Below are positions 1 to 64,000 of a DNA stretch of 64,000 nt, piece after piece. This DNA is from Candidatus Saccharimonadota bacterium. GTDB lineage: Bacteria; Patescibacteriota; Saccharimonadia; Saccharimonadales; SLHW01. The translations under genes were made by a program, and so were the position numbers. The stretch's first letter is position 1, and the number at the start of each line of letters is the position of its first letter. The stretch covers positions 236,309 through 300,308 of the forward strand of contig JAGXIU010000002.1 of the NCBI GenBank assembly GCA_024635455.1. Direction: 5' to 3'. The notes beneath the pieces were generated by a model that searched no databases, was not told the origin of the DNA, and saw only the letters and a list, made by a program, of their open reading frames with translations.

Positions 1-479
1 GTTCCGGTAAAGAGCAGAGTATCACCATCCAAAATAGCGGTAATCTTGAAAAAGATGAAGTAGAGAAGATGGCAAAAGATGCTGAAGCGCACGCCGAAGA
101 AGATAAGAAAAAGCGGGAATCTATCGAGGCTCGAAATGTGCTCGATAGCGCAATATACCAAGCCGAGAAGCTCAAGACTGACAATAAAGATAAGATTTCT
201 GATGACGACAAAAAGGTGATTGATGAAGCCATGGAGTCAGCTAAGAAAATTCTAGATGACGAAAAATCGGACAAAGATGCGCTCGAAGCAGCGGCTAAAG
301 AGCTGCAAGAAAAGATCATGCCGATAGGTGCAAAGATGTATGAGCAGAATGAATCAGGCGACGAAGCGAAAGATGACGCAGAAAAGAAAGAGGATGATCC
401 AGTCGAAGGTGAAGTTGTTGATGACGACAAAGCCGATGAAGACAAGAAAGACTCTGATAAGAAAAAAGGCAAGAAATAG
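1..479 (+). CDS. dnaK: Chaperone DnaK (Hsp70), C-terminal part; the 5' end lies upstream of the window
   Basis: The frame is open from base 3 (SGKEQSITIQNSGNLEKDEVEKMAKDAEAHAEEDKKKRESIEARN...). It ends in an acidic/lysine-rich tail typical of DnaK, and dnaJ follows. Confidence 0.85.
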   Translation, partial: SGKEQSITIQNSGNLEKDEVEKMAKDAEAHAEEDKKKRESIEARNVLDSAIYQAEKLKTDNKDKISDDDKKVIDEAMESAKKILDDEKSDKDALEAAAKELQEKIMPIGAKMYEQNESGDEAKDDAEKKEDDPVEGEVVDDDKADEDKKDSDKKKGKK

Positions 480-498
480 CCAGGAAGCGAGCTGATAG

Positions 499-636
499 AT
501 GCAAGATGCAATAGATGATTTACGGGCGGCGCTAGATCAAATGAACCGATCACTCAAACTGATTGCTGAGCATCAAGAGCAGCAAACTAAGCTACTTGAG
601 TCGATTGACGATAAGCTTAAAGACGGTACTAACTAG
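499..636 (+). CDS. Small hypothetical ORF (45 aa, helical/charged) between dnaK and dnaJ
   Basis: ATG at 499, stop TAG at 634-636 (MQDAIDDLRAALDQMNRSLKLIAEHQEQQTKLLESIDDKLKDGTN). It is below the ORF-track cutoff and no motif was recognised. Confidence 0.2.
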   Translation: MQDAIDDLRAALDQMNRSLKLIAEHQEQQTKLLESIDDKLKDGTN

Positions 637-703
637 ACAGCTACGCGAAAATACGCTACGGTGCAGAAGATTTAAATGATATATACATACAGCAAGGTGG
701 ATT

Positions 704-1810
704 ATGTCAAAACGTGACTACTACGAGGTGCTCGGTGTTTCAAAAGACGCCAGCGCTGATGAGATTAAGAAAGCTTTTCGGAAAAAAGCGGTAGAGTATC
801 ACCCCGATCGCGGGGGTGATGAAACTAAGTTCAAAGAGGTTAATGAGGCATATGAAACGCTAAAAGATCAGACTAAGCGTCAGCGCTATGACCAGTTTGG
901 TCATGCTGGTGTTGGTGGTTCTGCTGGCGGTGGCGGCGACCCATTCGCCGGATTCGGTGGCTTTGGTCAGGGACAGGAAGCTCACTTTGACTTCGGAGAT
1001 ATGGGTTTCGGTGATATATTTAATAGTTTCTTCGGTGGTGGCGCTGGTGGCGGCAAGCAATCACGACGCAATCGTGGCCGAGACGTTGAGACAGAGCTTG
1101 AGCTTTCATTTGAAGAAGCAGTTTTCGGTACTGATGCTAGCGTTTCAATAACACTGGACGATATTTGTAGCCACTGTAAGGGCAAAACGGTTGAGCCAGG
1201 TCATGAGCTAGAGACTTGTGACGAGTGTAAAGGCACTGGGCAAACAGTGCGGGTGATGCGCACTGTATTTGGTAATATCCAACAAGCAGCAGTGTGTCCG
1301 AAATGTGAAGGTCGCGGTAAAGTACCAGAGAAAAAATGTAGCGTCTGTAGAGGAAAAGGTACCGAGTCAAAGAAGCAGAACATCGATCTAAAGATTCCAG
1401 CTGGCGTAGATGATGGTGCAACAATCCGCTTGCGAGAGCATGGTGAGGCGGTCGCCCATGGCGCGAAAGGCGATCTCTATGTAAATATCCGCGTTAAGCC
1501 GCACAAGAAGTTTACGCGTGAGGGTGACCTTATTTTAAGTGAACAACATATATCAATGGCCGACGCAGCTTTAGGAATCGAACTCAAAATAGATACGGTT
1601 GACGGTCCGATAAAGATTAAGATTCCGGCAGGTACTCAGTCTGGTACTGACTTTAAACTGTCAAATCACGGTGTTCCTCACCTAAAGAAAGAGACACGCG
1701 GGCCACACATCGTGACAATCCATGTAGATACGCCAACTAAGCTGAGCCGAAAGCAGAAGGACCTGCTTAAGTCGTTTCAAGATTCTGGTAAGTCATCCCT
1801 GTTTAGTTGA
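704..1810 (+). CDS. dnaJ: Co-chaperone DnaJ
   Basis: J-domain with HPD (YYEVLGVSKDAS...YHPDR), a G/F-rich linker and four CxxCxGxG zinc-finger repeats. Confidence 0.95.
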   Translation: MSKRDYYEVLGVSKDASADEIKKAFRKKAVEYHPDRGGDETKFKEVNEAYETLKDQTKRQRYDQFGHAGVGGSAGGGGDPFAGFGGFGQGQEAHFDFGDMGFGDIFNSFFGGGAGGGKQSRRNRGRDVETELELSFEEAVFGTDASVSITLDDICSHCKGKTVEPGHELETCDECKGTGQTVRVMRTVFGNIQQAAVCPKCEGRGKVPEKKCSVCRGKGTESKKQNIDLKIPAGVDDGATIRLREHGEAVAHGAKGDLYVNIRVKPHKKFTREGDLILSEQHISMADAALGIELKIDTVDGPIKIKIPAGTQSGTDFKLSNHGVPHLKKETRGPHIVTIHVDTPTKLSRKQKDLLKSFQDSGKSSLFS

Positions 1811-1841
1811 TAATAAATAAATAGGAATTTATTGCCAGGCG

Positions 1842-2050
1842 TGGTAAAATATGAGTGGACGAGAAGAATCGTCAGAACATCATAAATTAATCTGCATATT
1901 CATGTAGTGTAGGCATTGATCTCTAGGACCGTATTTGGTCGCTTGGTCTTAGAGGGAGTCAGTAGCGAAACCGGACACTGCACTCTTGTTTACATAGAGT
2001 GTCGCACTAGTTGTCCCCTTCGCGCGTAAGCGTTAAGGGGATTTTTTTAT
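1842..2050 (+). promoter_or_regulatory. Candidate leader or small RNA: extended -10 box, about 190 nt of structured sequence, then an intrinsic terminator just before the CAP-domain gene
   Basis: TGGTAAAAT at 1842-1850. Hairpins include CACTCT/AGAGTG. Terminator hairpin CCCCTT..AAGGGG at 2015-2040 is followed by a T-run at 2042-2048. Confidence 0.3.
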
Positions 2051-2110
2051 GTGAGGCGCACTACGTGGATGTTGCACCGTCCCGTTCTGGAAAACGGGGG
2101 AGGTCACACC

Positions 2111-2794
2111 ATGCGTAGTACGTCATTTTTATGTCGCATCTGGCAAGGTCTGTTCAGCACCATTTTGCTTACAAGCTTAATGCTAGTTAGTAGTGTATCT
2201 GTTCAGGCTGCACCTATAACACAACAACAAACAGTAGTCAGTACAAACCAAGAACGTGAAAGCGCTTCTTTGGATGAGTTTATTGTCGACGAGCGCTTGA
2301 ATCAGTCTGCTCAGCAGAAAGCAGAACATATGCTAGCTAACAACTACTGGAGTCACGATGCGCCGAACGGTACAACACCATGGGTATTTATTGAGCAAGC
2401 AGGGGTAGAATACGAGATGGCTGGCGAAAACTTAGCACGAGGTTTCTACCAAGTAGAGTCAATGGTAGAGGCATGGATGGCTAGCCCAATGCATCGAGCT
2501 AATGTTCTAAATCAATCGTTTACTCACATCGGTATTGGTGTGGCCACCGGGACTTTAGAGGGCATTGAAACAACAGTCGTGGTAGCGCATTATGCACGGC
2601 TAGTAAGCCCAGTGGTGCGTCCAGTAGCACGTCCAGCCAAAACAGAGGAGCGTGCTGCTGTATCAGTTGATACAGTCAAGACTGTTAAACCGAATATATT
2701 CGAGTCCATTGGACAAAGAGTTTATCGTGGTTGGCAACGATTACTTATCGTGGCTCATTCTGTTGTCCAGCCAGCACAAAAGTTACTGACATAG
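2111..2794 (+). CDS. Secreted CAP/SCP (YkwD-like) domain protein
   Basis: RBS GGGGGAGG lies before the ATG at 2111. Signal-like N-terminus (MRSTSFLCRIWQGLFSTILLTSLMLVSSVSVQA). CAP motifs NNYWSHD...GENLA...AWMASPMHRANVL...THIGIGV. Confidence 0.75.
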   Translation: MRSTSFLCRIWQGLFSTILLTSLMLVSSVSVQAAPITQQQTVVSTNQERESASLDEFIVDERLNQSAQQKAEHMLANNYWSHDAPNGTTPWVFIEQAGVEYEMAGENLARGFYQVESMVEAWMASPMHRANVLNQSFTHIGIGVATGTLEGIETTVVVAHYARLVSPVVRPVARPAKTEERAAVSVDTVKTVKPNIFESIGQRVYRGWQRLLIVAHSVVQPAQKLLT

Positions 2795-2827
2795 TTTTGC
2801 AATAAGCGTTATAATTAAGTACGTAAT

Positions 2828-2941
2828 ATGCAACAGTCGCCTCAATCCGGATTCGTTTTACTGATAGCGAGCCTCGTGCTGCTCTTGGTGGCATTCATTG
2901 TCTTGGTTCTACACAGGCTGCACAACGTGCCTATATATTGA
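2828..2941 (+). CDS. Small hydrophobic ORF (37 aa), possible membrane peptide
   Basis: MQQSPQSGFVLLIASLVLLLVAFIVLVLHRLHNVPIY contains a single TM-like stretch. It is below the ORF-track cutoff. Confidence 0.25.
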   Translation: MQQSPQSGFVLLIASLVLLLVAFIVLVLHRLHNVPIY

Positions 2942-2989
2942 CAATTTGCACGAATAATGCTAATATAGTACCATTCGGGTCATCTACAC

Positions 2990-3412
2990 ATGAGTAAAGA
3001 TACACATCAGAAAATACTTGCTGCCTTTGAGGAAATTACTTTTCCTGAGTTTGACATGAACCACGTTAAGGCTAAGATCGACACTGGTGCGTATTCTGGC
3101 GCCATTCATTGTACTCGTATTCACGAAGAGCAAGAGGATGGTACCGGTGTTTTGTATTTTTCACCGTTTGATCATCCTGAACTGATAAAGAAGACGACTG
3201 CATACAAAAAACGCATGGTCCGTAGCTCTAACGGCACTACTCAGCTGCGGTATTTTATCGATACGCGCATTATTATTAAGGGAGTTGAATACCCGATTCA
3301 CATTAGCCTTGCTGACAGAAGCGAAATGCGTTGGCCGGTGCTTATTGGGCGACGGTTCTTGAAGGCGAACCAGTTTTTAGTTGACGTTCGTAGTCACTCT
3401 CACGTATCGTAA
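2990..3412 (+). CDS. RimK-associated retropepsin-like / 'ATP-dependent zinc protease' family protein
   Basis: KAKIDTGAYSGAIHC ... VRSSNG ... MRWPVLIGRRFL..FLVD pattern. It sits immediately upstream of rimK. Confidence 0.65.
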   Translation: MSKDTHQKILAAFEEITFPEFDMNHVKAKIDTGAYSGAIHCTRIHEEQEDGTGVLYFSPFDHPELIKKTTAYKKRMVRSSNGTTQLRYFIDTRIIIKGVEYPIHISLADRSEMRWPVLIGRRFLKANQFLVDVRSHSHVS

Positions 3413-3434
3413 GCGAGTTAGAAAGGTTATACAT

Positions 3435-4349
3435 ATGAAGATAGTTATTTTATCCAAAGGTCCCGGCAATGTCTCTACGAAGCGAATGGTTTCGGTCGCA
3501 AAAGAGCGAGGGCATGATGTTGAGGTAATCGATTACTTGCGCTGTTACGCCAGTATTGAGAAGAACAACCCATTAGTGAGCGTTGATGGGGTAGATTTGA
3601 ACAATATTGACGCAATCGTGCCACGAATCGGTAGTTCATTTACTCGTTATGGAAGTGCAATTGTACGCCAGTTTGAGATGCAAGGTGTATTCACTACTAC
3701 TAGCTCGATAGCACTGGTTCGCTCACGCGATAAGCTGCGCAGTATGCAATTGTTGGCACGGGCTGGGGTAGGTATCCCAAAGACAGTATTCTCTCGTGGT
3801 ATGAACACCAACGTCGAAGATCTACTTGAAGACCTCGGCGGTATGCCAGTGGTAATCAAGCTGGCGCGTGGTACGCACGGAAATGGTGTCGTTCTGGCGC
3901 AGACGAAGAAAGCAGCCAAATCAGTGCTGCAGGCCTTCTATCTTATGGACGACGACGGGACCAACATCTTATTGCAAGAATTCATCGAAGAGGCATCGGG
4001 CACAGATATCAGAGCCTTTGTGGTTGGCGGAAAGGTTGTCGCTAGCATGCAACGAAAGAGTTTGGACGATGACTTTCGTTCCAATCTCCATCAAGGTGGC
4101 TCTGGTACACCAGTTAAATTGACAGATGAAGAGAGAAAAACTGCTCAGAAAGCAGCTCGTTCTATGGGGCTATCATTGTGTGGTGTAGACATGATGCGCT
4201 CCGATCGTGGCCCGCTCGTACTTGAGGTAAATGCGAGCCCAGGGTTTGCTATTGAGGAAGTCACCGGACGAGATGTCGCTGGCAGAATCATTGACTACAT
4301 TGAGTTAAATGCGAAAGGCAAACGGCGACGCGACCGTGTGGGTGCATAA
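3435..4349 (+). CDS. rimK: ATP-grasp ribosomal protein S6 glutamate ligase RimK family
   Basis: MKIVILS start. ATP-grasp motifs (PVVIKLARGTHGNGV, LLQEFIEE, GVDMMRS...LVLEVNASPG). Confidence 0.85.
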   Translation: MKIVILSKGPGNVSTKRMVSVAKERGHDVEVIDYLRCYASIEKNNPLVSVDGVDLNNIDAIVPRIGSSFTRYGSAIVRQFEMQGVFTTTSSIALVRSRDKLRSMQLLARAGVGIPKTVFSRGMNTNVEDLLEDLGGMPVVIKLARGTHGNGVVLAQTKKAAKSVLQAFYLMDDDGTNILLQEFIEEASGTDIRAFVVGGKVVASMQRKSLDDDFRSNLHQGGSGTPVKLTDEERKTAQKAARSMGLSLCGVDMMRSDRGPLVLEVNASPGFAIEEVTGRDVAGRIIDYIELNAKGKRRRDRVGA

Positions 4350-4812
4350 GCGGGGAGTATTTTTATTTTCGTTTGCCATTTTGTTTTTATTTGTGCTCGT
4401 ATTTTTTACGCCTTCTGATGAGCCAAATGAACAAATAATCTCAGGTACTATTACGGATACCTGTACGCCGATAGGTGAGCAGAACAGGTGTATACAGCTA
4501 GAATCAGTCGAAAGCGCTGAAGAGCGCCGTCGTGGGTTGTCGGGTCGTGAGCAGTTGGCGGTGGATGCTGGTATGTTGTTTGACTTTGGCGTCGAGGATA
4601 CTCGATGTATGTGGATGCCAGACATGAACTTTTCTATCGATATTGTTTGGCTGAACGAACAAGCACAGATAGTTGATGTTATGAGTGATATTGCGCCAGA
4701 AACATACCCTAAATCGTTCTGTGGTGCTGAGCCAGCTCGTTATGTCATTGAGTTAAACGCTGGTGTCGCTGAGTCAGCTGGTGTTGAACCCGGGCAGCGT
4801 CTAGAACTCTAA
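4309..4812 (+). CDS. DUF192 domain protein with N-terminal TM segment (start uncertain; overlaps the rimK end)
   Basis: RRRGLSGRE...GMLFDF...CMWMPDMNFSIDIVWL...YVIELNAG resembles DUF192. A GTG at 4336 or 4342 is an alternative start. Confidence 0.6.
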   Translation: MRKANGDATVWVHKRGVFLFSFAILFLFVLVFFTPSDEPNEQIISGTITDTCTPIGEQNRCIQLESVESAEERRRGLSGREQLAVDAGMLFDFGVEDTRCMWMPDMNFSIDIVWLNEQAQIVDVMSDIAPETYPKSFCGAEPARYVIELNAGVAESAGVEPGQRLEL

Positions 4813-4834
4813 CTTCTTATGGTAAGATGAGGCA

Positions 4835-5314
4835 ATGGAAGCGTACGTAATACTCGGCTTTTTGTTTGGCTTTCCACTACTGATTGGTGGGCTATTTCGT
4901 GTGAACACTTCGCATCTATTCGTAAGCATATTAGCTGCTGAGATATTAGAACGTTATTTTGCAGATGAAGCTATCTTAGTGCTGACGCCTTTTATCTCAA
5001 GTGATATTGCATTAGGCTACGTTGGTTTTGCGATGCTTATTTTGCCAGTAGTATTAACAGGCATATTTCTGCACGGTAGTTTGAGTAGGGCAAAAACGTT
5101 ACTACATTTCGTGCCGTTTATATTATCAGGCATTGTGTTTTCTGCCTTTGCAGCACCCATATTACCAGAGGCGATTAAGCTAGAAATTTCCAGCATTCAG
5201 GTTGGCGAAATATTATTAGATTCTGCGCAGTTTATCGTTGGTGTAACCGTTCTACTCCAGTTATTTACTCTGTGGTTTTTAACTAAATCAAAAAAAGAAG
5301 GCAAGAGAAAGTGA
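4835..5314 (+). CDS. Hypothetical multi-pass membrane protein
   Basis: 159 aa with 4-5 hydrophobic segments. No motif recognised. Confidence 0.5.
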   Translation: MEAYVILGFLFGFPLLIGGLFRVNTSHLFVSILAAEILERYFADEAILVLTPFISSDIALGYVGFAMLILPVVLTGIFLHGSLSRAKTLLHFVPFILSGIVFSAFAAPILPEAIKLEISSIQVGEILLDSAQFIVGVTVLLQLFTLWFLTKSKKEGKRK

Positions 5315-5457
5315 TATAACAGATAGACGCGGTTGACTTTTCTCTGAAATTATCGATAATGTGAGGGGTTATTTGACAATTTTTTATGGTTTTCCAGGCC
5401 TGTGTGCTCGGATGATATTCGAGGCAGTAAAGTATATCGTCGAAAGCATAGGCCTGG

Positions 5458-5534
5458 GGGTCCATAGCTCAGCTGGTTAGAGCACCTGCCTTTTAAGCAG
5501 GGTGTCGTGGGTTCGAGCCCCACTGGACCCTCCA
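5458..5534 (+). tRNA. tRNA-Lys (anticodon UUU), CCA encoded
   Basis: Cloverleaf read by hand: GGGTCCA TA GCTC AGCTGGTTA GAGC A CCTGC CTTTTAA GCAGG GTGTC GTGGG TTCGAGC CCCAC TGGACCC T CCA. Confidence 0.95.
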
Positions 5535-5574
5535 AAGAAAAAACAGTCACACTGCGTGACTGTTTTTTCTTTGG
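5535..5574 (+). terminator. Intrinsic terminator whose stem begins with the tRNA CCA
   Basis: CCAAAGAAAAAACAGTCAC ACTGC GTGACTGTTTTTTCTTTGG. Confidence 0.8.
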
Positions 5575-5575
5575 A

Positions 5576-5827
5576 CTGATCTAATGGCTCGAACCCACGA
5601 CAGAGATTCGCCGATAAGGCGAAGATGTAGGTCGTGTGTTCGTGGAGCGACGCAGCGAGAAAATAAGCGCGTAGCATTTATTTCGAGCAAGGAAGTGGAT
5701 ATAACAAGCCCGTCACAAGCGGGCGCGTGCTGACCCACTGGCAATTTTGTAAGCGGCCAACTCTTGCGAACTTGTTTGCAAAGATGTTGCGACGGGGTCG
5801 CGGAGCGTGACCGAGCGCCACTGGACC
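5576..5827 (+). repeat. T-arm-mimic structured module, copy Lys(UUU)-1 (longest copy)
   Basis: GGCTCGAACCCACGACA (5586-5602) is the reverse complement of 17 nt of the adjacent tRNA T-arm. It pairs with GTCGTGTGTTCG (5631-5642) around the inner hairpin TTCGCC GATAA GGCGAA. TGGAGCGA and a CGCAG..CGAG box follow. Homologous to 52275-52401, 32461-32605 (minus) and 43696-43823 (minus). Confidence 0.6.
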
Positions 5828-5844
5828 CTCCAATAAAAATGCTT
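5828..5844 (+). repeat. Direct repeat of the tRNA-Lys(UUU) 3' end (displaced att-like fragment)
   Basis: CCACTGGACCCTCCAA is identical to 5519-5534 plus the next base. It is followed by the hairpin CCAATAAAAAT...ATTTTTATTGG. Confidence 0.9.
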
Positions 5845-5955
5845 CATATTGTATGTGGTATTTTTATTGGAGAGAACCAAGGAGTAAACTTAATTTTAGA
5901 AAGTAGCCACGTTTTTGTGAAGCTATTATCGATACGAGCCGCTAATCGCCAGAAG

Positions 5956-6666
5956 TTATGTTTTGTATATTTCTTCTATTTCAATTGACTCAATAACGTG
6001 AAGCAACTCCTTGTAGTCGGCCGAGTCTTTGAATGACTCAAGAAAACCTTTGCCCGTATCGCCCCAATAGTCATTATTTATATCGAATTCAGTGTATGCA
6101 CCCAATTCAGCGATTAAGACATTTGAGTTATCGAGCACGATACCGTTTTTAAAATCATTGCTACCAACAGTAACATCGGGGTCATTACTTAGGTAAAAGG
6201 CGGAAAAACGAGAAGATGATGTCGTATCTTCCTGCATTGCGAACACTACCTTCGCATCTGGATAGTGAATGTTGTTAATCGGTATAATATCAGACACGGA
6301 ACATGTCCAAGCCTCACCCGTATCCTCATTGCTGCCAGCACACATTGGTTGCTCAAAATCTGGCTGCGTTGCTCGCATGAACCGTAGCACAAGAGCATTC
6401 TGATCATGAAAGCCGGTAACCGTAATACTGTTCGTGGAACCATAGTTCGCTAGCGCAAGAGACGCGGGAAAATAAAAACTAAAGTAATTATTGCTATATT
6501 TTGTAATCTGATCTTCTGAGTTAGTGCTATTCTCGAGAGCAGTGTTTTCGGTGACTGTCTTAGTGTCTTCAGCTGTGTAAACTCTGTATCCCGCAAAACT
6601 TACAACAACGACTATGATGACCGCGAGAATGAGTAAATAAGAGAATCCTTGATTATTTAGACGCAT
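5956..6666 (-). CDS. Hypothetical membrane-anchored protein
   Basis: 236 aa with an N-terminal TM segment (FSYLLILAVIIVVVVSFAGY). No motif recognised. It lies between two tRNA-Lys 3' remnants. Confidence 0.55.
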   Translation of the reverse strand: MRLNNQGFSYLLILAVIIVVVVSFAGYRVYTAEDTKTVTENTALENSTNSEDQITKYSNNYFSFYFPASLALANYGSTNSITVTGFHDQNALVLRFMRATQPDFEQPMCAGSNEDTGEAWTCSVSDIIPINNIHYPDAKVVFAMQEDTTSSSRFSAFYLSNDPDVTVGSNDFKNGIVLDNSNVLIAELGAYTEFDINNDYWGDTGKGFLESFKDSADYKELLHVIESIEIEEIYKT

Positions 6667-6827
6667 GATGCTTCTTTCTTTTTGATTATATTGATCTTAG
6701 AACAGAGTGTTTGGGCTGATAAGGTGGTAAACCACATAGAGCCTCCTAAGCGTTAAGTATAGTATTAATGATACAACTCAACAAGAAATGCTTCGGCTCA
6801 GCTGTAAAGTAAGTTGTCATAATTTTG

Positions 6828-6948
6828 TGGCTCAAACTCACGACACGAGCTACCAAAGGTGGTGTCCGGGTTATGCCTGAAGCTAAAATCAAGGCACAAG
6901 TCACGCCACTCGTAGTTTTAGCGAAGGACGATTACTTCACTGGACCCT
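6828..6948 (+). repeat. Decayed T-arm-mimic module plus second tRNA-Lys(UUU) 3' remnant
   Basis: TGGCTCAAACTCACGACAC (6828-6846) pairs with GGTGTCCGGGTT (6861-6872). CACTGGACCCT (6938-6948) matches the tRNA 3' end. Confidence 0.45.
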
Positions 6949-6966
6949 TCATACCCCTAATGCCTG

Positions 6967-7002
6967 AAACAGAGGTAAATCGCCTCTGTTTTTTGGTACA
7001 CT
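6967..7002 (+). promoter_or_regulatory. Cassette junction: terminator hairpin plus extended -10 box 6 nt before the ATG
   Basis: AAACAGAGG TAAATCG CCTCTGTTTTTT, then TGGTACACT, 6 nt, ATG at 7009. The same junction sequence is seen at 53408-53466, 54187-54245 and 55597-55653. Confidence 0.5.
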
Positions 7003-7008
7003 AATACT

Positions 7009-7632
7009 ATGTCAACGATAAAGAACTATATTGCGAACTCAACTGGTGAATTAGATAACCTAGTTGAAATGATCGATAGATCATTAAGTAGGGTAATCCC
7101 AGTTGCCCAGAAGGAATTGGAAGCTGATAAGATAGACATCATTTTTATTTCAGCAGCTGGTTTAGCTATTCCAGAATACGGTATGGGGGGTAATTCTCCT
7201 GGGCCAAACCATCTGTATGTTTCGTTTGACCCCAACTCGGATAAAATCACAATAGACAAATTAGACGAAACGCTATTTCACGAAATTCACCATTGTATGA
7301 GATGGCGCGATCCTGGCTACGGAGAAACTTTAGGTGAAGCGATGATTTCAGAAGGCATAGCTTGCTTATACGAAGAAGAGCACAGTGGTAAAGCACCAAT
7401 CTATGCCAAAGTCGGTCTAAAGGCAGACCAATTGGTTAAAGCAAAAAAACTGATTAAAACCAAAACATATAATCATAGTGAGTGGTTTTTTGGCGCTAAA
7501 AACATAGATAGATGGTTTGGATATAGCTTAGGTTATAAAATCTGTAAAGAACACTCACTCATAACAGGCAAGAAAGCTTCGGAACTAGTACATACTTCAG
7601 CACAAGAAATATTACGTACTAGTTATAAATAA
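7009..7632 (+). CDS. Putative zinc metalloprotease-like protein (HExxH; DUF2268-like)
   Basis: The HEIHH motif in LFHEIHHCMRW. No SD; appears leaderless. Confidence 0.45.
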   Translation: MSTIKNYIANSTGELDNLVEMIDRSLSRVIPVAQKELEADKIDIIFISAAGLAIPEYGMGGNSPGPNHLYVSFDPNSDKITIDKLDETLFHEIHHCMRWRDPGYGETLGEAMISEGIACLYEEEHSGKAPIYAKVGLKADQLVKAKKLIKTKTYNHSEWFFGAKNIDRWFGYSLGYKICKEHSLITGKKASELVHTSAQEILRTSYK

Positions 7633-7755
7633 CCCCTTGTTAGTACGTAATTTTGTTACGTCAACGAGATACATACATGCTTTAAAGATAAGAAGCCATA
7701 CAAGGTGACTTCTTTTCTTTGAGGAGGGGCGTGCGTGCCGCTAATCAAACTTTTG

Positions 7756-9282
7756 TTATTTTGCTTCGATACCGAGTAGTTTCTCGAGACGTTTTTCTAT
7801 GGAGCCAGGGTGGCGACCGAATTCCTTCGATAACTTACCTATGTCACTATCTATCTGGAATAGTTTTATAAGCGTTTCATCGTCCTTAGTTCGCCATGGT
7901 CGGTAAGCGTTGGGATATTCTTGACGCATCTTTTCTAGTTTTTGCGCCCAGTTACCGCTGTTTTTTTGTGTTTTTGCGGGACGTTTTTTTCGTTCTTCCT
8001 CGGCTTTTTGCCAGTCATCTATAATCTTTTGATGGTTGCGATGAGTCACCTCACTGGTAGAGCGTAGGGTGACGTCTATCTCGCGAGCATACGGGCTGGT
8101 TCGTAGTGCCATATTGTTTATGCCATCTAGCGTCAGGTTATCAAGGCTGCGGACGCGGGAGAGCGCTACGTAACCCATACCTTCGACAAATGCCTTAGAG
8201 AGGTCTATTTGTGCAGCATCAAGTGTCATACCTTGACTCTTGTGGACTGTTATCGCCCAGGCAAGACGGATGGGTAGTTGTGTTAGGCCAGCTCGTTTTT
8301 TATCACCATCCCTTAGTTCCCAGGCTTCTGGCCGAATAGTGATGGTTTTGCCGTTTAATAGCCGTACTATTGGATAATCAGTATCTGGCTCGAAATCGAC
8401 AACGGTGCCTAAGCTCCCGTTTACGTATTTTTTTTCTGGGTTGTTTTTGATACACATGACACTCGCGCCAAGTTTAAGTTGCAGGGTCTCTGATGCAAGG
8501 CACGAGCGCTTGAGCTGTTCAACATAACGAGCACTACCAGTAGTGCTCATCTCGTAGCTGTGTATGTCACCGTCGAGCTCCTGGAGTTTTTTCTGATTAA
8601 TTGCGTCAACATCCACATTGGTGGTTAAGAGCCGTGTAACGCTATGAGAATCCTTTACGGAAGCTTCTCGAGCACGGAGTCGGTCAAGCTGTGAGCGCAT
8701 CAGGCTTCCTTCACGGATGCCGTTTAATATATCGGTATAGTATTGATCATCAGCCTGTCGGTATTGTTCGTGCAAATAACAAACTTCAAAAGAACCTTCT
8801 TGCCAAGATTGCGACTCAGTAACAAAGCCTCCATAGCGACTATCGCCACGGTTAATCGGTGGTAACTGGAAAAAATCACCACAAAGAATGACCTGTACGC
8901 CACCAAACGGTTCCTCTGAGTCTCGAGCTTCACGCATGGCCTGGTTAATAAGATCGAGTCGGAAGTCATGCAGCATACTTATCTCATCGATTATGAGTAC
9001 GTCGGCTTTATTGATGAGTTCCCGTCGTTGCTTACTTAGGTTTTTTCCAAATGAGTGCGGCAATTCATCTTGAATGCCAATACCTGCCCAGGAGTGGATG
9101 GTGCTGCCGTTTAGGTGAGTTGCCGCTAGCCCGGTAGTGGCGGTAATCGCTATGTGTTTACCGTCAGCTTTCCCGCGCTGGATGAACTGATTTAATACAT
9201 GCGTTTTGCCGGTGCCAGCAGCACCGGTGAGCAGGGTAGATACACCACTTTCAAGAATGGCAAGCGCGTCTCGTTGAATCAT
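7756..9282 (-). CDS. Pif1/RecD-like superfamily 1 DNA helicase with C-terminal HTH-like tail
   Basis: Walker A GAAGTGKTH, Walker B DVLIIDEISM, ILCGDFFQLPPI, and C-terminal motifs ITVHKSQG and GYVALSR. Confidence 0.8.
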   Translation of the reverse strand: MIQRDALAILESGVSTLLTGAAGTGKTHVLNQFIQRGKADGKHIAITATTGLAATHLNGSTIHSWAGIGIQDELPHSFGKNLSKQRRELINKADVLIIDEISMLHDFRLDLINQAMREARDSEEPFGGVQVILCGDFFQLPPINRGDSRYGGFVTESQSWQEGSFEVCYLHEQYRQADDQYYTDILNGIREGSLMRSQLDRLRAREASVKDSHSVTRLLTTNVDVDAINQKKLQELDGDIHSYEMSTTGSARYVEQLKRSCLASETLQLKLGASVMCIKNNPEKKYVNGSLGTVVDFEPDTDYPIVRLLNGKTITIRPEAWELRDGDKKRAGLTQLPIRLAWAITVHKSQGMTLDAAQIDLSKAFVEGMGYVALSRVRSLDNLTLDGINNMALRTSPYAREIDVTLRSTSEVTHRNHQKIIDDWQKAEEERKKRPAKTQKNSGNWAQKLEKMRQEYPNAYRPWRTKDDETLIKLFQIDSDIGKLSKEFGRHPGSIEKRLEKLLGIEAK

Positions 9283-9330
9283 TACCTCTAGTATAGCAGT
9301 CGATAGCGACGGCTGAGCGGTCTTATATGA

Positions 9331-11163
9331 TTACTTCTTCTTTTTATTACGCTTATTGCTATCAAGCTCGCGTTTCCGCAGTCGAAGACTTTCTGGCGTA
9401 ACTTCTAGCAGTTCATCGTCTTCGATAAAATCAATTGCTTGTTCTAGGCTCAAAATAGTTGGTGGGGTCAACTGTACAACGCCGTCACTTGAAGAGCTGC
9501 GCATGTTGGTTAGGTGCTTTGCCTTACAGACATTCATATCCATATCTTCTTGGCGTTTATTTAATCCTACAATTTGTCCAGCGTAGACTTTTTCACCTGC
9601 GTCTATAAAGACGGTGCCGCGCTCGCCAGCCATCTCGAGTGCATACGGTGTAGTTGTGCCGGTTTCGTGCGCAACCAGAACGCCGTTGCGCAGCTGATTC
9701 AGCGCACTACCAAGTGGTTGATAGCCGTCCATCAGGCTACTCATGATAACCGTTCCCTTTGTATTGGTTAGTAGCGTATTTCGAAGACCAATCAACGCTC
9801 GAGTTGGAATGCTGTAGGTTAGCTTGGTGGTTCCTTTGTTGTTCGATGACTGTGACTGTAGCTGCGCTCGACGTGCACCAAGCTCCATTTGAATAGTGCC
9901 AACGTGCTCTTCAGGTACCTCAATAAATAATTCTTCAACTGGTTCTTGTTCAACACCGTCTATCTCGCGAGTTATCACGTGTGGCCGTCCTACCTCGAAC
10001 TCATATCCTTCTCGGCGCATGGTTTCGATTAGAACACTTAGGTGCAGTTCACCACGACCGGCTACCACAAAGCCAATGCCGTCGTCTTCAACCTGTAGTC
10101 CGATATTGGTCTCGAGCTCCTTGTTCAGCCGGTCACTTAGTTGTCGGCTCGTCGAGAATTTACCCTCAGTGCCCTTAAACGGGGACGTATTCGGACCAAG
10201 GTATATCTTCAAGGTTGGTGCTTCAACCTCCATGACTGGCAAAGCATCAGGATGTTCGCTGTCAGCAATTGTCTCGCCAATTTGCGCTTCAGCAACACCA
10301 GTCAAAGCTACGATGTCGCCTGCGACACCACCTACTACTTCAAAGCGGTTCACGCCGTGACTCATGTAGACGCCATCCACCTTTGCTTTCGTGATACTGC
10401 CGTCTTTTTTGCACAGTGATACGGCATCATTTGGCTTGATTGCACCACGGGAAATGCGTCCGATTGCATACTTGCCCTTGAAACTATCCCAAGCCAATGC
10501 AGTTACTAACATTTGAAATGGTTGGTCTGGCGCCACATTCGGCGCTGGTACATGTTGGGTTATTGCTTCAAATATTACGTCTAAGTTTGCTTCTTCGTCA
10601 CTGTTTTCTGGCGGGTTCTGCCAAGCTTTTCCGTCACGAGCAATCGCATAATACAACGGGTACTGTAGCTGGTCCTCATCGACAGCTAGTTCTAGGAACA
10701 AGTTAGCCAGTTCATCTTCGACTTCTGCGATGCGGTTACCTGGTTTGTCTATCTTATTAATGATGACGATTGGCTTGAGGTGGTTTAGTAGTGCTTTGGC
10801 CAGTACGAATTTAGTTTGTGGCATTGGTCCTTCTTGCGCATCAACGACGAGTAGGCAACCATCAGCCATATTAAGTGTGCGCTCAACTTCACCAGAGAAG
10901 TCAGCATGCCCTGGAGTGTCGATGATATTTATCCGGTAGTCATCGTGTTGGACGGCTGTAACTTTCGCCGTTATGGTAATGCCTCGCTCTCGCTCCTGAT
11001 CGTTACTGTCCATAATAAGTTCTTGCTCCATCTCAGCTTGGTTATCGCGAAATGTCTGAGACTGCTTAAGTAGACCGTCTACCAGTGTCGTTTTGCCGTG
11101 GTCAACGTGCGCAATAATAGCAATATTACGAATTTTTTTGGCATCTTGGTTCTCTGAAATCAT
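9331..11163 (-). CDS. typA: Translational GTPase TypA/BipA
   Basis: [28 protein letters not shown]. Start chosen at the ATG preceded by AAGGA ([10 protein letters not shown]...). Confidence 0.92.
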
Positions 11164-11198
11164 TACGTGTCCTTGTAGGGGTATAACACCCCTGTTCA

Positions 11199-11231
11199 TG
11201 AAAAAAGCGCTTATACGATTGAAAAGCGCTT
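11199..11231 (-). terminator. Terminator-like hairpin inside the typA 5' leader (possible attenuator)
   Basis: Two copies of the palindrome AAGCGCTT (11205-11212 and 11224-11231) form an 8-bp stem. On the minus strand a T6 run follows. The hairpin lies between a TATAAT-like box (near 11255) and the typA start. Confidence 0.4.
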
Positions 11232-11369
11232 GCTTCTTATCTAATTTGACTATAATTATAACATATTAATACTTTTTATACTGTAGCCAGTGCGTCAGCT
11301 TGTTTGCGGATTCAGCGTGCATGCTATACTAACAGATGAATACACAGCATAAATAACCAGTGAGGATGT

Positions 11370-12098
11370 ATGGCTGGACACAGTAAATGGGCCAAAATAA
11401 AACGCGGTAAGGCAGCTGAAGATGCCAAACGCGGTGCAATATTTACCAAACACGGCAATGCAATAGCAATTGCAGCTCGTGATGGGGCTGACCCGGATAT
11501 GAATTTCGCACTCCGTTTAGCAGTAGACAGGGCCAAGGCCGCAAATATGCCAGCTGCCAACATTCAACGATCAATTGACCGAGGTAGCGGGAAGCTAGGC
11601 GGCGAACAAATCCAAGAAGTTATGTACGAAGGGTACGGTCCTGGCGGCGTTGCTATTATTGTTGCAGCGGCTACAGATAACATTAATCGAACGTATCCTG
11701 AGGTACGAACTGCGTTTTCGAAACATGGTGGTAATATTGCCGAAAAAGGTGCCGTTGCTTTCCAGTTTGAACAAAAAGGTGAAATTCGTATTAAGGGAAC
11801 AGGTGACGAAATAACGCTTCAAGCTATTGAAGCTGGCGCCGAAGATGCGCAAGATGAAGATGACGAGCTAGTCGTATACACTGACCCGAAAGAATTTGCT
11901 AAAGTTCGGGACAGCTTAAAAGACGCAGGGCTAAAGATTAGCGAAGCACAATTAACGTACCTGCCAACAAACACTGTAGAAGTCGATGACGAGAAGACTG
12001 CCGGCAAAGTAAGGCGCTTAATGGAAGCGCTTGAAGAGCTTGATGACGTAAGTGATACATATGTTAACTTCTCATTTGCTGATAGCATAGACGTATAA
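11370..12098 (+). CDS. yebC: YebC/PmpR family DNA-binding regulator
   Basis: MAGHSKWAKIKRGKAAEDAKRG N-terminus is diagnostic. Confidence 0.9.
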   Translation: MAGHSKWAKIKRGKAAEDAKRGAIFTKHGNAIAIAARDGADPDMNFALRLAVDRAKAANMPAANIQRSIDRGSGKLGGEQIQEVMYEGYGPGGVAIIVAAATDNINRTYPEVRTAFSKHGGNIAEKGAVAFQFEQKGEIRIKGTGDEITLQAIEAGAEDAQDEDDELVVYTDPKEFAKVRDSLKDAGLKISEAQLTYLPTNTVEVDDEKTAGKVRRLMEALEELDDVSDTYVNFSFADSIDV

Positions 12099-12102
12099 AC
12101 CC

Positions 12103-12579
12103 ATGAGAATTATTGGTATAGATCCTGGAACTAGTATTCTCGGATTTGGAGTAATCGATAGTGAGGGCCAGAAGAAAACTATGGTTGATGCTGGCGTAAT
12201 CACTACCAGAGCTCATCAGCCACTCGATGAACGATTACTAGAGATATACCAGTGCATTACCCAGATTATAAAAGAGAATAAGCCCGAGGTAATGGTGATA
12301 GAAAAGTTATTTTTTGCACAAAATGTCACCACGGCTATAAGCGTCAGTCATGCGCGTGGTGTTGTTATGTTGGCAGGGAAACAAGCTGACTTGAAGCTAG
12401 TGGAGTTAACTCCACTACAAATAAAGCAATCTCTAACTGGCTACGGTCGAGCCACGAAGAATCAAATACAACAAATGGTGCAGACTATGCTAAAACTTCA
12501 AAGCCTACCCGAGCCGGATGATTGCGCAGATGCCTTAGCTGCTGCCCTGTGCTACGAAGGTGATAAACTAATAGCATGA
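12103..12579 (+). CDS. ruvC: Holliday junction resolvase RuvC
   Basis: MRIIGIDPGT..GFGVI, and DCADALAAAL near the C-terminus. Confidence 0.9.
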   Translation: MRIIGIDPGTSILGFGVIDSEGQKKTMVDAGVITTRAHQPLDERLLEIYQCITQIIKENKPEVMVIEKLFFAQNVTTAISVSHARGVVMLAGKQADLKLVELTPLQIKQSLTGYGRATKNQIQQMVQTMLKLQSLPEPDDCADALAAALCYEGDKLIA

Positions 12580-13157
12580 TAGCAACGTTACGTGGTGTTA
12601 TAGCTGAGATAGAACCAGACCGTGTGGTATTGGAGTGCAGTGGTGTAGGCTACGGATTGATTGTAACTGGTGCCGATCACGGATTATTGCAGTCTGGTAA
12701 AGAGGCTCATGTCTACGTCCATGAACATATTAAAGAAGATGCGCATGATTTATTTGGTTTTTTATCCAAAGACACCAAACGATTATTCGAGCAGCTCTTA
12801 ACAGTAAAAAATGTTGGCCCAAAGGTTGCTATTGCGTTGCTTGATATCGATAAAATAGACGGCGTTCGACAAGCAATTGCCGACGGTAACATAAAAACAT
12901 TACAAACAGCCAAAGGTGTTGGTAAGCGAGCAGCTGAACAAATAGTTGTAGAACTGCGCGATAAAGTTGGGCTTAGCTCAAGTGACTCTGCTGACTCTGT
13001 CGTGTCGCGTGGTGCAGCGAGCCGTCAGCGCAATGACGAGGCATTCCAGGGGCTCGTGGCGCTTGGTTACAGCGATGTCGATGCGCTGGAAGCGCTCGCA
13101 AACATTGATCCTGACTTGTCAGTTGAGCAACGCATAACTCAGGCCTTGAAACGGTAG
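12576..13157 (+). CDS. ruvA: Holliday junction helicase subunit RuvA
   Basis: MIATLRGVI...GVGYGL..., HhH GVGKRAAEQIV. Overlaps ruvC by 4 nt. Confidence 0.9.
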   Translation: MIATLRGVIAEIEPDRVVLECSGVGYGLIVTGADHGLLQSGKEAHVYVHEHIKEDAHDLFGFLSKDTKRLFEQLLTVKNVGPKVAIALLDIDKIDGVRQAIADGNIKTLQTAKGVGKRAAEQIVVELRDKVGLSSSDSADSVVSRGAASRQRNDEAFQGLVALGYSDVDALEALANIDPDLSVEQRITQALKR

Positions 13158-13163
13158 TAGGCT

Positions 13164-14216
13164 ATGGCTATAGATAGAATCGTACAACAAACAGCAGATG
13201 ATCAACCTGATGCAAACGAGGATCAATTCGAGCAAACGCTACGACCTCGAACATTTGACGAGTATATTGGCCAAGATAGGCTCAAGAAGAATTTACGATT
13301 AGCAATTACCGCATCTAAGAAGCGAGAAGAGCCGGTTGATCATGTTCTACTTTATGGTCCACCCGGCTTAGGCAAGACTACTATGGCCAGCGTGATAGCG
13401 AATGAAATGAATGCACAAATTCGAATTACCTCTGGTCCGGCTATAGGGCGGGCGGCTGATTTAGCCAGCTTGCTGACTAATCTACAGGATGGCGATATTT
13501 TATTTATTGATGAAATCCATCGACTTGGACGTAGCGTTGAGGAAGTGCTCTACAGCGCTATGGAGGACTTTAAGCTCGATATTGTGTTGGGCAAGGGGCC
13601 AAGCGCAAAAAGCCTGCGGCTTGATTTGCCGCGCTTTACTATTATTGGCGCCACGACCCGCACCGGTGCACTGGCGGCACCCTTGCGCGATCGGTTTGGT
13701 ATCATGCACCGCCTTGAATTCTACACGCCGGAGGATATACAAAAAATAATAACGCGGTCTGCTCAGATACTCGAGACCGAGATACACGATGCTGCGAGTG
13801 AAATCATCGCTTCTCGAGCGCGATTAACGCCACGTATAGCCAATAGATTACTCAAGCGAGTGCGCGATTATGCAGACGTAAACGGCGACGGTATTATAGA
13901 TACGCCGCTCGCACAAAGCGCCCTCAAGCTACTTGAAATCGATGAAATAGGACTAGACCCAGCTGATAGGCAGCTAATAGACGTCATCATCGACCATCAT
14001 GGCGGTGGCCCGGTCGGCGTAGAAACACTGGCTGCTATCACCGGTGATGAGCGCTCAACAATTGAAGATTTTCTGGAGCCATATTTATTACAGATTGGCT
14101 TTCTGGAGCGTACTCCGCGCGGTAGAAAAGTCACCCCACGAGCCTATAAGCATGTAGGAAAAAAACCTAAACATCAGGCATCTGACTCACCTAGTCCACA
14201 AGAAGAGCTTCTCTAG
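13164..14216 (+). CDS. ruvB: Holliday junction helicase RuvB
   Basis: [31 protein letters not shown]. Confidence 0.95.
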
Positions 14217-14223
14217 CGCTCTA

Positions 14224-14523
14224 TTACTCTGAAAATGGGTTATCTCTTGCTTCTTTAAACAGTGCGTCAACTTGTACGTTCTGATCCTGTAGTTCTTTGA
14301 TTTTATCAACTGCCGCTTGGTCAATCTCTGGCCGATTGACTGACTCCAGCTGCTCTAAAACGGTAAGTTCATCGGCCTCAACTTGCGTCAAGCTGTTTAT
14401 ATGGAGCACCAAATATCCATAGACCATTAGGTTAGCGATGATAAACATGAAGGGCAAAAAGCGCACCAGTGTTTTCGCGAATCTCGATAGGTAATTAGTA
14501 ATGTTTTTAATATCTATATTCAT
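14224..14523 (-). CDS. Small membrane protein, last gene of the pilM-N-O block
   Basis: 99 aa with one TM segment. Its start overlaps the upstream gene's stop by 4 nt. Confidence 0.5.
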   Translation of the reverse strand: MNIDIKNITNYLSRFAKTLVRFLPFMFIIANLMVYGYLVLHINSLTQVEADELTVLEQLESVNRPEIDQAAVDKIKELQDQNVQVDALFKEARDNPFSE

Positions 14524-15110
14524 GGCTTTATGTACACTACCAGATTAACAGTAAAGGTCAGTAGACTGCGATTATCTTCATCTGGAATAATAGAGATGGA
14601 CTGGACTTGGGACGTACGACGATTTTGTTCGAGCTTATTTAGAAATGAGATAAAACGATCGTACGTCGTCGGTGATTCAGATACTCCGATTGACATCTCT
14701 AACTCAAGTAATCCCGGTATGCCTTGTACTGGAGTTGCTTGAGTTATGACAGACTGTGAACTGGCTTGGGCTGCGCCGAGGTTAGAGCTAGGGAACGATA
14801 CAGTTGATACTGTTACGCCACTATCTTGAGCGACGGCAATAACTTCACGGACTGTACGCGCCTGATCTTTCTCTTGCGGAATAATCCGCGTTGCTAGTTG
14901 TTCTAGTCCACTGTATTCCTCTATATCTGCTTTTGCTTGTATGAGCGATAGCTCTTGCGCTTCTGTTACTTCTTGTTGCACTTTCGCCGTATGCAGCTCT
15001 TCCGAGCTTTCCTCGAGCATCGTGACGCCAAAATATACTGAGGCGATAAGCCCGAGCCCGAGCAATAAGGCCAGTCCAAAGAACAGCTGGTATAGTTGTT
15101 TGCCACTCAT
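14520..15110 (-). CDS. pilO: PilO-like type IV pilus assembly protein
   Basis: N-terminal TM plus coiled region, in the position after pilN. Overlapping stops and starts. Confidence 0.55.
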   Translation of the reverse strand: MSGKQLYQLFFGLALLLGLGLIASVYFGVTMLEESSEELHTAKVQQEVTEAQELSLIQAKADIEEYSGLEQLATRIIPQEKDQARTVREVIAVAQDSGVTVSTVSFPSSNLGAAQASSQSVITQATPVQGIPGLLELEMSIGVSESPTTYDRFISFLNKLEQNRRTSQVQSISIIPDEDNRSLLTFTVNLVVYIKP

Positions 15111-15718
15111 GAGGAATTTCCTTCAATGTTTGGTTGCGCTTCTGGTATCAGCAAGAATTGACTGTTTTCGCCAAATAAAGCACGAATAGTTATTTGGCAT
15201 GGATATGTCGGACTATCTTCACCCTGCTCGCAACGAACACTGATGATATCTGAAGATGCAAATATTTCATTTGCAGGATCCTCTAAGTTTACCTGCACTT
15301 GGGTGGCTGTATTGTAATCCGTTGCATCAGCCAGCAGATCTATACCGCCCTCAGTTTCGTTAATTGTCAGACCTGACAAGACCGCCCCTGAAGGTATAGC
15401 GCTACCGACCTGCCTGATAAGATCAGAGAAGAGAACTTGCTGAGATAGTACCTGGACAACCAGATTAAGCGAGTCGCTAATCTCTTGCACCCTCGTCTTG
15501 GTTTCTTGTAGGTCTTGTTGCGCTAAACCTTGTTCGGTCTGATCAATATCCTGTAAGAGTTGATCAGTTGCCCGCGTTATATAAAACTGCCCAAACATAA
15601 CAACAGCGAATACACCAATGATCGCTACAGTAAGTGCAGCCAGCCATTTCAGTAACAGGGTATTACGTTTTGCGTAAAAAATTGTCTGTTTTGTCTCAGG
15701 TGGGAGTAAGTTGATCAT
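15107..15718 (-). CDS. pilN: PilN-like type IV pilus assembly protein
   Basis: MINLLPPE start followed by a TM segment, typical of PilN. Confidence 0.65.
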   Translation of the reverse strand: MINLLPPETKQTIFYAKRNTLLLKWLAALTVAIIGVFAVVMFGQFYITRATDQLLQDIDQTEQGLAQQDLQETKTRVQEISDSLNLVVQVLSQQVLFSDLIRQVGSAIPSGAVLSGLTINETEGGIDLLADATDYNTATQVQVNLEDPANEIFASSDIISVRCEQGEDSPTYPCQITIRALFGENSQFLLIPEAQPNIEGNSS

Positions 15719-16779
15719 GAAAGTATCTCCTGTGAGCGCAAGAGAGCAAGCCCTGCAACAGTGACATACATAGACTTCTCGATACTATTTGGTGGTTGCA
15801 GTTTGCCAAACTGTAATGATTGCCACGGATCACACATGCGTACCGGTAAACGCAGGAGGTTGGTCATGTGCTCTGATAGCCCGGGCATGTTAGCGCCACC
15901 ACCTAGTGTCACAACTTGGCCTATCTTACCCTCAACAGTTTTGCGCTCCTCATAGTAGCGAATCATTCGTTTGATTTCTTTTATGAGTTGATCGAGGATT
16001 GGCTTGAGCGCCTCTGTTATCTCTGCTTGTTTTTTACTAACACCAAGTCCGTACTTTGTTTTTATAATATGTGCTTCTTCTTGGGTAACATTTAATTTCT
16101 TAGAGATTAGATCGGAAAAGTTGTCACCACCACCGGATACGGTTCCAGTTACAACCAACGTTTTATCAAATATAGTAATGTCCGAGGACAGTGAGCCGAA
16201 ATCAATCAGAATACTTGGCTCATCGCTTTGCTCGGCATGTAAGAATAATCGCCCCGAAGCATTAATGGTTGTCTCTACCGCAATTGGCTCTAAGCCGAGT
16301 AGCTTCATAGTGGTCATGTATGAGTCGACAATCTTCTTTGGTACGGCAGTGGCGAGCACTTCAGTCCCTTTGTCAGTCTGGGTTACTACACCGTAATCCA
16401 TATACAGTTGTTCGAGTGGAACAGGTATATATTGTTCGGCTTCAAACCGAACTGCTTCATCAAGCTCTTTTTGGTTATCAATTTTTGGGAATTGAATGGT
16501 TCTGTTAAAGGTTTTAGATGCTGGTATAGCGACTGCAACTCGTCGAGTGGTGATTTTGCCAACAATGTCGTTCTCGAACATTTTATGGACGGCTTCCGCA
16601 ATTTTCTCTGGTTCGGTTATGACGCCGTCCTCCATTGCTGATTTATCAAAGCTCGTAACACCGTAGCCAATCACCTGACGATTTCCGCTGGTGTTATTCA
16701 TCTGCATAACTTTAATCGAGTTAAAGCCGATGTCTATGCCGAAAACTGGTTTGTCGTGGTAAAATTTTGTATCATTCAT
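15715..16779 (-). CDS. pilM: Type IV pilus assembly ATPase-fold protein PilM
   Basis: Actin-like fold pattern (FGIDIGFNSIKV ... DFGSLSSDI ... TLGGGANMPGL). Confidence 0.8.
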   Translation of the reverse strand: MNDTKFYHDKPVFGIDIGFNSIKVMQMNNTSGNRQVIGYGVTSFDKSAMEDGVITEPEKIAEAVHKMFENDIVGKITTRRVAVAIPASKTFNRTIQFPKIDNQKELDEAVRFEAEQYIPVPLEQLYMDYGVVTQTDKGTEVLATAVPKKIVDSYMTTMKLLGLEPIAVETTINASGRLFLHAEQSDEPSILIDFGSLSSDITIFDKTLVVTGTVSGGGDNFSDLISKKLNVTQEEAHIIKTKYGLGVSKKQAEITEALKPILDQLIKEIKRMIRYYEERKTVEGKIGQVVTLGGGANMPGLSEHMTNLLRLPVRMCDPWQSLQFGKLQPPNSIEKSMYVTVAGLALLRSQEILS

Positions 16780-16865
16780 GCTTGCTCACCCAAAGCATAT
16801 AAGCTTATGGCTATCATAGCATATCTGTACGCTGGTTGCTTCTTGTAATTCTTTTGATCCATTGC

Positions 16866-18287
16866 CTATAAGTTCTTGAAATATATCGCTCGCCACGAAA
16901 GATCTATTGGAATTTCATCAACCGGAAAGGTCGGGTCAAGTTCGAGGTCAAACGGTGTACCTGGATTTGATGATATATATACATTTTTGCCTGATATACC
17001 CCCAAGGGCAGGCTCACTGCCAAATCGAGTTCTATCCAAGCAGATGCCATTTGTCGCTAGTAAAAACGCCGCTGGTGCAGAGGTGTTGCCTGAGTTCCCT
17101 AAGAAGACTGACCCACCCAGTGGGCACCGACTTGTTTTCGAAGCAGGGTCAGTTCCGTAAGAGACGAATACGATTGGGCCACTGCCAGGTGCAGTTATTA
17201 AACTATCGAAATTTATCGTCCCTTCAACAAAGACGAATTTCGTATTTTCATCACCAGTATCTGGGTTATTGAATGTTGGCTGGCAGCCGCTATCAGCACA
17301 TAAGTCGGCACGTAGATGTGTGTGGTCCAAGATATTTATCTGCTTTGAACCCAAGTCAATCGAACCATCATCACCGCAACTTTCTTCAGTGCCATCAGCG
17401 CTGTCGGGGTAATGCGTCAACTTGTTGTTACCTGCGCTCGGTATGTCTAAACTAGCACCTGAGTTTGTCCAATCACTACAGTTACCAGCCGCACCATAGC
17501 TCGAATCCAAAACATACGACCATGGTATAAAAGTCGATTGCACTAAGCTGATATTTGATTCATTAGCCGATACATCGAAGTTAGTCGTGTTGTTATTCCC
17601 AGGGGGAGTTATGCAATTATTATAAGCTGTTCTTATTTTTGTTTTAGTTTGTCCTGGGTCGGTAAAAGAGTCGGGTTTAATTAGGTTGCCCATACCCTCG
17701 ATAGAGCAGTTTCCCGAACCAGTGTTTCGGCCTGCTACTGTAACGCTCTCAGCAATTAAATCAGATGTATTTCGTTGAATGTATATATAGCCATTCACAT
17801 ACACATCTCGGGCGGTGACCGTCTTTACACCACTTTGTAGATGTAGAATGTTGCGACTTAGTAGACCGCTGGACGTCGTCTCAGAACTTTGCTCAGCGGC
17901 AACCTCAATTGTTCGGGTATAGGTTGCTTCGGTCGCATCTGCAGGTACATACACGTTGCCGGTTGCTATGATGGTTCGTTGCTTTGCTGTTGAGCCGGCT
18001 AATACGGATACGTCAAAAGTGGCCCTGTATCGATCGCCGTCGAGCAGGGTGGTCTCGCTAGCGTTACCAGGGTAGGAGGGGTCATCGTTTAATTTTGAGA
18101 TAGCTGTGTCGGCACCAGACTCTGCCGCATACTGTGCTTGAAGTACAAATATCCGTTGCCGCGAACGCGCAATAGTTGCGTTAGAAAGTGAAAGTATTCC
18201 GTAGATAAAGCTACTTAGTAGAATAGTGATGATTAGGAGTGAAACAATGATGCTGCCAGTCTGGTTTTTTATTTGAGGTAATTTCAT
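16866..18287 (-). CDS. Large pilus-associated protein (PilX/PilY-position), N-terminal hydrophobic anchor
   Basis: 473 aa. N-terminus GSIIVSLLIITILLSSFIYGIL. Located downstream of the minor pilins. Confidence 0.5.
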   Translation of the reverse strand: MKLPQIKNQTGSIIVSLLIITILLSSFIYGILSLSNATIARSRQRIFVLQAQYAAESGADTAISKLNDDPSYPGNASETTLLDGDRYRATFDVSVLAGSTAKQRTIIATGNVYVPADATEATYTRTIEVAAEQSSETTSSGLLSRNILHLQSGVKTVTARDVYVNGYIYIQRNTSDLIAESVTVAGRNTGSGNCSIEGMGNLIKPDSFTDPGQTKTKIRTAYNNCITPPGNNNTTNFDVSANESNISLVQSTFIPWSYVLDSSYGAAGNCSDWTNSGASLDIPSAGNNKLTHYPDSADGTEESCGDDGSIDLGSKQINILDHTHLRADLCADSGCQPTFNNPDTGDENTKFVFVEGTINFDSLITAPGSGPIVFVSYGTDPASKTSRCPLGGSVFLGNSGNTSAPAAFLLATNGICLDRTRFGSEPALGGISGKNVYISSNPGTPFDLELDPTFPVDEIPIDLSWRAIYFKNL

Positions 18288-18291
18288 GTGC

Positions 18292-19068
18292 TTAATTCCT
18301 TAAGGCCACTCGGATAGTGGTGCTTACTTGTGTTGTCGCAGTTTGCTGAAATGGTGGCGTCCTAGATATATTAATCGTAAGTTCTGCAACTTCGGCTGCC
18401 GGAAAATCTGGGCCAATAAACTCGCCCGTATCTGGATCTGTAACGGATGTATAGTCGACCACGTTTCCCGTACGAGAGAAGTATCGAACATCTAGCGACG
18501 ACACATCTTCGGCCACAACTCTATCGGCCGGACAGGAGCTAGTCGCACTCTCCGGTGGGCAACTAGTTTGTAGCCTATTATCAATGGCATCTGGGTTTGC
18601 GATGGAGCGAAGATATAATGTTTTATCGTCACCATCTAGATAGAGCACATATTCATCCTCATATGCCACAAGATTATCAAAAATGATATCTCTATCTGAG
18701 TCAAAGCTAAACCGTTTAAAGTATAGGATTGGCGTAATAACGCCAGCCGTAGCGGTTCGCGTTTCGGTTGTAGCGCGCAATTCATCCCAGAACAACCCGT
18801 TACCCGGATCTGGCACTAGTACATTATTTTCAGGGATACTGTTCTGATTGATGAGTCCGGTTGAGGATGCAAGCAATTCTCGCAATATATCACCTGCGTT
18901 CAAACGACTATTAAGCGAATCTACACTCGATTGTTGCACATAACTTGATCGCCAGTAATTAAATGTAAAGCTAAATATTGCGCCACTAATGACTCCAGTC
19001 GCGATTATTACAATTAGCAGCTCGGTAATCGTAAACCCGTCGCTATTTATTGGTGTGCGTAGACTCAT
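18292..19068 (-). CDS. Minor pilin (prepilin-type N-terminal methylation motif)
   Basis: GFTITELLIVIIATGVISG. Confidence 0.7.
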   Translation of the reverse strand: MSLRTPINSDGFTITELLIVIIATGVISGAIFSFTFNYWRSSYVQQSSVDSLNSRLNAGDILRELLASSTGLINQNSIPENNVLVPDPGNGLFWDELRATTETRTATAGVITPILYFKRFSFDSDRDIIFDNLVAYEDEYVLYLDGDDKTLYLRSIANPDAIDNRLQTSCPPESATSSCPADRVVAEDVSSLDVRYFSRTGNVVDYTSVTDPDTGEFIGPDFPAAEVAELTINISRTPPFQQTATTQVSTTIRVALRN

Positions 19069-19508
19069 TGCTGCCCAAGCCCATTTCTGGCTACGAGCAG
19101 GCGTAATTCGACTGGTGGCGCACTCGTATTTGGTATGCCTACATCAATCGATATTATTTTTGCGTCATCAATATCGGACAACTCTTCTGTAGCACTGAGG
19201 TCCTCAGTTTGCTGGATAATTACATTTGGCTCATAGGTTATTATTCCAGAGGACCCACCTTCAACCTCAAAGGTGTTATTTGGGAAACAATCATTATCTT
19301 CAGTGATGGAATTAAACTCCAGCGCCCTATCTAGCTCCGGACAAGCGCTCAATACTGCGTAGATCTCATTGTACTGTCGAGCAATGCTATAAGAACGGTT
19401 GACTGCTTGCGTCGCGTTGTATAAACCAAACACAATAATAGGAAAGATTACTGAAGCAACAATAATCTCCATAATACTAAAGCCAGATTGGTTGAGTTTT
19501 TTTAACAT
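19065..19508 (-). CDS. Minor pilin (prepilin-like N-terminus)
   Basis: GFSIMEIIVASVIFPIIVFG. Confidence 0.6.
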   Translation of the reverse strand: MLKKLNQSGFSIMEIIVASVIFPIIVFGLYNATQAVNRSYSIARQYNEIYAVLSACPELDRALEFNSITEDNDCFPNNTFEVEGGSSGIITYEPNVIIQQTEDLSATEELSDIDDAKIISIDVGIPNTSAPPVELRLLVARNGLGQQ

Positions 19509-19526
19509 GCTTATGCCTCATTATAC

Positions 19527-19562
19527 AAAAGAACCTAGGTTTGTCCCTAGGTTCTTTTTTTG
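19527..19562 (-). terminator. Hairpin terminator/attenuator after the major pilin gene
   Basis: GAACCTAGG TTTGTC CCTAGGTTC flanked by A/T runs on both strands. Confidence 0.6.
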
Positions 19563-19584
19563 TGAACCGAATAATCTTAACTGA

Positions 19585-20031
19585 TTATTGTAGGTTGGTT
19601 CGTGTAATGACGTCACCTTCTTCAAGCGTCACAGTTAATGTGTAGCCGTCACAGGTGGTCGTTACGTTGTCACAGCCAGCTGGAGTTGCTTCATACGCAT
19701 ACTGATCTGCAGTTGGTGTGGTTGCTAGCGTGCCGTCAGCAGCATTCGGGTCTTCATAGACCGATTCGTCAAGCCCTTGGAAGTTAGCAGTTCTGAACGC
19801 AGCGTCATTCATATCTGCTTCTGATGGATAGTTCGAAGAGCCTTCAATTGTATAGTAGGCCTCTATCGCTGTTTGCAGTGACTTAACGTCAGACTCTCGT
19901 TTAGCATCACGAGCTCGAGCGTTCGCACCGCCAAGTGCTACCGCAGTAATTGTCGCTAATATACCGATAACGACGATTACAATCAACAACTCGATGATTG
20001 TAAAGCCTTTTTGCTGTAGTTTCGTTTTCAT
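19585..20031 (-). CDS. pilA: Type IV major pilin
   Basis: MKTKLQQKG|FTIIELLIVIVVIGILATI is a class III signal plus a conserved E5. Confidence 0.85.
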   Translation of the reverse strand: MKTKLQQKGFTIIELLIVIVVIGILATITAVALGGANARARDAKRESDVKSLQTAIEAYYTIEGSSNYPSEADMNDAAFRTANFQGLDESVYEDPNAADGTLATTPTADQYAYEATPAGCDNVTTTCDGYTLTVTLEEGDVITRTNLQ

Positions 20032-20150
20032 ATGGTTCCACCCTCCTGAGGTTTTTTATTGTGCTTTAGACCCTACAGATTAGAATCCTAGTGTCATGCT
20101 TGTAATTATAGTCGTAAGCGGGATAACGTCAAGTGCATCTTAGGCTATAA

Positions 20151-21359
20151 CTACTTTATATTTTGGCTAAGTGATGCAATTGGTCCCATCACACTAATTG
20201 CTATGATTCCAACCATAGCCCCGAGGATGACGATCATAATAGGCTCGATGATCGAACTAAGTCCGTCGATTGTTGCCTCTACCTCTTCCTCGTAAAAATC
20301 TGCAACTTTGACCAATATAACGTCAATTTGCCCTGTCTCTTCACCAATGGCAGTCATTTGTGACACGATTGCTGGGAAGTGAGGACTATTTGACAAAGGC
20401 TCTGAGAGTAGCTTACCGTTTTTGACGTCGACCGCTGCATTCTTTAGTTCCTTCTCAATTACCCTATTGCCGATTGCGCCACCAGTGACTTCTAGTGCGT
20501 CAAGCACACCAACACCAGCTGCCATTAGCGAAGAAAAGGTTCGTGCAAAACGAGCGATCGCAATTTTGGTTACAATAGATTTCATGACCGGAGTTTTAAG
20601 GAGTAGGGCGTGAAACTGATACTTACCTTTGGGCGTTTTTATGTAGCGAATAACTAACGTGATTACCGCAAATGCTCCACCCAGCACCAAGAAAACATTT
20701 GAGCGCATAAAGTCACTAATACCGAGCAGTGCTTGTGTATAAACTGGAAGCTCGGCGTCTTCTCCACCGAGATCTTTGAGGATTTCACCAAGTTGCGGCA
20801 TTACAAAAATCATAATCCCGAAGAAAGCAGCGATAGTGATAACTAATATAACTGATGGGTAGGTCATGGCGCTTTTTATCTTCTTGCGCATACTTGCGTC
20901 ACCCTCGAGCTGAACGGCGAGTCGCTTGAGTATTTCATCCAATATACCGCCTGCCTCTCCAGCTCGCACCATGTTTACGTACACATCAGAGAAGACCTTA
21001 GGGTGCTTCTGGAAGGCATCGCCAAGCGAAATTCCGCCCTCAACGTCTTTGGCAATTTCACCAATTGTTCGCTTGAACATATCGTTGGTCGTTTGATCGT
21101 GTAGCGTAACAAAAGCTCTTGTAAGCGGAACTCCAGCTGAGACCATTGTTGATAATTGTCGCGTGAAACCAGCCAGGTCACGTAATTTTACCTTACCTTC
21201 AAATATAGTTATGTTGAGAGATTTTTTTGGCTGTTGAATGCTTAGCGGTCGAGCGCCTTGCTTGGCAAGAGTGTGCGCCAATTCTTCCTTCGAGGTTGCC
21301 TCAGCGGATCCTTTAATTTTTGACCCGTCTTTTTTTATAGCTGTATAGGTAAACTTCAT
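20151..21359 (-). CDS. pilC: Type IV pilus platform protein PilC (GspF family)
   Basis: 402 aa with duplicated GspF-type domains and 3 TM segments. Confidence 0.85.
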   Translation of the reverse strand: MKFTYTAIKKDGSKIKGSAEATSKEELAHTLAKQGARPLSIQQPKKSLNITIFEGKVKLRDLAGFTRQLSTMVSAGVPLTRAFVTLHDQTTNDMFKRTIGEIAKDVEGGISLGDAFQKHPKVFSDVYVNMVRAGEAGGILDEILKRLAVQLEGDASMRKKIKSAMTYPSVILVITIAAFFGIMIFVMPQLGEILKDLGGEDAELPVYTQALLGISDFMRSNVFLVLGGAFAVITLVIRYIKTPKGKYQFHALLLKTPVMKSIVTKIAIARFARTFSSLMAAGVGVLDALEVTGGAIGNRVIEKELKNAAVDVKNGKLLSEPLSNSPHFPAIVSQMTAIGEETGQIDVILVKVADFYEEEVEATIDGLSSIIEPIMIVILGAMVGIIAISVMGPIASLSQNIK

Positions 21360-21364
21360 CGAAT

Positions 21365-23173
21365 TTATGCTTCTGCCGTTACGCGCAGAATCTCCTCGAT
21401 GCTGGTTTGACCACGAAGCGCTTTAATAAAACCATCGATTTGCATGGTAATCATGCCTTCTTTTACAGCTTGCTCCTGGATGTCGTCACTCGTAGCATTC
21501 GATACGATGAGTTTTTGAATCGTCTGAGAATTATTGAGCACTTCGTAGATACCGATCCTGCCTTTGTAACCGATATTGCCACAACTATCGCAGCCGCCAT
21601 CGTGCGGCTTCCATAGTTGTTTTATAGATGATTCGGTCGTACTAAGTTCGCTGGTTGAGTTTTTGCCTTTCGTGTTGTCTTGGCCAATACCGTCTTCCAG
21701 TGCTTTTTCTTCTAACTCGTGCACTTTCTTCATCGTTGCGCCGTCATCTGTACCAAATATATCGTCGATTTTCTTCTTCTCTGCTGCTTCTGGACTTGCT
21801 GGTTCACGACAATCGACGCACAGGCGACGCACCAATCGTTGACCAACGACAGCTCGGACAGTACTAGCTATCAAGAATGGCTCAAGACCCATATCAAGCA
21901 TACGAGGTAGACAGGTCGCTGCATTATTCGTGTGCAGGGTTGCAAAGACGAGGTGTCCCGTCAATGCGGCCTGTACACCTAGTCCCGCTGTTTCTGAATC
22001 ACGAATCTCACCAACCATGATTATGTTCGGATCTTGCCGAAGTAAGGCTCGCAGTCCAGCTGCGAATGTCATATTTGCCTTGGGGTTTACCTGAGTTTGA
22101 TTAGCTCCTGGAATTTTATACTCAACTGGGTCTTCAATCGTAGATATATTGACAGATGGCTTGTTTAGCTTACTGAGAACGCTAAACAAACTGGTTGATT
22201 TACCAGACCCAGTCGGTCCCGTAACGAGTGTCATACCGTGTGGTTGCGTAATGGCTTTATTCAGTAAATCAAGTGAGTGACCCCAATAACCCAGCTCTTC
22301 AAGCGTGATGGGCTTACCAGACTCGTTCAAGATACGCATGACAACCTTCTCACCTTCAGAGATTGGTAGTGTAGAAACGCGCAATGCAAAAACGTCGCCA
22401 CCGACTTGTATTTTGAATCGTCCATCCTGTGGTGCGCGCCGTTCATCAATTTTCAAATTAGCAAGGATTTTTATTCGAGATACGAGTGCATTTTGGACAC
22501 GTTTAGGTAGTTTATTTGCCTCTCGTAGCACGCCATCAACTCTGTAACGTACAACAACGTGGTTCTCGCGCGGTTCAATATGTATGTCACTTGCGCTACT
22601 ACGAATGGCATACTCAATAAGAAGGTTTACTGTTTGGGCAATAGGTGAGTCCTCGGCTAGATCTTCCTCGTCCACCTCATCTTCTTCAACCTCTTCGACT
22701 TCTTCATCAGAGACAACTTTTGTCAGCTCATTACCGATGTTCCCGCGGTATTGATCAAGTGAAGATTGAATGACACTTCGCGTAGCGATGTGAACTTTGA
22801 TAGCATCGCCAAGCTGTTTCTTTAAGAAGCTGAGTGCTTGAATGTCATCAGGGTCCTCCATGGCCAACATCTTCGATCCATCATCCTGAACATCAAATAA
22901 TACCGCAGCGTATTGTCGGGCTATACGCTCTGGGATAAGGCGCAAAATTTCCCGTTTAATCTCCTTTGGTTTGAGTTCTACAAATGGAACATCAATCTCT
23001 TTGGCGTAGAGCTCAGTCATTTCTTTTTCACTGACGATGCCGTTATTTATTGCTAAATCTTGAAGCGGACGTTTTTCGGCTTCTTCTTGCTCACGCAAAG
23101 ACTCGAGCTGGTCTGACTTTACTTTGCCAGCATCAATGAGTAGTTTTTCGACTAATTTATCTGATATACGCAT
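21365..23173 (-). CDS. pilB: Type IV pilus assembly ATPase PilB (GspE family)
   Basis: Walker A GPTGSGKST, MVGEIRD, and a tetracysteine CVDC...CDSC. Confidence 0.9.
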   Translation of the reverse strand: MRISDKLVEKLLIDAGKVKSDQLESLREQEEAEKRPLQDLAINNGIVSEKEMTELYAKEIDVPFVELKPKEIKREILRLIPERIARQYAAVLFDVQDDGSKMLAMEDPDDIQALSFLKKQLGDAIKVHIATRSVIQSSLDQYRGNIGNELTKVVSDEEVEEVEEDEVDEEDLAEDSPIAQTVNLLIEYAIRSSASDIHIEPRENHVVVRYRVDGVLREANKLPKRVQNALVSRIKILANLKIDERRAPQDGRFKIQVGGDVFALRVSTLPISEGEKVVMRILNESGKPITLEELGYWGHSLDLLNKAITQPHGMTLVTGPTGSGKSTSLFSVLSKLNKPSVNISTIEDPVEYKIPGANQTQVNPKANMTFAAGLRALLRQDPNIIMVGEIRDSETAGLGVQAALTGHLVFATLHTNNAATCLPRMLDMGLEPFLIASTVRAVVGQRLVRRLCVDCREPASPEAAEKKKIDDIFGTDDGATMKKVHELEEKALEDGIGQDNTKGKNSTSELSTTESSIKQLWKPHDGGCDSCGNIGYKGRIGIYEVLNNSQTIQKLIVSNATSDDIQEQAVKEGMITMQIDGFIKALRGQTSIEEILRVTAEA

Positions 23174-23290
23174 ACAGGTTATGCTTGATTATATAGGACA
23201 TAGCCGCTCTTGCTAACCCTTTTTCATGAACATAGGTTTGTTATACTTATAAGGAACAGGGAAATAACAGTAACTGAGGAGTATACGTGC

Positions 23291-24340
23291 GTGAGTAAAA
23301 AAGCAACTAAGCAAACCAAACCAGTCGAAAAAGATAAGGCATCAAAGACAGAAGATAGTGGTAAATCAAAGGCTCTTAATTTAGCGCTGGAGACGATAGA
23401 AAAACAGTACGGTAAAGGTTCAATTATGAAGCTGGGCGAGGGCTACGGTGGCCTCGTGGAGACTATACCAAGTGGTAGCCTAAGTCTGGATATTGCTCTT
23501 GGCGGCGGTATCCCGCGTGGGAGAATCATAGAGGTATATGGTCCAGAAAGCTCAGGAAAGACCACGCTTACATTGCACGCTATTGCTGAAGCGCAAAAAA
23601 CCGGCGGTACAGCTGCATTCATTGACGCTGAGCACGCGCTTGACCCACAATATGCCAAACGAATTGGGGTGAATACAGATGATCTTCTGCTATCTCAACC
23701 AGATAATGGTGAACAAGCTCTTGAGATTGCTGAGACGCTAGTACGAAGTAATGCAGTAGATATTATTGTTATTGACTCAGTGGCTGCATTGGTTCCACGG
23801 GCTGAGATTGAAGGTGATATGGGCGATAGCCACATGGGCTTGCAAGCACGGCTCATGAGTCAAGCTTTACGTAAACTAACTGGTGTTATATCGCGCAGCA
23901 AAGCGACCGTAATATTTATCAACCAGATTCGCATGAAGATTGGTGTAATGTTCGGTAACCCAGAAACGACAACCGGCGGAAACGCTCTTAAGTTCTACTC
24001 GTCAGTTCGTATGGATATCCGGCGCATTTCACAGATAAAAAAAGGCGATGAAATCGTCGGTAACCGAACGCGTGTCAAAGTTGTAAAAAATAAGATGGCA
24101 CCACCATTCCGAAGCGCAGAATTCGACATCATGTATAACAAGGGCATCTCGCGCTCAGGTGACGTTTTAGACCTCGCTGTTACTCATGGCTTCATTGAAA
24201 AGTCCGGTCCATGGTTTAGCTTTAATGAGCAAAAATTCTCTGGTCGAGAAAGCATGCGAAATTACTTGCTTGAAAATCCAAAAGATATGGAAGCCTTGGC
24301 TGTAAAAGTTCAAGAGAAAATTAAAGAAGCAGCAGAGTAG
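23291..24340 (+). CDS. recA: Recombinase RecA
   Basis: GTG start 9 nt after [33 protein letters not shown]. Confidence 0.93.
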
Positions 24341-24967
24341 ATGGCAGGGGCTGAGCAAAATCGTATCAGCGCTATAAAGCAACAGGTCAAACGAAGCGAT
24401 AGGTATTCTATATTTATTGATGGTGAGTACACCTGCAGTCTTTCTGAAGGGGCATTATTAGAGACTGGTTTGCGAATTGGCCAAGAACTATCAAAGGACG
24501 AGCTGCATACGCTGAAGGATCAAGCCCAGTCAGACAAGGCATACGATAGAACCATTCAACTGATTGCTCGGCGTCCGAGGAGTGAATGGGAGGTGCGCCA
24601 ATATTTAAAGAGAAAGTCATACGATGAGGTCATTACTCAGCAAACCATTGAACGGCTCCTAGATAAGGGCTATCTCGATGATGTATCTTTCGCTCAATCT
24701 TGGATTCAAAATCGTCGTCTATTAAAACCTAGGAGTAAGCGCAAACTTCGTCAAGAGTTGTTGCAAAAGCGCGTTCCAGAGCAAATCATCACAGACTGTT
24801 TAGCGTACGATGATACTGATGACAAAGAGGTTCTACGGCAACTTATCGAGCAAAAAAGTTCGCAGACACGCTATAAAGATCGCCAGAAACTTATGCGATA
24901 TTTAAGTGGTCAAGGTTTCTCATATGGTGATATAAAAGAGGTGCTCGAAGAAACTGAGGCAGGTTAA
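24341..24967 (+). CDS. recX: RecA regulator RecX
   Basis: Follows recA directly, with a RecX-like helical repeat pattern (SEWEVRQYLKRK..., FAQSWIQNR). Confidence 0.75.
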   Translation: MAGAEQNRISAIKQQVKRSDRYSIFIDGEYTCSLSEGALLETGLRIGQELSKDELHTLKDQAQSDKAYDRTIQLIARRPRSEWEVRQYLKRKSYDEVITQQTIERLLDKGYLDDVSFAQSWIQNRRLLKPRSKRKLRQELLQKRVPEQIITDCLAYDDTDDKEVLRQLIEQKSSQTRYKDRQKLMRYLSGQGFSYGDIKEVLEETEAG

Positions 24968-25491
24968 CCTAGGGCTGGTCGTGGTGTTCGCTGGCCTTTT
25001 ACGGGTGTGAGTTGTAGCGGGTCTTTTACAACAATCCTCGTATCAGTAATTTCAATGATTTGATTTCTATCGATACTTAGCTGACCTTGGCTGAGGTTTT
25101 TGAGCAAGCTCTGACCGACATATAATTTTTTGACATAAAGCGATTCAGAATCAACTGCGTAGTCGAGGACCTTGCCAAGCTTTTTTGTTTTGGTCACGAC
25201 TGTCTTATTCAGTACTTTGAAATCGAGCGCAATAACTTCACGAAGTCTTATCAGCTCATCTTCCTCTACTAGCACGTCGAAATCATCTACTACAAAGCCC
25301 TGTTTTATGTGGTCCCGAATGTCCTGGGAGAGCAGTATAAGCCGTTCTTTGCTAAAGGAGTCGCTGCAAACAAAACCTTCTATCTTTAAGTTATCTGGGT
25401 TGAAAATCGGTGACTCAGCTGTAGCAACAACGCCACCAGTTCGCAAGCTCAAAATACCCTGTTTCATGATTGACTTCGACAATATAAGCAT
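24964..25491 (-). CDS. Hypothetical protein, possibly PRC-barrel-like (two repeats)
   Basis: Start chosen at the ATG preceded by TATAAT and GGGAG. The longer ORF-track start would overlap tsaE. Confidence 0.35.
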   Translation of the reverse strand: MLILSKSIMKQGILSLRTGGVVATAESPIFNPDNLKIEGFVCSDSFSKERLILLSQDIRDHIKQGFVVDDFDVLVEEDELIRLREVIALDFKVLNKTVVTKTKKLGKVLDYAVDSESLYVKKLYVGQSLLKNLSQGQLSIDRNQIIEITDTRIVVKDPLQLTPVKGQRTPRPALG

Positions 25492-25564
25492 AACTACTCC
25501 CATTATAGCGCGTTTAACTACTACTTGACGGCAGTATTTTTTGGCTAGATACTCATATGTGAAC

Positions 25565-26020
25565 ATGAGTAAGAAAACACGAACCACAAAGTCTCCAGAG
25601 GAGACCGAAGCGCTCGCAGAGAAAATTGGCGCAGCCTTACGCGGCGGTGAAGTAATTGATCTTGTTAGTGATATCGGTGGTGGGAAAACTACCTTCGTTC
25701 GTGGACTAGCTCGCGGTATTGGCAGTCACGATGCGGTCGCTAGTCCGACATTTACTTTGAATCGGATCTATCAATCTGAGCAGGTTACTATTCATCACTA
25801 TGACTTATATAGAATCCAGGATGCTGCGTTACTGGAGCACGAGTTACGAGAAGTACTCTCGGATAATCATGCTGTAATTGTTGCTGAGTGGTCTCAAGTC
25901 GTGCAGCACGTATTACCTAGTAAGCGTATAACGATAACTATTACTGCAACCGGTGAAAGCACGCGTGAACTGTGCGTACAAGCTGATTCATTGTTTGCCT
26001 ATATACTGGAGCGTATATGA
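25565..26020 (+). CDS. tsaE: tRNA t6A biosynthesis ATPase TsaE
   Basis: GDIGGGKTTFVRGLARG, ASPTFTL, HYDLYR. Confidence 0.85.
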   Translation: MSKKTRTTKSPEETEALAEKIGAALRGGEVIDLVSDIGGGKTTFVRGLARGIGSHDAVASPTFTLNRIYQSEQVTIHHYDLYRIQDAALLEHELREVLSDNHAVIVAEWSQVVQHVLPSKRITITITATGESTRELCVQADSLFAYILERI

Positions 26021-26409
26021 AGATAATAGCCTTAAAGACTAACGAACCAGAAGCTGAGATAACACTGCTAGACGATAGTGACATAATCGCGAGCTGTCGT
26101 TGGCAAGCCCATAGAGAGTTATCCGACACAATTCACCGGAAAGCAGACGAGTTACTACAGGATGGGCAATGTTCGCTCACTGATATAGATGGGTTGATAG
26201 TCTACAAAGGGCCAGGTAGCTTTACTGGTATTCGGATTGGCTTGGCGTACATGCAAGCGTTAGCCTTAGCCTACCAACTGCCACTAGCGGGGGCAAACGG
26301 TGAGGATTGGATTGCATCTGGCATAGAGCAGCTCAGCCAGTCCAAGAACCTCGCGCCAGTTATTCCAGAATATGGTTCGGCTGCTCGCACGACAACACCG
26401 AAGAAGTAG
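26017..26409 (+). CDS. tsaB: Short TsaB-like t6A biosynthesis protein
   Basis: GPGSFTGIRIGL motif. Overlaps tsaE by 4 nt. Only 130 aa. Confidence 0.65.
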   Translation: MKIIALKTNEPEAEITLLDDSDIIASCRWQAHRELSDTIHRKADELLQDGQCSLTDIDGLIVYKGPGSFTGIRIGLAYMQALALAYQLPLAGANGEDWIASGIEQLSQSKNLAPVIPEYGSAARTTTPKK

Positions 26410-26616
26410 CAAGTTAAACTCGTTGTTTATAAATCAACGATATACTGTCCATCTATTGACAATAAAACAGATGTCAGTATAGTAATAAATGTAGTAATTT
26501 TTAACAAAAAAGGAAACCAAATGCTACCTCCAAAAGCTTCAATAAATTGAGGCTAACAGTTAAAAAACCACATATTTGTGGTATTTACTGAGTTTGATAT
26601 CAAAAGAAAAACTACT

Positions 26617-27639
26617 ATGAACCACCCAAGAAAAAACAGCTACGTTGATAGAGGTAATATGCGCTCGCACGGGCGTAGTCGGCGTGCGCAACGATATGGT
26701 TCTGTCAGTGGTTTTACGCACGAGAGCTCAGATAGGCCGGCGCGAGTAAGTCGAGCCAAGCAAGATAAATCTCCTCAACCTAACAATGACAAGGTGCGGC
26801 GCCATGTATCCAGAGAGAAACCTTCCCGACCTATTACTACCTCCAATAACCGACCAGTCAAGAAATCCAATGTATTACAAAGAAGTGCCGTAAAAAAACC
26901 CCACGATATATTTAACCCACCAAAAAAGTTAGTACTGCCAGCAGCGAAAAAAACGATCGTCCAGACCACACCCTCTCGATCGCGGTATTCGTTTATTGTT
27001 GCTGGGCTATTATTAATGTTTGGACTTACAGGGAGCGCAGTGGCGTACATGATAGAAGCGCGCGATCCCGGCCAGGCGCAAGTATTATCGGAGCAGTCAG
27101 AACAAGAAGCGGCGCGGCCAGAGCAAATCCCACAAGAGTTCATCGATGAATCACCTCGGAGTGCAAGTGAATTACGTGACTATAGTGTAGCTGATGACGA
27201 GCCACGCTTGTTGCGAATGGATGCTATAGATGTAGAGGCAATGATAAAGCAGGTTCAAGTAGATATAGGCAATCGTCTCGTTACGCCTGAAAATATATTC
27301 GATATTGGCTGGTACGAAGGTAGCCGTAAACCAGGAGAGTCAGGCACGGTATTATTAAACGGACATGTCTCTGGCGCTAACGAGCGTGGCGCACTTTACT
27401 ATGCACGTGTTTTGGAGGTTGGCGATACTATCGAGCTAGAACGTGGTGACGGCAAAACCTACACCTACGAGGTACGCAAAAAAGAAAAAATTCCATATAA
27501 GGAAATTCAGACGACATCACTATTGATCCCACACGAAACAGGCAAGAATGGCTTGAATATTGTGGCGGTAGACAATCGTTATAATGTATTGACGGATGAA
27601 TTCCAGGACAGACTCGTAATTTATGCTGTAGAGTTGTAG
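26617..27639 (+). CDS. Sortase-fold protein lacking the catalytic cysteine (membrane anchored)
   Basis: Basic N-terminal region and a TM (FIVAGLLLMFGLTGSAVAY). The sortase-like core is LLNGHVSG...GDTIELERGDGKTYTYEV...LNIVAVD...DRLVIYAVEL. LNIVAV sits where LxTC is expected, and the protein contains no Cys. Confidence 0.6.
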   Translation: MNHPRKNSYVDRGNMRSHGRSRRAQRYGSVSGFTHESSDRPARVSRAKQDKSPQPNNDKVRRHVSREKPSRPITTSNNRPVKKSNVLQRSAVKKPHDIFNPPKKLVLPAAKKTIVQTTPSRSRYSFIVAGLLLMFGLTGSAVAYMIEARDPGQAQVLSEQSEQEAARPEQIPQEFIDESPRSASELRDYSVADDEPRLLRMDAIDVEAMIKQVQVDIGNRLVTPENIFDIGWYEGSRKPGESGTVLLNGHVSGANERGALYYARVLEVGDTIELERGDGKTYTYEVRKKEKIPYKEIQTTSLLIPHETGKNGLNIVAVDNRYNVLTDEFQDRLVIYAVEL

Positions 27640-27829
27640 CATTTTTTTCTCACACATCGTATAGTAAGAGTTAGGAATTTTTGTGAAATTTGAGAGCAAA
27701 ATCCTACAACAACTGTTTTTAATTAACGATAATATTTGATTGTTGAATCTAGTTCTTCTGGTTGACTAATGAAGTGAGAGTGAATGTCAGCGGGTGCACT
27801 AATTCAGTCATTCTTATGAAAGGAATGCT

Positions 27830-29344
27830 ATGGAATTAATAACCATACTGCTTGCAGTAGCTGGTGTTGCTGTTGGATTTGGCGGCAGCCAGGCGATAAG
27901 CAGAAAACGAAATATCAACGCTTCAGAGGCAGCAGAAAAAGAGCTTAAGAAAGCCCAAAAAGAAGCCGAGAAAGAATTAGAAAAAGCGCGTGAAGAAGCC
28001 AAGCAGGTTTCAGAAGAAGCCAAAAAAGACGAAGCTAATCGTCGCAAGGAGATCAAAGACATTGAGCAGCGCTTGATTACTCGCGAGGATAATCTTGATA
28101 AGAAGCTGGACGACCTCGATACGCGTACTGAAAAACTTCGCAAATCAGAAGCTGACGTAGAGGAGCTTAAGGACGCTATCCGAGAGATCCGAACAAAGCA
28201 GGAAGAGAAGCTAGAAAAAATAGCCAAACTTACGAAAAAAGACGCTACCGAGAAACTGCTTCAAATGACAGAGCGAGACGTCAAAGAAGACGTCAAGGGT
28301 CTCATAAACAAGTTACAGGGTGAAGCAAAAGATTTGGCAGAGGAAAAAGCAGCTGCGATTATTGTGAGCGCTATGGAGCGTATGGCGAGTGAAGTGACTG
28401 CCGAGCGAACCGTATCTTCTGTCAAGCTAGAAGATGAGGATATGAAGGGCCGAATCATCGGCAAAGAGGGTCGAAATATTCAAGCCTTGCAACGTGCGAC
28501 TGGTGTCGACATTATGGTTGATGAAACACCAGGCATGATTATACTGAGCAGTTTTGACCCGGTACGTCGAGAAGTGGCTAGAATAGCGCTCGAAATGTTA
28601 CTAAAAGACGGTCGAGTCCACCCCGGTCGTATCGAAGAAGTTGTAGAAAAGGCTCAAAAACAAGTCCAAAAAGAGGTCATGCGAGCCGGCGAAGATGCCG
28701 CTCGAGAGGTTGGTATCATCGGTATTCCGAAGGAAGTGTTACAACTCCTTGGCGAGCTGAAGTACCGAACCAGTTATGGTCAAAACGTTCTCAAGCACAG
28801 TACTGAGATGGCGCACATGGCTGGCATTATCGCTGAAGAGCTCGGCGCTGACGTAAAGATTACCAAATACTCAGCGCTTGTACACGATCTTGGCAAGGCT
28901 CTCACTCACAAGATGGAGGGCAAGCATCACCATATTAGTGCTGAGATGCTCCGCAAGTATGGTGCTCCAGAAGAAGTCGCACACGCCGCAGAGGCGCACC
29001 ACGATGATATAGAAGCGACCACGCTCGAAGCTATGATTATCCGCGTCGTTGATGCAATTAGCGCATCACGACCTGGTGCACGCAACATTAGTGCAGAAAA
29101 CTTCGTTGAACGCATGAAAGACCTTGAGAACGTCGCAAACGGCTTTGAAGGTATTGAGAAATCATACGCCATTAGCGCTGGTCGCGAGGTTCGAGTATTT
29201 GTCAGGCCTGGTGATATAGACGACCTAGCAGCGATTAAGTTGGCTCGGGACATAGCGACGAAGATTGAGTCGACGATGCAGTATCCGGGAACTATTAAGG
29301 TCAACGTGATTCGCGAGACTCGTGCTACCGAATACGCCAAATAG
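27830..29344 (+). CDS. rny: Ribonuclease Y
   Basis: N-terminal TM, K/E-rich coiled coil, KH (GRIIGKEGRNIQ) and HD domain (HDLGKA...). Confidence 0.92.
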   Translation: MELITILLAVAGVAVGFGGSQAISRKRNINASEAAEKELKKAQKEAEKELEKAREEAKQVSEEAKKDEANRRKEIKDIEQRLITREDNLDKKLDDLDTRTEKLRKSEADVEELKDAIREIRTKQEEKLEKIAKLTKKDATEKLLQMTERDVKEDVKGLINKLQGEAKDLAEEKAAAIIVSAMERMASEVTAERTVSSVKLEDEDMKGRIIGKEGRNIQALQRATGVDIMVDETPGMIILSSFDPVRREVARIALEMLLKDGRVHPGRIEEVVEKAQKQVQKEVMRAGEDAAREVGIIGIPKEVLQLLGELKYRTSYGQNVLKHSTEMAHMAGIIAEELGADVKITKYSALVHDLGKALTHKMEGKHHHISAEMLRKYGAPEEVAHAAEAHHDDIEATTLEAMIIRVVDAISASRPGARNISAENFVERMKDLENVANGFEGIEKSYAISAGREVRVFVRPGDIDDLAAIKLARDIATKIESTMQYPGTIKVNVIRETRATEYAK

Positions 29345-29351
29345 TTTCACG

Positions 29352-29861
29352 ATGGTAAAGATGCAATTTAGTAAAGAAGAACACAAGCAGTGGTTTAACG
29401 GCCAGCCACGCAAGCCTATGTCAGCGGCGGTGCTGTTTCTGGATGAGCATGGCAAAGTGCTATTAGTAAAGCCAAACTACAGACAAGACTGGGGCTTACC
29501 GGGCGGAGTGGTAGAACAGTACGAATCTCCACTAGATGGTGCTGTCCGTGAAGTAAAAGAAGAGCTCGGGCTTACTATCGACAGAGTAAGTTTGCAACTT
29601 TGCTCAGTTGACTACAGGTCAGCGAAAGACGACCTTATCGATAAGCTGTATTTTTACTTTCTCGGTGGAATACTTAACACGTCAAGTATATCTCGCATCA
29701 ATTTGCAAGCGGAGGAATTGGACGATATGCGCTTCGTAACCCTTGAGGAGGCTCGCCCACTCCTGAGTGCTTGGACGCATCAGCAGGTAACCCATGCACT
29801 CTCCCCTAATAACCAGCTACGTTACTTTGAGGATAGTGCCCCGATAGGAGATAATCTATAA
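29352..29861 (+). CDS. NUDIX hydrolase
   Basis: Nudix box GLPGGVVEQYESPLDGAVREVKEELGL. The start is uncertain (29322 GTG, 29352 ATG or 29361 ATG). Confidence 0.8.
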   Translation: MVKMQFSKEEHKQWFNGQPRKPMSAAVLFLDEHGKVLLVKPNYRQDWGLPGGVVEQYESPLDGAVREVKEELGLTIDRVSLQLCSVDYRSAKDDLIDKLYFYFLGGILNTSSISRINLQAEELDDMRFVTLEEARPLLSAWTHQQVTHALSPNNQLRYFEDSAPIGDNL

Positions 29862-30652
29862 TGAAAATTCTCTACCTCGGTGACATAATGGCGCGTCCTG
29901 GTATCGATACTGTTGCTCAGCTATTACCAAACATACAGGCTACGCATAAACCAGATTTGATACTTGCTCAGGCAGAAAATGTGAGTGATGGCAAAAGCAT
30001 GACATTAGCTGATATGCACGAGTTGCAGGCGCTTGGCATTGATTTTTTTACAGGCGGTAATCATACTCCAAAAAATTCTGAGCTTCACGATGCGCTGAAA
30101 GATCCGAACATGCCAGTAATAGGTCCAGCTAATATGACTGATTGTCCAGGTGATGGCTGGAAGATATTGCCGAGTAAGCAGGGTGACGTTCTGGTTGTGT
30201 CCTTGCTTGGTGCAACCGTTGGGCGAGAGATCGATTCATCTAATCCATTACATAAGATTGATGAAATACTCGAACACAACAAAGATAGAAATATCGTTGC
30301 CCGCATCGTGAACTTCCATGGTGATTTTAGTAGCGAGAAACGTATCATCGGGTATTACCTCGACGGTAGCGTGTCCATGGTCATCGGTGATCATTGGCAT
30401 GTGCCGACCGCAGATGCAATGGTGTTACCAAAAGGTACAGCTCATATGACTGATGTAGGTATGTGTGGGTCGTTACATTCAAGCCTGGGTGTTACGTTTG
30501 ACTCTGTTGTACCGCGTTGGCGAGACGGCAAACTAACAAAAAATGAGCTAAGCCTAGACAAGCCATGGCAGCTCAACGCCGCACTTGTTGATATAGATAA
30601 TGAAACTGGCCTCGCGCACTCCATAGAGCACATACAACAAATTATCACCTAA
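29861..30652 (+). CDS. ymdB: YmdB-like metallophosphoesterase (2',3'-cyclic-nucleotide phosphodiesterase family)
   Basis: MKILYLGDIMARPG, AENVSDGKS, GGNH, GDHWHVPTAD. The position downstream of rny resembles the known rny-ymdB linkage in Firmicutes. Confidence 0.8.
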   Translation: MKILYLGDIMARPGIDTVAQLLPNIQATHKPDLILAQAENVSDGKSMTLADMHELQALGIDFFTGGNHTPKNSELHDALKDPNMPVIGPANMTDCPGDGWKILPSKQGDVLVVSLLGATVGREIDSSNPLHKIDEILEHNKDRNIVARIVNFHGDFSSEKRIIGYYLDGSVSMVIGDHWHVPTADAMVLPKGTAHMTDVGMCGSLHSSLGVTFDSVVPRWRDGKLTKNELSLDKPWQLNAALVDIDNETGLAHSIEHIQQIIT

Positions 30653-30654
30653 AT

Positions 30655-30688
30655 AAACCCGACAGACTATAGTGTGTCGGGTTTATTA
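30655..30688 (+). terminator. Intrinsic terminator after ymdB
   Basis: AAACCCGACA GACTATAGTG TGTCGGGTTT ATT. Confidence 0.75.
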
Positions 30689-30726
30689 CCCCTGTTTCAT
30701 ATGATTTTAGGCTATGTTTTATTACA

Positions 30727-30738
30727 GGGTGAGAGGAC
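30727..30738 (-). repeat. Third, short remnant of the tRNA-Pro 3' end
   Basis: GGGTGAGAGGAC matches 37099-37110 and 32449-32460. Decayed module-like sequence follows at 30739-30900. Confidence 0.4.
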
Positions 30739-31147
30739 AGCGCTCTGGCTTCCGCGCAGGGCTATATCCACTCCTGCGTTACACAGTCGTTTCACAAACC
30801 TCCGCTCGACAGTGCTCGCTTACGAGGTTCTTGCACCCTAACAGCGACCAAGCAAAAACCCCCAGGGCGGCTTACTGGTATCCAGAAGCATAGATGCAAG
30901 CTAGTAACCGCTAGTTGCAGAGGTACCGCTAATGATGACAGGGATTTCATTATAGCCCCCAATGATGAGGACTTGATAGCTCTTGTAGATGTCGTTAAGA
31001 ACAAGCATGCTGGCAAAAGCTTAAATTTGTTGCGTAAACGCTTTAATGAGCTAACACTTTAGAAAATGAAAACACCCTTGAGTTTTTCATGGGTGTAGTG
31101 CTTTTTAATTCTATAAGCTAAAGTTTTTTGAGCTAGTTAGTAGTTGG

Positions 31148-31696
31148 CTATTGCTGTTCAGGAATAGCTGCGCTAATCCAGCCAAGAAGCTCGTCTACTT
31201 CTTGAGGAGGAAGAGCCTCGCCAATGTTTTGCCTATTTAATTCAGCAGCACGCTCCACTGCTCCAAGAGCAGTGGAGGTAAGTGCGTCACCAAGTAGTTC
31301 TTCGGCCCTACGAAGCAACTGTTCATCCTCCTTTTCTCCAGGCATAGGTTCATAATCTCCTGGGTAGTCTATAACTTGACGCTTCATAACTACACCGTCT
31401 CTGGCGATAAAGTCAGTCTGAATATGGCCCCCGCTTTCAAACACTGTAACTCTATGCCCACTAAAAGTAGACCACTTATCCAAAGCTTCAGTTGCTTCTT
31501 CAGGAATAGGTCGCTCCAAGTAAACTCTTGAAGCTGTTGGGCAGTGGCTAAGCGTGCCAGCAGGTATAAGTGCAAGGCTTTCTTCGTGGTCGCGTACAAT
31601 ACCTCCTCTGTTGGAAGTGCCTTCTGTGAACTTGTTGTCTATAGCAAGGGTAAGCATCTCTGCTGTATTTGGCTGTGTAATTTCTGGGTTTGTCAT
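31148..31696 (-). CDS. Hypothetical protein (in the older tRNA-Pro-linked remnant)
   Basis: Start taken at MTNPEITQ. No motif recognised. Confidence 0.45.
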   Translation of the reverse strand: MTNPEITQPNTAEMLTLAIDNKFTEGTSNRGGIVRDHEESLALIPAGTLSHCPTASRVYLERPIPEEATEALDKWSTFSGHRVTVFESGGHIQTDFIARDGVVMKRQVIDYPGDYEPMPGEKEDEQLLRRAEELLGDALTSTALGAVERAAELNRQNIGEALPPQEVDELLGWISAAIPEQQ

Positions 31697-32442
31697 GGGT
31701 AATACATTAACATAATAAGCATGTAATGTCAATAATTCTTATGATACGACCACACTATGCCAGATAATATAAACGGTAATATTTTTAAGCTACCAGAGAG
31801 CGAATACAAGGTATCTGAACTGACTGACCACTACGCAAGTATTACAAAAGGCAGCCTGAGAATACTTCCTAAAGAAAAAACGTCGCTATGTGATGTACGG
31901 CAAAATACTGTCTAAAAGTATTAGAATGAAACACCTAACTTCTCATATAGCGTGGGCTATTCAACACCTGACATAGAACACGGATAAAGCCTACAAAAAG
32001 TACATCGAGTGACCAGAGGGGTAACTATCTGCTGATAAAGACAGAGCAAACCGTAAATTAGCAGAGGCTAAGCGTTAACTTACAAAACAGGAGGGCAATT
32101 ATTCTAAGTATCAGAACTCACAGCGAGACGGCCCTATAACATAAAAGAAACATCATAAGGGCAAATTAGAACATCATCAAGAGCTGATTAACAGTGGTGA
32201 GCCGAGTGTGAAACAGGCTAAGAATGAGGTCGAGATGCTTAGTGGGTCATTGCCCTCGCAGAAACAATTTGTTGAACATATCGTTCGTATCTGAAAACAG
32301 TCAGCAATACTAAGGATTTGATTGAGGAGGGGTTAGTCTACAAAGAAGTAGTGTTGAACCTCTGTCCTGTAGACGATGTCATCTCTGTTATAAAGCTAAA
32401 TCCACCATACAATTTGATGGTGAATTTAGACAAAGTTCCTCT

Positions 32443-32460
32443 TGGCCGGGGTGAGAGGAC
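32443..32460 (-). repeat. Direct repeat of the tRNA-Pro 3' end (att-like)
   Basis: TGGCCGGGGTGAGAGGAC versus TGGTCGGGGTGAGAGGAC at 37093-37110 (17 of 18 identical). Confidence 0.85.
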
Positions 32461-32605
32461 AATTTAGGCCGGGCACTATTCAGTGCTCGGCTTCATCTCC
32501 GCTCAAACTTTCTCGATGCTAGCATCTGCGAGAGTTTTCGCTCCACCGAACCGTCCGACCTCTGCAACACTTCGTGTTGCGGTCGGAGGTTCAAGCCACT
32601 CTCAA
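32461..32605 (-). repeat. T-arm-mimic structured module, copy Pro(UGG)
   Basis: Read on the minus strand: TGGCTTGAACCTCCGACC (antisense of the tRNA-Pro T-arm), GCAACAC GAAG GTGTTGC, GGTCGGACGGTTCGG, TGGAGCGA, TCTCGCAGATGCTAGCATCGAGAAAGT. The last box is near-identical to 52352-52378. Confidence 0.6.
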
Positions 32606-33113
32606 GCAATGAAAAAGCCGCCCCTGACAGGACGGCTCTTTCATTGGTCGAGTAGGAGCGATTACGCTTGAACAGGTTGAGCCACTACTGTTATCGCTTA
32701 AAGATTACTGGTGTAGAAGCTCAAATATGCGTGAAATGTCTAGCTTACTCAAACATCCACGAGTTGCATCAACAGTAGCAGAATATGAGCTTTAACAGGG
32801 GTAGATTAGCACTTTCCTATTGATAAACGTGATGCGACTTGAACAAGATAACAATACTAATTGGACATTAAGTCCATTTCATGTCGTACATTGTATGTTG
32901 TACGAACCGTGCTAACAGGGGTAGTGGTATATTTTTAGCAACAAAATGGCTTGTCAAGTGCTTGTGTTATTTTCGCCACCCCTGTTTTTTACATATTATA
33001 CAATGATGGTTTCGATTGCAGTGTCAGCTCCATTGTACTAGTCAATTATTCTTACTCGCTGTAATATTTTGATAGCATTTAGCGTTACTATACAATTAAA
33101 GTAAAGATTTCCT

Positions 33114-33584
33114 ATGAATAACGATAAACCACACTTTTCAATTGGCGATATAGATAAAGAATCAATTATTAAACGTGCAGAGAGAAAAGTCTCCCGAACA
33201 AACACTGATCCTTATTATCAAAATGTACAGGTTGAAGTAATGATTGAACGTGAGATGGAGCAAGTCTTTAAGAAGGATTTTATGGGTTCAACAACCGACT
33301 TGTTGCGTTTAGGTGATTCTGGTGCTGCGATTGGCTATTTAGTTTTTGTCTTCATTCTGCTGATTACATCTGACAACGGCTTGAGCTTGGTGCAGTTCTT
33401 TTTCTTAGTAGTAGTTACCATTATGTTGTTAATCGCAGTACATGGCACAATGAAGGAGCGGATCGAGTCTGCTTTTAAATCAGGAGCACATAGTGATTGG
33501 CATCTATATGAGCCTGAATACCGAGATGCGTTATGGGAAATAAGGCAACGCAAAGAAAATACTAGACCTGAACGAAACCACTAA
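33114..33584 (+). CDS. Hypothetical membrane protein (island cargo)
   Basis: 156 aa with two central TM segments. Confidence 0.5.
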   Translation: MNNDKPHFSIGDIDKESIIKRAERKVSRTNTDPYYQNVQVEVMIEREMEQVFKKDFMGSTTDLLRLGDSGAAIGYLVFVFILLITSDNGLSLVQFFFLVVVTIMLLIAVHGTMKERIESAFKSGAHSDWHLYEPEYRDALWEIRQRKENTRPERNH

Positions 33585-33661
33585 GCTACAAGCATAGAGA
33601 TAGTTATTCCATATAAAAAGAGACGACATGTAGCCGTCTCTTTAGTTATTGTTGCTGTTTT

Positions 33662-34231
33662 TTATTTAACCTGAACGATAGCACGGTCCGCATTAAATCC
33701 ATTCGGTTTCCAGATAACATACTGGTGTCCTTCTTCGACTGGTACTTCAAAAACAATCTGTCCTGATGCTTTTCCGCCAGCAACCATGTCTCCTGAGCTT
33801 AATGAGTTATCCACGGTAGCAAATGCTCCATCAAGAACTTGTCCTTCCGCAGTCTGAATACGAAAATCGAACACATTGTATGGCTTAGTTTCGTTACTGG
33901 TGTTCTCTAGTGCAACATCAGCAATAACATAGGTCTTTCCACTTCCAGCTTGTTCAAACTCACTTATAGTAGTCTTATAAACTACGTTAGAAAGAGTCAT
34001 CTTAACTCCGTCAACTGTAGCCGCTTCGCTTGGCAATACTTCTACGTCTTTGGGTTGCTTGTCTGCACGGTCGTCAAACCTGTATGTCTTCTCTCCACTA
34101 GCAGTGTTATTTTCGCCACCACTATTGTTTCCTGAATTATCACTACCACCACCTGCTGCACTTGCAATTACTGCAATCACAATAAAAGCCAATATGACTG
34201 TCAAAATTTTATGTTTCTTAAACCAACTCAC
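33662..34231 (-). CDS. DUF4352-like secreted/anchored protein (island cargo)
   Basis: N-terminal TM, G/S/N-rich linker, then YVIADVALENTSNE...FDFRIQ...ASGQIVFEVP, typical of DUF4352. Confidence 0.6.
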   Translation of the reverse strand: MSWFKKHKILTVILAFIVIAVIASAAGGGSDNSGNNSGGENNTASGEKTYRFDDRADKQPKDVEVLPSEAATVDGVKMTLSNVVYKTTISEFEQAGSGKTYVIADVALENTSNETKPYNVFDFRIQTAEGQVLDGAFATVDNSLSSGDMVAGGKASGQIVFEVPVEEGHQYVIWKPNGFNADRAIVQVK

Positions 34232-34361
34232 TATAAATCTCCTTATTAGTATTAACTATAATATACATTTAATTTCCTTACCTGTAAATATACCCTAAAT
34301 GATGCAAATAATAAACAGTTGGTTTATGTAACTATCTGTTTATTATTTCTACGCTTAGTAC

Positions 34362-34748
34362 ATGACCGAACAGAAACTAATGAAAGCCTTTGGTAAACGT
34401 GTTGCTGAGGTCCGAAAAAACAAAGGCATTACTCAACAACAACTAGCACATGATATTGGTATGAGTGTTGTCGCAATCGCATACATTGAAACTGGTAAAC
34501 GTTGGGCAAGGCTAGGAACACTCAATAAAATAGCCAAACGCCTAAAAGTCGATATTAGCGATTTATTTACAGGCATATACATAACTCAACTTTTGTCCAA
34601 AAACCTCGCTAAACGCCTCTCTGTACGTCACAGAGGGCTTAATTGTCTTTCATTAAATGTATCTGTAATGTGCAGAGCAAGACCCTACGATTTTTTTATC
34701 CAATTTTTTACTTATCAACGCCATTTATTAGCTTGTACAACATGCTGA
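34362..34748 (+). CDS. XRE-family HTH regulator with an atypical long C-terminal tail
   Basis: FGKRVAEVRKNKGITQQQLAHDIGMSVVAIAYIETGKR...LNKIAKRLKVDISDLF. The last ~55 aa are low quality and Cys/Leu-rich. Confidence 0.6.
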   Translation: MTEQKLMKAFGKRVAEVRKNKGITQQQLAHDIGMSVVAIAYIETGKRWARLGTLNKIAKRLKVDISDLFTGIYITQLLSKNLAKRLSVRHRGLNCLSLNVSVMCRARPYDFFIQFFTYQRHLLACTTC

Positions 34749-34796
34749 TTTCTTACATCAAAATAATTAAAAACCTAACGAAAACATGGGTGTTTT

Positions 34797-35030
34797 CTAG
34801 GTAAGTGTAAAGAAACTGAACACTACCTTATTTTGGTTTTCTTTTGCCGCAAGCATCTTCTCCCTAAACACTTCATTATTACGCATATAGTAGAAGAAAG
34901 TGGTACGACTTATGCCTGTCCAGCGACAAGCCTCGCTTATTGTGCTGTTGTGTTGTATTGCATCTTGAAGCCTTAGCATGGTTGTATAGGTGACTTTGGG
35001 CTTTCGTCCTATAGCTTTTCTTATTTCCAT
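34797..35030 (-). CDS. Small HTH protein (resolvase-HTH / terminase-small-subunit-like); possible directionality factor
   Basis: 77 aa containing ISEACRWTGISRTTFFYYM. Divergent from the recombinase promoter. Confidence 0.45.
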   Translation of the reverse strand: MEIRKAIGRKPKVTYTTMLRLQDAIQHNSTISEACRWTGISRTTFFYYMRNNEVFREKMLAAKENQNKVVFSFFTLT

Positions 35031-35098
35031 TTTACTCCTTTGTTTTCTGCGTTACCCCTGTTCTAATTATACAGAAGTAGCATTACCATAAAATATAC

Positions 35099-35127
35099 TT
35101 GACAATGCTTATGGTAAAGAGTATAAT
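35099..35127 (+). promoter_or_regulatory. Consensus sigma-70 type promoter facing the recombinase gene
   Basis: TTGACA (35099-35104), a 17-nt spacer, TATAAT (35122-35127). The 8-bp outer stem AGACCCCA/TGGGGTCT (35137-35184) follows directly. Confidence 0.6.
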
Positions 35128-35512
35128 TAGTAGTATAGACCCCACCAAGAAATCCTTTTCAGGAAGGTTTTTGACATGGGGTCTTAACTTATTTTAAGAC
35201 TTCATAAAAACCTTAGCGAACTAATAACACCTATCGCACTGAGAAAACTCATGGGGGTGAAGAACTTAAAACACTTCACTGGTCAAAGAAAGAACCAGTG
35301 TGGACTACGATGCAAAACTCGATGTTACATCAAATCAAAATACACAAAACAAAGATAGTGACAGCTTATTTAAGTTGTTGGAGTTGCTTAAAAAGGCAGA
35401 TATTAAAAACAATCTAGCCGACTTAAATGAAACAACTATGAGCGACAATAACGGTGGTCGTATAGAGCTTTAATCCTCGCACTCGTACTTTGACTAAGCT
35501 ACAATATATAGT

Positions 35513-37114
35513 ATGTATGAAGACGAAGAAGAACCACAAATAGATATAACAACGCTTCGGTATGTATTGTATGCACGAAAATCTACTGATGATCCAAAGC
35601 GTCAGGTGCGTTCTATTGATGACCAGATTGATGAATGTGAAGTCTTAGCAAGACGTAACGGAATGCGTATTGTCAAAAAGATTACAGAGGAAAAATCAGC
35701 AAGAAAAGCTGGAAATCGACCTAAGTTCGACCAGATGATTCAAGACATTGAGGCAGGTAAATATGATGGGGTTGTTGCTTGGAACCCTGATAGGCTCGCT
35801 CGGAATATGACAGAGGGCAGTCGTATACTGAGCCTTATTGATGCAGGTCGTATTGTTGACCTAAAGTTCGCAACACACCACTTTGTTAACGACTCAAGTG
35901 GACAGATGCTCCTCGGCATATCTTTCGTCATGGCTGATTACTACTCAAGAAGACTTTCAGAAAACGTCAATAGAGGCGTTAAGAAAGGCTTGAAAGAGGG
36001 TAAGTCATCAGGAACTCCAAAGCACGGCTATATTAGACATGAAGACGGTATTTATCGACCAGATGATGAAGATGGCTGCAAGAACTTTGAACTAATTTGT
36101 GATGCATGGAAGATGCGTAAAAAAGGTGATTCACTCAAAACGATTGCAAATTACATGAACAAAAATGGTTACGCACGTATTTATAAAGAAAACGCTGAAA
36201 AAGCAGGTCAAAAAGTAAATATGAGCGACAAGATACTAAGTAATACTGTATTTCCAGACCCCTTTTATTATGGAATCCTAATTCAGACAGATAAGCCTGT
36301 AGACCTTAGAGAGATTGATGAATACAATTTTAAGCCAGCTACCGATGAGGACACATACAATTACATACAGCAGATGACAGGTCGCTCTACTAAAAACACC
36401 AAACGTAGTGTATTCAAACCTTTAGTGGAAATGGTCTATTGTGCGTACTGCAATTCAAAGATGTACCCACAAACACCACAGTCCTCAAACAAGACAAGAA
36501 AATTATCATATAGGTGTGACAATGCACACTGTCAGCGTAAGAATAAAGAGCTTAAACTTAGCCAGTCAGTTAGAGGAATAGTCATATTTAAGTTCATGTA
36601 CGAAATGCTTGAGAATATAGAAGTCAATGAGAGCGATTACGAGAAGTTACGCAATAAGCTAATAGTAAGCAACCAAGCCAATGCACACAAACAGGCTATA
36701 GAGATTCACTCGCTTCAAGGTTCACTTAAGAGTATCGAGAAAGACATCAAGGATCGTAGCTTGAAGATTATTACATTAGACAAGAATAGTCCTATCTACA
36801 GAACTAATGAAACTCATATCAACGAACAGGGTGTCAGAGCTAACGAACTACGTAATGAAATTGATAAACTTACAGAACAGCGAACAAATCCAGACGAAGA
36901 CATTATGAGCTTTGAGGAGTTCTTGAACGTAATAAAAAACGCCAGCAAACACCTTAAAGTTGCTGACGTTGTACTAAAAGACCACATTGCTCGTTTAATC
37001 TACTTGAACGTACATGTAGATAGCGAAAATGTGGTCTCCTACCAGATGAAGGAGCCATTTAAGACTTACTTCAAATCGTATAAAATCTTTACTGGTCGGG
37101 GTGAGAGGACTTGA
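35513..37114 (+). CDS. Large serine recombinase (integrase)
   Basis: Resolvase domain YARKSTDD...SIDDQ...DRLAR, recombinase domain, zinc ribbon CAYCNSKM...YRCDNAHCQ and a long coiled coil. The stop TGA at 37112-37114 lies inside the tRNA-Pro T-loop. Confidence 0.9.
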   Translation: MYEDEEEPQIDITTLRYVLYARKSTDDPKRQVRSIDDQIDECEVLARRNGMRIVKKITEEKSARKAGNRPKFDQMIQDIEAGKYDGVVAWNPDRLARNMTEGSRILSLIDAGRIVDLKFATHHFVNDSSGQMLLGISFVMADYYSRRLSENVNRGVKKGLKEGKSSGTPKHGYIRHEDGIYRPDDEDGCKNFELICDAWKMRKKGDSLKTIANYMNKNGYARIYKENAEKAGQKVNMSDKILSNTVFPDPFYYGILIQTDKPVDLREIDEYNFKPATDEDTYNYIQQMTGRSTKNTKRSVFKPLVEMVYCAYCNSKMYPQTPQSSNKTRKLSYRCDNAHCQRKNKELKLSQSVRGIVIFKFMYEMLENIEVNESDYEKLRNKLIVSNQANAHKQAIEIHSLQGSLKSIEKDIKDRSLKIITLDKNSPIYRTNETHINEQGVRANELRNEIDKLTEQRTNPDEDIMSFEEFLNVIKNASKHLKVADVVLKDHIARLIYLNVHVDSENVVSYQMKEPFKTYFKSYKIFTGRGERT

Positions 37115-37169
37115 ACCTCCGACCTCACGGTCCCAAACCGCGCGCGCTAGCCAACTGCGCCACACCCCG
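37093..37169 (-). tRNA. tRNA-Pro (anticodon UGG), CCA encoded
   Basis: CGGGGTG TG GCGC AGTTGGCTA GCGC G CGCGG TTTGGGA CCGTG AGGTC GGAGG TTCAAGT CCTCT CACCCCG A CCA. Confidence 0.93.
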
Positions 37170-37337
37170 ATAGGTGTAATTGATACGTTTTGTATCAGCA
37201 GACTATATTCTACCACCTCAAGAGGAAATTTCCATACCCTGCAGCGCAATAACTTTAGATACTAAAAAATATGGTGAGCAAACACCCCCGATACGTGGAT
37301 ATCGGAAAAGCCAGTCCGGTAAGCTATACTACGTATT

Positions 37338-38126
37338 ATGGATTTTTTACTTTGGGCGTTCACAGTATCAGTCGGCATCAACATACTCATGTTCATACCG
37401 GCATTTATTTTTAAGACAGATAAACTAACAGATATTTCATACGGTGTAACCTTCGCAGTCGTTGCGTTGGCTGCCTACTTACGAAGTGAACGTGAGTTTG
37501 CACACGCCATACTACTATTCGCAGTGTTGGCTTGGGCAGTTCGCCTTGGTGGTTTTTTATTGATACGCATCAATAAAATGGGGAAAGACTCACGCTTCGA
37601 TGATATGCGCGATAAGTTCTTTGCTTTCTTGCGTTTTTGGTTACTACAGGGAGTAAGTGTGTTTGTCGTGCTGGCTGCGAGCATTTTGTTGTGGCAGGAG
37701 ACTGGCCCTACTGTTACGGCGTTATCTTGGGCCGGCATTATTATTTTTGCACTCGGTCTAGTGCTAGAAGCTACGGCTGACTACCAAAAGTTTTTGTTTA
37801 AGTTCAGCGGTAAGGCAAAAAAACACGAATGGATAGACGTGGGTGTTTGGCGAATGTCACGCCATCCAAATTATCTTGGAGAGATGATGGTATGGACTGG
37901 TCTGTATCTGTTTGTTCTGCCTTCTTTGAGCGGTTTGGCTGTTTTCGGTGGCTTAATAAGTCCGTTATATATAATCGCGCTATTGCTGTTTGGGAGTGGA
38001 GTACCGATTCTAGAAAAATATGCTGATAAAAAGTGGGGGAAGCAAGATGCTTTTCAGACATATAAACGCGAAGTACCCGTACTTATCCCGACTCCTGCTT
38101 CAGTCAAGCGAGCAATTTCTAAATAG
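37338..38126 (+). CDS. DUF1295 / steroid 5-alpha-reductase-like membrane protein
   Basis: WRMSRHPNYLGEMMVW motif and multiple TM segments. TATACT lies 7 nt before the ATG. Confidence 0.6.
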   Translation: MDFLLWAFTVSVGINILMFIPAFIFKTDKLTDISYGVTFAVVALAAYLRSEREFAHAILLFAVLAWAVRLGGFLLIRINKMGKDSRFDDMRDKFFAFLRFWLLQGVSVFVVLAASILLWQETGPTVTALSWAGIIIFALGLVLEATADYQKFLFKFSGKAKKHEWIDVGVWRMSRHPNYLGEMMVWTGLYLFVLPSLSGLAVFGGLISPLYIIALLLFGSGVPILEKYADKKWGKQDAFQTYKREVPVLIPTPASVKRAISK

Positions 38127-38172
38127 ACTTGCGGTTGCGCCTGAGCAGCGCCTGCGCTTAAATAGAGGTTAG

Positions 38173-38811
38173 ATGTTTGAAATTCTCATAAGCCTTATCG
38201 GCATTGGCTTGCTCTTGGTCATTAACCAGTACGTCTGGAGTAGGAAGATAGTGCGTGGCGAAGCATCGCGCAAACTTGCTCACATATCGATAGGTACGTT
38301 TATAGCAACGTGGCCGATATACATGTCATGGGGAGAGGTTAGGGTAGCTCTGGCAATCGGGTTGGTTGGCGCAGTCGCAGTGCGGTACTTTTATATATTC
38401 CCGAGTTTATTTGATATAAAGCGCAGTAGCATCGGCGATGTTGTGGCACCATTGGTCATAATCTTGGCAGCAGTTATTGAGCCAACTAAAACAATTTTTG
38501 CGGTAACGGTTCTGCACATTGCATTTGCTGACGGCATGGCTGCGGTCATCGGTTCACGATTCGGCCAGAAAACTGCCTACAATATAGCCAAGCAACGCAA
38601 GACATTACTCGGCACAGCCACATTCTATGTTTCATCAGTGATGATTATGACTATGGCAGCTATTTTTCGACCGACGCTCGATATTGGGACCATGCTAGTC
38701 TACATTGCCGCTATTCCAGTGGTGGCAACGTTCGTAGAGAACGTTTCACCACGTGGTTTAGACAATGTCACCGTTCCAGCAGTGGTTATTGCGCTGCTAC
38801 TTGTTGCTTGA
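38173..38811 (+). CDS. Polyprenol/dolichol kinase- or CdsA-like membrane protein
   Basis: 212 aa, 6-7 TM segments, RKLAHISIG motif. Weak assignment. Confidence 0.35.
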   Translation: MFEILISLIGIGLLLVINQYVWSRKIVRGEASRKLAHISIGTFIATWPIYMSWGEVRVALAIGLVGAVAVRYFYIFPSLFDIKRSSIGDVVAPLVIILAAVIEPTKTIFAVTVLHIAFADGMAAVIGSRFGQKTAYNIAKQRKTLLGTATFYVSSVMIMTMAAIFRPTLDIGTMLVYIAAIPVVATFVENVSPRGLDNVTVPAVVIALLLVA

Positions 38812-40663
38812 GCTGTTTATTCTTGCGGAAGCTTTGCCAAGCCCCATGTGCACGCAAGGCGTTTATGATGACCACAATGTCTACAACTTCTTGAATAAAC
38901 GCACCCTGCAGAGGACTAAAGCGACCGCTCCAGAATATAACCATCAAGCCGATACTTAGGAAGATACCTATTAATATACTTTGCCGTGCGATTGCAAACG
39001 TACGATTAGCAATCTCTACACTGTCAGCCACCTTGCTGACATCATCTTGCATTATTACTACATCTGCAGATTCACTTGCTGCCGTCGATCCGCGTGCTCC
39101 CAAAGCTATTCCGATATCAGCAGTAGTAAGTACTGGAGCATCGTTTACTCCGTCACCGACAAAACCAACTGGCTGATGCTCGGCGCGCTCTATAGCGAGG
39201 ATTTTATCTGCTGGTAAGCATTCGGCTTTGACGGTTTCAATACCAAGCTTTTTGGCAATTTTGTGAGCAACAGCAGATGAGTCACCAGTTACCATCATAG
39301 TGTGGGCGATACCAGATTTATTGATGCGCTGGAGCATAGACTTAGCTTCTGGTCGTATTTTGTCAGAGAACGATATGCTACCAGCTAATTTGTTGTCGAA
39401 TGATATGAAGGTAGTAGTTGTATCAACTTGTGTCTTTATGCTTTCTGGTATGTCTACACCGACAGAGTCCAAGAATGATAGTCGGCCAATAGCAATAGTT
39501 TTACCATTCATTCGTCCAGTCAAGCCGTTACCAGCGGTTTCTCTGACATGTTTGGCTTTAGTTACTGACAAGTGCTTGTTCTTTGCATGCTCTACGACCG
39601 CTTTCGCCAGTATGTGAGTGGAGCTTTGCTCTAGGGCTGCCGCATAGGTTAATATATCGCTTTTTGTGAAACCTTTGTGTGCTATGACTGACTCAACTTT
39701 AGGAGTACCCAACGTGAGCGTACCAGTTTTATCAAACGCCATAGTGTTGATGTTGGCGAGGCGCTCCATTGCTGATCCGGTGCGCACGATGATACCGTGC
39801 TTAGCAGCTCGACTCATGCCAGATATGAGGGCAATCGGTGCACCTAATATGAGTGGGCATGGTGTCGCTACGACAAGCACCATCAGGAAGCGAATCGGGT
39901 CGCCTGAAACAACCCAGGCAGAGGTGGCAATAATATAGGCAACAATAGTGAAGGGAACTGCAAAACGGTCTGCCATACGAATAAACGGCGCCTTACTGGC
40001 GTTGGCAGATTGTACGAGCTTAATAATCTGTTCGTATTGGCTGTTGGCAGCTGTTTGGGTTGCTTCAACAGTAAGCTCGCCATCAATGTTAATTGAGCCA
40101 CTAAGAACTTTGTAACCATTTTTAGCGACGACGGGTAAGCTTTCCCCAGTTAGGCTCGATTCGTCAACACTTGATTCACCTTCTGCCACGATACCGTCTA
40201 CTGGAATAACTTCGCCAGGTAGAATCACCAGTCGGTCTTTGACCTTTATCTTTGTGACGCTAATGTCCTCACGTTTACCACTTTTTATTATGTGTGCCTT
40301 ATGAGGCTTGCGTTCAATCAAGGAGGTTAGTTCAGTTTTCGCACGTTTTTCAGCATAGTCTTCTAGGGCTTCACCGCCTGTGAGCATCAAGACTATCACC
40401 ATACCTGCCCAATATTCACCAAGTATGACTGAAGTTAAGATTGCAGTGGCTGCTAATATATCAATACCAACACTACCCTCGCGTAATGTTCGTACCATAT
40501 CGATAAGCAAGAACACCAGCATAATACTGGCAGCAACACCAAGTACCCAGTTTGTAGCAGTCTGTTCGCCGCTAATCTGTAGACCTAGCGCAATGGTAAT
40601 CGCGGTTAATGTAAATGCCAATTGTCGGTATTCCCGAAAGAATACTTTGATGTTCTGTAGCAT
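38786..40663 (-). CDS. Heavy-metal-type P1B ATPase without N-terminal metal-binding domain
   Basis: DKTGTLT, TGES, MVTGDS, GDGVNDAP, and TM6 motif ATPCP. Confidence 0.88.
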   Translation of the reverse strand: MLQNIKVFFREYRQLAFTLTAITIALGLQISGEQTATNWVLGVAASIMLVFLLIDMVRTLREGSVGIDILAATAILTSVILGEYWAGMVIVLMLTGGEALEDYAEKRAKTELTSLIERKPHKAHIIKSGKREDISVTKIKVKDRLVILPGEVIPVDGIVAEGESSVDESSLTGESLPVVAKNGYKVLSGSINIDGELTVEATQTAANSQYEQIIKLVQSANASKAPFIRMADRFAVPFTIVAYIIATSAWVVSGDPIRFLMVLVVATPCPLILGAPIALISGMSRAAKHGIIVRTGSAMERLANINTMAFDKTGTLTLGTPKVESVIAHKGFTKSDILTYAAALEQSSTHILAKAVVEHAKNKHLSVTKAKHVRETAGNGLTGRMNGKTIAIGRLSFLDSVGVDIPESIKTQVDTTTTFISFDNKLAGSISFSDKIRPEAKSMLQRINKSGIAHTMMVTGDSSAVAHKIAKKLGIETVKAECLPADKILAIERAEHQPVGFVGDGVNDAPVLTTADIGIALGARGSTAASESADVVIMQDDVSKVADSVEIANRTFAIARQSILIGIFLSIGLMVIFWSGRFSPLQGAFIQEVVDIVVIINALRAHGAWQSFRKNKQLKQQVAAQ

Positions 40664-40750
40664 GCTGTCTCCCTATTTTTTGCTAGTTTATTCACATGAT
40701 AGTATAACAAAAACTAGAGTTGATACACACTATCGGGTAGAGCAACCGGA

Positions 40751-42091
40751 TTAGTTATCGGAAGACGTGAGATACACGGTGCCATTTGTGCTGACATGCG
40801 CGGCAGGCACTGCATATAATCGCTTGTCGCGCAGAAGATAAAGGCTTCGTTCTTCTTCGCATTCGTCCGGGCAGAATGTGGCTATAAATGTACCGATATC
40901 CTCAAACGTACCTTCGTGGTAACTCAAGTAGTACGAGCCGCTTCTACGTAAGAGTGTGTTTCCTGGGGCAGTCCATCGAGGTCTTTGGACTAGTTCGTAT
41001 ACACCGGTGAGCCGATCGTCACCATCAGCGACGTTAAGCATGGTGAGTATGGAGCCGTCCACTCCGGGGGCAAACCATTGGATGTTTGGTTTCGAGTATC
41101 TGTTGCTATTCTCAGCTTCATTAGTTTTACTGTAGCCAAATACTGGCCAGCTGTGATCTTCGTCAATCTCGTATACTCGAAGATACGTATGTTCGTTGGT
41201 GGAGTAATCCGGCATAGTTGCTCGGTAATAGACCGATCCATCTCGTACGAACATATCATATGGGGCGTGTGTATCGGCTTCTGGTAGACGTGATTTAACC
41301 AAAACTTCTTCACCATTACTGATGCGATTGACATACAGGTGATCCCGCATACCACCTTCTCCGCTGGTGAACCAATACAGTTCGTCTCGTGTGGTATCTG
41401 TATCAACGATTTGAATTCCACCCATGGTTTCTCTATGCGTAAACAGCTCTGTCATTGATTGTTCGCCAATATTGTAGCGAGACACGGTAAATTTATAACT
41501 TTCAAAGTATCCCTGGCTTTCGGTTGTTTCGCGGTTTCGCACGAGAAAGCCGCTACTGTCGCTCAGCCATACCAGTTGGTTGTTTGTGGTTGGTTCTGCG
41601 GCTGGAGGAATAACTTCCTTAAAATCCAGCGGCTCAGCAGTCTCTGCAAGATATACTGCTTCACCATCGATTTTTGCCACGTAGCGACCATCTTCTGACA
41701 CCTTGAAGTCTCGCAAGCTTGCCGAATCATCGTAGGTCTCAAAAGAGTTGGTTTCTTGGTTAAATAAATCTACGACGGCGTGAGTGCCACCTTCCGGAGG
41801 AGTAGTGTAGACCACTCGGTATAACTGGCTCCCGTCAGTAACATCAAGGTTAAGTGGCTCTGTACTTTCTAGGGGTTCTTCTTTTTGGGGCGTTGCAGAT
41901 TGCTGTTCTCCTGTATCGCCGAGGTTATCGTTCTGTGTATACAGCCAGAAACCTAGACCAGCTACGACTACTACCAGCAGTCCGTATATAAGATTTTTGC
42001 TTCGTTTTATCTTTTGAGTGGTAGGCTTTTTCGCCTCATCAATGCTGTTCTTGTCCTGTTGTGTCGTTGGTCTTTTTAAAAAAAACTTCAC
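40751..42091 (-). CDS. Hypothetical anchored extracytoplasmic protein
   Basis: 446 aa with one N-terminal TM (LIYGLLVVVVAGLGFWLY). The rest is beta-rich. No motif recognised. Confidence 0.5.
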   Translation of the reverse strand: MKFFLKRPTTQQDKNSIDEAKKPTTQKIKRSKNLIYGLLVVVVAGLGFWLYTQNDNLGDTGEQQSATPQKEEPLESTEPLNLDVTDGSQLYRVVYTTPPEGGTHAVVDLFNQETNSFETYDDSASLRDFKVSEDGRYVAKIDGEAVYLAETAEPLDFKEVIPPAAEPTTNNQLVWLSDSSGFLVRNRETTESQGYFESYKFTVSRYNIGEQSMTELFTHRETMGGIQIVDTDTTRDELYWFTSGEGGMRDHLYVNRISNGEEVLVKSRLPEADTHAPYDMFVRDGSVYYRATMPDYSTNEHTYLRVYEIDEDHSWPVFGYSKTNEAENSNRYSKPNIQWFAPGVDGSILTMLNVADGDDRLTGVYELVQRPRWTAPGNTLLRRSGSYYLSYHEGTFEDIGTFIATFCPDECEEERSLYLLRDKRLYAVPAAHVSTNGTVYLTSSDN

Positions 42092-42257
42092 GAGTTCCTG
42101 CCTTTTATCATTAGCTATAGCGTTATATGTATAATATTATAACAATAAAAACATAAAAAAGCAAATCTGTGCTGTACAATACTCGAGTTATAAAGACTAA
42201 AGACCGCTGTCGTTATAAGTGGCCGGTTTAGAGCCAAGGCTCTATGAAATAACCTTG

Positions 42258-43091
42258 CTACATCTTTCGTCGGCGGACAAGTGAGCCGCCGGCAGCAACC
42301 ATGGTGCTACCGCCAAGGGCAAGAGCCAATGCACCGATACCTGTAGCTGGCAATTCTTTTTGAGGCTCGGCCGACCCTACAGGTATATCCACCTCATCTT
42401 CTTCCTCGACAGTAGCATCTGTTTCGGTTGGTTGTTCCTCGCGCATTTCTGGCTCAGGTTCAGCTTCTTCTGGAGATTCGACGGGCTCTTCTGGGGTTTC
42501 AATTGGAGATTCTGGTGCGGTTTCTGCTTTGCATTTCGTAAAGTCAACCTTACTACTGTTCAGCTCTGCCAGCAGTTGGTTTTTGCCGGTATCAACCCAC
42601 TCATAGCGGGCAATTTGCGGAAGGCTAGTAACGGTTACTGACTTGCTTTCACCGGGCTCAAGATTTAGCTGGTAGATGACATCAGGGTTATATTCTGGCG
42701 AGTCGGCGTCTGGTCCGCCATGTGGGGCAATCCTGCTCTGAAGACCGCTCTCATCTAGGTCATTACTGTCGTCGGAAGCTTTAACGGTGAATTCCCACGT
42801 GTCCTCAGTGACGCATCTCTTGACTACATCTATAGATGTACCCGGACGTATCTCCGCTTCCAGGGGTGCTTCTTCGGGCATTTCAACTTTTAAAGTTTCA
42901 GCTTGGTTCTCTTTGTCCGGGCCGTCAGTTTGCGCATTTATACTTTCAGTGACAGGGCTTTCTTTTTCTAGCGTGGGAGCTTCCGCGGCACCAAGCAGGC
43001 TTAGAGTAGCTACGCCAACTACGAGTGATTTGTATCTACGTTGCGGCGATAGGTCATAGTGTGATGCTGGATTATTTTCTGACTTCTCCAT
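42258..43091 (-). CDS. LPXTG-anchored surface protein
   Basis: The C-terminus is LPATG, a hydrophobic stretch, then RRRKM. Acidic P/E-rich stalk. Start chosen at the ATG after GAGGA. Confidence 0.8.
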   Translation of the reverse strand: MEKSENNPASHYDLSPQRRYKSLVVGVATLSLLGAAEAPTLEKESPVTESINAQTDGPDKENQAETLKVEMPEEAPLEAEIRPGTSIDVVKRCVTEDTWEFTVKASDDSNDLDESGLQSRIAPHGGPDADSPEYNPDVIYQLNLEPGESKSVTVTSLPQIARYEWVDTGKNQLLAELNSSKVDFTKCKAETAPESPIETPEEPVESPEEAEPEPEMREEQPTETDATVEEEDEVDIPVGSAEPQKELPATGIGALALALGGSTMVAAGGSLVRRRKM

Positions 43092-43211
43092 TATATTTGT
43101 CCTCAAGCCTACTTCATTACTTTGTATGTGAAACTACCATATATCCAAAAAATTAATACATTAGATCATTATCTTGAGGAGATCCGAATAGTCTTTAAGA
43201 AGTAAATTTTA

Positions 43212-43289
43212 TGGGGCGAGTGATGGGTCTCGAACCCACGGCCTCCTGGACCACAACCAGGCGCTCTAACCAACTGAGCTACACCCGCC
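43212..43289 (-). tRNA. tRNA-His (anticodon GUG) with encoded G-1 and CCA
   Basis: G GCGGGTG TA GCTC AGTTGGTTA GAGC G CCTGG TTGTGGT CCAGG AGGCC GTGGG TTCGAGA CCCAT CACTCGC C CCA. Confidence 0.9.
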
Positions 43290-43376
43290 ATATTCTTAAA
43301 GATTTGTACGTTGGTCTTACACTGTATCTCATTGGCTAGAGCGCCTAAAGCGCCATTACTATTCCTGACCTATCGG

Positions 43377-43399
43377 TCGCCAACTGAGATACATCCGCC
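43377..43399 (-). repeat. Duplicated 5' fragment of tRNA-His (pseudo-tRNA piece)
   Basis: The minus strand reads AATATGGCGGATGTATCTCAGTTGGCGA, against AATATGGCGGGTGTAGCTCAGTTGGTTA at the true gene. An inverted partner GTATCTCATTGG lies at 43324-43335. Confidence 0.6.
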
Positions 43400-43678
43400 A
43401 TATTGTTATCAGAAAACAGGGGTAATTATATCGTGTTTTATGCTCTGCCGCAACAGCCCTATAGAAGTCATAAAATCACTAGAGAACGTACGCGCAGGAT
43501 ATGTTTCTGAAGTGCAAATATGTCGATAGCTTGGACTGGATGACATTCTTAATCTACTAATGATGCTCAAAGCAAGTTTCTGTGCGTGATGCTCAATCCC
43601 CAAACTTGCCTGAGGGGTTGAACCTCGCCCACGCGAGCACCCATAGAAAAAGTCGGCCACAAGTGCCGACTTTTTCTA

Positions 43679-43695
43679 TGGTACCCCGGGAGGGA
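43679..43695 (-). repeat. Direct repeat of the tRNA-Arg(UCU) 3' end
   Basis: TGGTACCCCGGGAGGGA is identical to 43862-43878. It is followed (minus sense) by the hairpin CCATAGAAAAAGTCGGC...GCCGACTTTTTCTATGG. Confidence 0.9.
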
Positions 43696-43823
43696 TGACA
43701 TCGTTGCTTCTGCGCTGTTACTCGGAGCGAGCTCCTGCGTGACAGCTTGTATCACCGAACCACCCGACTACTATCTTTGCCTTCGGCAAATCCAGGTCGG
43801 TGAACCGAATCCTACTCGACACT
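43696..43823 (-). repeat. T-arm-mimic structured module, copy Arg(UCU)
   Basis: The minus strand reads GGATTCGGTTCACCGACC, TTTGCC GAA GGCAAA, GTCGGGTGGTTCGG, then CACGCAGGAGCTCGCTCCGAGTAAC. Confidence 0.6.
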
Positions 43824-43861
43824 CCAAATAAAAAGCCGGTCATTTAGACCGGTTTTTTATT
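43824..43861 (-). terminator. Terminator hairpin starting at the tRNA-Arg CCA
   Basis: CCAAATAAAAAACCGGTC TAAAT GACCGGCTTTTTATTTGG (minus sense). Confidence 0.8.
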
Positions 43862-43939
43862 TGGTACCCCGGGAGGGATTCGAACCCCCGACCTAATGGT
43901 TAGAACCCACTTGCTCTAATCCAACTGAGCTACCGGGGC
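43862..43939 (-). tRNA. tRNA-Arg (anticodon UCU), CCA encoded
   Basis: GCCCCGG TA GCTC AGTTGGATTA GAGC A AGTGG GTTCTAA CCATT AGGTC GGGGG TTCGAAT CCCTC CCGGGGT A CCA. Confidence 0.9.
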
Positions 43940-44003
43940 ATAATTGTCATAAGAAAACGGTACAAAAATGTGTTGTCTTTTCATCTGTTGTGCTTACACA
44001 GAA

Positions 44004-44078
44004 TGGTGCGAGAGGAGGGAATCGAACCCTCATCGCCTGCTTGGAAGGCAGGCATATTAGCCGTTATACGACTCTCGC
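44004..44078 (-). tRNA. tRNA-Gly (anticodon UCC), CCA encoded
   Basis: GCGAGAG ... CCTGC CTTCCAA GCAGG CGAT GAGGG TTCGATT CCCTC CTCTCGC A CCA. Confidence 0.88.
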
Positions 44079-44170
44079 AGGTGAACAGAAAGATTATATC
44101 AGATTACGCAGTAAGATTTAATTTGACTTGCGCTCTCAGTTATACTGTAGATATAAAAAGGAGAGTTACT

Positions 44171-44485
44171 ATGCGTTTAATAAGTTTTACAACCAATCTA
44201 ATTAATGTATTTGTCAGCACCGTACTTACGGTACTTGGCCTTCGTTTTATACTCCGCCTGTTCGGCGCCAACGATACAGCAGGGTTTGTTTCATGGGTGT
44301 ATGAGATGAGTGCAGTGTTGCTTGAGCCGTTTCGTGGAATATTCCCCACTCAAACATTCGAAAATCAGTTCGTATTCGAGTTTTCGACTTTGTTCGCAAT
44401 GATTGTGTATGGCTTGCTCGGATTATTGCTCACTTCTGCGGTAAATACATTAACGCCAGCTACAACCAGCAAACGAAAAAAGTAA
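44171..44485 (+). CDS. YggT-family small membrane protein
   Basis: AAAAAGGAGAG RBS. MRLISFTTNLINVFVSTVLTVLGLRFILRLFGAN. The longer ORF-track start would overlap tRNA-Gly. Confidence 0.65.
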   Translation: MRLISFTTNLINVFVSTVLTVLGLRFILRLFGANDTAGFVSWVYEMSAVLLEPFRGIFPTQTFENQFVFEFSTLFAMIVYGLLGLLLTSAVNTLTPATTSKRKK

Positions 44486-44499
44486 CCTCCCAAAGAGAC

Positions 44500-46032
44500 C
44501 TACAGCTCGTGCATAATCTCGATATCAGCTCCGAGATCGTTTAGCCGGCTAGCGATCTTTTCGTAGCCACGATTTATTGAATAAACGTTTCGTAGCGTGG
44601 AAGTTCCTTTTGCGGCTAACATACCAATGAGCAATATAGCTGCCGGTCGTAGAGCCGGCGGACAGGTTACGTCTCCAGGTGTGAACTTTGTTTTCCCATG
44701 GATGTATACTCGGTGGGCATCGACTAGCTCTACATTCGAGCCAAGCTTACTCATCTCTGTGAAGTAAATAGCGCGGTTTTCATACATCCAATCGTGAATA
44801 AGGGTCGTGCCCTCTGCAACTGAAGCAATTGGTACGAAAAAGGATAGGTTATCAGGCAACAGCCCTGGATATGGCAGCGGGTGAATCTTGTCCTCGAGAG
44901 CAACCAGTAATCCGTTGTGTGGAAAAATAGTTACGTCCGATAGTTTCGTATGGTTATTCTCACTCAAATACTGTTTGCTTCGTTTGATTTTTAACCCCAT
45001 CTTCTCAAGTTTGAGTAGTTCAACCTCGAGAAAGTCTATCGGGCATCGTGCCACAGTAAGCTTTGAGTTGGTGACGACCCCAGCTGTAAGAAAGAACATA
45101 GCGTCAATCGGATCTTCTCCAATGCTATAGGATACATTTTTGCGTATGTTCGCCTTACCCTCGATCACTAAATCAGAAGTGCCAATGCCAGACACCTTGA
45201 CGCCAAGTTTTTTCAGGAAGTGACAAACATCATGGATATTGTAGTTTGAAGAGGCAAGGCGAATCGTACTTGTGCCGGGCATACGAGCCGCCGCGAACAG
45301 GGCGTTTTCGGTTGGCGTCTCGCCCATTTCATATAGCACGGTTTTTGCCGGGCCTGCACTTCGAGATACCTTCATGTGGTAGCGTGCTGTCTTAACAGAG
45401 GTATTCAAGCCGAAGTCCTCTAGCGCGTACATGTGTGCTTGAATCGAGCGCTTGCCAAGTTTACAGCCACCAGCGTAAGGGATTTTGAATTCTTTAAACT
45501 CATGCATCAGCACGCCAGCGAGCATTATTACGCTTCGTGTACGCTTGGCGGCGCTTTCATTTATGTCAGTAATTTTGAGCTTCTCTGGTGGTTTTATTTC
45601 TAGATTACTTCCACCGTACCAACGAACTCTGACGCCCAAACTTTCGAGTACTTCGATAATTCTATAGACTTCTTCAATTTGCGGGACTCGAAGTAATCGA
45701 GTTGTGCCCTTATTGAGCAAGCTTGCGCATAGAAGTGCTACCGCGCTGTTCTTTGCCGTTTTCGTTTCTACTGTTCCAGATAATTTGTGTCCACCCTTGA
45801 CTCTAAGGTTTGTAGCTTGACCACTTACTGTTATGAGTGGTTTTTTTAGTACGTCACTAATTCTCGCTATGGTTTCAAGGCTCATGTTTTGTTTGCCGTT
45901 CTCCATGCGATTCACTGCCGACTGCGAAGTTCCTAATTTGCGTGCAAAGTCAGCTTGCGTGAGGCCACGCTGTTGTCGTACCTGATAAATTAACTGACCT
46001 ATTTTTTCGTTTGTCTTTACCATCTGCGCCAT
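44500..46032 (-). CDS. murA: Fusion protein: N-terminal XRE-type HTH plus UDP-N-acetylglucosamine 1-carboxyvinyltransferase (MurA)
   Basis: The first ~65 aa are an HTH (RGLTQADFARKLGTSQSAVNRMENGKQNMSLETIARISDVL). A MurA core follows (LRVKGGHKLSGTVETKTAKNSAVALL, active-site loop AGGCKLGKRS). Confidence 0.85.
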   Translation of the reverse strand: MAQMVKTNEKIGQLIYQVRQQRGLTQADFARKLGTSQSAVNRMENGKQNMSLETIARISDVLKKPLITVSGQATNLRVKGGHKLSGTVETKTAKNSAVALLCASLLNKGTTRLLRVPQIEEVYRIIEVLESLGVRVRWYGGSNLEIKPPEKLKITDINESAAKRTRSVIMLAGVLMHEFKEFKIPYAGGCKLGKRSIQAHMYALEDFGLNTSVKTARYHMKVSRSAGPAKTVLYEMGETPTENALFAAARMPGTSTIRLASSNYNIHDVCHFLKKLGVKVSGIGTSDLVIEGKANIRKNVSYSIGEDPIDAMFFLTAGVVTNSKLTVARCPIDFLEVELLKLEKMGLKIKRSKQYLSENNHTKLSDVTIFPHNGLLVALEDKIHPLPYPGLLPDNLSFFVPIASVAEGTTLIHDWMYENRAIYFTEMSKLGSNVELVDAHRVYIHGKTKFTPGDVTCPPALRPAAILLIGMLAAKGTSTLRNVYSINRGYEKIASRLNDLGADIEIMHEL

Positions 46033-46126
46033 AATTATATCCCCGAAGATATAAATGTCAAACATTTGATGATACATATTACGAAACTAAAAATATTGCT
46101 ACAATAGAACCAAAGGAGAAAAGCCA

Positions 46127-47407
46127 ATGCGTGACAAAGTTATTGATGAACTAGTAGCTGCCGAGCAGAAGCGTCAGACTGAAACGTTTACATTGATTCC
46201 GAGCGAGAACCACGCCAGCAAACAGGTGCTGGATGTTTTAGGTAGCGTATTTACCGATAAGTACTCAGAAGGCTATCCGGGAAAGCGCTACTATGCCGGG
46301 CAAGAAAACACAGATAAGGTGGAGCAGCTCGCCATTGATAGAGCAAAACAGCTATTCGGTTGTGCTCACGCAAACGTACAATCACATAGTGGCGCTCAAG
46401 CGAATGAAGCGGTCTACCATGCATGGCTCGAGCCCGGTGATACAGTGCTGGCAATGGATCTTGGACACGGAGGGCACCTGACGCATGGTCACCCCGTCAC
46501 CGTGTTAGCCAGACAATATAACTTTATTCGCTACGGCATGAAAGATGTAGATACGGGGGAGATTGATTATGATCAAATTTATAACTTGGCAAAGAAGCAC
46601 AAGCCAAAGATTATTCTTGCAGGCTTTAGCGCCTATCCACGCGAGTTAGATTATCAGAAGTTTAGCGAGATTGGTCATGAAGTGGGTGCTGTTCTCATGG
46701 CTGATATGGCTCATATTGCTGGCTTAATAGCTGGTAGGGCGCTGGCGAATCCATTCGACCACGGCTTTCATATTATGACGTCAACGACGCACAAAACTAT
46801 GCGAGGGCCACGAGGCGGTATGATATTGAGTCAAGGAACAGTCGGCAATCCACTAAAAAAACCAGAAAAGACCATAGATAATCTACCAACTATTATTGAT
46901 AGAACGGTATTTCCTGGCGTACAGGGAGGCCCACAGATGCATGCTGTAGCTGGCAAAGCAGTTGCCTTTCATGAAGCACTTCAGCCAGAGTTTCAGGATT
47001 ACGCCAAGCAAGTAGTGACTAATGCAAAACGGCTGGCTAGTGAGCTCGATGCGCGTGGCTTTCGAATGGTTACGGGAGGAACTGATAACCATCTAATACT
47101 CGTGAACGTCAAGCAATCATTTGATATAGACGGTAATGAAGCAGAAGCAGCACTAGAGAAGGTTGGCCTGATTATGAACAAGAACGCTGTACCTGACGAT
47201 CCATTGCCGCCATTTCGACCAAGTGGTCTTCGCCTCGGAACTCCAGCTATTACTAGTCGTGGTATGAAAGAAGACGATATGACACAAATCGCTGACCTGA
47301 TGCAGTCAGCGATTAAGCATAGAAATGACGATAAGAAGTTAGATCTTCTACGAGCGCACGTTCAAGAGCTTGCTTCAAAGCTGCCATTACCCTCATCTCG
47401 CACTTGA
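46127..47407 (+). CDS. glyA: Serine hydroxymethyltransferase
   Basis: LIPSENH, YSEGYPGKRYY, TTHKTMRGPRGG. Confidence 0.95.
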   Translation: MRDKVIDELVAAEQKRQTETFTLIPSENHASKQVLDVLGSVFTDKYSEGYPGKRYYAGQENTDKVEQLAIDRAKQLFGCAHANVQSHSGAQANEAVYHAWLEPGDTVLAMDLGHGGHLTHGHPVTVLARQYNFIRYGMKDVDTGEIDYDQIYNLAKKHKPKIILAGFSAYPRELDYQKFSEIGHEVGAVLMADMAHIAGLIAGRALANPFDHGFHIMTSTTHKTMRGPRGGMILSQGTVGNPLKKPEKTIDNLPTIIDRTVFPGVQGGPQMHAVAGKAVAFHEALQPEFQDYAKQVVTNAKRLASELDARGFRMVTGGTDNHLILVNVKQSFDIDGNEAEAALEKVGLIMNKNAVPDDPLPPFRPSGLRLGTPAITSRGMKEDDMTQIADLMQSAIKHRNDDKKLDLLRAHVQELASKLPLPSSRT

Positions 47408-47417
47408 ATAACCCAAT

Positions 47418-47957
47418 CTATTCAATATCGTCAAAAAGTAATTTGCCAATAAATACATTTAGATCACTACGCATGTGCGCCTCATGGTCTGAGAGTATTG
47501 AGCCGACAATGGCTTCTGTCGCATCAATAGTTTCCGGGTCATCAATGCCGAGTGTGTGATATTCGCTGAACTCATTAAAGTCGGTTTCTAAAGGCTCATC
47601 GCCAATAGCTATGTTAAGTATTTCTGCGTATATATCGGTACGTAGTATCTCATCAGATTCTACAAGTTCATGGGCAAGCCTCATTTTGTCGTCAAAAGTG
47701 GCGTCATCTTGACCAAAGCCAAATATTATCGCTGTCGTGGTTGCACGTATTAATTCCTCTGAGGCTTTCTTCATACTTTCGACTTGTCCTCGTGACAATG
47801 AATCAGAGGCAAGCGCTTCATCGCCTATCTCTCGCAGGCAATCAGCATAGTTAAGTGATTCTTGGTCAAATAGTAATAGGCTATCGAATAGAGAATTTAG
47901 CTTTTCTGGAGCCTCCTGTTCAAAAAAGTCTCCACCATGTCGTTCATTCATAACCAT
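47418..47957 (-). CDS. Hypothetical acidic protein
   Basis: About 179 aa. No motif recognised. Confidence 0.4.
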   Translation of the reverse strand: MVMNERHGGDFFEQEAPEKLNSLFDSLLLFDQESLNYADCLREIGDEALASDSLSRGQVESMKKASEELIRATTTAIIFGFGQDDATFDDKMRLAHELVESDEILRTDIYAEILNIAIGDEPLETDFNEFSEYHTLGIDDPETIDATEAIVGSILSDHEAHMRSDLNVFIGKLLFDDIE

Positions 47958-48001
47958 AAATTGTAGCAACAATTATGCAGATAAGCACAAGCGTCAATAA
48001 T

Positions 48002-49030
48002 TTACGGTAGTAGCTCTGGCTCTTGCTCGAGTTCTACCGAAAATTTTTCTTGTACAGCGCCGGCAATCTTATCTCGAAATGCTAACACCTGAGCAGTTGT
48101 CTTAGCATGTTGATTTACGAGTACGAGTGGTTGTGTTGGCCATGTCGCCATGCCGGTTTCATCATCTTGAGCACTCTTGAAACCAGCTTGTTCGATAAGC
48201 CAGGCTGCCGACAGCTTAACGTTATATTCATCAACATCCCAGTATGCGATATCTGGGTAATCGGCGCGCAGTTGAGTAAGTTTAGATCGGACAATATATG
48301 GGTTTTTGAAGAATGAGCCGGCGTTATTGACACTTGCGGGATCGGGAAGTTTTGATTTCCTAATGTCAATAACTGCCTTCCTGATATTTGTAGCGCTGTG
48401 TTCTGATATATCGTTTTTTTTCAAATACTGGTCTACCGCATGATAAAACGGTGGAATTGGTGGGCGCTTTGATAGAATCAATGAAATTGACGTAATCAAG
48501 AACCTGTCACGATCACTGGTCTTAAAGCGACTCGTTCGGTAGCCGAACTCGCAATCAGATGCAGTCATAGTAACTAACGTTTTTTCGTGCAAATCATATG
48601 CCTGCAGCGTCATAAGTACGTTACTGATTTCTTGCCCATAGGCGCCAACATTCTGAACTGGCGTTGCTCCAGCTGTGCCAGGTATCAAAGATAGCTGCTC
48701 AATACCACTGAGTCCAGCGGAAACAGTTCTCTCTACGACACTATCCCAGTCTTCACCAGCACCAATCGTTACGTACGACGCTGAGTCATCAAAGGAGCTT
48801 ATATCAAACCCTGGGATTTTGTTAACAAGCACAAGTCCTTCAAAGCCCTCATCGCGCCATATAACATTACTACCTGATCCGATCATCAATATTGGTACCT
48901 GCTTTTCTTCAGCAAATGCAACTGCATCAGAGATTTCATGGGCATTTGCGATGTCAGCGAGATAGCGAGCGTTTCCACCTACGCGCATAGTTGAGTAAGC
49001 TGGCAAGGGTACATTTTCAAGTACGTACAT
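48002..49030 (-). CDS. murB: UDP-N-acetylenolpyruvoylglucosamine reductase MurB
   Basis: FAD-binding pattern TMRVGGNARY...ILMIGSGSNV, GAGEDWD, AGSFFKNP. Confidence 0.88.
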   Translation of the reverse strand: MYVLENVPLPAYSTMRVGGNARYLADIANAHEISDAVAFAEEKQVPILMIGSGSNVIWRDEGFEGLVLVNKIPGFDISSFDDSASYVTIGAGEDWDSVVERTVSAGLSGIEQLSLIPGTAGATPVQNVGAYGQEISNVLMTLQAYDLHEKTLVTMTASDCEFGYRTSRFKTSDRDRFLITSISLILSKRPPIPPFYHAVDQYLKKNDISEHSATNIRKAVIDIRKSKLPDPASVNNAGSFFKNPYIVRSKLTQLRADYPDIAYWDVDEYNVKLSAAWLIEQAGFKSAQDDETGMATWPTQPLVLVNQHAKTTAQVLAFRDKIAGAVQEKFSVELEQEPELLP

Positions 49031-49137
49031 ATGAGTTCAGTATACTCGTTTTATTCGTTCTCACCACCCTGAAGACGCATGTATGTGCACTGAAATATCT
49101 TGCGAACAATCGCCAGCAGGCGTACCATAGAAATCAT

Positions 49138-49698
49138 ATGAGCGATAATCACTATCAACAAAAGCTATATGAATCGCTGGGTGTAGAGCTTAAAAATATT
49201 CGACTTCGCTTGCGCCAAAGTATAGCCGAAGTTTCCGGAGCAGTAGAGGTAGATGTCGAAGCGTTGGCACGTTTTGAGAACGGTGAAGTGCGACCCGACG
49301 AAGAGATACTCCTTCTCCTAATAAGTCATTTTGACTTGAGTGATGATGCCGCTGCCAAGCTCTGGAATCTAGCTGGATACGGCAAAGAAGACGCTGTCAT
49401 GCAAAACTTTGCAGATAGCGCTCAGCAGGCTGGTGCCTTTGTGCTGCCACAAGATGCTCGAGTGGTCTACACTGATGTAACACATGCTTCAGCGAACAAG
49501 CATGGGGCAGTCATAAACTTTATGCAATCAGCTGGGCCTATGGGAAAGCCAATGATAGTCTCCCGGGTTGGCATGAGTAGGGAGCACGCCCAGAATTTAC
49601 TCGAGCTACTGCAGAGTATCTTGCACCAACCTGAACAAACACAACGACTCCTAGAAGCACCAAAAGACGATAAAGACGAACTTAAGAACGAGCAATAG
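49138..49698 (+). CDS. Hypothetical protein with N-terminal XRE-like HTH
   Basis: LGVELKNIRLRLRQSIAEVSGAVEVDVEALARFENGEVRP. Start taken at ATG 49138. Confidence 0.45.
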   Translation: MSDNHYQQKLYESLGVELKNIRLRLRQSIAEVSGAVEVDVEALARFENGEVRPDEEILLLLISHFDLSDDAAAKLWNLAGYGKEDAVMQNFADSAQQAGAFVLPQDARVVYTDVTHASANKHGAVINFMQSAGPMGKPMIVSRVGMSREHAQNLLELLQSILHQPEQTQRLLEAPKDDKDELKNEQ

Positions 49699-49735
49699 AG
49701 CTTAGAAGTAAAGCTCGTCCTTGCCTACACTCAGC

Positions 49736-50002
49736 TTATTCTGTAGCTTCCCAGCCCGGTGCTAGGCAGCTACTTGGGAAGGCAAGTTCAGCGCCAGTCT
49801 CGGTGTGTATTGCCGGCGTTATCACCTGAGCACATAGTTCATCTGACTCATACAGTCTTGCTTTAGAAATCGCTTCTTCCTGAGCGGTTTGATTATTTGT
49901 ATCGTTTGTTGTGCTGCTCGCCTGGTCAACCATAGCTATGCCAAAAACCATTACCAGCAGTACACCGATACTTGCTCCTGCGATGAGGATTTTTTTATAC
50001 AT
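49736..50002 (-). CDS. Small secreted/anchored hypothetical protein
   Basis: 88 aa with an N-terminal TM/signal (MYKKILIAGASIGVLLVMVFGIAMV). Confidence 0.45.
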   Translation of the reverse strand: MYKKILIAGASIGVLLVMVFGIAMVDQASSTTNDTNNQTAQEEAISKARLYESDELCAQVITPAIHTETGAELAFPSSCLAPGWEATE

Positions 50003-50142
50003 GAGGGCATGATAGCACGCTAGGCTGAGTAGTTTAAAATAGCTCAGCCCTCTTTAGTGGAGGTCGACAAAAGGCGACGGGCTGATCATGTAACGAAATA
50101 CTAATGCTAATTCGCATAAATTACTTGATACAATATCTCAAC

Positions 50143-50412
50143 ATGAGTAAAAGAGAGCACGAACTACAAGAGAATATTGAGTTGGCTGGTGAGCTTGTTG
50201 TAGTTGGTGGACTATATACTAACTACAAGAATCTAGACAATATTTATGAGGCGCAGAAGCTAACTATCATGGAATCAGATGAGTCCGTGGCGATTACTTA
50301 CCAAGCTTTATATGGGCTGAAAATTACGTTTACTCGCCCTCTTTATGAGTGGATTGAGCAGGTAGAATTTGAGGGTGAACTTGTTCCGCGATTTAGGAAG
50401 TATTCTTTTTAG
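50143..50412 (+). CDS. DUF1653-like protein
   Basis: GGLYTNYKN...YEAQKL...ITYQALYG... and C-terminal GELVPRFRKY resemble DUF1653. Confidence 0.5.
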   Translation: MSKREHELQENIELAGELVVVGGLYTNYKNLDNIYEAQKLTIMESDESVAITYQALYGLKITFTRPLYEWIEQVEFEGELVPRFRKYSF

Positions 50413-50468
50413 CCGATCTTTGAGGAAGGTGGTTTCATCGGCGCAGTACGCTAGGCCAGTCCAGAGCG

Positions 50469-50702
50469 TTACTTGCTTGAAGCGTTGTGTTTCATATTCA
50501 TATAAATACCGCCTGCCTCTAGCTCGTCTAGCATTTGGCTGAGCCTTTTGTTTATAGTTTGCTCTTGTTTTGCGCGCTCAATCCAGCTTATATAATCATT
50601 TCTCTGGTATTCAGGCCTACCATTGTAAGCTTCTACTAGTTTTCTTTCCTGGAGGGCATTTTTGATAAAATCAGGCATTGGGTGAACTTTTCTTTGCAAC
50701 AT
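50469..50702 (-). CDS. YdeI/OmpD-associated (OmdA) family protein
   Basis: PDFIKNAL...YNGRPEYQRNDYISWIERAKQEQTINKRLSQMLDELEAG. Confidence 0.6.
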   Translation of the reverse strand: MLQRKVHPMPDFIKNALQERKLVEAYNGRPEYQRNDYISWIERAKQEQTINKRLSQMLDELEAGGIYMNMKHNASSK

Positions 50703-50727
50703 AACTAAATATTAACAAAAAAAAGAT

Positions 50728-50774
50728 CCTGCGACCACTGTCTTCCCTCCGGCAAATCGAATCTCGCTCGATAG
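50728..50774 (-). repeat. Truncated T-arm-mimic module fragment downstream of tRNA-Arg(UCG)
   Basis: The minus strand reads GAGCGAGATTCGATTTGCCGGAGGGAAGACAGTGGTCGCAGG. It is related to the Arg(UCU) copy and preceded by the CCA-hairpin CCAAATAAAGAGTCGGCC...GCCGGCTTTTTTATTGGG. Confidence 0.4.
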
Positions 50775-50811
50775 CCCAATAAAAAAGCCGGCACAAGGCC
50801 GACTCTTTATT

Positions 50812-50888
50812 TGGTGCACCGGGTAGGATTCGAACCTACGACACCTGGTTCCGAAGACCAGTGCTCTAATCCACTGAGCTACCGGTGC
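50812..50888 (-). tRNA. tRNA-Arg (anticodon UCG), CCA encoded
   Basis: GCACCGG TA GCTC AGTGGATTA GAGC A CTGGT CTTCGGA ACCAG GTGTC GTAGG TTCGAAT CCTAC CCGGTGC A CCA. Confidence 0.92.
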
Positions 50889-51006
50889 CTAAGAAGATTA
50901 ACCAGTGTATTTTAACAGATTGTTTATGTGTTTGGTAGGGGGAGCTTTTTTGGACTATTTGTGCATGCATCCTTATAATGTATAGAAATGGTTAAGCTAA
51001 TACAAA

Positions 51007-52104
51007 ATGTGGGAAAGGATTTTATCCGTGCGTAAGATTGGTGTGTTGAGCGGTGGCGGTGATTGCCCAGGAACCAATGCAGTGATAGCCAGCATTGTTA
51101 AGCACGGTACTCGCCTAGGGTATGAGATAGTTGGATTCGAGCGAGGCCTCGAAGGGTTACTTGGTGATATGTCGTATCGTCGTCTAGGTGTTGATGATGT
51201 CAAGGGCATAAGTTGGTTGGGCGGAACTGTCCTTAAAACTACTAGCAAGGGTCGTTTCAGCAGTAAAGTTGGAAAGCACAAAACGATTGCAATCGATCCT
51301 CAGATTCTTCAAGAGGCAAAAGATAATTTAGATAGTCTTGGTGTTGAAGGTTTAATCGTCATCGGTGGCGATGGGACGCTTGCCTCGGCGCAGCAGCTTA
51401 TGCAGTATGGCGTGAATATTGTGGGCGTGCCCAAGACTATAGATAATGACCTAGGCTTTACGGACGTAACGTTTGGATTTAGTAGCGCCGTAGACGTAGC
51501 TGTTGATGCGCTTGATAAGATTCATACAACTGCTACCAGTCACGAGCGAACGTTTATTGTTGAATGTATGGGGCGTAGCGCCGGGTGGATTACTTTGTCG
51601 GCTGGTCTCGCAGGTGGGGCAAATGCCATATTGCTCCCTGAGTTTAACTTTTCAATAGATGACCTTATCGATTTTATGCGCCATAGACTCCAGAGCAATA
51701 ATCGTTCTACCGTCATTGCGATAGCCGAAGGCGCTAAGGTCAATGGATCGTATCAATATGAGCATACTGAGTCTGGTGAGGTTCAATACACGGGCGCAGC
51801 AGAACAGTTAATGCGTGAAATAAATCGGCGTGCAGGTAATGAATTTGACGTACGGCATGCTGTACTTGGGCATACGCAACGTGGTACTAAGCCTAATTCG
51901 GCAGACAGAATCCTATCTAAGCGATATGGAATTGCAGCAATAGAAGTGTACGACCAGGCAAAGTTTGGAAGCATGGTCTGTGCAGTGAATGGTGAGATGA
52001 AGACGGTTCCTATAGAAAAGGCTACGGAGCGTATAAAACAGGTTACACGCGAAACTAACGAATATTACACTGCCAGACAGCTTGGTATCTTCTTGGGTTC
52101 ATAA
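51007..52104 (+). CDS. pfkA: 6-phosphofructokinase (ATP- or PPi-dependent)
   Basis: GVLSGGGDCPGTNAVI, IGGDGT, PKTIDNDL, MGR. The start may instead be the GTG a few codons in. Confidence 0.88.
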   Translation: MWERILSVRKIGVLSGGGDCPGTNAVIASIVKHGTRLGYEIVGFERGLEGLLGDMSYRRLGVDDVKGISWLGGTVLKTTSKGRFSSKVGKHKTIAIDPQILQEAKDNLDSLGVEGLIVIGGDGTLASAQQLMQYGVNIVGVPKTIDNDLGFTDVTFGFSSAVDVAVDALDKIHTTATSHERTFIVECMGRSAGWITLSAGLAGGANAILLPEFNFSIDDLIDFMRHRLQSNNRSTVIAIAEGAKVNGSYQYEHTESGEVQYTGAAEQLMREINRRAGNEFDVRHAVLGHTQRGTKPNSADRILSKRYGIAAIEVYDQAKFGSMVCAVNGEMKTVPIEKATERIKQVTRETNEYYTARQLGIFLGS

Positions 52105-52161
52105 AATTTCAGTTGAAATAACAGGGATAAGTTGCTATAGTCTCATCTGTTAGTAGCAATC

Positions 52162-52238
52162 GGGCCAGTAGCTCAGCTGGTTAGAGCACCTGCCTCTTAA
52201 GCAGGGTGTCGAGGGTTCGAGTCCCTCCTGGCCCTCCA
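52162..52238 (+). tRNA. tRNA-Lys (anticodon CUU), CCA encoded
   Basis: GGGCCAG TA GCTC AGCTGGTTA GAGC A CCTGC CTCTTAA GCAGG GTGTC GAGGG TTCGAGT CCCTC CTGGCCC T CCA. Confidence 0.95.
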
Positions 52239-52274
52239 ATTCATGAAGCCACCTTGTGTGGCTTTTTGAATTGG

Positions 52275-52401
52275 ATAGACGAGCTCCGAACCTGAGACAC
52301 AGATTCGCCACCTGGCGAAGATGTAAGTCGAGTGGTTCGTTCGTAAGGATCTCTCGCAGAAGCTTGCTTCGAGAAAGTGACGCAACGTGCCGCGGGCAGC
52401 C
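52275..52401 (+). repeat. T-arm-mimic structured module, copy Lys(CUU)-1
   Basis: CTCCGAACCTGAGACAC, TTCGCC ACCT GGCGAA, GTCGAGTGGTTCG, then TCTCGCAGAAGCTTGCTTCGAGAAAGT (52352-52378). Confidence 0.6.
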
Positions 52402-52419
52402 CCCTCCTGGCCCTCCAAT
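52402..52419 (+). repeat. Direct repeat 1 of the tRNA-Lys(CUU) 3' end
   Basis: CCCTCCTGGCCCTCCAAT is identical to 52223-52240. The hairpin AAAACGCCCACC...GGTGGGCGTTTT follows. Confidence 0.9.
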
Positions 52420-52462
52420 ATAAAACGCCCACCTTTTCGTTACCGGTGGGCGTTTTATATTG

Positions 52463-52599
52463 ATTGTCTTGAATGGCTCGACTCCTCGAAACGCCAAAAA
52501 GGTGTCGTGGGTGAAGATTTCCAGTGGCAATCCGCAAGAGAATCTTCACCTGACAGCAGTGCTGTCACGGCGGAAGTTCTGGGCCCGCAGAATGTGGGC
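52463..52599 (+). repeat. T-arm-mimic structured module, copy Lys(CUU)-2 (more diverged)
   Basis: AATGGCTCGACTCCTCGAAACGCC ... GGTGTCGTGGGTGAAG, plus further hairpins (GAAGATT..AATCTTC, CTGACAGCA..TGCTGTCA). Confidence 0.5.
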
Positions 52600-52621
52600 G
52601 AGTCCCTCCTGGCCCTCCAAT
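52600..52621 (+). repeat. Direct repeat 2 of the tRNA-Lys(CUU) 3' end
   Basis: GAGTCCCTCCTGGCCCTCCAAT is identical to 52219-52240 (22 nt). Confidence 0.9.
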
Positions 52622-52656
52622 ATGTTTAATCGTTCTCGTCCTGCTATACTTCACTT

Positions 52657-53388
52657 ATGAAACCCAGAAAATTCGCTGTTTTCGACCTTGACGGCACTCT
52701 ATTCCGCTCTTCATTGTATTTTGAGATTGTTCATGAGCTCTCCAGGAGCGGGAAGCTGGACGCTATCACAAGACAAGCCATAGATAGCGCATATTCCGAC
52801 TGGAAAATTAGAAAGTCAGATGAAGTTTTTTGGGAATATGCCAATTCGCTCATGTCTGCATACCAAGAACAACTGCAAGACCTATCTCCTGAAGATTACG
52901 AGACAGCTGTAAGGCAAGTATTTGAGTCTCAAAAGGAATACGTATATGTATACCCAAAACAAATGTTGGCTAGACTAAAACGAGAGGGTTATTTTTTGCT
53001 GGCAATATCTGGCTCGCAGGTAGAGATAATAAGATTATTCTGTGAATATCATGGATTTGACGACTGGCTTGGCTCGGTGCATGAGCGTGATAATTACGGC
53101 CTCTTTACTGGCAATTCTACAATAACTCATATAGATAAGTCCGACGCTCTCAATGAGCTTGTGTCAAAAAATAATCTAAGCCTTGAGGGTAGTATCGGCA
53201 TAGGCGATACACAGGGCGATACAAAAATACTCAATATGGTCGAAAAGCCGATAGCCTTTAACCCAAATAAACAGCTTTACGAACACGCTAAAAATAATGG
53301 CTGGGAATTAGTTTTCGAAAGAAAGAATGTAGTGATACAGCTGACCAAAATCAATGAAAAGTACGTACTTAATGAAAAGAACCTTTAG
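52657..53388 (+). CDS. HAD-IB family hydrolase (phosphoserine-phosphatase-like)
   Basis: FAVFDLDGTLF, ISGS, GDTQGD. TGCTATACT lies 6 nt before the ATG. Confidence 0.7.
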   Translation: MKPRKFAVFDLDGTLFRSSLYFEIVHELSRSGKLDAITRQAIDSAYSDWKIRKSDEVFWEYANSLMSAYQEQLQDLSPEDYETAVRQVFESQKEYVYVYPKQMLARLKREGYFLLAISGSQVEIIRLFCEYHGFDDWLGSVHERDNYGLFTGNSTITHIDKSDALNELVSKNNLSLEGSIGIGDTQGDTKILNMVEKPIAFNPNKQLYEHAKNNGWELVFERKNVVIQLTKINEKYVLNEKNL

Positions 53389-53407
53389 TCGCGCTGGCAT
53401 GCGCTAT

Positions 53408-53466
53408 AGCCCTCCAATCTTGTTATGTTTGAAACAGAGTTGACCCGCCTCTGTTTTTGCTATAGT
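53408..53466 (+). promoter_or_regulatory. Cassette junction (tRNA remnant, terminator hairpin, extended -10)
   Basis: AGCCCTCCAAT CTTGTTATGTTTG AAACAGAG TTGACCCG CCTCTGTTTT TGCTATAGT, with the ATG 7 nt later. Confidence 0.55.
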
Positions 53467-53473
53467 TAAGTCT

Positions 53474-54142
53474 ATGGACGAATTAAATAAAGCAACTACA
53501 ACTTTTTTGCAGAAGCTAACTAAGGATGAAAGCGTTCTAGGGGTTGCTCTATTTGGTTCGTGGGCCAGAGGTAATCAAAGGGAAGACAGTGATGTTGATT
53601 TGCTCGTAATTGTAAAACAGGGTTACAAGCGATCAATTGAATACGTAGAGAGTCAAGCGTTTGAAATAATATACACCTCCGTAGAGGGTGCAAAAAAATA
53701 CTACAAAACAGATTTAGATGCGACACATAGGTTTTGGGCACATGCAAAAATTTTAATGGACCGAGACAATTCAATACAACCTTTGAAAGAATTTGCCATT
53801 GATCTCACAAAAAATGGAAAAGCGGTTCTTTCTGAAGATGATTTGAAGTATTTTGAGTTTGATGCTCTAGACCAAATTAGGTTTGCTACCGCGGCACATT
53901 CAAATGGCGATATTGCGACAGCAAACTTAGTTTTACATATTAAGGTGGCTGCACTAGCAGAAATATACTTCGATACAATTCAAGAATGGCGACCTGCCCC
54001 AAAACAGATTTTGGCTGAAATACAAAATAGAAATGAAAAACTGGGTAATCTTCTAGCTAATTTTTATTCTGACGAGATTCATTTTAGTAACCAAGCTGAG
54101 CTGACAGAAAAGATTATTGGCGTGATATTCCAGAAAGACTAA
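53474..54142 (+). CDS. Nucleotidyltransferase-domain protein (KNTase/MNT-like, N-terminal NTase plus helical C-domain)
   Basis: GVALFGSWARGNQREDSDVDLLVIV. Confidence 0.7.
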   Translation: MDELNKATTTFLQKLTKDESVLGVALFGSWARGNQREDSDVDLLVIVKQGYKRSIEYVESQAFEIIYTSVEGAKKYYKTDLDATHRFWAHAKILMDRDNSIQPLKEFAIDLTKNGKAVLSEDDLKYFEFDALDQIRFATAAHSNGDIATANLVLHIKVAALAEIYFDTIQEWRPAPKQILAEIQNRNEKLGNLLANFYSDEIHFSNQAELTEKIIGVIFQKD

Positions 54143-54186
54143 TTCACCTCAGCATACAAAAAAATAGTTACAAAAAGAAACACAGT

Positions 54187-54245
54187 AGCCCTCCAATACG
54201 CTTATGTTTAAAACAGAGGTAATTCGCCTCTGTTTTTGCTATAAT
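54187..54245 (+). promoter_or_regulatory. Cassette junction (tRNA remnant, terminator hairpin, extended -10)
   Basis: AGCCCTCCAAT ACGCTTATGTTTA AAACAGAGG TAATTCG CCTCTGTTTT TGCTATAAT, with the ATG 6 nt later. Confidence 0.55.
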
Positions 54246-54251
54246 AATTCT

Positions 54252-54614
54252 ATGAAACAAAGCATTATCTTTCAAAGACTAGAGGGTTTTACTCTGCTTG
54301 TAGTTAGTATTTTTGTATACGTGAATCTGAATTTGAATATCTTTGTATTTATTCTAGCTTTGCTGCTTGTAGATATTTTTATGGCTGGTTATCTCATAAA
54401 CAATAAAGTCGGCGCATACATTTACAATGTAGGACATTCCATCTCTATCCCTTTAGTTATAGGGGCTGCAGGATATTACACAGGTTCAGGTATGACGATA
54501 GCAGTGAGCTTAATCTGGTTTGCGCACATTGGAATGGATAGAGCATTTGGGTATGGCCTGAAACTTGAATCTGGATTCAAAAACACTCATCTCGGCCACA
54601 TCGGTAAAAAATAG
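54252..54614 (+). CDS. DUF4260-like small membrane protein
   Basis: Start at MKQSIIFQRLEG. C-terminal HIGMDRAFGYGLK...FKNTHLG pattern. The ORF-track start at 54204 runs through the junction hairpin. Confidence 0.55.
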   Translation: MKQSIIFQRLEGFTLLVVSIFVYVNLNLNIFVFILALLLVDIFMAGYLINNKVGAYIYNVGHSISIPLVIGAAGYYTGSGMTIAVSLIWFAHIGMDRAFGYGLKLESGFKNTHLGHIGKK

Positions 54615-54633
54615 TTGTAACCAGTAGTACGGT

Positions 54634-54661
54634 AGCCCTCCAAATCGCAGTTTGCTATGAT
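54634..54661 (+). promoter_or_regulatory. Cassette junction, hairpin-deleted variant
   Basis: AGCCCTCCAAAT CGCAGTT TGCTATGAT, with the ATG 6 nt later. Confidence 0.45.
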
Positions 54662-54667
54662 GAGATT

Positions 54668-55561
54668 ATGAATCTTGATTCACTGCAACCACTTTCAGGA
54701 AAAATACCACCATACCCCTTGCAAAGTGACGATTTAACCCAACAAGCTATACAAAAATTTGCTAGTGACAATGGTTATGAATTTTATTCAAAAAAACCTG
54801 AACTGGTTCAATACAACTGGCGAGACTACAAAAAACTTCCTTCTCACCTTGGTATGGTTGGCCCAACAGCGTCTAAAGATGCATACAATGTCATTCAAGG
54901 CAATTACATGGGCTATCCGTTTACGATGTACCTGATGTGGGATAATATAATCAACGGGAAATACTACAGTAGATACAGCAGAGCGACTGAAGATCAGAAA
55001 ATAGAATACATAAAACAGCAGACAACAGGAGTGATCAGATTAGCTTTGCCTAAGGTATTTCCGCAAATAGTGCTTGATTCAAACAAAAACGATGATGGTG
55101 CTTGGAGTAGTATACGCACCGAATTTTCCCAATCCCAGAAATTACAACTCGAAGGTGATTTCTCTCAATATTTTGATTTATATATACCTTCTGGGTTACA
55201 AATCAACGCGCTCAGTGTATTGGCCCCAAATATGATGCAGATACTAAAAAATCATTCTGGACTATTTGATGTAGAATTTTTTGGAAATGAGATGATCTTA
55301 ATGACACGGCATTCTTTGTATGACCCAGCAAATATGAAGCTACTAGAGGAGGCACTTAAAGAGCAATTAGCCTACATGACCCGCCTCATGAATAGTTGGA
55401 ACTACATGCCAATCAATAATCCCTTTGACTTACTGGAGAGACCATCAATAGGGGGTAATACTATAAAAATTGGCAATCTACGCCTAACAGCCAAAATGCA
55501 ATTAATTGCGATTTGTGCGTTTTTCTTACTTTTTAGCTTTATCATCATGTGGCTAAACTAA
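54668..55561 (+). CDS. Hypothetical protein with C-terminal TM anchor
   Basis: 297 aa. The C-terminus is MQLIAICAFFLLFSFIIMWLN. No motif recognised. Confidence 0.5.
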   Translation: MNLDSLQPLSGKIPPYPLQSDDLTQQAIQKFASDNGYEFYSKKPELVQYNWRDYKKLPSHLGMVGPTASKDAYNVIQGNYMGYPFTMYLMWDNIINGKYYSRYSRATEDQKIEYIKQQTTGVIRLALPKVFPQIVLDSNKNDDGAWSSIRTEFSQSQKLQLEGDFSQYFDLYIPSGLQINALSVLAPNMMQILKNHSGLFDVEFFGNEMILMTRHSLYDPANMKLLEEALKEQLAYMTRLMNSWNYMPINNPFDLLERPSIGGNTIKIGNLRLTAKMQLIAICAFFLLFSFIIMWLN

Positions 55562-55596
55562 AGTTTTGGGCAGCAGTTGCAACAAGAAGTACGGCG

Positions 55597-55653
55597 GTCA
55601 TCCAATACGAGTATGGTTAAAACAGAGGTGATTTGCTCTGTTTTTGCTATACT
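55597..55653 (+). promoter_or_regulatory. Cassette junction, decayed remnant
   Basis: GGTCATCCAAT ACGAGTATGGTTA AAACAGAGG TGATTTG CTCTGTTTT TGCTATACT. Confidence 0.45.
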
Positions 55654-55687
55654 CAGTTCATAGAAATGGAGCCAAAAATGTGAGGTC

Positions 55688-55944
55688 ATGCCTCCAGAGG
55701 TGGGAGTACATGAGAGCTATAAGAGCACCCCAGAGGACAGACGATATTACCAGTTGCTTGGGCTTGCTCGGCACATAGAGACCGACGAAATTTTGACGAT
55801 CTACGTGCCACTATATGTACACTTGATGTACATCAGGTGGATCAGCGAGCTCGCTCGTCGGATGTGTTTCTGGAAGATGTTGAGGCTGATGGCCAGCCTG
55901 TTCCCCGATTTCGCTATATCGACCCAAACATTTTGACGCTATAA
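55688..55944 (+). pseudogene. DUF1653-like gene interrupted by a frameshift
   Basis: The first frame gives YYQLLGLARHIETDEILTIYVPLY and then nonsense. A second frame from about 55807 gives ...DVFLEDVEADGQPVPRFRYIDPNILTL, with a stop at 55942-55944. Confidence 0.6.
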
Positions 55945-56529
55945 AGAATAATCAGTCAGCAATAGCTTAAATAGTGAGTGCCATATTTCTTGAGCATGCT
56001 CTTTTTTATGTAGTTTTTCTGGATGAAACTGTACGCCGATTTGAGGTTGGTGCTCGTGTTTCATAATTTCGATGCAGTCCTCGGAAGTAGCAAGTATATC
56101 GAACGGTGAGGGAGCTTGCGTGACTCCTACAGTGTGATTTTCATAGACAGGGAAGTTATCTGTCCAATCAAGCAGTTCTTGGCCAGTTTGTGTTAGCTCA
56201 ATTGTTCGCATACCGTGTTGTTGATGCTTTAGCTTTGTCAGCTCTCCGCCGTAGCTGGCAGCCAGTAGCTGCATGCCAAGACAAATCCCGAGAACTGGCG
56301 TCTGTGCGTGTCGTATATACTCAATCTCTTCGCCGTAATGTAGCCCTTGTTGTGTAGGGTCTTTGTACCACAATCCTCCAGATAGGATAATCAAATCATA
56401 GTTTCGGGAGTTCGCTTCAATATGCGTGCTGAGTGAATTGACCACATCATACGTTAGCTGATTGCGGCGGCAAGCGTGAACTAATTCCGGTAAATTATCG
56501 GATTGGTTATCGATTATAAGTACATGCAT
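55939..56529 (-). CDS. Class I glutamine amidotransferase-like protein
   Basis: Nucleophile elbow GICLGMQLL and FHPE near the C-terminus. TATACT lies 7 nt before the ATG on the minus strand. Confidence 0.7.
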   Translation of the reverse strand: MHVLIIDNQSDNLPELVHACRRNQLTYDVVNSLSTHIEANSRNYDLIILSGGLWYKDPTQQGLHYGEEIEYIRHAQTPVLGICLGMQLLAASYGGELTKLKHQQHGMRTIELTQTGQELLDWTDNFPVYENHTVGVTQAPSPFDILATSEDCIEIMKHEHQPQIGVQFHPEKLHKKEHAQEIWHSLFKLLLTDYSL

Positions 56530-56546
56530 AACGCACAGTATACCTG

Positions 56547-56556
56547 AGCCCTCCAG
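56547..56556 (+). repeat. Last tRNA-Lys(CUU) 3' remnant (end of array)
   Basis: GAGCCCTCCA, with G replacing A afterwards. Confidence 0.4.
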
Positions 56557-56675
56557 TGGATTAAGAATCTTCAGCCGCGGAAATATTAGATAATATACAA
56601 AATTAGGCTAGATTTACAAAAATAGTGGCGTATAGTTCGTAGTAATAGAACGTTAATTACAGGCAATTCGTTTGT

Positions 56676-56963
56676 ATGGAAACAAAACAATCATACCAAG
56701 ATACACCTACTCTACCAGCTGACACATCAATTAGTAGAGATGACGCAATGATGGAAGCTGTGACAGAACTATGTGCGGCAAGGCGAGCTTATGACGAGCT
56801 TATTCTTGGAGTAATTATTTGTAGTCCAGACCGGGACCCTGATGTACAGGTGTCGATAGATGAAAGAATACGTGACTGTAAAGACCGAGAGGCTGCCGCA
56901 AAGTCAGAATACGACACGATCTTTAGTGGCCGGAGTCACTTTACTCCTGGAGGCTCAACCTAA
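56676..56963 (+). CDS. Hypothetical protein
   Basis: 95 aa. No motif recognised. Confidence 0.4.
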   Translation: METKQSYQDTPTLPADTSISRDDAMMEAVTELCAARRAYDELILGVIICSPDRDPDVQVSIDERIRDCKDREAAAKSEYDTIFSGRSHFTPGGST

Positions 56964-57046
56964 GGTAATATCGTGTGATAAATATCGCATATAGAAGTGC
57001 GGAACTATGATAAACATAAACGTATAGTTAAACTCATAAAAACACT

Positions 57047-57400
57047 ATGACAAACCAGCCAAAACCGATAATCCCAAAAAAACTACAGCCGCACGGCATA
57101 CGGTCTGAACTACCTCGTATCAAAAGTGCACCACCAACCCTAGAGTCTACAGAGTCGCAGACGCCATTAGAGCGGTATCAACGAATTTCTCATGAGATGG
57201 CGCGTACAATAGATGTAAAAAAACAAATAGAGGCTCGAGAGCGAGAGCTAGGTATAGCGCTGACACTTGCTAGGAACGCGTGCATTATGGCTGGTATTGA
57301 AAATCCAGCCGCAGAACCCAAGCCAGCAGAGTTTGATCAGACGACCGAAGGTTCTGAGCAGGCTGACTTCACTATCATTCACCGCCGTTCAGTAATATAG
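57047..57400 (+). CDS. Hypothetical protein
   Basis: 117 aa. No motif recognised. Confidence 0.4.
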   Translation: MTNQPKPIIPKKLQPHGIRSELPRIKSAPPTLESTESQTPLERYQRISHEMARTIDVKKQIEARERELGIALTLARNACIMAGIENPAAEPKPAEFDQTTEGSEQADFTIIHRRSVI

Positions 57401-57457
57401 CTCAACTGCTTGAGCCAGATCACGCTATAGGTGTTGTTGCGTGCTACAATACCTTTC

Positions 57458-58267
57458 GTGCAGAAACTACTCAATGGAACTGAATTAGCCGGATATATAA
57501 AGTCACGACAAGCTCATCAAGTGCGTGGACTAATTCAGGCACATAATATCCAGCCAAAACTGGCGATTATTCAAGCCAAAGACGACCCAGTTATAAATAC
57601 GTATGTGCGCCTCAAGAAGCAATACGGCGCCGATATATCGGTAGAAGTTGATGATTATGTTTTAGACCAAGCTGATGTAGCTGATCGTATAACGGCGCTC
57701 AATGCAGACGATACAGTGCACGGTATTATTGTTCAGCTGCCATTAAGTGATCCGTCACAAACCGACACACTCTTAGCCCAGGTTGATCCCCAGAAGGACG
57801 TCGATGCTCTTGGAAGTACGCAATATTTTCAGCCTGCTACGCCAATGGCAATTATGTGGCTACTTGCTGGTTACAATATTGAGTTACGAGGCAAAAACAT
57901 CTTATTAATCGGGCAGGGTAAGTTGGTCGGCGCTCCACTAAGGTCAATACTCGAGTCAGCCGATTTGCCAGTGACTGTTGCTAGTAGGGATACCAAAGAT
58001 CTAAAGGCACTCACTCAAGAGGCGGATATTATTGTGACCGCGACTGGCAGTCCAGCAATTATATACGCAGATATGTTAAAGCCAGGTGTTGTGGTCGTTG
58101 ACGCTGGTGTGGCGAGCGAAGGTGGAAAGACGGTCGGGGATGTTGCCGCAGATGTGTACGAGCGGGATGACATTATTGTCACTCCGCCAAAAGGTGGTGT
58201 CGGTCCTCTAACGGTTTGCTCACTGTTCGAAAACGTTATCAGAGCTGCTGGGAATCACGCTAGCTAA
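57458..58267 (+). CDS. folD: Bifunctional methylenetetrahydrofolate dehydrogenase/cyclohydrolase FolD
   Basis: LLNGTELAGYIK..., VQLPLS, GQGKLVGAPL, PPKGGVGPLT. GTG start chosen; the ORF-track start at 57431 is also non-ATG. Confidence 0.85.
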   Translation: MQKLLNGTELAGYIKSRQAHQVRGLIQAHNIQPKLAIIQAKDDPVINTYVRLKKQYGADISVEVDDYVLDQADVADRITALNADDTVHGIIVQLPLSDPSQTDTLLAQVDPQKDVDALGSTQYFQPATPMAIMWLLAGYNIELRGKNILLIGQGKLVGAPLRSILESADLPVTVASRDTKDLKALTQEADIIVTATGSPAIIYADMLKPGVVVVDAGVASEGGKTVGDVAADVYERDDIIVTPPKGGVGPLTVCSLFENVIRAAGNHAS

Positions 58268-59549
58268 CCTCAGACAATAAAAACCCTCGAATATCTTCTG
58301 GCATGCTATCGGGCATTAGCTGGCGATAGTCGTAGCTCTCAGGCAGCGAAACTTCATATTTCTTCATCTCAGGATGAGATTCTTGGGCCATCTTTAGTGC
58401 AGATTGGGCTTCTTTAATCTCACCGACACATTCTAGTGGTTTATCACCTTGGATTCCTAAGAGCTCTTGATAGGTTTGCTCTAGTTTTGAGTCGGTAAAC
58501 AGGTTTTTGCCAAAAACTGATTCGAGGGTTTTTTGCTCAGCAAAAGGGCTAAGGGCAAGGAAAGTAAAAGCGCACTTTGGGCATTCACCACACCAGAACA
58601 TACGATTGCTATGCTGGGTAAAGGCGCGGTTACACGAGCTGAAAACGCCTTGATACTTATTCAGAAAACCTCTTTTTACAAATAGCTCAGCTATATGCAG
58701 GTCGCTTAGTGGCCGCAAAAACGAATAGTAGTGTTGAGCTGTATCAAAATGACGTTTCAGCAGGTTTTGGTATTGCTCTTCAAAGTCTTGCGACTTCGAG
58801 TATTGATGATTAATCGGTACATCCTGGTAGGTCAAGTTTGGTTCATTAGCCGAGTATTCGTTTGATACAACAACATCAGATCTTCCAGAGAGAATGGCGA
58901 CTATTGTACCGACGCAAGCCAAGATTGCTGAAATTGGCACATGTCCATTGAGTGCGTCTTTTTGGTTGAGTTCACTTATCTTTTTGTCTAATTGTCGCTC
59001 AACCCACATATGAGGAAGCCCTACTTTTTCAACAAGCGGCTCAAGTTGCTGACGGTGACCAAGGCTCCAGGTCGCAACATTTGGTAGGTCGCGCAAGAAT
59101 TCCACACTGACCAGTGAATCTTTTCCACCACCCAGTGCAATTAGCTGACCGTGTGGGGCATCTTCACGGATGGAAACTGCCGTTGCTTCTTCCGTATTGG
59201 CTACAAAAGGAATTTCTGTGCGTGGATTGAGCTTGTTCGTATAGAAAAACTCGCCCAGACCTTTTTGATAGACCTCGCTAAAAAACTTTGCATCTTCATC
59301 GTTGAGCTGTCCGGCTTCGATGATAATCTCTGGTGGTAGGTACATTTTGTAGTAGGAGACGCCAGCCATAAAGAAGAGATTCTGTAGTGCTCGGTCCAGG
59401 GCCACTTTGTCATAGTCAGTAAATTTGAAGTCAAAAGTGTAGCGTTCCTCGAACTGCACCTCATCATCAAGACTGTAGGTAAAAACGGCCTGCTTGGACG
59501 TCTCGTCAAAACGATAGGACAAAAAGATAAAACGTTGAAAATGGCTCAT
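58260..59549 (-). CDS. PP-loop (GGGKDS) ATP-pyrophosphatase-like protein translationally coupled to murD; possible MurL-type epimerase
   Basis: LIALGGGKDSLVS motif, CGECPKC cluster, and a 4-nt overlap with the murD stop. The functional call is inference from context. Confidence 0.4.
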   Translation of the reverse strand: MSHFQRFIFLSYRFDETSKQAVFTYSLDDEVQFEERYTFDFKFTDYDKVALDRALQNLFFMAGVSYYKMYLPPEIIIEAGQLNDEDAKFFSEVYQKGLGEFFYTNKLNPRTEIPFVANTEEATAVSIREDAPHGQLIALGGGKDSLVSVEFLRDLPNVATWSLGHRQQLEPLVEKVGLPHMWVERQLDKKISELNQKDALNGHVPISAILACVGTIVAILSGRSDVVVSNEYSANEPNLTYQDVPINHQYSKSQDFEEQYQNLLKRHFDTAQHYYSFLRPLSDLHIAELFVKRGFLNKYQGVFSSCNRAFTQHSNRMFWCGECPKCAFTFLALSPFAEQKTLESVFGKNLFTDSKLEQTYQELLGIQGDKPLECVGEIKEAQSALKMAQESHPEMKKYEVSLPESYDYRQLMPDSMPEDIRGFLLSEVS

Positions 59550-60859
59550 AGATTCTCCACAGCTTCATTAAAGGCCTGGCCGCGCACCTCGAAGTTCTTA
59601 AACATATCAAAACTTGCACAAGCGGGCGATAGCACGACAGCATCACCAGTCTGAGCTTCTTTTGTGGCTCGTTGCAGAATTTCTTGCATTGACGTGCTCT
59701 CAGACACCACATAGTCGGCGTAACCTACCTCATCAAATGTATTGGCGATTCTCTGAGCAGAAGCACCAATCAGAACGACTTTTCGTACGTTTGCCTCTGG
59801 CTTGGTGATTATTTCTGCGAGCTTTTGGAAGTCAAGGCCACGATCATAGCCACCCACGATCATTACTTTTTTGTTTGGTATTGCTCGAATTGCTGCAATG
59901 GCTGCGCCTGGGGCGGTGGCGAAGGAGTCATTGTAGTAATCGATGCCATTGTGTGTACCGCGAGGCTCAATCCGAAACGGTAACCCACTAAAAGTACTGA
60001 TAGCTTGCCTCATTACTGCAGTATCTTGCGTTACTTGCCACACTGCTGTCACCGCTGCACAGACGTTTTCGTAGTTGTGTGCGCCTGTCAAAGCAACATC
60101 GTCCAATGAGCAAACTTCTATATCGTCTATAACTATCGAATTTTCCTGTACGTGAGCGCCTTGCTCTGAGAAATAAGCGACGTGTTTACCTAGGCTACTG
60201 CGAGCAATGTGCATGGATCGGTTGTCGTCGTTTTTATAAATCGCTATATCTTGTTCTGTTTGGTGGAGGAAAAGTTGCTGTTTGGCTCGCAAATATTCAT
60301 CAAGAGACTTATGCCAGTCTAGATGTTCTGGCTCAATCATCAAGCAGAGTGCAATATGTGGTGAATGGGCTAGATCAATTAGCTGGTAATTGGCGAGCTC
60401 TAGTATAACCCAATCATCTGGCTCGATAGCATCTTCTAGCATATCCAGTGGAGGTATACCGATATTTCCACCGAGGTGAACGTTTTTGCCAGCCGCCTCA
60501 AGCATGTTGGCGATCAGCGTACTAGTCGTGCCTTTGCCTTTGGTGCCAGTGACACCAATAATATTCTTGGTAGGACAAACGCGAAAGAACTCGTTCGTTA
60601 CGGTTGTGGTCTTTTCGAGGATATCTGGACTGTCTGGGTTTGAAGTTTGAATAGCTGCTGGGTGTATTCCAGGGGTGCGAACCAATACATCAAACTCATG
60701 TAAGTTCGCAAGGTAGTGCTCTCCAAGCTGAGTGGGCACCCCTTTAGGGGTCTCGACGGCTTTGTTCTTATCGCAAATAGTTATTTCATTGCCATCTCTT
60801 GACCAGTACTTTAGGGCTGATCGACCTTGCCGATCATATCCCAATAGTGCAATCTTCAT
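59546..60859 (-). CDS. murD: UDP-N-acetylmuramoyl-L-alanine--glutamate ligase (MurD family)
   Basis: GVTGTKGKGTTSTL, Mur ligase middle and C-terminal patterns. Confidence 0.88.
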   Translation of the reverse strand: MKIALLGYDRQGRSALKYWSRDGNEITICDKNKAVETPKGVPTQLGEHYLANLHEFDVLVRTPGIHPAAIQTSNPDSPDILEKTTTVTNEFFRVCPTKNIIGVTGTKGKGTTSTLIANMLEAAGKNVHLGGNIGIPPLDMLEDAIEPDDWVILELANYQLIDLAHSPHIALCLMIEPEHLDWHKSLDEYLRAKQQLFLHQTEQDIAIYKNDDNRSMHIARSSLGKHVAYFSEQGAHVQENSIVIDDIEVCSLDDVALTGAHNYENVCAAVTAVWQVTQDTAVMRQAISTFSGLPFRIEPRGTHNGIDYYNDSFATAPGAAIAAIRAIPNKKVMIVGGYDRGLDFQKLAEIITKPEANVRKVVLIGASAQRIANTFDEVGYADYVVSESTSMQEILQRATKEAQTGDAVVLSPACASFDMFKNFEVRGQAFNEAVENL

Positions 60860-60941
60860 ATGGTAATTGTAGCATCGAACGATGATAAATACCGCACCCC
60901 AGTGCTACAGGATAAGAGCTCATTGTCAGGACAGTCGCTGC

Positions 60942-61316
60942 TTATTTGTCGTCGAGCTCAGCTTTAACCATCTCGGCAACTTGTCGTGGAGTCATGTCAG
61001 CTTTTACGATAAATCGTTTCACATCTAGCTCTTTAATAATCGGTGGCGCTTCTTGCTCGCCCATGTTGGTGAGAATAATCACTTTGATGTCTTTGCCCCA
61101 ATCAGTCTTGCGAAGTTTCTGGAGCATCTCATCACCACCCATCTCTGGCATCATCAAGTCCAGCAGGATAACACTCGGACGCATATCTTCGGCAAGTTCA
61201 AGCCCTAGCACGCCGTTTTCGGCAGTCTCTACCTCGTACCCTTCGGTTTCGAACTTCATTCGATACATCTGGGCTATAGCTGGATCGTCCTCGACTATCG
61301 CAATTTTGGTAGCCAT
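60942..61316 (-). CDS. Stand-alone receiver-domain response regulator
   Basis: IAIVEDD, LLDLMMPEMGG, ILTN, VKADMTP. Confidence 0.85.
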   Translation of the reverse strand: MATKIAIVEDDPAIAQMYRMKFETEGYEVETAENGVLGLELAEDMRPSVILLDLMMPEMGGDEMLQKLRKTDWGKDIKVIILTNMGEQEAPPIIKELDVKRFIVKADMTPRQVAEMVKAELDDK

Positions 61317-61366
61317 GTTCTAATCTTACGTAAAATCTGCTGTAATTACAATTTCTCTAACAGATT

Positions 61367-61753
61367 CTAGGTAGATGACGTTTCTAGGCCGAGCGTTTCG
61401 TTGACAATATTTACGAGGTCATTTTGCTTGAGGCTTACCTTGACGATGTAACGCTCAAACTGGAGGTCATTCAGACTCAGCGGTGCTTCTGACTCGCTAA
61501 TATTGGTCAAGAAAATCGCTTTAATATCTTTACCCCAATCAGTTTGTCGCATTCGCTGAAGCACTTGGTCGCCAGATAGTTGTGGCATCATAAGATCAAG
61601 CAATACAAGGTCAGGCATCTCAGAATGAATCATAGTTAGTGCGCTCAGTCCGTCGTGGGCTACCTTGCATGTATGTCGGCCAGACATCTCTAGGCGTGTC
61701 TGGTATATTTCTGCCAGCATTTGGTCATCTTCTGCTAGGACGATTTTTGCCAT
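61367..61753 (-). CDS. Stand-alone receiver-domain response regulator
   Basis: IVLAEDD, LLDLMMPQLSG, FLTN. A paralogue of 60942-61316. Confidence 0.85.
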   Translation of the reverse strand: MAKIVLAEDDQMLAEIYQTRLEMSGRHTCKVAHDGLSALTMIHSEMPDLVLLDLMMPQLSGDQVLQRMRQTDWGKDIKAIFLTNISESEAPLSLNDLQFERYIVKVSLKQNDLVNIVNETLGLETSST

Positions 61754-61793
61754 ACGTTGTGCTGCTTATTTACTATATTTGTATTCTAGATGT

Positions 61794-62366
61794 TTATTCA
61801 CTGCTGTCAATAAAGCTGTTGGATGTGGTCTCTGTGATAGTTGACTCTTGCATCGATGCAAGTATGTAGCTGATTATAGAATACTGATTCTGCACAACCT
61901 CCTTATCTCGGGTGAAGTCGAGATCAACGCCCTCTACAAGTACGCGTATTTCTTGGTGGTCTATCTCTATTTGCAGGGACATCATGGTATCTTCGTCTGG
62001 CATCAAGAGGACTATTGGCGTGCAGGCTATATCAAATAACTCCCAGTTTGGCGTCTTTTCATGATAAATATAGCCATATGCTTCGTCTGACCACAGAGGG
62101 TGTGTTATTTCCCAGTTTGCACTATGCTCTGCGCCATCTTCCGAGCAATCAAATATCTTGCTTACTGATTCTGCGAATAGCTCAGAAACAAGCGCAGCAC
62201 GATCAGACGGCATCAGTTCAGTGTCGTGCAATAACTCTGCAGTGTAGGTTGTGCTATCGAACACTCGAGCCCCAAGTTGCTTCAAATCGTGTTCAATATT
62301 TGCGAGTACGGGGAGACGCTCTTGCATATCGTCCTGGAACTGGTGTGCTGATTCATAATTACCCAT
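61794..62366 (-). CDS. Hypothetical protein between receiver genes
   Basis: 190 aa. No motif recognised. Confidence 0.45.
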   Translation of the reverse strand: MGNYESAHQFQDDMQERLPVLANIEHDLKQLGARVFDSTTYTAELLHDTELMPSDRAALVSELFAESVSKIFDCSEDGAEHSANWEITHPLWSDEAYGYIYHEKTPNWELFDIACTPIVLLMPDEDTMMSLQIEIDHQEIRVLVEGVDLDFTRDKEVVQNQYSIISYILASMQESTITETTSNSFIDSSE

Positions 62367-62418
62367 AGATGCCTAGACTATACGTAGAAGGCGGTCACTG
62401 TACAGCAAAAGCGGTTTA

Positions 62419-62790
62419 CTAATACAGGATTTCTTCGACGATGCTTACAACTTGAGCAGGTGTATGGTGGGCTTTTACTACATAACGGTCCACGCCAAGA
62501 AAACGAAGCGTACTGGGCGCTTCATCTCGGCTAATGTTAGTCAAGATGATTACGCGCGGTCTACTCCCCCAGCCAGTCTGTCGAACCTTTTCTAGCATTT
62601 TATCGCCAGACATCTCAGGCATGCGAAGGTCGAGCAAGATGAGGTCAGGCGAGAAGGTTTTTATAAGGTCGTAACCTTCGACACCGTTGTTTGCCACCTC
62701 AACCTCATAACCATCAGAGGTGAGTTTCATTTTATACATTTCAGCGATGGCGTGTTCGTCTTCTATGATAGCTATTTTGTACATTTGCAA
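62419..62790 (-). CDS. Stand-alone receiver-domain response regulator
   Basis: IAIIEDE, LLDLRMPEMSG, ILTN, VVKAHHTP. Confidence 0.85.
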   Translation of the reverse strand: MQMYKIAIIEDEHAIAEMYKMKLTSDGYEVEVANNGVEGYDLIKTFSPDLILLDLRMPEMSGDKMLEKVRQTGWGSRPRVIILTNISRDEAPSTLRFLGVDRYVVKAHHTPAQVVSIVEEILY

Positions 62791-62943
62791 ATATATGACT
62801 TTGATTATATGATTGACAATTTATAGATATATTGCTAGTATAGCAGGGTACTTTAGAAGATAAATGCGGCACCAAATCTTATGGCTATAAGCTACTAGAT
62901 TTGGTGCCGCATTTTTTATATCTGGAAATTATGGAAAAATTTA

Positions 62944-63810
62944 ATGTTACCTAGCACTACCCAATCACAAAGTAGCCCCGAGCATCTACCCAGGAAAGAT
63001 CGACTTGAGCTAATTTCTCAAGTTGAGCCTGATCAGTATGTACATCAGATTTTTATGGAGCATGATAGCCCAAGTATGGCGCAAGAAGCTTGGCGGATAC
63101 ATGCCGAGGGCTATCTAAACATGCGTTTCGTAAATGAAGGTGCCATCACCAGTGAGGGTTATTTGACTTCTGACATCGATAAAGCACGTGGCAAAAACGT
63201 AGAGTACATGTTGGCCCTTAACCCGGATAATGGTGATGATTGCGCCAGTATGCGAAAAATACACGTAGCAGAAGGCCAAGACTACAAGTCATTGCCGGCA
63301 TATAACGCTTGCGCAGAAAAACTGCACGACATTGGAGCAGCTCAACTTGACCTACGACATGAGAATGGTCAAAACATAAAAGAAATATCAGCTCTCGCAA
63401 AAACGAAAGCCGGTGCCCCTCGAGCAATATTTGAATTGTTTCGGAGCGCAATCCACGGTGCTATGGGGAAAGATGAGGTCTTTTTCTTTAGTATGGTTTC
63501 TGCGACACATGAAGTACTCACCCCACGCTTAGGAGACGATAACTTCCTTGTCATTGGTGAGGACGTTGCTATTGATGACCCAAGAGTCGAGCCAGGTATA
63601 AAGCTCCGACCCCTTCTCACTATTCCGGATCAATTTAACGATAATATACTTAAAGCCCTTAACAGTGCGGATACGGCCGCTTCTGAAAGAAGGCTTGCGC
63701 AGAGTCTAATATTCTATACCGATGGCTTAAATCAACAATTTATGAGTGATGAAGTTCGTCAGGCGCGTTATGATATCTTGCGCTCGTTCGGACAGAAGGA
63801 TGGATTATAG
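62944..63810 (+). CDS. Hypothetical protein; weak resemblance to GNAT-fold N-acyl amino acid / autoinducer synthase-like proteins
   Basis: 288 aa. The pattern W..HAEGY...EY.L......MRK......KEISALAK is only suggestive. Confidence 0.3.
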   Translation: MLPSTTQSQSSPEHLPRKDRLELISQVEPDQYVHQIFMEHDSPSMAQEAWRIHAEGYLNMRFVNEGAITSEGYLTSDIDKARGKNVEYMLALNPDNGDDCASMRKIHVAEGQDYKSLPAYNACAEKLHDIGAAQLDLRHENGQNIKEISALAKTKAGAPRAIFELFRSAIHGAMGKDEVFFFSMVSATHEVLTPRLGDDNFLVIGEDVAIDDPRVEPGIKLRPLLTIPDQFNDNILKALNSADTAASERRLAQSLIFYTDGLNQQFMSDEVRQARYDILRSFGQKDGL

Positions 63811-63813
63811 GCA

Positions 63814-64000
63814 ATGGTTTCATATCAAGAAGGTTCAGCTGTATCTCCACGAATCGAAAGCTATCTGACTAGAAATGCTCGGCCATTCATGCGCTGGCAA
63901 GAGCCATGCGGCTTCGATCTGGCTGACACGGTTGATAATCAAAAGCTTGAAGATCTCATGGCAGCGAAAGATGTTAGCGTAGCCCCCGATATTTTGCCAG
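63814..64000 (+). CDS. Hypothetical protein, 5' part (runs off the window)
   Basis: From ATG 63814 the frame is open to the window end (MVSYQEGSAVSPRIESYLTRNARPFMRWQEPCGFDLADT...). Confidence 0.35.
   Translation, partial: MVSYQEGSAVSPRIESYLTRNARPFMRWQEPCGFDLADTVDNQKLEDLMAAKDVSVAPDILP

Follow-up and report, generated by a model that had tools for sequence, protein, structure and literature searches.

Scaffolds that carry short, variable segments matching a site are known from the bridge RNA of IS110 and from the omega RNA of TnpB in IS200/IS605 elements; in the loops of the bridge RNA, one segment is antisense and one is sense to the adjoining halves of the target. How genes are gained by Saccharibacteria, which have tiny genomes, is to our knowledge poorly understood. 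Islands and tycheposons that integrate at tRNA genes employ recombinases of the tyrosine or the large serine type (Hackl et al., bioRxiv 10.1101/2020.12.28.424599). Here, we analyzed a 64,000-nt stretch of DNA from Candidatus Saccharibacteria (the window) and describe, at its tRNA-Lys(UUU) gene, a locus whose layout resembles integrons and tycheposons, minus their hallmark genes. We give even chances to the proposal that this locus is a tRNA-anchored array resulting from the repeated insertion of non-autonomous units at the tRNA-Lys(UUU) 3' end. The locus points to a general answer to the question of gene gain, namely, that tRNA 3' ends may be landing sites for ready-to-express single genes and for structured elements, hereafter called modules. 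A literature search returned no description of such arrays or modules, which are apparently undescribed and form a widespread family beside many different tRNA genes.

Anatomy of the tRNA-Lys(UUU) array

The array is anchored by an intact tRNA-Lys(UUU) with an encoded CCA (5458-5534; this and the following features lie on the plus strand unless stated otherwise), which a first-pass annotation of the DNA had placed there and which both ARAGORN and the Rfam tRNA model (71.5 bits) recovered. The same annotation had claimed a terminator hairpin starting at the CCA, and the sequence indeed reads as a terminator-like hairpin (hairpin 1, 5532-5574) with a stem from the CCA of the tRNA to a closing TGG. 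Such CCA...TGG hairpins are also found 3' of tRNAs and of module tails in relatives and metagenomes. Directly after hairpin 1, the sequence and blastn place an antisense T-arm strand, GGCTCGAACCCACGACA (5586-5602). Two displaced copies of the tRNA 3' end follow in direct orientation, an exact one of 16 nt (5818-5833) and one of 11 nt (6938-6948). The first of them, with 25 of 28 identical positions over 5812-5839 by blastn, had been recognized as an exact repeat and located at 5828-5844; its position is in fact 5818-5833, and the module in front of it therefore ends at 5833, not at 5827. Hairpin 2 (CCAATAAAAAT...ATTTTTATTGG, 5830-5870), also read from the sequence and present as annotated, begins at the CCA of this displaced tail. 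In the window, CCACTGGACCCTCCAA occurs exactly twice (0 expected from 100 shuffles) and CACTGGACCCT three times (0.01 expected), the third occurrence at 6938-6948 confirming the previously suspected second tRNA-end remnant.

Three module insertions are visible at this locus, two truncated and fused and one decayed, together with two cargo genes. What had been taken for a 250-nt module, the longest copy of its kind, is not one long module: it consists of two truncated modules of different families, fused. Unit 1 (5575-5741), delimited by blastn and local alignment, is a type-A-like module comprising the antisense T-arm strand at 5586-5602, an apical hairpin (about 5603-5630), a sense T-arm piece (GTCGTGTGTTCG, 5631-5642), a scaffold that includes a hairpin at 5708-5724 and a truncated tail (CCCACTGG, 5734-5741). 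It matches module m1 of the Lys(CUU) array at 80% over 55 nt by blastn and with z = 11 in local alignment; three type A variants other than m1 gave z values of about 5.5 to 5.9, among them the tRNA-Pro module (32455-32606, minus strand; z = 5.9) and a module of a related locus (L029; z = 5.5). The strict type A core model R2 misses unit 1, and we rejected it as a canonical type A module; pairwise similarity, the one line of support, suggests a divergent type A variant. Unit 2 (5742-5833), defined with the covariance model R1 and by aligning it with 13 type B modules, retains only the 3' part of such a module, its 5' end being truncated, and has a tail (5818-5833) identical to the tRNA 3' end; R1 scored 50.9 bits (E 1e-14) on 5658-5833. 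The hairpin GCGAC-GGG-GTCGC annotated here is probably a wrong pairing, homology to type B pointing to a probable helix GGTCGC/GTGACC at 5796-5812. Unit 3 (6822-6951), the oldest and most decayed module, was delineated from the sequence and from repeat counts against shuffles. The decayed module reported there stands as far as its antisense T-arm strand (GGCTCAAACTCACGACAC, 6829-6846), its sense piece (GTGTCCGGGTT) and its tail remnant (CACTGGACCCTtCA, 6938-6951) are concerned; its middle gave no significant similarity (z ≤ 3.1) with the 13 module sequences, of both families, used for comparison.

Cargo gene 1 (5956-6666, minus strand) encodes, as annotated, a membrane protein, of 236 amino acids with one N-terminal anchor and a weak PsbP_2-like match. 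The gene has a leader and, upstream, a TATAAT of its own, is inverted relative to the array and has no homolog in the corresponding interval of the loci of 80 relatives. Cargo gene 2 (7009-7632), announced as a leaderless gene for an HExxH protein, encodes a DUF2268 predicted Zn protease (Pfam, E 2.4e-25) with an HEIHH motif in its translation and is apparently leaderless; a 51%-identical homolog adjoins tRNA-Lys(UUU) in one relative (L079), in the opposite orientation. The cassette junction in front of this gene (6952-7008) is composed of the motif ATACCCCTAATG, a hairpin (GAAACAGAGG-TAAATCG-CCTCTGTTTT, 6966-6992) and an extended -10-like box (TGGTACACT, 6994-7002) located 6 nt upstream of the ATG. 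Positions 6949-7008 align, hairpin included, with four of the five Lys(CUU) cassette junctions compared, which establishes the sharing of the junction hairpin between the two arrays that had been claimed, and the junction also aligns with junctions in two other genomes (L072 and L069). Cassettes thus described have their own hairpin and a TGnTAnAnT box before a leaderless ATG, and their 3' end is a short tRNA 3' copy only. Promoter and terminator scans of 5300-7700 gave sites no more numerous than in shuffles.

The surroundings of the array follow a conserved order in Saccharibacteria, RimK-DUF192-tRNA-Lys(UUU)-[variable]-YebC; the chromosomes of the relatives examined measure 0.67-0.90 Mb. 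Across 80 related genomes, the gap between tRNA-Lys(UUU) and YebC ranges from 78 nt, the empty flank that the annotation had proposed to look for, to 5.9 kb, and 173 of the 246 ORFs in these intervals have no relative in the interval of any other genome. The range of gap sizes and the near lack of shared cargo indicate that 5535-7632 is inserted DNA; in the relatives, it is not an ancestral, syntenic segment devoid of similar units elsewhere. When the ORFs of the variable intervals of the 80 genomes were clustered, ComEC and a hypothetical protein, both core genes, were the only recurrent ones. Modules significant with covariance models lie beside tRNA-Lys(UUU) in 14 of about 60 relatives, of type A in some and of type B in others. 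Exact-protein look-ups with three flanking or cargo proteins returned only contigs of the same strain, 100% identical and with ends inside the tRNA.

Two module families and the tRNAs they match

The modules form at least two families, types A and B, with unrelated scaffolds. In both, a base-paired scaffold occupies the position of the T loop in a partial copy of the 3' region of the neighboring tRNA, and an antisense T-arm strand lies upstream of this copy. In covariance model alignments, tRNAs align to the two ends of the type A model once its 53-nt scaffold is deleted; the module thus amounts to a T arm whose loop contains an insert. Both folds are strongly supported by compensatory base changes. 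For type B, 93.9% of cells are paired versus 76% in shuffles and 32-42% with the partners slid, 31 of the 48 pairs show compensatory changes, one G-U pair is invariant and GNRA loops are present. The corresponding figures for the type A core are 89.5% versus 74%, with compensatory changes in 10 of 17 pairs. Since G-U combinations exceed A-C combinations in type B (37 versus 13), the folding strand is the tRNA-sense strand. The type B consensus is a multi-helix junction, with the antisense strand forming part of helices 1 and 2; for most modules of this type, the tail of 16-20 nt is predicted to be unpaired. Some type A variants have a paired tail, and several recreate the whole tRNA 3' region within one strand. 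Rfam 15 at gathering thresholds detected only tRNAs and one c-di-GMP-II riboswitch in the window, and nothing credible appeared up to E = 10 over 5400-7100 and 52230-52650, intron and ribozyme models included. No consistent -10-like motif was seen before the modules when their sequences were read by eye, so that their expression would need read-through past hairpin 1.

That the same architecture exists at different tRNAs, with arms matching each of them, proved correct: within the window, it is found at tRNA-Lys(UUU), tRNA-Lys(CUU), tRNA-Arg(UCU) and tRNA-Pro(UGG), and in relatives also at a tRNA-Met. A metagenome search with a stringent type B motif yielded at least 120 loci, and the two scaffold families are, with their strong covariation and copies numbering in the hundreds in metagenomes, new structured-RNA candidates. 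Among the metagenome matches listed, the type B scaffold stands beside at least 22 anticodon classes, and for at least 16 of these classes (at least 9 amino acids) the 20-nt tail is at most one base away from the tRNA 3' end. The tail is perfect in 32 of 72 modules and has at most one mismatch in 38 of 72 (4/360 in a control with other tRNAs); the sense T-arm piece has at most one mismatch in 37 of 72 (control, 20/360), and the antisense strand at most two in 19 of 72 (control, 12/360). A pure target-site-duplication model was rejected: no duplication would include the sense T-arm piece, and yet this piece tracks the tRNA as well. The arms behave as one consistent set that belongs to the element, and this set is sometimes found beside a non-cognate tRNA.

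The first-pass annotation had argued for retargeting rather than duplication of a single locus. The matched arms at several tRNAs agree with this view, and from them we infer retargeting as a process; tandem duplication also occurs. Two identical 175-nt units (hairpin, module and tail) stand in tandem in one locus (L253), showing that units multiply by plain tandem duplication too. Exchange between loci is also possible, since the sense T-arm piece in module m2 of the Lys(CUU) array is of the Lys(UUU) type, which differs by a single base. Modules invariably point in the same direction as the tRNA and lie at a fixed distance from it, or else they are fused to the tRNA 5' part behind its promoter. 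In this latter, mirror arrangement, the tRNA 5' part is joined to the scaffold and an intact tRNA follows immediately downstream; it accounts for 21 of the 121 motif matches listed; in these cases, the whole 5' part (positions 1-53) runs straight into the scaffold and the acceptor 3' strand is missing, whereas the usual modules lack tRNA positions 1-45. Modules are also present deep inside arrays, behind short tRNA 3'-end repeats, and displaced copies have lost scaffold score and tail together, as in neutral remnants.

Candidate insertion mechanisms

In the reading that we prefer, units without a recombinase of their own would insert repeatedly at the tRNA-Lys(UUU) 3' end, each new unit rebuilding the tRNA 3' end beside the gene and displacing the older copy, with the earlier inserts, downstream. 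The data show the anatomy, the fold, the patchy distribution and the agreement between arms and tRNAs; from them, we infer the mechanism of insertion, the order of events and the enzyme. The units are of two kinds. One is a non-coding module, with a scaffold in place of the T loop of a partial sense tRNA copy, arranged as T-stem 5' strand, scaffold, T-loop 3' part, T-stem 3' strand, acceptor 3' strand and CCA; an antisense T-arm strand precedes this sense copy and pairs across the split, and each module also carries a CCA...TGG hairpin. The other is a single-gene cassette, in which a short motif, a hairpin and an extended -10-like box lead to a leaderless ATG and a short tRNA 3' copy forms the end. 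Most simply, a small circular or tandem intermediate would recombine with the tRNA gene in one crossover inside the tail identity, which would account for the direct repeats, for the tRNA remaining intact and for both mirror-image arrangements found in metagenomes. Specificity for a tRNA would come from the arms through sequence identity, and the catalyst would be supplied in trans, a candidate being a large serine recombinase like that at the tRNA-Pro of the window.

No integrase or recombinase lies within 5535-7632 or next to the Lys(UUU) array, the nearest one, a large serine recombinase (35513-37114), being on a different tRNA. A serine-recombinase island is located between tRNA-Pro and a tRNA-Pro-matched module with 17 of 18 matching positions in its tail, indicating that such islands insert at these tRNA ends. 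Among the metagenome matches listed, the 142 ORFs within 5 kb downstream of type B modules included four Resolvase and three Recombinase members; large serine recombinases were the only recombinase family recurrent beside type B modules in these matches, most of which have no recombinase within 5 kb. The 50 of about 75 window ORFs scanned contained no Phage_integrase-type match, no intI and no IS110, TnpB, IscB or Cas-type gene, and none of the latter four types was recurrent near the at least 120 metagenome modules (142 ORFs). We found no full-length autonomous relative of the modules. In IMG/VR viral contigs, two type B motifs gave one spurious match and zero matches, hence no true module, a loose type A motif gave 111 matches, of which none passed the type A HMM, and no relatives of the serine recombinase of the window were detected. 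A fixed-specificity serine recombinase would hardly be expected to act at 16 or more different tRNA ends, which speaks against the reading that we prefer, and a purely protein-driven mechanism gives no reason for the conserved single-strand fold or for two unrelated scaffolds with a common arm layout. Nor did we observe a circular form, a population polymorphic for the empty site or a transcript.

A second reading, to which we give clearly less weight, is that insertion is guided by a nucleic acid. A guide RNA, or a single DNA strand in folded form, would have the scaffold as its protein-binding handle, while its arms, namely the 16-20-nt tail and the T-arm segments in antisense and sense, would pair with both strands of the tRNA gene and program an enzyme encoded elsewhere; a change of arms would retarget the element, and the modules would be miniature, guide-only derivatives residing at their own targets. 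This fits with one scaffold having matched arms at at least 16 tRNA classes, with the common arm layout of two unrelated scaffolds and with the selection of the fold on the tRNA-sense single strand. The type B tail, mostly predicted unpaired, has with its 16-20 nt a known guide length, the arms correspond to adjoining halves of the target, one in antisense and one in sense, as in the IS110 bridge-RNA loops, and non-cognate copies keep their arms mutually consistent. However, genes of the IS110, TnpB, IscB or Cas type were absent from the window ORFs scanned and not recurrent among the metagenome neighbors, no full-length autonomous relative was found, the antisense strand of the modules is paired internally and not displayed in a loop, the tail is also paired in some type A variants, and an ordinary attachment-site copy equally explains a tail identical to the target. 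In its broadest form, a speculative proposal that we put well short of probable, Saccharibacteria, and probably other Patescibacteria too, would possess a programmable tRNA-gene insertion system: the arms would base pair with the T arm and acceptor of any tRNA, and the scaffold, as RNA or as folded single-stranded DNA from natural transformation, would recruit a trans enzyme that places modules and promoter-bearing cassettes immediately behind the CCA, in an integron-like gene capture without the integron integrase. If the arms do direct insertion through base pairing, they would represent a new natural way to program DNA insertion. Even without guided insertion, the modules explain the breaks of metagenome-assembled genomes of this phylum at tRNA genes and mark the location of strain-specific genes.

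We consider it unlikely that the modules are RNAs that benefit or exploit the host while riding on tRNA transcription units. The scaffold would then be expressed from tRNA promoters and trimmed by tRNA-processing enzymes or, in an alternative role, be a decoy attachment site drawing integrating elements off single-copy tRNA genes, and it would spread by duplication, homologous recombination and natural transformation, with no dedicated recombinase. Such a lifestyle would suit the fixed co-orientation and distance to the tRNA, or the fusion to its 5' part behind the promoter, and a tail that ends, as a tRNA does, with CCA and a hairpin. It is also consistent with the location of the serine-recombinase island of the window between tRNA-Pro and its module, with ComEC beside the locus in relatives and type IV pilus genes in the window, and with tandem duplicates and identical flanking hairpins, which fit unequal crossing-over. 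Yet, the modules are patchy at orthologous tRNAs (about a quarter of the relatives, with different families per genome), displaced copies lose their scaffold score along with their tails like neutral remnants, and arms of 10-20 nt are short for RecA-dependent exchange.

Finally, a self-splicing or processed T-loop intron, or a split tRNA, with modules as partial copies produced by homing or recombination, is very improbable and largely refuted: although the scaffold sits exactly at the T-loop position of a tRNA-like sequence, tRNA positions 1-53 continue directly into it in 21 metagenome cases and frequent introns in Patescibacteria tRNA genes are indicated in PMC13011429, no scaffold-bearing full-length tRNA lacking an intact copy beside it was found among the loci inspected, the 5'-fused copies are without the acceptor 3' strand and the usual modules without positions 1-45, and no Rfam intron or ribozyme model matched up to E = 10 in 5400-7100 and 52230-52650.

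Comparison with known systems

Viewed as an array of units inserted repeatedly at a tRNA 3' end, the locus has, like Islander-type islands and tycheposons (Hackl et al., bioRxiv 10.1101/2020.12.28.424599), an intact tRNA with directly repeated partial copies of it downstream. As in these islands, successive insertions would displace older ones inward, the cargo is hypervariable and degenerate remnants are present. In contrast to them, the units described here measure 130-250 nt or one gene and have no integrase or replication genes of their own, and the modules combine a conserved single-strand fold with an antisense T-arm strand and use one scaffold at many tRNAs.

The likeness to integrons lies in arrays of single-gene cassettes at one anchor, with the newest presumably nearest to it and with very diverse cargo, and in structured elements at unit boundaries whose fold is conserved while their sequence varies. 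Here, however, the anchor is a tRNA 3' end and not attI, the window ORFs scanned contain no intI, and the cassettes have their own -10-like box and hairpin instead of a common promoter. The gene cassettes are also without a structured module and, judging from their sequences, would end in a short tRNA 3' copy instead of attC. The bottom strand of integron attC and the attP(+) of CTX-phi provide a further parallel, in that antisense and sense copies fold and recreate the target duplex in one strand; unlike these folded single-strand att sites, the modules have no known link to Xer or IntI, and their GNRA loops, invariant G-U pair and terminator-like hairpins point to RNA and not to DNA.

The modules resemble the guide RNAs of IS110 and TnpB in having a scaffold with variable arms and a 16-20-nt 3' segment identical to the flank. 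They differ from them by the lack of a nearby DEDD transposase or TnpB, of an Rfam match and of transposon ends, and by arms that are partly paired. Two internal loops displaying target and donor guides, as in the IS110 bridge RNA, are not found in type B, and, compared with the omega RNA of TnpB or IscB, only the 3' tail of the module resembles a guide. Finally, the modules are, like MITEs, small, non-coding, present in many copies per genome and presumably mobilized in trans; unlike MITEs, they have neither terminal inverted repeats nor a short fixed target duplication and are strictly tRNA-site-specific.

Structure and ancestry of the tRNA-Lys(UUU) locus

The window contains seven tRNA genes, and the locus considered here is flanked by ordinary bacterial core genes (DnaK/DnaJ, RimK, BipA, YebC). 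Elsewhere in the window, a c-di-GMP-II riboswitch (RF03169; 1900-1985, 50.2 bits) lies upstream of a gene for a CAP-domain secreted protein (2051-2794). tRNA-Lys(UUU) (5458-5534) is followed by a 43-nt hairpin opened by its CCA and closed by TGG (5532-5574), and then by GGCTCGAACCCACGACA (5586-5602), the reverse complement of the 5' strand of its T stem plus the T loop. The 16-mer CCACTGGACCCTCCAA has just two copies in the window, one at the end of the tRNA (5520-5535) and one at 5818-5833, and the 11-mer CACTGGACCCT has a third copy at 6938-6948, the corresponding figures in shuffled sequence being 0 and 0.01. The first-pass annotation had reported two displaced tRNA 3' ends, of which that at 6938-6948 was exact and that placed at 5828-5844 was about 10 nt off the true copy at 5818-5833. 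The observation at this locus is largely real and far above chance.

Both cargo ORFs proved to be as previously described, a membrane protein of 236 aa with one N-terminal membrane anchor and a weak match to PsbP_2, and an HExxH protein of 207 aa, which belongs to DUF2268 and carries HEIHH. The junction 5' of the DUF2268 ATG can be aligned with those of the single-gene cassettes at tRNA-Lys(CUU) and with junctions from two other genomes, all of which share a short post-CCA motif, a hairpin AAACAGAGG...CCTCTGTTT, a TGnTAnAnT box and an ATG 6-7 nt downstream; this alignment bears out the earlier statement that the hairpin is the one found in the Lys(CUU) array. The post-CCA 8-mer of the window's cassette junctions is CGCTTATG, and other genomes (L029, L041, L057 and L076) have it reversed, as CATAAGCA/G, at the corresponding site.

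We compared the locus with 80 loci obtained by a RimK protein search (66-97% identity; nearly all titled Candidatus Saccharibacteria or Saccharimonadales), which place the window in a Saccharibacteria (TM7) genome and in which the conserved order is RimK, DUF192, (hypothetical), tRNA-Lys(UUU), a gap, and YebC. Far from being ancestral, syntenic and invariant, the alternative that the first-pass annotation had raised, the gap ranges from 78 nt in the effectively empty locus L074, through 257 nt in L049, which holds one module, to 5.9 kb, and 173 of the 246 interval ORFs have no relative in the intervals of other genomes. The only large recurrent ORF families, ComEC and one hypothetical protein, belong to the conserved frame. 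On this comparative evidence, 5535-7632 is inserted DNA. A PIF1-like helicase and BipA (7756-11199) stand between the tRNA and YebC in the window genome only, in the place where the relatives have ComEC as the neighbor of YebC, which points to an additional rearrangement in this genome. Many of the relatives' contigs stop at or shortly past tRNA-Lys(UUU), and a same-strain contig ends within its T arm, as expected of DNA that is repeated and variable there. Of the 42 relatives in which the orientation of the tRNA with respect to RimK and YebC could be scored, 17 have it reversed, which suggests recurrent inversions around the site; in either orientation, the variable region always lies on the 3' side of the tRNA.

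Anatomy and fold of the modules

Comparison of the window copies with those of relatives distinguishes at least two families of non-coding modules, types A and B, which share one layout: a hairpin, an antisense T-arm strand, a variable apical loop, the sense T-stem 5' strand and a scaffold, followed by the 3' part of the T loop and/or the T-stem 3' strand, the acceptor 3' strand, the discriminator, CCA and the next hairpin. Since tRNAs align to both ends of the type A model with its 53-nt scaffold skipped, the module is a copy of the 3' third of a tRNA, ending in a tail that reproduces the tRNA 3' end, with the scaffold placed in the T loop. Type B folds into six helices round a junction, with GNRA loops and one invariant G-U; across 13 sequences, 93.9% of cells are paired, versus 76% in shuffled sequences and 32-42% when partners are slid, with compensatory changes in 31 of 48 pairs. 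In the type A core, three helices are stacked and a GCA/GA internal loop is conserved (89.5% of cells paired versus 74%; compensatory changes in 10 of 17 pairs). G-U outnumbers A-C by 37 to 13 in type B, in an alignment itself fitted to the model, which argues that the folded strand is the tRNA-sense strand. Neither family has a match or a model in Rfam 15.

The 250-nt unit at tRNA-Lys(UUU), previously taken for the single longest module copy, turned out to be composite. The type B model matches 5658-5833 (50.9 bits, E 1e-14), with convincing alignment confined to the 3' 75-90 nt (unit 2, 5742-5833). The 5' part (unit 1, 5575-5741) is 80% identical over 55 nt to the first Lys(CUU) module, carries the GGATATAAC-hairpin of a type A variant in L029, gives alignment z-scores of 5.5-11 and closes with a half tail, CCCACTGG (5734-5741). 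From the matches to two families and the half tail, it consists of two units joined by a deletion, in which the rest of the first tail, one hairpin and the second unit's 5' half were lost. Unit 1 escapes the strict type A model, so that it is assigned to a family by pairwise similarity only. Unit 3 (6822-6951) has kept its arms around a middle that is unrelated or eroded.

Recurrence at other tRNAs

That the architecture recurs at different tRNAs with matching arms holds more broadly than first noticed. Within the window, two matched modules follow Lys(CUU) and two follow Arg(UCU), and Pro(UGG) likewise has one. The Lys(CUU) array (52162-55940) comprises a type A module (52275-52420), a type B module (52465-52620) and at least four single-gene cassettes, the genes being HAD, nucleotidyltransferase, DUF4260 and one unknown; AGCCCTCCA closes each cassette and the conserved hairpin and -10-like junction precedes most of them, and a small ORF (55688-55936), the fifth at this tRNA, has the same junction. 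On the minus strand at 50700-50812, tRNA-Arg(UCG) and its CCA...TGG hairpin are followed by a short fragment, GAGCGAGATTCGATTTGCC, which resembles the start of a module's antisense T arm and after which nothing more follows.

Model-significant modules stand beside tRNA-Lys(UUU) in 14 of about 60 relatives' loci, type A at certain loci and type B at others; a single type A copy lies at a tRNA-Met. A stringent search of metagenomes for the type B motif returned at least 120 loci. Among the matches listed, 72 copies lie 90-170 nt downstream of a co-oriented tRNA, these tRNAs represent at least 22 anticodon classes, and in at least 16 classes the tail of 20 nt has no more than a single mismatch to the tRNA end, for Ala, His, Met, Lys, Gln, Leu, Ser, Val and Ile; 32 of the 72 tails are perfect, against 4 of 360 mismatched controls at no more than one mismatch. 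The two T-arm segments, sense and antisense, follow the tRNA as well in these matches, though less tightly than the tail. Beside a non-matching tRNA, a module's sense piece is still complementary to its own tail, which argues that the arms are a coherent set borne by the element.

Possible mobility, candidate enzymes and known systems

Several arrangements bear on movement. A 175-nt unit of hairpin, module and tail is present in L253 as two identical tandem copies, and modules also occur deep within arrays, behind short repeats of tRNA 3' ends, some with identical flanking hairpins. A mirror arrangement, found in 21 of the 121 type B motif matches listed, runs from a tRNA 5' part (1-53) into the scaffold, with a truncated tail over a TATAAT box and the intact tRNA 20-40 nt on. 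A small circle with a scaffold between tRNA-like arms, joined to a tRNA gene by a single crossover, could give either the usual or the mirror arrangement, depending on whether the crossover fell in the right arm or the left. The mirror arrangement is exemplified by L271 (8411-8600), L247, L310/L206 and L272, where a diverged tRNA 5' part (1-53) joins a type B scaffold at the T loop, with a TATAAT box and then the intact tRNA beyond; the two 5' parts in L310 diverge chiefly in the acceptor and D arms and are near-identical from the anticodon arm on. At about 43320-43400 of the window, minus strand, the first 20 nt of tRNA-His are copied (18/20) upstream of the intact gene and run into unrelated sequence, the end of which, TGAGATACA, could pair back to the copy; this may be a further partial-tRNA fusion. 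Two related genomes, L066 and L070, differ at the same tRNA by a scaffold-sized indel bounded by a shared CCC microhomology: one has and the other lacks the apical loop, the sense piece of the T arm and the scaffold of type A.

No recombinase is encoded in the Lys(UUU) array. The sole one among the scanned window ORFs is a large serine recombinase (533 aa), encoded in an island of low GC content (about 4.5 kb, 32644-37114) together with an HTH protein (34362-34748) and a DUF4352 protein (33662-34231). The final 22 nt of the recombinase gene overlap the 3' end of tRNA-Pro(UGG), and the far end of the island bears a hairpin together with a type A module that matches tRNA-Pro (32455-32606, minus strand; tail 17/18), so that the island stands between the tRNA and its matched module. 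Among the 142 ORFs lying up to 5 kb downstream of the type B modules from metagenomes, the only recombinases to recur were of the Resolvase/Recombinase type, at 3-4 loci, and in L310/L206 and L272 a recombinase gene overlaps the intact tRNA directly 3' of a scaffold. Serine recombinases are thus the leading candidate enzyme, although coincidence may account for the link, given that they and the modules alike target tRNA ends.

Insertion might be protein-directed, guided by base pairing, or achieved by recombination following DNA uptake. Our working hypothesis, to which we give about an even chance, is that units are mobilized in trans and insert one after another at the 3' end of the tRNA. Base-pairing-guided insertion, which would constitute a new guided insertion system, seems to us rather unlikely and is retained mainly because one enzyme of fixed specificity is not easily reconciled with at least 16 targets.

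We found no description of these tRNA-anchored arrays or modules in the literature. At the level of the array, the likeness is to tRNA-integrating islands and tycheposons, from which it differs in having no internal integrase, and, in logic, to integrons, although the array has neither attC sites nor promoterless cassettes. At the level of the module, the closest parallels are the scaffolds of guide RNAs (bridge RNA, omega RNA) and folded single-strand attachment sites, from both of which the modules are distinct in structure and in standing without the corresponding proteins.

Follow-up and report, generated by a model that had tools for sequence, protein, structure and literature searches.

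The integrases of the SSV1 type (fusellovirus), which belong to the tyrosine recombinases, come from archaeal viruses; their gene is partitioned when the provirus inserts into a tRNA gene of the archaeal host and restored by excision. In mycobacteriophages of the Brujita, Charlie and BPs type, which possess a tyrosine integrase, attP is reportedly located in the repressor gene, resulting in an integration-dependent immunity, and the repressor segment removed by integration is said to have been identified as a degradation tag by experiment. In Tn4451 and Tn4453, a promoter for the large resolvase TnpX reportedly arises at the junction of the circular form, on the 5' side of its gene. From the structure of the LI integrase in complex with attP, an offset of about 5 bp between the motifs of attP and attB is said to be typical. 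The characterised large serine recombinases target, to our knowledge, protein-coding or intergenic sites. In a survey of serine-integrase islands, 14 out of 297 were located at t(m)RNA genes, which was called previously unreported (PMC7192596). The targeting of a tRNA gene, described as more typical of tyrosine integrases in the first-pass annotation of the locus described here, is indeed unusual for serine recombinases of this class.

This locus is situated in a stretch of 64,000 nucleotides from a Saccharimonadales bacterium (the window; all coordinates refer to it unless stated otherwise). The main feature of the locus, which was absent from the first reading, is that integration splits the recombinase gene itself.

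Boundaries of the island at tRNA-Pro

The presence of an integrated island with a large serine recombinase at tRNA-Pro was supported. The integrated copy spans positions 32645–37098 and has a length of 4,448 bp (approx. 4.4 kb), bounded by two copies of the 6-bp core TGGTCG. The right copy (37093–37098) represents the right-hand junction and corresponds to CGACCA, the final six bases of tRNA-Pro(UGG) (37093–37169, minus strand; identified with ARAGORN and Rfam and by junction alignments), which is the gene bearing attB. The left copy (32645–32650) is the true left boundary: homology with the left ends of the related islands L001, L002, L003 and L005 begins exactly there, and the hairpin preceding it in the window is also found in L103, a real empty site, where it adjoins TGGTCG and the tRNA. 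TGGTCG is the sole sequence common to both junctions, the reconstructed attB, the empty site L103 and real circular attP sites. The GC content is 0.379 in the island in comparison to 0.46 and 0.45 in the flanks.

An island of about 4.6 kb with its left edge at an 18-nt repeat (32443) had been proposed before, with the boundary left undecided between 32461 and about 32690. None of these positions holds, because related islands and circular attP sites begin at 32645. Since the edge is located at TGGTCG 32645–32650, the element contributes at most the last 6 nt to the tRNA and not its T-arm/acceptor 3' end; the element had been thought to supply the functional 3' end, but only the shared core is involved, which is identical in attP and attB. 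The sequence of tRNA-Pro is unchanged by the insertion, and only trailer and terminator are displaced.

The recombinase gene and its detached 3' end

In its integrated state, the large serine recombinase is truncated and comprises 533 aa (35513–37114, plus strand). This protein is a true large serine recombinase, with a clear Resolvase domain (Pfam, 1.9e-27), weaker matches to Recombinase and Zn_ribbon_recom, and 812 homologs in the search. The residues R22, S24, D93, R94 and R97 as well as four cysteines are invariant, and the AlphaFold model matches complexes of serine integrases with att sites (Bxb1, PhiC31 and others; E 1e-17). As already described in the first reading, the open reading frame ends with TGRGERT, and its stop codon (TGA, 37112–37114) lies within the T-loop of tRNA-Pro. 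The chromosomal copy runs 21 nt into the antisense strand of the tRNA gene, which provides the last seven codons and then, in the T-loop, the stop codon.

The detached 3' end of the gene was found at the opposite end of the island (32646–32795, plus strand). It consists of G-R from the core, the tail VGAITLEQVEPLLLSLKDYWCRSSNMREMSSLLKHPRVASTVAEYEL and TAA. Its codons (32651–32795) are intact and in frame, and joining them to position 37098 reconstructs an open reading frame of 576 aa ending with AEYEL*. The reconstructed protein itself is absent from the protein collection. The tail was recognised by the tail HMM (E 3.6e-20), and the same tail with the terminal YEL occurs in the uninterrupted proteins P0015, P0031, P0036, P0047 and P0050 (570–577 aa). 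Furthermore, tail-coding pieces are located upstream of the recombinase and on the same strand in at least 11 loci. The attP site lies inside the reading frame of the recombinase, and integration detaches about 47 C-terminal codons; as the gene spans the joining site, insertion removes the tail of the enzyme.

Attachment sites

The P arm of attP (37052–37092, plus strand) is located within the recombinase coding sequence, contains TTCAA (37070–37074) and can be aligned, nucleotide by nucleotide, with the attP sites of the circles L007, L009 and L010. The P' arm (32651–32690, plus strand), which also represents the first tail codons, is conserved in all examined islands and circles. In attP, G3 of the core is the centre of symmetry between TTCAA and TTGAA. 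The TTGAAC motif of the P' arm (32668–32673) is 17 nt away from the core, whereas in the tRNA arm (TTGAAC, 37111–37116) this distance is 12 nt. A 51-bp attP rebuilt from the two junctions of the window likewise matches real attP sites in a nucleotide-by-nucleotide alignment, and the predicted attP junction of the element contains …AAAATCTTTACTGGTCGAGTAGGAGCGATTACGC…. An 85% identical recombinase in another tRNA uses the core TGGTGG with the same GGACTTGAACC spacing. Unusually for the site of a serine integrase, the left (downstream) arm of attB shows no conservation among the loci. In JGI metagenome contigs, the 27-nt attB predicted for the element did not occur.

Other genes of the island

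The minimal gene content described before (Resolvase, HTH_3, a weak HTH protein, DUF4352 and a membrane protein) was confirmed, as was the lack of structural or conjugation genes among the island genes. Directly upstream of the recombinase, a small open reading frame (35300–35473, plus strand) is kept in every element examined. It belongs to no Pfam family, and seven aligned orthologs, found in islands as well as in circles, show the C-terminus ...LNETT.SDNNGGRIEL; this protein might be a directionality factor or a regulator. A 77-aa helix-turn-helix protein (34797–35030, minus strand) showed weak similarity to HTH_28 and HTH_29 and, in PHROG, to small-terminase-like HTH proteins (4.6e-08). 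The XRE-type regulator (34362–34748, plus strand) contains HTH_3 at residues 15–68 (Pfam, 3e-14); its C-terminal half is odd and of low-complexity appearance. The cargo consists of a DUF4352 protein with an N-terminal membrane anchor (33662–34231, minus strand; Pfam 5.1e-16, phrog_806 2.1e-18) and a 156-aa membrane protein (33114–33584, plus strand), to which no Pfam or PHROG family could be assigned.

Circles, empty sites and distribution

Relatives of the element were found as circular assemblies of 4.7–5.7 kb, which carry an uninterrupted recombinase gene of 570–577 aa. L007 and L008, from two sequencing runs, represent the same 5,009-bp circle in circularly permuted form, each with a terminal overlap of 30 nt; L009 and L010 are circular, too, and the gene is intact in all four. 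Such assemblies could also originate from tandem identical copies. In one strain, the orthologous tRNA-Pro site is empty in L103 and L109, whereas in L106 and L108 it contains an island of 5,113 bp whose recombinase is related. The flanks are 99.9–100% identical, and the difference is located exactly at TGGTCG, between hairpin and tRNA. By synteny, L103 is the empty counterpart of the window's own locus, and its positions 1426–1654 (229 bp) correspond to 30688–37092 (6,405 bp) of the window. The recombinase of the L106 island is frameshifted, thus some island copies are decaying. Circular forms and empty sites, the kinds of evidence named in the first-pass annotation, exist in relatives; for the exact element of the window, neither an excised circle nor an attP junction or an empty site was detected. 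As this species is rarely represented in the databases (1–2 contigs), this is weak evidence.

Across Patescibacteria, there are about 45 loci at which the reading frame of the recombinase terminates within the 3' end of a convergent tRNA; tRNAs for Pro, Leu, Met, Ser, Ile, Lys, Gln, Val, Asp, Gly and His are hit. Among the best 121 homologs, 86 showed short ends encoded by the tRNA, 14 continued through the tRNA and seven possessed full tails. The elements of this family comprise 4.4–7.5 kb, and a tandem array of two different islands exists as well (L005).

The older insert downstream of tRNA-Pro

The sequence TGGTCGGGGTGAGAGGAC (37093–37110) recurs as TGGCCGGGGTGAGAGGAC at 32443–32460 with 17 of 18 identical positions, as reported before; no other site in the window matches with up to four mismatches, and a third copy at 30721–30738 is partial. 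The TTGAAC motif next to the real site is missing from the displaced copy at 32443. The likewise confirmed Pro-specific module (32461–32605) holds an 18-nt inverted copy of the tRNA-Pro T-arm (32578–32595; 94% complementary to 37110–37127) and has a strong fold on either strand (z -4.7 and -6.0). Together with the displaced repeat it forms a gene-less unit (32443–32605, minus strand) outside the island. The hairpin preceding it in minus sense is terminator-like (32606–32644, minus strand), also lies outside the island and followed tRNA-Pro before the insertion, since the order hairpin, TGGTCG and tRNA is the same in L103 and L109. Further downstream of tRNA-Pro and outside the island, comparison with L103 revealed another strain-specific segment (30721–32442, minus strand), which holds the partial repeat, module-like sequence and a 194-aa open reading frame (31148–31732). 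Hairpin, module and 18-nt repeat are an older, separate kind of insert that was already present downstream of tRNA-Pro.

Proposed mechanism and alternative explanations

The locus is most probably a 4.4-kb integrative element whose serine recombinase joins an attP in its own gene to an attB at the tRNA 3' terminus, to which we assign a probability of roughly 0.8. The boundaries, the split reading frame and the att anatomy can be read from the window, circles and the empty/occupied polymorphism occur in relatives, and the association with tRNA 3' ends is family-wide. Strand exchange between the 3' part of the recombinase gene and the tRNA terminus would take place within the shared TGGTCG, most likely at its ACCA end because of the symmetry of attP and the retargeted relative. 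The free circle would encode a 576-aa protein with a conserved 47-aa tail. After integration, a 533-aa protein would be formed, in which the tail is swapped for G-E-R-T from the antisense tRNA, while the tail codons would reside at the other junction, at a distance of 4.4 kb; the full recombinase gene would be restored by excision. Both forms presumably differ in activity or regulation, and we infer that the window copy is still mobile.

According to the first-pass annotation, the island would extend from the repeat at 32443 to the tRNA and supply its T-arm/acceptor 3' end, and the module would be a recombination module at the far end, with the recombinase mobilising modules and cassettes in trans. 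The repeat is real and flanks the region, the islands of the window and L001 do adjoin modules, and the recombinase is the sole site-specific recombinase among the island genes and 30 other large open reading frames scanned in the window. This explanation is nevertheless very improbable. Beside the fact that homology and real attP sites begin at 32645, the empty sites of the closely related L103 and L109 retain an equivalent module, the hairpin and the repeat without any island, so that the module is separate from the latter, and the islands L002 and L003 possess neither module nor such a repeat. Moreover, module-type repeats are not enriched at occupied tRNAs (4 of 42 in comparison to 14 of 153 tRNAs overall). 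The module repeats comprise 14–22 nt with variable start positions in the T-loop, whereas the recombinase family shares only a core of 4–6 bp, TGGT(C/G)G, with its target, and the modules contain neither attP arm.

It is also conceivable that the split has no functional meaning, that attP overlaps the gene end for compactness, and that the dispensable tail is conserved only as P' arm DNA. The catalytic, recombinase, zinc ribbon and coiled coil domains are all located upstream of the crossover, the P' arm with its TTGAAC covers the first approximately eight tail codons (VGAINLEQ), and the tail is predicted with low confidence (pLDDT <52) as one helix and disorder. However, conservation reaches 60–140 nt past any plausible 25-bp arm, and all 15 tails compared (44–52 aa) have G4, A5, E9, L14, W22, Y47 and E48 in common, although the recombinases are only about 45% identical; W22, Y47 and E48 lie past the first ten codons, which overlap the P' arm. 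Each tail is open up to the terminal Y-E-(L/Y), and synonymous changes are abundant in codons 11–25 (136 synonymous versus 146 non-synonymous pairwise codon differences), which makes a mere DNA constraint unlikely. Somewhat doubtful is the idea that the window copy is a fixed remnant, either domesticated or decaying. The missing circle and empty site, the minimal cargo, the odd half of the XRE protein and the frameshift in L106 would fit; but the open reading frames of recombinase and tail and the small upstream one are intact, as are both arms of attP, and all of them closely resemble their counterparts in circular relatives; the first of these points weighs little for such a rare species. 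Finally, the circles might not be excision products but autonomous plasmids or small phage genomes that integrate occasionally, with the full-length gene as the normal form and the chromosomal copies as dead ends. Large unannotated open reading frames of the circles (433–573 aa), which are missing from the island of the window, could be replication genes, and L010 encodes a LexA/S24-type repressor. This is rather unlikely, as the integrated state was seen in 100 of the 121 closest homologs, none of the circles showed a family for replication, capsid or conjugation, and IMG/VR and annotated phage and plasmid collections contained no close relative (identity ≤32%; ≤27% to any phage or plasmid entry).

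Comparison with known systems

The integrative element described here shares the order of catalytic domain, recombinase domain and zinc ribbon with embedded coiled coil with PhiC31, Bxb1, A118/LI, TP901-1 and SPbeta SprA. As in phage- or ICE-type large serine recombinases, the att sites are short, attP and attB have few bases in common, and the outer-arm motif of attP lies farther out than that of attB, by about 5 bp. Unlike those enzymes, this large clade targets the 3' terminus of tRNA genes throughout, its hosts are Patescibacteria with elements of just 4.4–7.5 kb, and attP lies in the recombinase reading frame, which therefore leads to C-termini specific for the integration state.

An attP within the integrase gene, and two gene parts at the two ends of the element after insertion into a tRNA gene, are also found in the SSV1 type. 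There, a tyrosine recombinase of archaeal viruses is concerned and the split takes off a large, essential part of the enzyme, whereas here a bacterial serine recombinase loses an appendage of 45–50 aa beyond the canonical domains. With Brujita, Charlie and BPs the element has in common an attP in a coding sequence and C-termini that differ between the free and the integrated form, and thereby a built-in sensor of the integration state; however, the split gene is the recombinase itself, and the role of the tail is putative. Tn4451 and Tn4453 are likewise serine-recombinase elements in which recombinase expression reportedly differs between the circular and the integrated form, with the junction beside or within the gene, but here the junction is located in the 3' coding region and alters the protein itself. 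The location downstream of a tRNA gene resembles tyrosine-integrase islands, and the neighbouring module and cassette units show the signature of such islands, i.e. repeats of 14–22 nt starting in the T-loop; the element itself, in contrast, lacks a tyrosine integrase, no more than 6 bp are common to its junctions, and the long repeat lies off the boundary.

Boundaries of the island

The tRNA-Pro(UGG) gene is located at 37093-37169 on the minus strand (ARAGORN and Rfam). The 18-mer TGGTCGGGGTGAGAGGAC (37093-37110) reappears as TGGCCGGGGTGAGAGGAC at 32443-32460, and at no third place with up to 4 mismatches in the whole 64-kb window. The first-pass annotation had described this repeat, the end of the recombinase ORF in the T-loop, the gene content and the T-arm copy in the adjacent gene-less module, all of which stood on checking. 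It had also drawn the island out to the repeat (32443), but in all related islands the homology of the left end to the window begins at TGGTCG (32645-32650), which is identical to the first six plus-strand bases of the tRNA gene (37093-37098). The island is thus 4,448 bp long, and the 18-nt repeat lies 185 bp beyond its true boundary. The GC content is 0.379 inside the island versus 0.46 and 0.45 outside. Island finders which use direct repeats of tRNA genes would set the boundary at the wrong repeat here. The proposal that the element supplies the functional 3' end of the tRNA was not supported: the tRNA sequence is unaltered, and only TGGTCG is common to both junctions.

The genes beside the recombinase encode an HTH_3 regulator, a small HTH protein, a DUF4352 protein and a membrane ORF (Pfam). 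The combination of a direct tRNA 3' repeat with a tyrosine integrase, which characterizes tyrosine-integrase islands at tRNA genes, was not found, and a Phage_integrase domain occurred neither in the island genes nor in 30 other large ORFs of the window. The 9-mer AACAGGGGT is present in seven exact copies in the window, four of them in intergenic parts of the island (32794, 32914, 32978 and 35054; the others at 11188, 30688 and 43415). With one mismatch allowed, 22 copies were observed and 8.6 expected; this 9-mer may be a promoter or operator element.

The recombinase and its partitioned gene

The enzyme is a large serine recombinase, with the catalytic domain and the C-terminal domains that define this class. 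Its catalytic domain matched PF00239 (Resolvase; E 1.9e-27, residues 18-164), and alignments of 21 and of 66 homologs both show R22, S24, D93, R94 and R97 to be invariant. Matches to the Pfam families Recombinase and Zn_ribbon_recom were weak and remained under their cut-offs. The AlphaFold model of a full-length homolog, P0015 (mean pLDDT 82.8), comprises the catalytic domain, helix E, a recombinase domain (173-290), a zinc ribbon, whose four cysteines are invariant in the homolog alignment, and a coiled coil (371-454). Foldseek aligned about 550 columns with the serine integrase-att complexes 9dxd and 9y66, and with Bxb1 (9iu2), PhiC31 (9rah) and LI (4kis). Identity to relatives did not exceed 32% in IMG/VR and 27% in records of annotated phages and plasmids.

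In the window, the recombinase ORF (35513-37114) encodes 533 amino acids and ends with ...TGRGERT; its TGA (37112-37114) is located in the T-loop. A conserved segment, AGTAGGAGCGATTAnnCTTGAAC..., follows the left core at the far end of the island and is in frame with the recombinase once both junctions are joined. The joined gene reads ...KIFTGR and, across the junction, VGAITLEQVEPLLLSLKDYWCRSSNMREMSSLLKHPRVASTVAEYEL followed by the stop codon, giving a total of 576 amino acids. Uninterrupted homologs of 570-577 amino acids with the same tail, ending with ...YEL or ...YEY, are present in the protein database (P0015, P0031, P0036, P0047, P0050, P0070 and P0120). A profile built from their tails detected a same-strand piece upstream of the recombinase in the window (E 3.6e-20) and in the loci L001, L002, L003/L047 and L005, with weaker matches in L012, L014, L016, L020, L024 and L035. 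The in-frame joining, the uninterrupted homologs and the upstream tail pieces therefore show that the recombinase gene is split by integration. Since the enzyme recombines at a site within its own coding sequence, there are two recombinases, depending on the state of the element: judged from sequence, a reconstructed free form of 576 amino acids (...AEYEL) and an integrated form of 533 (...GRGERT).

In the model of P0015 every canonical domain precedes the crossover position. The tail itself was modelled at low confidence, with an amphipathic helix at 533-550 and disorder beyond it, and structure prediction was therefore dropped as a means of showing where it docks. No known motif was recognised in the tail. 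Among 15 tails compared, G4, A5, E9, L14, W22, Y47 and E48 are invariant; three of these residues (W22, Y47 and E48) lie outside the first ten codons, i.e. those that overlap the P' arm of attP. The frame is open up to the terminal Y-E-(L/Y) in all 15, and pairwise comparison of codons 11-25 gave 136 synonymous versus 146 non-synonymous differences. These residues beyond the P' arm, the open frames and the substitution counts argue that the tail is most probably kept as protein and not solely as a DNA site.

A small ORF of 57 amino acids directly 5' of the recombinase (35300-35473, ending with ...NNGGRIEL) is conserved in all islands and circular forms examined, with the C-terminus PLAKLNETTISDNNGGRIEL. 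Its orthologs are located at 9819-9977 in L001, 9757-9960 in L002 and 9767-9958 in L003, and in the circles at 2690-2932 (L007), 1185-1349 (L009) and 480-656 (L010). No Pfam family matched. Large serine recombinases employ a separate recombination directionality factor for excision, and the small ORF is a candidate for such a factor or for a regulator. It shares with the tail an L-E-x-L-I/L-D helix and an (I/Y)-E-L end; a relationship of the two as paralogs, or mimicry of the small ORF by the tail, was not supported by hhalign (probability 0.2%). In L002, a tyrosine integrase gene (Phage_integrase, 8655-9575) is located just 5' of the small ORF and the serine recombinase.

Free, empty and occupied forms

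Two separate sequencing runs each yielded a 5,039-bp contig with the gene of P0015. Both represent one 5,009-bp circle, permuted differently and with a 30-nt terminal overlap in each case. The contigs with the genes of P0047 and P0036 are circles of this kind as well, and the attP regions of these circles (L007-L010) align base for base with the attP rebuilt from the window junctions. In principle, tandem copies could also give rise to such circles in an assembly.

A comparison with an island-free genome, as suggested in the first-pass annotation, was possible with L103, a contig found through the neighbouring DUF1295 gene (89% identical protein), which is the empty counterpart of the window locus. 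Here, the gap between YmdB and DUF1295 is 420 bp, and the tRNA-Pro gene is directly followed by the hairpin, the module and the 18-nt repeat, with the island absent; 229 bp (L103 1426-1654) stand in place of window positions 30688-37092. A scan with the module motif yielded more contigs of the same strain. In L109 the tRNA-Pro site is likewise empty, whereas L106 and L108 carry a 5,113-bp island precisely between hairpin and tRNA at TGGTCG, with flanks that are 99.9-100% identical. In this island, a related recombinase runs as ...GRGERTRTSDLTVPNRAR into the tRNA; the tail codons of the island itself are located at the far end. In L106 (4263-5878) the recombinase is present as two overlapping ORFs (282 and 259 amino acids), due to a frameshift or a sequencing error.

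Empty and filled forms at the orthologous tRNA-Pro site are population-level evidence for this recombinase family. The circles and the empty and occupied sites of one strain attest integration and excision in relatives, not in the window copy. For the latter, neither a free form (exact look-up of the reconstructed 576-aa protein in the protein collection) nor an empty site (exact search for the predicted 27-nt attB in JGI metagenome contigs) was found; the window copy is presumably active.

Attachment sites and a possible state switch

The reconstructed attP junction of the window is AAAATCTTTAC-TGGTCG-AGTAGGAGCGATTACGCTTGAAC, and the predicted restored attB is GGCTCTTTCAT-TGGTCG-GGGTGAGAGGACTTGAAC. 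The 6-bp TGGTCG is the sole sequence common to attP, attB and both junctions. In attP, TTCAA (37070-37074) and TTGAA (32668-32672) are equally distant from G3 of the core, and this symmetry would place the crossover at GG or GT, corresponding to CC or AC of the tRNA end. The distance from the T-loop motif TTGAAC to the core is 12 nt in the tRNA arm of attB versus 17 nt in the P' arm of attP. Work on the LI integrase-attP structure (Rutherford et al. 2013) reportedly showed that a shift of the zinc-ribbon motif by 5 bp from one att site to the other is characteristic of serine integrases. The attB arm downstream of the tRNA is not conserved from locus to locus.

A recombinase 85% identical to that of the window resides in a different tRNA gene (L105 2600-5951, 3' end ...GCCCACCA), on a contig which stops 8 nt past the recombinase stop codon. 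Its core is TGGTGG, with the attP core altered to match, and the common core therefore narrows to TGGT (ACCA). This locus reflects a recent change of target. Since so similar an enzyme occupies another tRNA, the compact target looks reprogrammable.

Integration keeps the tRNA sequence and removes its terminator; because of this loss, transcription of the tRNA would proceed antisense into the recombinase gene. We tentatively propose, at a probability of roughly 30%, that the split is a built-in switch of directionality and state. The 576-aa protein with the tail, which is available only from the free circle, would perform integration, and the 533-aa protein without it, made from the chromosome, would be held inactive or be excision-competent, possibly together with the small upstream ORF and perhaps also subdued by antisense transcription that comes from the tRNA. 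Any such role of the tail is putative. As the target features would be generic to tRNAs (the ACCA end and the T-loop at a fixed spacing), the clade could move from one tRNA species to another throughout the Candidate Phyla Radiation.

Distribution across Patescibacteria

A scan of one genome per species yielded 80 loci, mainly from Patescibacteria. In about 45 fetched loci, the recombinase ORF ends in the 3' end of a convergent tRNA gene; about 20 of these are tRNA-Pro, and the others are tRNAs for Leu, Met, Ser, Ile, Lys, Gln, Val, Asp, Gly and His. Among the 121 closest database homologs, 86 possess a short tRNA-encoded end (GRGDRT, GRGERT and similar), 14 a C-terminus reading on through the tRNA, and 7 the full tail, while the remaining 14 are fragments or tandem chimeras. 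The first-pass annotation had regarded a serine integrase at a tRNA gene as unusual, in agreement with a survey in which such islands at t(m)RNA genes were rare (14 of 297) and termed previously unreported (PMC7192596).

In L005 (8280-16762), two different serine-recombinase islands are arranged in tandem at one tRNA-Pro. Protein P0016 (577 amino acids) is a chimera of the first L005 recombinase and the tail of the second island; the target of the second integration was therefore the hybrid junction.

Modules as separate units

The module at 32461-32605 contains an 18-nt inverted copy of the T-arm of tRNA-Pro; in the direction of the tRNA, a terminator-like hairpin comes before it. Each strand of the module folds far better than shuffled sequence. 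The first-pass annotation had counted the module to the island and suggested that the recombinase, or relatives of it, may mobilise such modules; nothing was found that links module and recombinase. The module is present at the empty site (L103/L109) and absent from the islands L002 and L003. Its repeats are not commoner at occupied tRNAs (4 of 42) than at tRNAs overall (14 of 153), and they vary in length (14-22 nt) and in their start points within the T-loop. For these reasons, the module is considered separate from the island.

Similar units form arrays in the window (5535-6952, 52239-52620, ~43600-43861 and 30721-32644), where they lie downstream of tRNA-Lys(UUU), tRNA-Lys(CUU) with two units, tRNA-Arg(UCU) and tRNA-Pro. 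Some units have a gene inside. In tRNA orientation they consist of the tRNA 3'-end copy, a bidirectional terminator hairpin, optional cargo, an antisense copy of the cognate T-arm, a conserved apical hairpin (AGATTCGCC-N4-GGCGAAGAT), an imperfect sense T-arm copy (GGTTCGGTG) and two further hairpins; the window units each terminate in 14-22 nt that duplicate the 3' end of the cognate tRNA. The arrays vary between close strains (89% protein identity). In other Patescibacteria, units of a tRNA 3'-end repeat and a structured spacer, with a repeat spacing of 126-151 nt, follow tRNA-Gln, Ser, Leu and Cys (L014 16557-16700; L028 ~4140-4293; L043 ~4490-4645 and 5405-5534; L068 ~2815-2966). The two L043 units have GAATAGGGGTCGCGAA...TTTGTGACCGA in common just ahead of the repeat.

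Rfam searches with the modules at permissive E-values gave sub-threshold noise (best TLS-PK4, 19.8 bits versus a cut-off of 80). Among 30 large ORFs of the window, neither a tyrosine integrase nor an IS110-type transposase or other integrase for the units was detected. No homolog of the L002 tyrosine integrase occurs in the window. Several readings of the modules were weighed from the sequence. One is the P arm of a tyrosine or serine recombinase crossing over in the T-loop, but no mimic of the core site adjoins the repeat. The decayed left end of a serine-recombinase island seems a poor match as well, since the 5-nt offset and any likeness to the tail-coding sequence are missing. The two arms, still adjacent after integration, speak against a site that folds as a single strand, as in integron attC or CTX. 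The absence of a transposase speaks against a bridge-RNA-like guide, and a repeat length of 14-22 nt and the absence of a reverse transcriptase against a primer-binding site of the retroviral type.

Two further features of the window were observed. About 2.5 kb beside the 3' end of tRNA-His (40728-43204) are missing in the related strain (L103 5235-5296) and code for two proteins, one of 446 aa that belongs to no family and one of 282 aa that has an LPXTG anchor; the segment is a further insertion beside a tRNA 3' end that differs between strains. A c-di-GMP-II riboswitch (1900-1985, Rfam 50.2 bits) is located 5' of a gene for a secreted CAP-domain protein (2051-2794).

Comparison with known systems

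The common view, to our knowledge, is that tRNA genes are targets of tyrosine integrases but not of serine integrases. This generalisation would need revision in view of the present clade of serine integrases, which is large, spans the phylum and is dedicated to the 3' termini of tRNAs. The literature searches revealed no paper on this clade or on a serine integrase with an intragenic attP, and nothing specific on serine recombinases at tRNA genes in Patescibacteria; a recombination site inside the enzyme's own gene is thus a mechanism not described for serine integrases in the literature searched. Directionality control is the central open problem for serine integrases, and two isoforms that occur naturally open one form of this problem to direct testing. 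We know of almost no genetic tools for Saccharibacteria and other Patescibacteria, for which the islands might serve as small, self-contained and native integration modules.

Features of the island resemble those of three known systems. In Tn4451, the circle junction affects expression of the recombinase, and the circle junction of the island likewise alters the recombinase gene. Phages with integration-dependent immunity possess state-specific C-termini, as does the island. In proviruses of the SSV1 type, integration partitions the integrase gene; in the island, too, attP lies inside the recombinase gene, which is parted by integration. The island enzyme, however, is a serine recombinase and does not have the tyrosine recombinase fold, and because of this different chemistry the element is not a member of the SSV1 type.

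Follow-up and report, generated by a model that had tools for sequence, protein, structure and literature searches.

In the window, by which the whole 64,000-nucleotide stretch of DNA analysed here is meant, several tRNA genes are followed by insertion units of 150–300 bp, which are gene-less with the exception of one that carries an ORFan. The units share the same order: a terminator-like hairpin, a short linker, a three-helix module, a variable stretch, and a copy of the 3′ end of the tRNA. The hairpin is borne by the element and its stem begins at the CCA of the tRNA. The closing copies are exact or near-exact, 15–28 nt long (15–22 nt for the exact copies in the window), and in the same orientation as the intact tRNA; they run from T-loop nucleotide 59 (±2) to the CCA, with a left edge that varies (nt 49, 56/57, 59, or 61). 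In the module, helix P1 is formed from the 5′ half of the T-arm, by an antisense copy of tRNA nt ~45–60 (A′) and a sense copy of nt 46–57 (A); P2 caps P1, and P3 is an irregular hairpin. At the two tRNA-Lys genes the features are as follows.

52113–52141: promoter-like site of tRNA-Lys(CUU) (promoter scan)
52162..52238, plus strand: tRNA-Lys(CUU), the target gene (ARAGORN; Rfam, 72 bits)
52236..52274, plus strand: hairpin of unit Lys(CUU)-a, stem from the tRNA CCA, CCAATTCA...TGAATTGG (sequence, fold)
52277..52378, plus strand: three-helix module of Lys(CUU)-a (covariance model, 91 bits, E 4e-22; pair counts), with A′ at 52281–52299, P2 at 52304–52319, A at 52327–52339 with a bulged T, and P3 at ~52349–52378 with CGCAG at 52355
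52402..52419, plus strand: att-type direct repeat of Lys(CUU)-a, tRNA nt 61–76 plus AT (0 mismatches)
52415..52621, plus strand: Lys(CUU)-b, an older unit from another subfamily (sequence; without a covariance-model match), with hairpin at 52415–52462, antisense arm at 52474–52489, Lys(UUU)-like sense arm at 52501–52512, and 3′ copy of 22 nt at 52600–52621
5458..5534, plus strand: tRNA-Lys(UUU) (ARAGORN, Rfam)
5532..5832, plus strand: unit Lys(UUU)-1 (sequence; covariance model, 65.6 bits, module at 5577–5692), with hairpin at 5532–5574, A′ at 5585–5602, P2 at 5607–5623, A at 5631–5642, a long P3/variable part, and 3′ copy at 5818–5832
5830..6951, plus strand: unit Lys(UUU)-2 with cargo, with hairpin at 5830–5870, antisense arm at 6828–6846, and degenerate 3′ copy at 6936–6951 (13/16)
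5956–6666, minus strand: ORFan cargo gene in Lys(UUU)-2, flanked by copies of the Lys(UUU) 3′ end

Two tandem units with CCA-anchored hairpins (52236–52274 and 52415–52462) had been reported behind tRNA-Lys(CUU) in the initial annotation and are visible in the raw sequence, as are the exact copies of the tRNA 3′ end, 18 nt (including the AT past the CCA) and 22 nt long, without a mismatch across 16 nt at either 52402 or 52604. The second unit is present, but it belongs to a different subfamily that the covariance model does not recognize, and its sense arm fits tRNA-Lys(UUU) better. The part of Lys(UUU)-2 beyond the cargo gene, at 6828–6951, had been overlooked. Units also lie behind two tRNA-Arg genes.

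43862..43939, minus strand: tRNA-Arg(UCU), the last gene of a Gly-Arg pair (ARAGORN, Rfam)
43679..43864, minus strand: unit Arg(UCU)-1 (sequence; covariance model, 87.9 bits, module at 43716–43818; pair counts), with hairpin at 43864–43824, linker, A′ at 43812–43795, P2 at 43790–43776, A at 43768–43756, P3 at ~43746–43712, and 3′ copy of 18 nt at 43696–43679
43560..43681, minus strand: hairpin and degenerate second Arg(UCU) unit (unit at ~43640–43560; sequence)
50717..50814, minus strand: hairpin (50814–50776) and truncated unit behind tRNA-Arg(UCG) (sequence; homology to the Arg(UCU) unit by eye)

The copy at tRNA-Arg(UCG) is, as had been proposed, a truncated remnant; it retains a P2-like part and the sense arm GTCGCAGGATC, followed by a T-run, and was recognized by eye, with no covariance-model match. 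The degenerate second Arg(UCU) unit, which had been missed, resembles unit 2 of L104 (orthology called by eye; sequences from other genomes carry L numbers). A further unit lies in the neighbourhood of tRNA-Pro.

32443..32647, minus strand: Pro unit (sequence; covariance model, 78.4 bits, module at 32507–32604), with hairpin at 32647–32607, TGG and A′ at 32598–32581, P2 at 32580–32564, A at 32559–32547, P3 at ~32537–32506, and 3′ copy of 18 nt with 1 mismatch at 32460–32443
32651..37092: large-serine-recombinase (LSR) integrative element, ~4.4 kb between tRNA-Pro and the Pro unit, outside the unit family
35513–37114, plus strand: LSR recombinase gene
37093–37169, minus strand: tRNA-Pro

A homologous module had been placed directly behind tRNA-Pro. 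The module is present, but it is not adjacent to the gene, being 4.5 kb away with the LSR element in between; the Pro unit is parted from tRNA-Pro by a later LSR insertion. In L104 a Pro unit is present without any LSR, and the same hairpin stands directly behind tRNA-Pro. The far end of the LSR element imitates the T-loop and acceptor end of tRNA-Pro (GTTCAAG-N16-CGACCA, against GTTCAAG-N11-CGACCA in the tRNA). This att site imitates tRNA as the units do, but is read by protein; it is ~50 bp long, in a gene-carrying element with ~6 nt of identity at the crossover, whereas the miniature units have long exact repeats. A 5-nt spacing shift of the LSR type was looked for by eye in the units, which show none.

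There is next to no probability that the units are parts of LSR elements or decayed inverted duplications of whole tRNA genes. The arms are tRNA-derived and the Pro unit does lie at the far end of an LSR element; however, the four other tRNA-Pro LSR elements (L098, L099, L100, and L102) have no covariance-model match for the module, the Pro unit of L104 stands without an LSR, and the LSR element has conserved ends of its own, defined separately from the module. These homologous elements and separate ends rule out the module as part of the LSR element. With regard to duplication, which the initial annotation had itself raised against its reading, no homology of tRNA length was found: the Rfam tRNA model, run on both strands at E up to 10, matches nothing inside the units, ARAGORN finds only the true genes, homology to the tRNA is limited to nt ~45–62 (antisense) and to nt 46–57 and 59–76 (sense), and P2 and P3 are unrelated to tRNA. 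The evidence supports the reading of the units as insertions, and not tRNA pseudogenes, from a family that is mobile or once was.

Fold of the module

The module keeps a nucleic-acid fold. The structure rests on six to seven full-length copies, in which 88.6 % of the pair cells of the three helices are paired, compared with 34–43 % in controls with slid partners. Thirteen of the 31 module pairs have changed on both sides, and none of 500 shuffles reaches any of these measures. Pair counts bear out the compensatory changes previously described for the inner hairpin and box helix, and these changes indicate selection on the fold of the module after the copies diverged; since the helices covary, selection acts on a folded strand. 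In P1, 6/6 copies have a bulged base, always at the same position. The CGCAG...CGAG box is present, but is not a separate element; it is the middle of the longer hairpin P3, which has an invariant CGCA/GAG internal loop and an outer stem that covaries. The motif (T)GGAGCGA, which had been listed as part of the shared layout, is not general among the units.

Neither strand is singled out by the base pairs or by folding energy, as G-U and A-C counts in the module are 8 and 4, and folding z-scores range from −0.5 to −3.6 for the tRNA-sense strand and from +0.6 to −1.6 for the opposite strand. Searches of Rfam 15, at gathering and permissive thresholds, gave no match for the module, in agreement with the earlier statement that no described RNA family has such a layout, and literature searches found no description of such units. 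[quoted passage not shown] Inspection by eye led to several candidates being discarded: a module core resembling a hammerhead or K-turn, an acceptor 5′ strand that would complete a minihelix like that of a tRNA, an inverted repeat similar to a T-stem at the attR junction (seen in some units only), and small ORFs on the opposite strand, which are unconserved between units.

Distribution and polymorphism of the units

Covariance-model scores for the modules in the window are 65–91 bits (E 1e-15 to 1e-22), confirming the homologous modules that had been noted at tRNA-Lys(UUU), at tRNA-Arg(UCU), and at the Pro-type site; 699 kb of unrelated DNA scored no higher than 19.7 bits. Seven strong matches (65–92 bits) were found in four genomes, with three weaker ones (20–29 bits) in L104 and L112. 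The check by covariance model that had been suggested gave matches only in Saccharibacteria and all downstream of tRNA genes (Lys, Lys, Arg, Pro, Asn, Met, His, and Arg), which adds Met, His, Asn, and Arg(UCG) to the tRNAs with units. The family occupies at least eight different tRNA species, and at least 12 units share the compact layout of hairpin, linker, module, and 3′ copy without gene fragments.

Subfamilies sit behind different tRNAs in different genomes. For example, the hairpin and GCTCGATA linker of Arg(UCG) unit 1 in L112 match Arg(UCU) unit 1 of L104, and the Pro unit of the window and the Met unit of L073 are identical in the sense arm and similar in the variable region. A strict motif pattern has three matches in the window against 0 expected. 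In 185,579 species genomes it returned 95 loci, 92 of these being chance matches in GC-rich coding DNA and three being true copies; as the pattern is strict, this count is a lower bound and absence is weak evidence. All matches to the pattern in JGI metagenome contigs (three) and IMG/VR (nine) were false, and blastn against phage and plasmid collections gave no matches to the units.

The units are insertions that are polymorphic between related genomes and accrete in tandem beside the tRNA. Presence/absence differences, for which comparison of related genomes had been proposed, are seen in L105/L106 and L107/L108, where the same tRNAs are followed by the hairpin only and no unit. In L112 an extra unit, complete and small, lies between the position of tRNA-Arg(UCG) and a hairpin; by eye, this hairpin is very similar to the one abutting tRNA-Arg(UCG) in the window. 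According to the polymorphism, the insertion boundary is the tRNA 3′ copy, which is 28 nt long at the Pro unit of L104. Within arrays, degeneration has gone further in the distal, older copy, at tRNA-Lys(CUU), tRNA-Lys(UUU), and tRNA-Arg(UCU), and at tRNA-Arg(UCU) in L104. Some orthologous units have decayed, as in Arg(UCU) unit 1 of L104, from which P2 has been lost, and present-day activity is therefore putative. Neither an excised circle nor, within one population, an empty site was observed. Logan contigs from SRR13628066 and SRR13628065, runs that contain this genome, break off inside units.

These differences bear on whether the module may be a host RNA, a vertically inherited trailer of the tRNA operon that is kept matched to its tRNA and would, for example, control processing by pairing with the T-arm. 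No internal promoters were found in the units on either strand, so the tRNA promoter, in the same orientation, is the only one available to them; the antisense arm mirrors the T-arm in position on the other side of the hairpin and could pair with the upstream T-arm in register; and the fold is conserved. However, units are absent at the same tRNAs in related genomes and decayed in others, the tandem copies, cargo gene, and duplications of the 3′ end are unexpected of a host trailer, a terminator-like hairpin separates the tRNA from the module, and the strict pattern found as few as three true copies (a lower bound) among the species genomes. A role as host RNA is very unlikely.

It is more probable than this, yet still unlikely, that the units are dead remnants, that is attR-side arms left by deletion of larger tRNA-integrated islands and never mobile as small units. 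One unit still has a gene, decay is visible in the truncated Arg(UCG) unit, in the degenerate distal copies, and in unit 1 of L104, and real islands, the LSR elements, target tRNA genes of the lineage. There is also a precedent in the tycheposons of Prochlorococcus, where later integrations at the same site push elements inward into the island and partial tRNAs mark the older events (bioRxiv 10.1101/2020.12.28.424599). Against this, at least a dozen units have the same compact layout with no gene fragments, and deletions would need to have stopped identically each time; the extra unit of L112 is complete and small; and the compensatory changes point to selection on the fold after the copies had diverged.

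On balance, the units are probably miniature, gene-less integrative elements, with occasional cargo, that have accumulated at the 3′ ends of tRNA genes in some Saccharibacteria. In this regard the tRNA-linked integrative family proposed in the initial annotation is borne out by the insertion evidence (bounding repeats, tandems, and absence in relatives), although the further suggestion that the T-arm copies specify the target, or belong to a guide RNA, is not demonstrated by it.

T-arm copies and the route of integration

The antisense matches of 17 nt to tRNA-Lys(UUU) and 15 nt to tRNA-Pro that had been reported are both exact. The more general claim, that the arms change with the cognate tRNA on a constant scaffold, is usually correct but the match is imperfect, as the antisense arm agrees in 10 of 12 units and the sense arm in eight of 12. 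The Met unit retains a Pro-type arm, the antisense arm of Lys(CUU)-a is Arg(UCG)-like, and the sense arm of Lys(CUU)-b is of the Lys(UUU) type. In one subfamily, represented by unit 2 of L104 and unit 2 of L112, P1 is a generic CGAACC/GGTTCG helix with no tRNA-specific part. Arms with the sequence of another tRNA indicate that the arms are handed down and gradually adapted rather than newly copied from the target; these relic arms rule out copying at insertion.

Integration may proceed from a circular form containing the module, the tRNA 3′ copy, and the hairpin, which would recombine with the tRNA gene at the boundary of the T-loop and the 3′ T-stem. As in classical integration at tRNA genes, recombination would restore the tRNA and displace its former 3′ end, using a recombinase presumably supplied in trans. 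The module would be the attachment-side arm of the element and act as a folded strand, either RNA made by read-through from the tRNA promoter or single-stranded DNA. New target tRNAs would mostly be of similar sequence, such as Lys/Lys, Arg/Arg, and Pro/Met. No recombinase, transposase, or reverse transcriptase linked to any unit was found when about 40 ORFs in the window were scanned, also with Pfam; there, the sole recombinase is the LSR of a different element. Likewise, no autonomous relative with the same att region was found with the one strict motif pattern in five LSR loci, IMG/VR, JGI contigs, and species genomes.

The module could also be the nucleic-acid target-recognition device of a recombinase, either as a guide RNA or with P1 as a folded single-strand mimic of the target. 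The recombinase would read the constant P2/P3 scaffold, and an element with altered arms would be directed to another tRNA. As a guide, the antisense arm would pair with nt ~45–60 of the tRNA-sense strand and the 3′ copy with nt 59–76 of the other strand, with exchange at T-loop nt 58–61, an arrangement of arms flanking the exchange point that can be likened to IS110 bridge RNAs; as a mimic, P1 would be comparable to CTX-phage attP or integron attC. Consistent with this are the constant scaffold whose arms usually fit the cognate tRNA, the abutment of the antisense arm and the 3′ copy at T-loop nt 58–61 as read from the sequences, the conserved bulged base in P1, the covarying helices, and the mirror position of the antisense arm. 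However, no candidate protein, internal promoter, or Rfam match was found, the pair counts and z-scores favour neither strand, several units have mismatched or other-tRNA arms, and one subfamily has only the generic P1. In addition, the guides of a bridge RNA do not pair with each other, whereas the arms of the units form P1, and an exchange point of the attC/CTX type would be expected inside the hairpin, whereas the unit boundary is the 3′ copy. The chances of such a recognition device are slim, below those of the units being remnants and above those of a host RNA.

Relation to known elements

tRNA genes are classic landing sites for integrating elements. To our knowledge, the tRNA-integrating elements known so far bring their own integrase and keep to one tRNA.

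Integron attC sites and CTX-phage attP(+) are imperfect inverted repeats that fold, with a conserved extra-helical base and strand exchange inside the hairpin. The units are similar in the bulged hairpin, in a fold that is kept over sequence, and in cassette-like tandem accretion at a fixed site; their boundary, however, is the tRNA 3′ copy, 70–200 nt away, and no enzyme of the IntI or Xer type was found. The IS110 bridge RNA lies beside the gene for its DEDD/Tnp recombinase and has two internal loops that pair with target and donor. In common with this RNA and the IS1111 seekRNA, the units have a structured non-coding part and segments complementary to opposite strands flanking the exchange point. 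They differ in that no DEDD/Tnp recombinase gene was found adjoining or near any unit, no donor-matching loop was identified, Rfam gives no match, the T-arm segments pair with each other, and the target copy is long (15–28 nt).

CIMEs have attL/attR-type repeats at their borders and no recombination genes of their own, and their mobilization is presumed to occur in trans; they are recognized as deletion derivatives of an ICE or IME of the same species. The units share the att-type repeats at either end and the lack of recombination genes, but no parent element was found for them, and they are small and uniform in layout. They also differ from MITEs, having neither terminal inverted repeats nor a target-site duplication of fixed length. 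Their ends are a hairpin and a tRNA copy, the length of the repeat ranges between 15 and 28 nt, and the unit junction shows no obvious inverted repeat of the core type.

tRNA-targeted islands, as described for example in PMC4383910, insert in the 3′ part of a tRNA, leave the gene intact, and carry a displaced partial copy at the far end. Repeated integration at one tRNA is described as giving tandem arrays in which older elements are pushed outward (PMC4383910; bioRxiv 10.1101/2020.12.28.424599). Islander-type islands and tycheposons therefore resemble the units in the intact tRNA with a displaced 3′ fragment in the same orientation and in the tandem arrays. The Islander definition, however, requires an integrase gene inside, whereas the units have no integrase and, at 150–300 bp, no genes save one ORFan; they add a covarying three-hairpin module, a helix of antisense and sense T-arm segments, and at least eight tRNA species in one family. 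The units appear to be a new type of mobile element, miniature and directed at tRNA genes.

If mobile in this form, the units would be smaller than any tRNA-targeted integrative element described so far, would offer a handle on a new recombinase of Saccharibacteria, and would account for assembly breaks at tRNA loci in these tiny, reduced genomes. If the arms share in the choice of target, this would be a new nucleic-acid-assisted system of site-specific recombination. Even as mere remnants, the units would point to tRNA loci as the places where these genomes chiefly acquire genes; the ORFan cargo gene is a case in point.

Units behind the tRNA genes of the window

Seven tRNA genes were identified in the window by ARAGORN, with concordant results from Rfam. 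Two units lie directly downstream of tRNA-Lys(CUU), as described in the initial annotation, each comprising a CCA-anchored hairpin, a linker, a module, a variable part and a mismatch-free repeat of the tRNA 3′ end. Homologues of the module follow tRNA-Lys(UUU) and tRNA-Arg(UCU), and a shortened one follows tRNA-Arg(UCG); the fourth further tRNA named there was tRNA-Pro, but the Pro copy sits 4.5 kb away from it. The reported antisense matches to tRNA-Lys(UUU) (17 nt) and tRNA-Pro (15 nt) are exact. A strict motif pattern has three matches in the window versus none expected.

Features of the window
52162–52238, +: tRNA-Lys(CUU), two units directly downstream
52236–52274 and 52415–52462, +: long, A/T-flanked hairpins of the Lys(CUU) units, stem from CCA (from sequence)
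52402–52419 and 52600–52621, +: ends of the Lys(CUU) units, tRNA 3′-end copies with 0 mismatches
5956–6666, −: gene for a 236-aa ORFan
6828–6846 and 6936–6951: antisense arm and degenerate 3′ copy of the second Lys(UUU) unit, past that gene
32443–32612, −: Pro-type module copy (from sequence)
32651–37092: large serine recombinase (LSR) element, recombinase gene 35513–37114 (+)
37093–37169, −: tRNA-Pro
43320–43400, −: conserved element about 50 nt 5′ of tRNA-His

The module has no Rfam family, either at the gathering threshold or with E up to 10. On neither strand does the tRNA model recognise a pseudo-tRNA within the units, and the inverted duplication of whole tRNA genes that had been raised as an alternative is therefore not seen.

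The LSR element between tRNA-Pro and its unit encodes a 533-aa LSR (Resolvase and zinc-ribbon domains), an HTH protein and a DUF4352 protein. Homologues of the recombinase are found in the tRNA-Pro 3′ end at four other Saccharibacteria loci (L098, L099, L100 and L102), where the gene end overlaps the tRNA and the covariance model of the module has no match. In L104, a syntenic locus from a relative (84 % SHMT identity; such loci were obtained via SHMT homologues), tRNA-Pro is followed at once by the same hairpin (CCAATGAAAGAaCCGTCC...) and a variant unit with a 28-nt tRNA copy, without the recombinase element. The LSR element thus entered between tRNA-Pro and an older unit. It is unrelated to the module. 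That the units are tRNA pseudogenes or LSR parts is contradicted on both counts and is extremely improbable.

The far end of all five LSR elements reads GTTCAAG-N16-CGACCA, compared with GTTCAAG-N11-CGACCA in tRNA-Pro. In the LSR family, attP and attB half-sites are known to differ in that the distal motif lies 5 bp further out, and the 5-nt outward shift of the T-loop-like motif is as expected from this. Saccharibacteria tRNA-Pro 3′ ends host a family of 4–8-kb LSR elements with the recombinase stop codon within the tRNA. Compared with L104 (1600–2262) and L105, another syntenic locus (1717–1981), the whole block of tRNA-Pro, LSR element and unit (window 30653–37337), which lies between YmdB and DUF1295, is inverted; tRNA-Pro in both has the opposite orientation to the window's.

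The serine recombinase aside, the window has the gene content of an ordinary chromosome (DnaJ, BipA, RuvABC, type IV pilus genes, RecA, RNase Y, SHMT and PFK). A c-di-GMP-II (GAG variant) riboswitch aptamer (1900–1985, +; 50 bits) lies just 5′ of a CAP-domain secreted-protein gene (2051–2794). The element upstream of tRNA-His is kept in three genomes (also L105 ~7352–7470, −, and L104 ~5795–5920, −) and is preceded by a TATAAT-like box. It starts like the tRNA-His 5′ part (GGCGGaTGTAtCTCAGTTGG), continues CGACCGATAGGTCAG...GCGC(loop)GCGCTCTA.CCAA and has no Rfam match; it may be a leader or tRNA-like RNA.

Distribution, gain and loss of units

Seven copies went into a covariance model, whose only matches in the window, with filters off, are the four full copies. 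A scan of 185,579 species genomes with one strict pattern gave 95 loci, 92 of them fortuitous matches within GC-rich coding sequence (best model score 19.7 bits over 699 kb). The remaining three are true copies (86–92 bits), all in Saccharibacteria MAGs, directly downstream of tRNA-Asn (L060), tRNA-Met (L073) and tRNA-His (L092) and with the same layout. Weaker model matches were obtained downstream of tRNA-Arg(UCU) in L104 and, in L112, another relative, downstream of the tRNA-Arg(UCG) position. In JGI metagenome contigs and IMG/VR, the strict pattern had only false matches, and blastn searches of phage and plasmid collections had no match. As detected, which with one strict pattern is a lower bound, the family is limited to a few Saccharibacteria and is always behind a tRNA, the Pro copy having been displaced by the LSR element.

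Short-read (Logan) contigs of the window's own genome (L096, L097 and L127) and of the relative L112 break inside units or at the tRNA, which suggests that units are multi-copy there and under-represented in contig collections. In L092 (~6150–6225, −), past the His-unit 3′ copy and hairpin, a second fragment (GATCCACGACCCATATTT) repeats the antisense-arm end and the start of P2, and is probably a further decayed unit.

Comparison of related genomes revealed presence/absence differences. L105/L106 (82 % SHMT identity) and L107/L108 (78 %) have the same tRNAs (Pro, Arg-UCU, His, Arg-UCG and Lys-CUU) followed by a hairpin only. At the Arg(UCG) position, L112 (87 %) has a new hairpin, a unit, an 18-nt copy (ATCCTACCCGGTGCACCA) and then a further hairpin about 90 % alike, by eye, to that abutting the window's tRNA-Arg(UCG). 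What is gained or lost thus consists of hairpin, module and tRNA 3′ copy and is placed at the tRNA 3′ end. It is unlikely that the units are what deletions have left of larger islands, since their layout is uniform and compact and L112 has a complete extra unit.

Two tandem units lie behind Arg(UCU) in L104, the distal one similar, by eye, to the degenerate second unit in the window. Every array has its more degenerate copy at the distal end, which fits repeated insertion beside the tRNA, by analogy with that described for tycheposons (bioRxiv 10.1101/2020.12.28.424599). The ORFan, flanked by tRNA-Lys(UUU) 3′-end copies, has a weak PsbP_2 match only and no relatives among 5.8 billion protein clusters; its location inside the second Lys(UUU) unit indicates that units can carry cargo. 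A host trailer RNA is very unlikely in view of this cargo, the tandem copies and the presence/absence between genomes.

Fold and tRNA-derived arms

All support for the fold comes from a three-helix structure placed by hand on six full copies. Pair cells are paired in 88.6 % of cases, versus 34–43 % with slid partners, and 13 of 31 pairs changed on both sides; none of 500 shuffles reached any measure, bearing out the compensatory changes noted initially. P1 pairs the antisense arm with the sense arm, with one bulged base at a fixed position before GGTTCG, and is capped by P2. The P3 hairpin has about 14 bp. In its outer stem, the sequence before CGCAG pairs with that after CGAG; this stem covaries (AAACTCT/AGAAAGTTT, AAGCTCT/AGAAAGCTT and GCTGTCA/TAACAGC) around an invariant internal loop (CGCA/GAG and a C-A mismatch). 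That the fold has been kept while the sequence changed speaks for RNA or single-stranded DNA over a double-stranded site for a protein. Neither strand is favoured by the G-U versus A-C counts (8 to 4) or by folding z-scores, which are unremarkable on both.

A scan found no promoter inside the units, so any transcript would have to arise by read-through from the tRNA promoter. Terminator-like hairpins in this lineage typically start at the encoded CCA (CCAA-A-rich, GC stem, T-rich-TTGG), at all tRNA genes of the window, L104 and L105 and less clearly in L107. They read alike on both strands and, from their sequence, could provide two-way termination and occlude the CCA end within the primary transcript.

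The 3′ copies are exact or near-exact. Seven have their left edge at nt 59, two at nt 61, two at nt 56/57 and one at nt 49. The antisense arm spans approximately nt 45–60(62) and thus meets the 3′ copy in the 3′ portion of the T-loop. Arms had been said to follow the neighbouring tRNA, and among 24 distinct tRNAs the cognate is the best match of the antisense arm in 10 of 12 units and of the sense arm in eight. There are also relics: the Met unit retains Pro-type CTTGAAC, the first Lys(CUU) unit has an Arg(UCG)-like antisense arm that disrupts the middle of P1, and the second has a sense arm of Lys(UUU) type. Unit 2 of L104 and of L112, one subfamily, carries just a generic CGAACC/GGTTCG helix. 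Subfamilies connect tRNAs that resemble each other (Lys/Lys, Arg/Arg and Pro/Met). The imperfect matches and relics indicate that arms are inherited and adjusted; copying from the target at each insertion is ruled out by the relics.

The antisense arm occupies the T-arm's mirror position across the hairpin (six of the nine units are offset by 0 or 1 nt), so that tRNA 3′ part, hairpin, linker and arm together are a single extended quasi-palindrome. Such an arrangement is compatible with a read-through RNA in which the arm pairs with the upstream tRNA, with a symmetric DNA site or with neutral correction of a quasi-palindrome by template switching. It also makes a guide or mimic mechanism attractive, but no enzyme was found, the units have no promoter and the arms are imperfect; such a mechanism is decidedly improbable.

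Nature of the units

No description of such units was found in the literature. They behave like tRNA-targeted integrative elements and like non-autonomous derivatives of the CIME type, but they carry no integrase and have no known parent element. Unlike MITEs, they are without terminal inverted repeats and their repeat length is variable. A bulged hairpin with conserved fold is shared with attC and CTX-type sites, although the unit boundary is outside the hairpin. Opposite-strand target matches are shared with IS110 bridge RNAs; however, the units have no DEDD gene and their tRNA matches pair with each other.

The miniature integrative elements of the initial annotation stand as regards insertion, family and fold; a target-specifying role of the arms, which are imperfect and in part relic sequences, is improbable. 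On balance, the units are probably non-autonomous, miniature integrative elements that sit at the 3′ ends of tRNA genes. The module, whether active as RNA or DNA, would serve as their attachment-side arm, and we infer that recombination would depend on a putative recombinase acting from outside the units, in trans.
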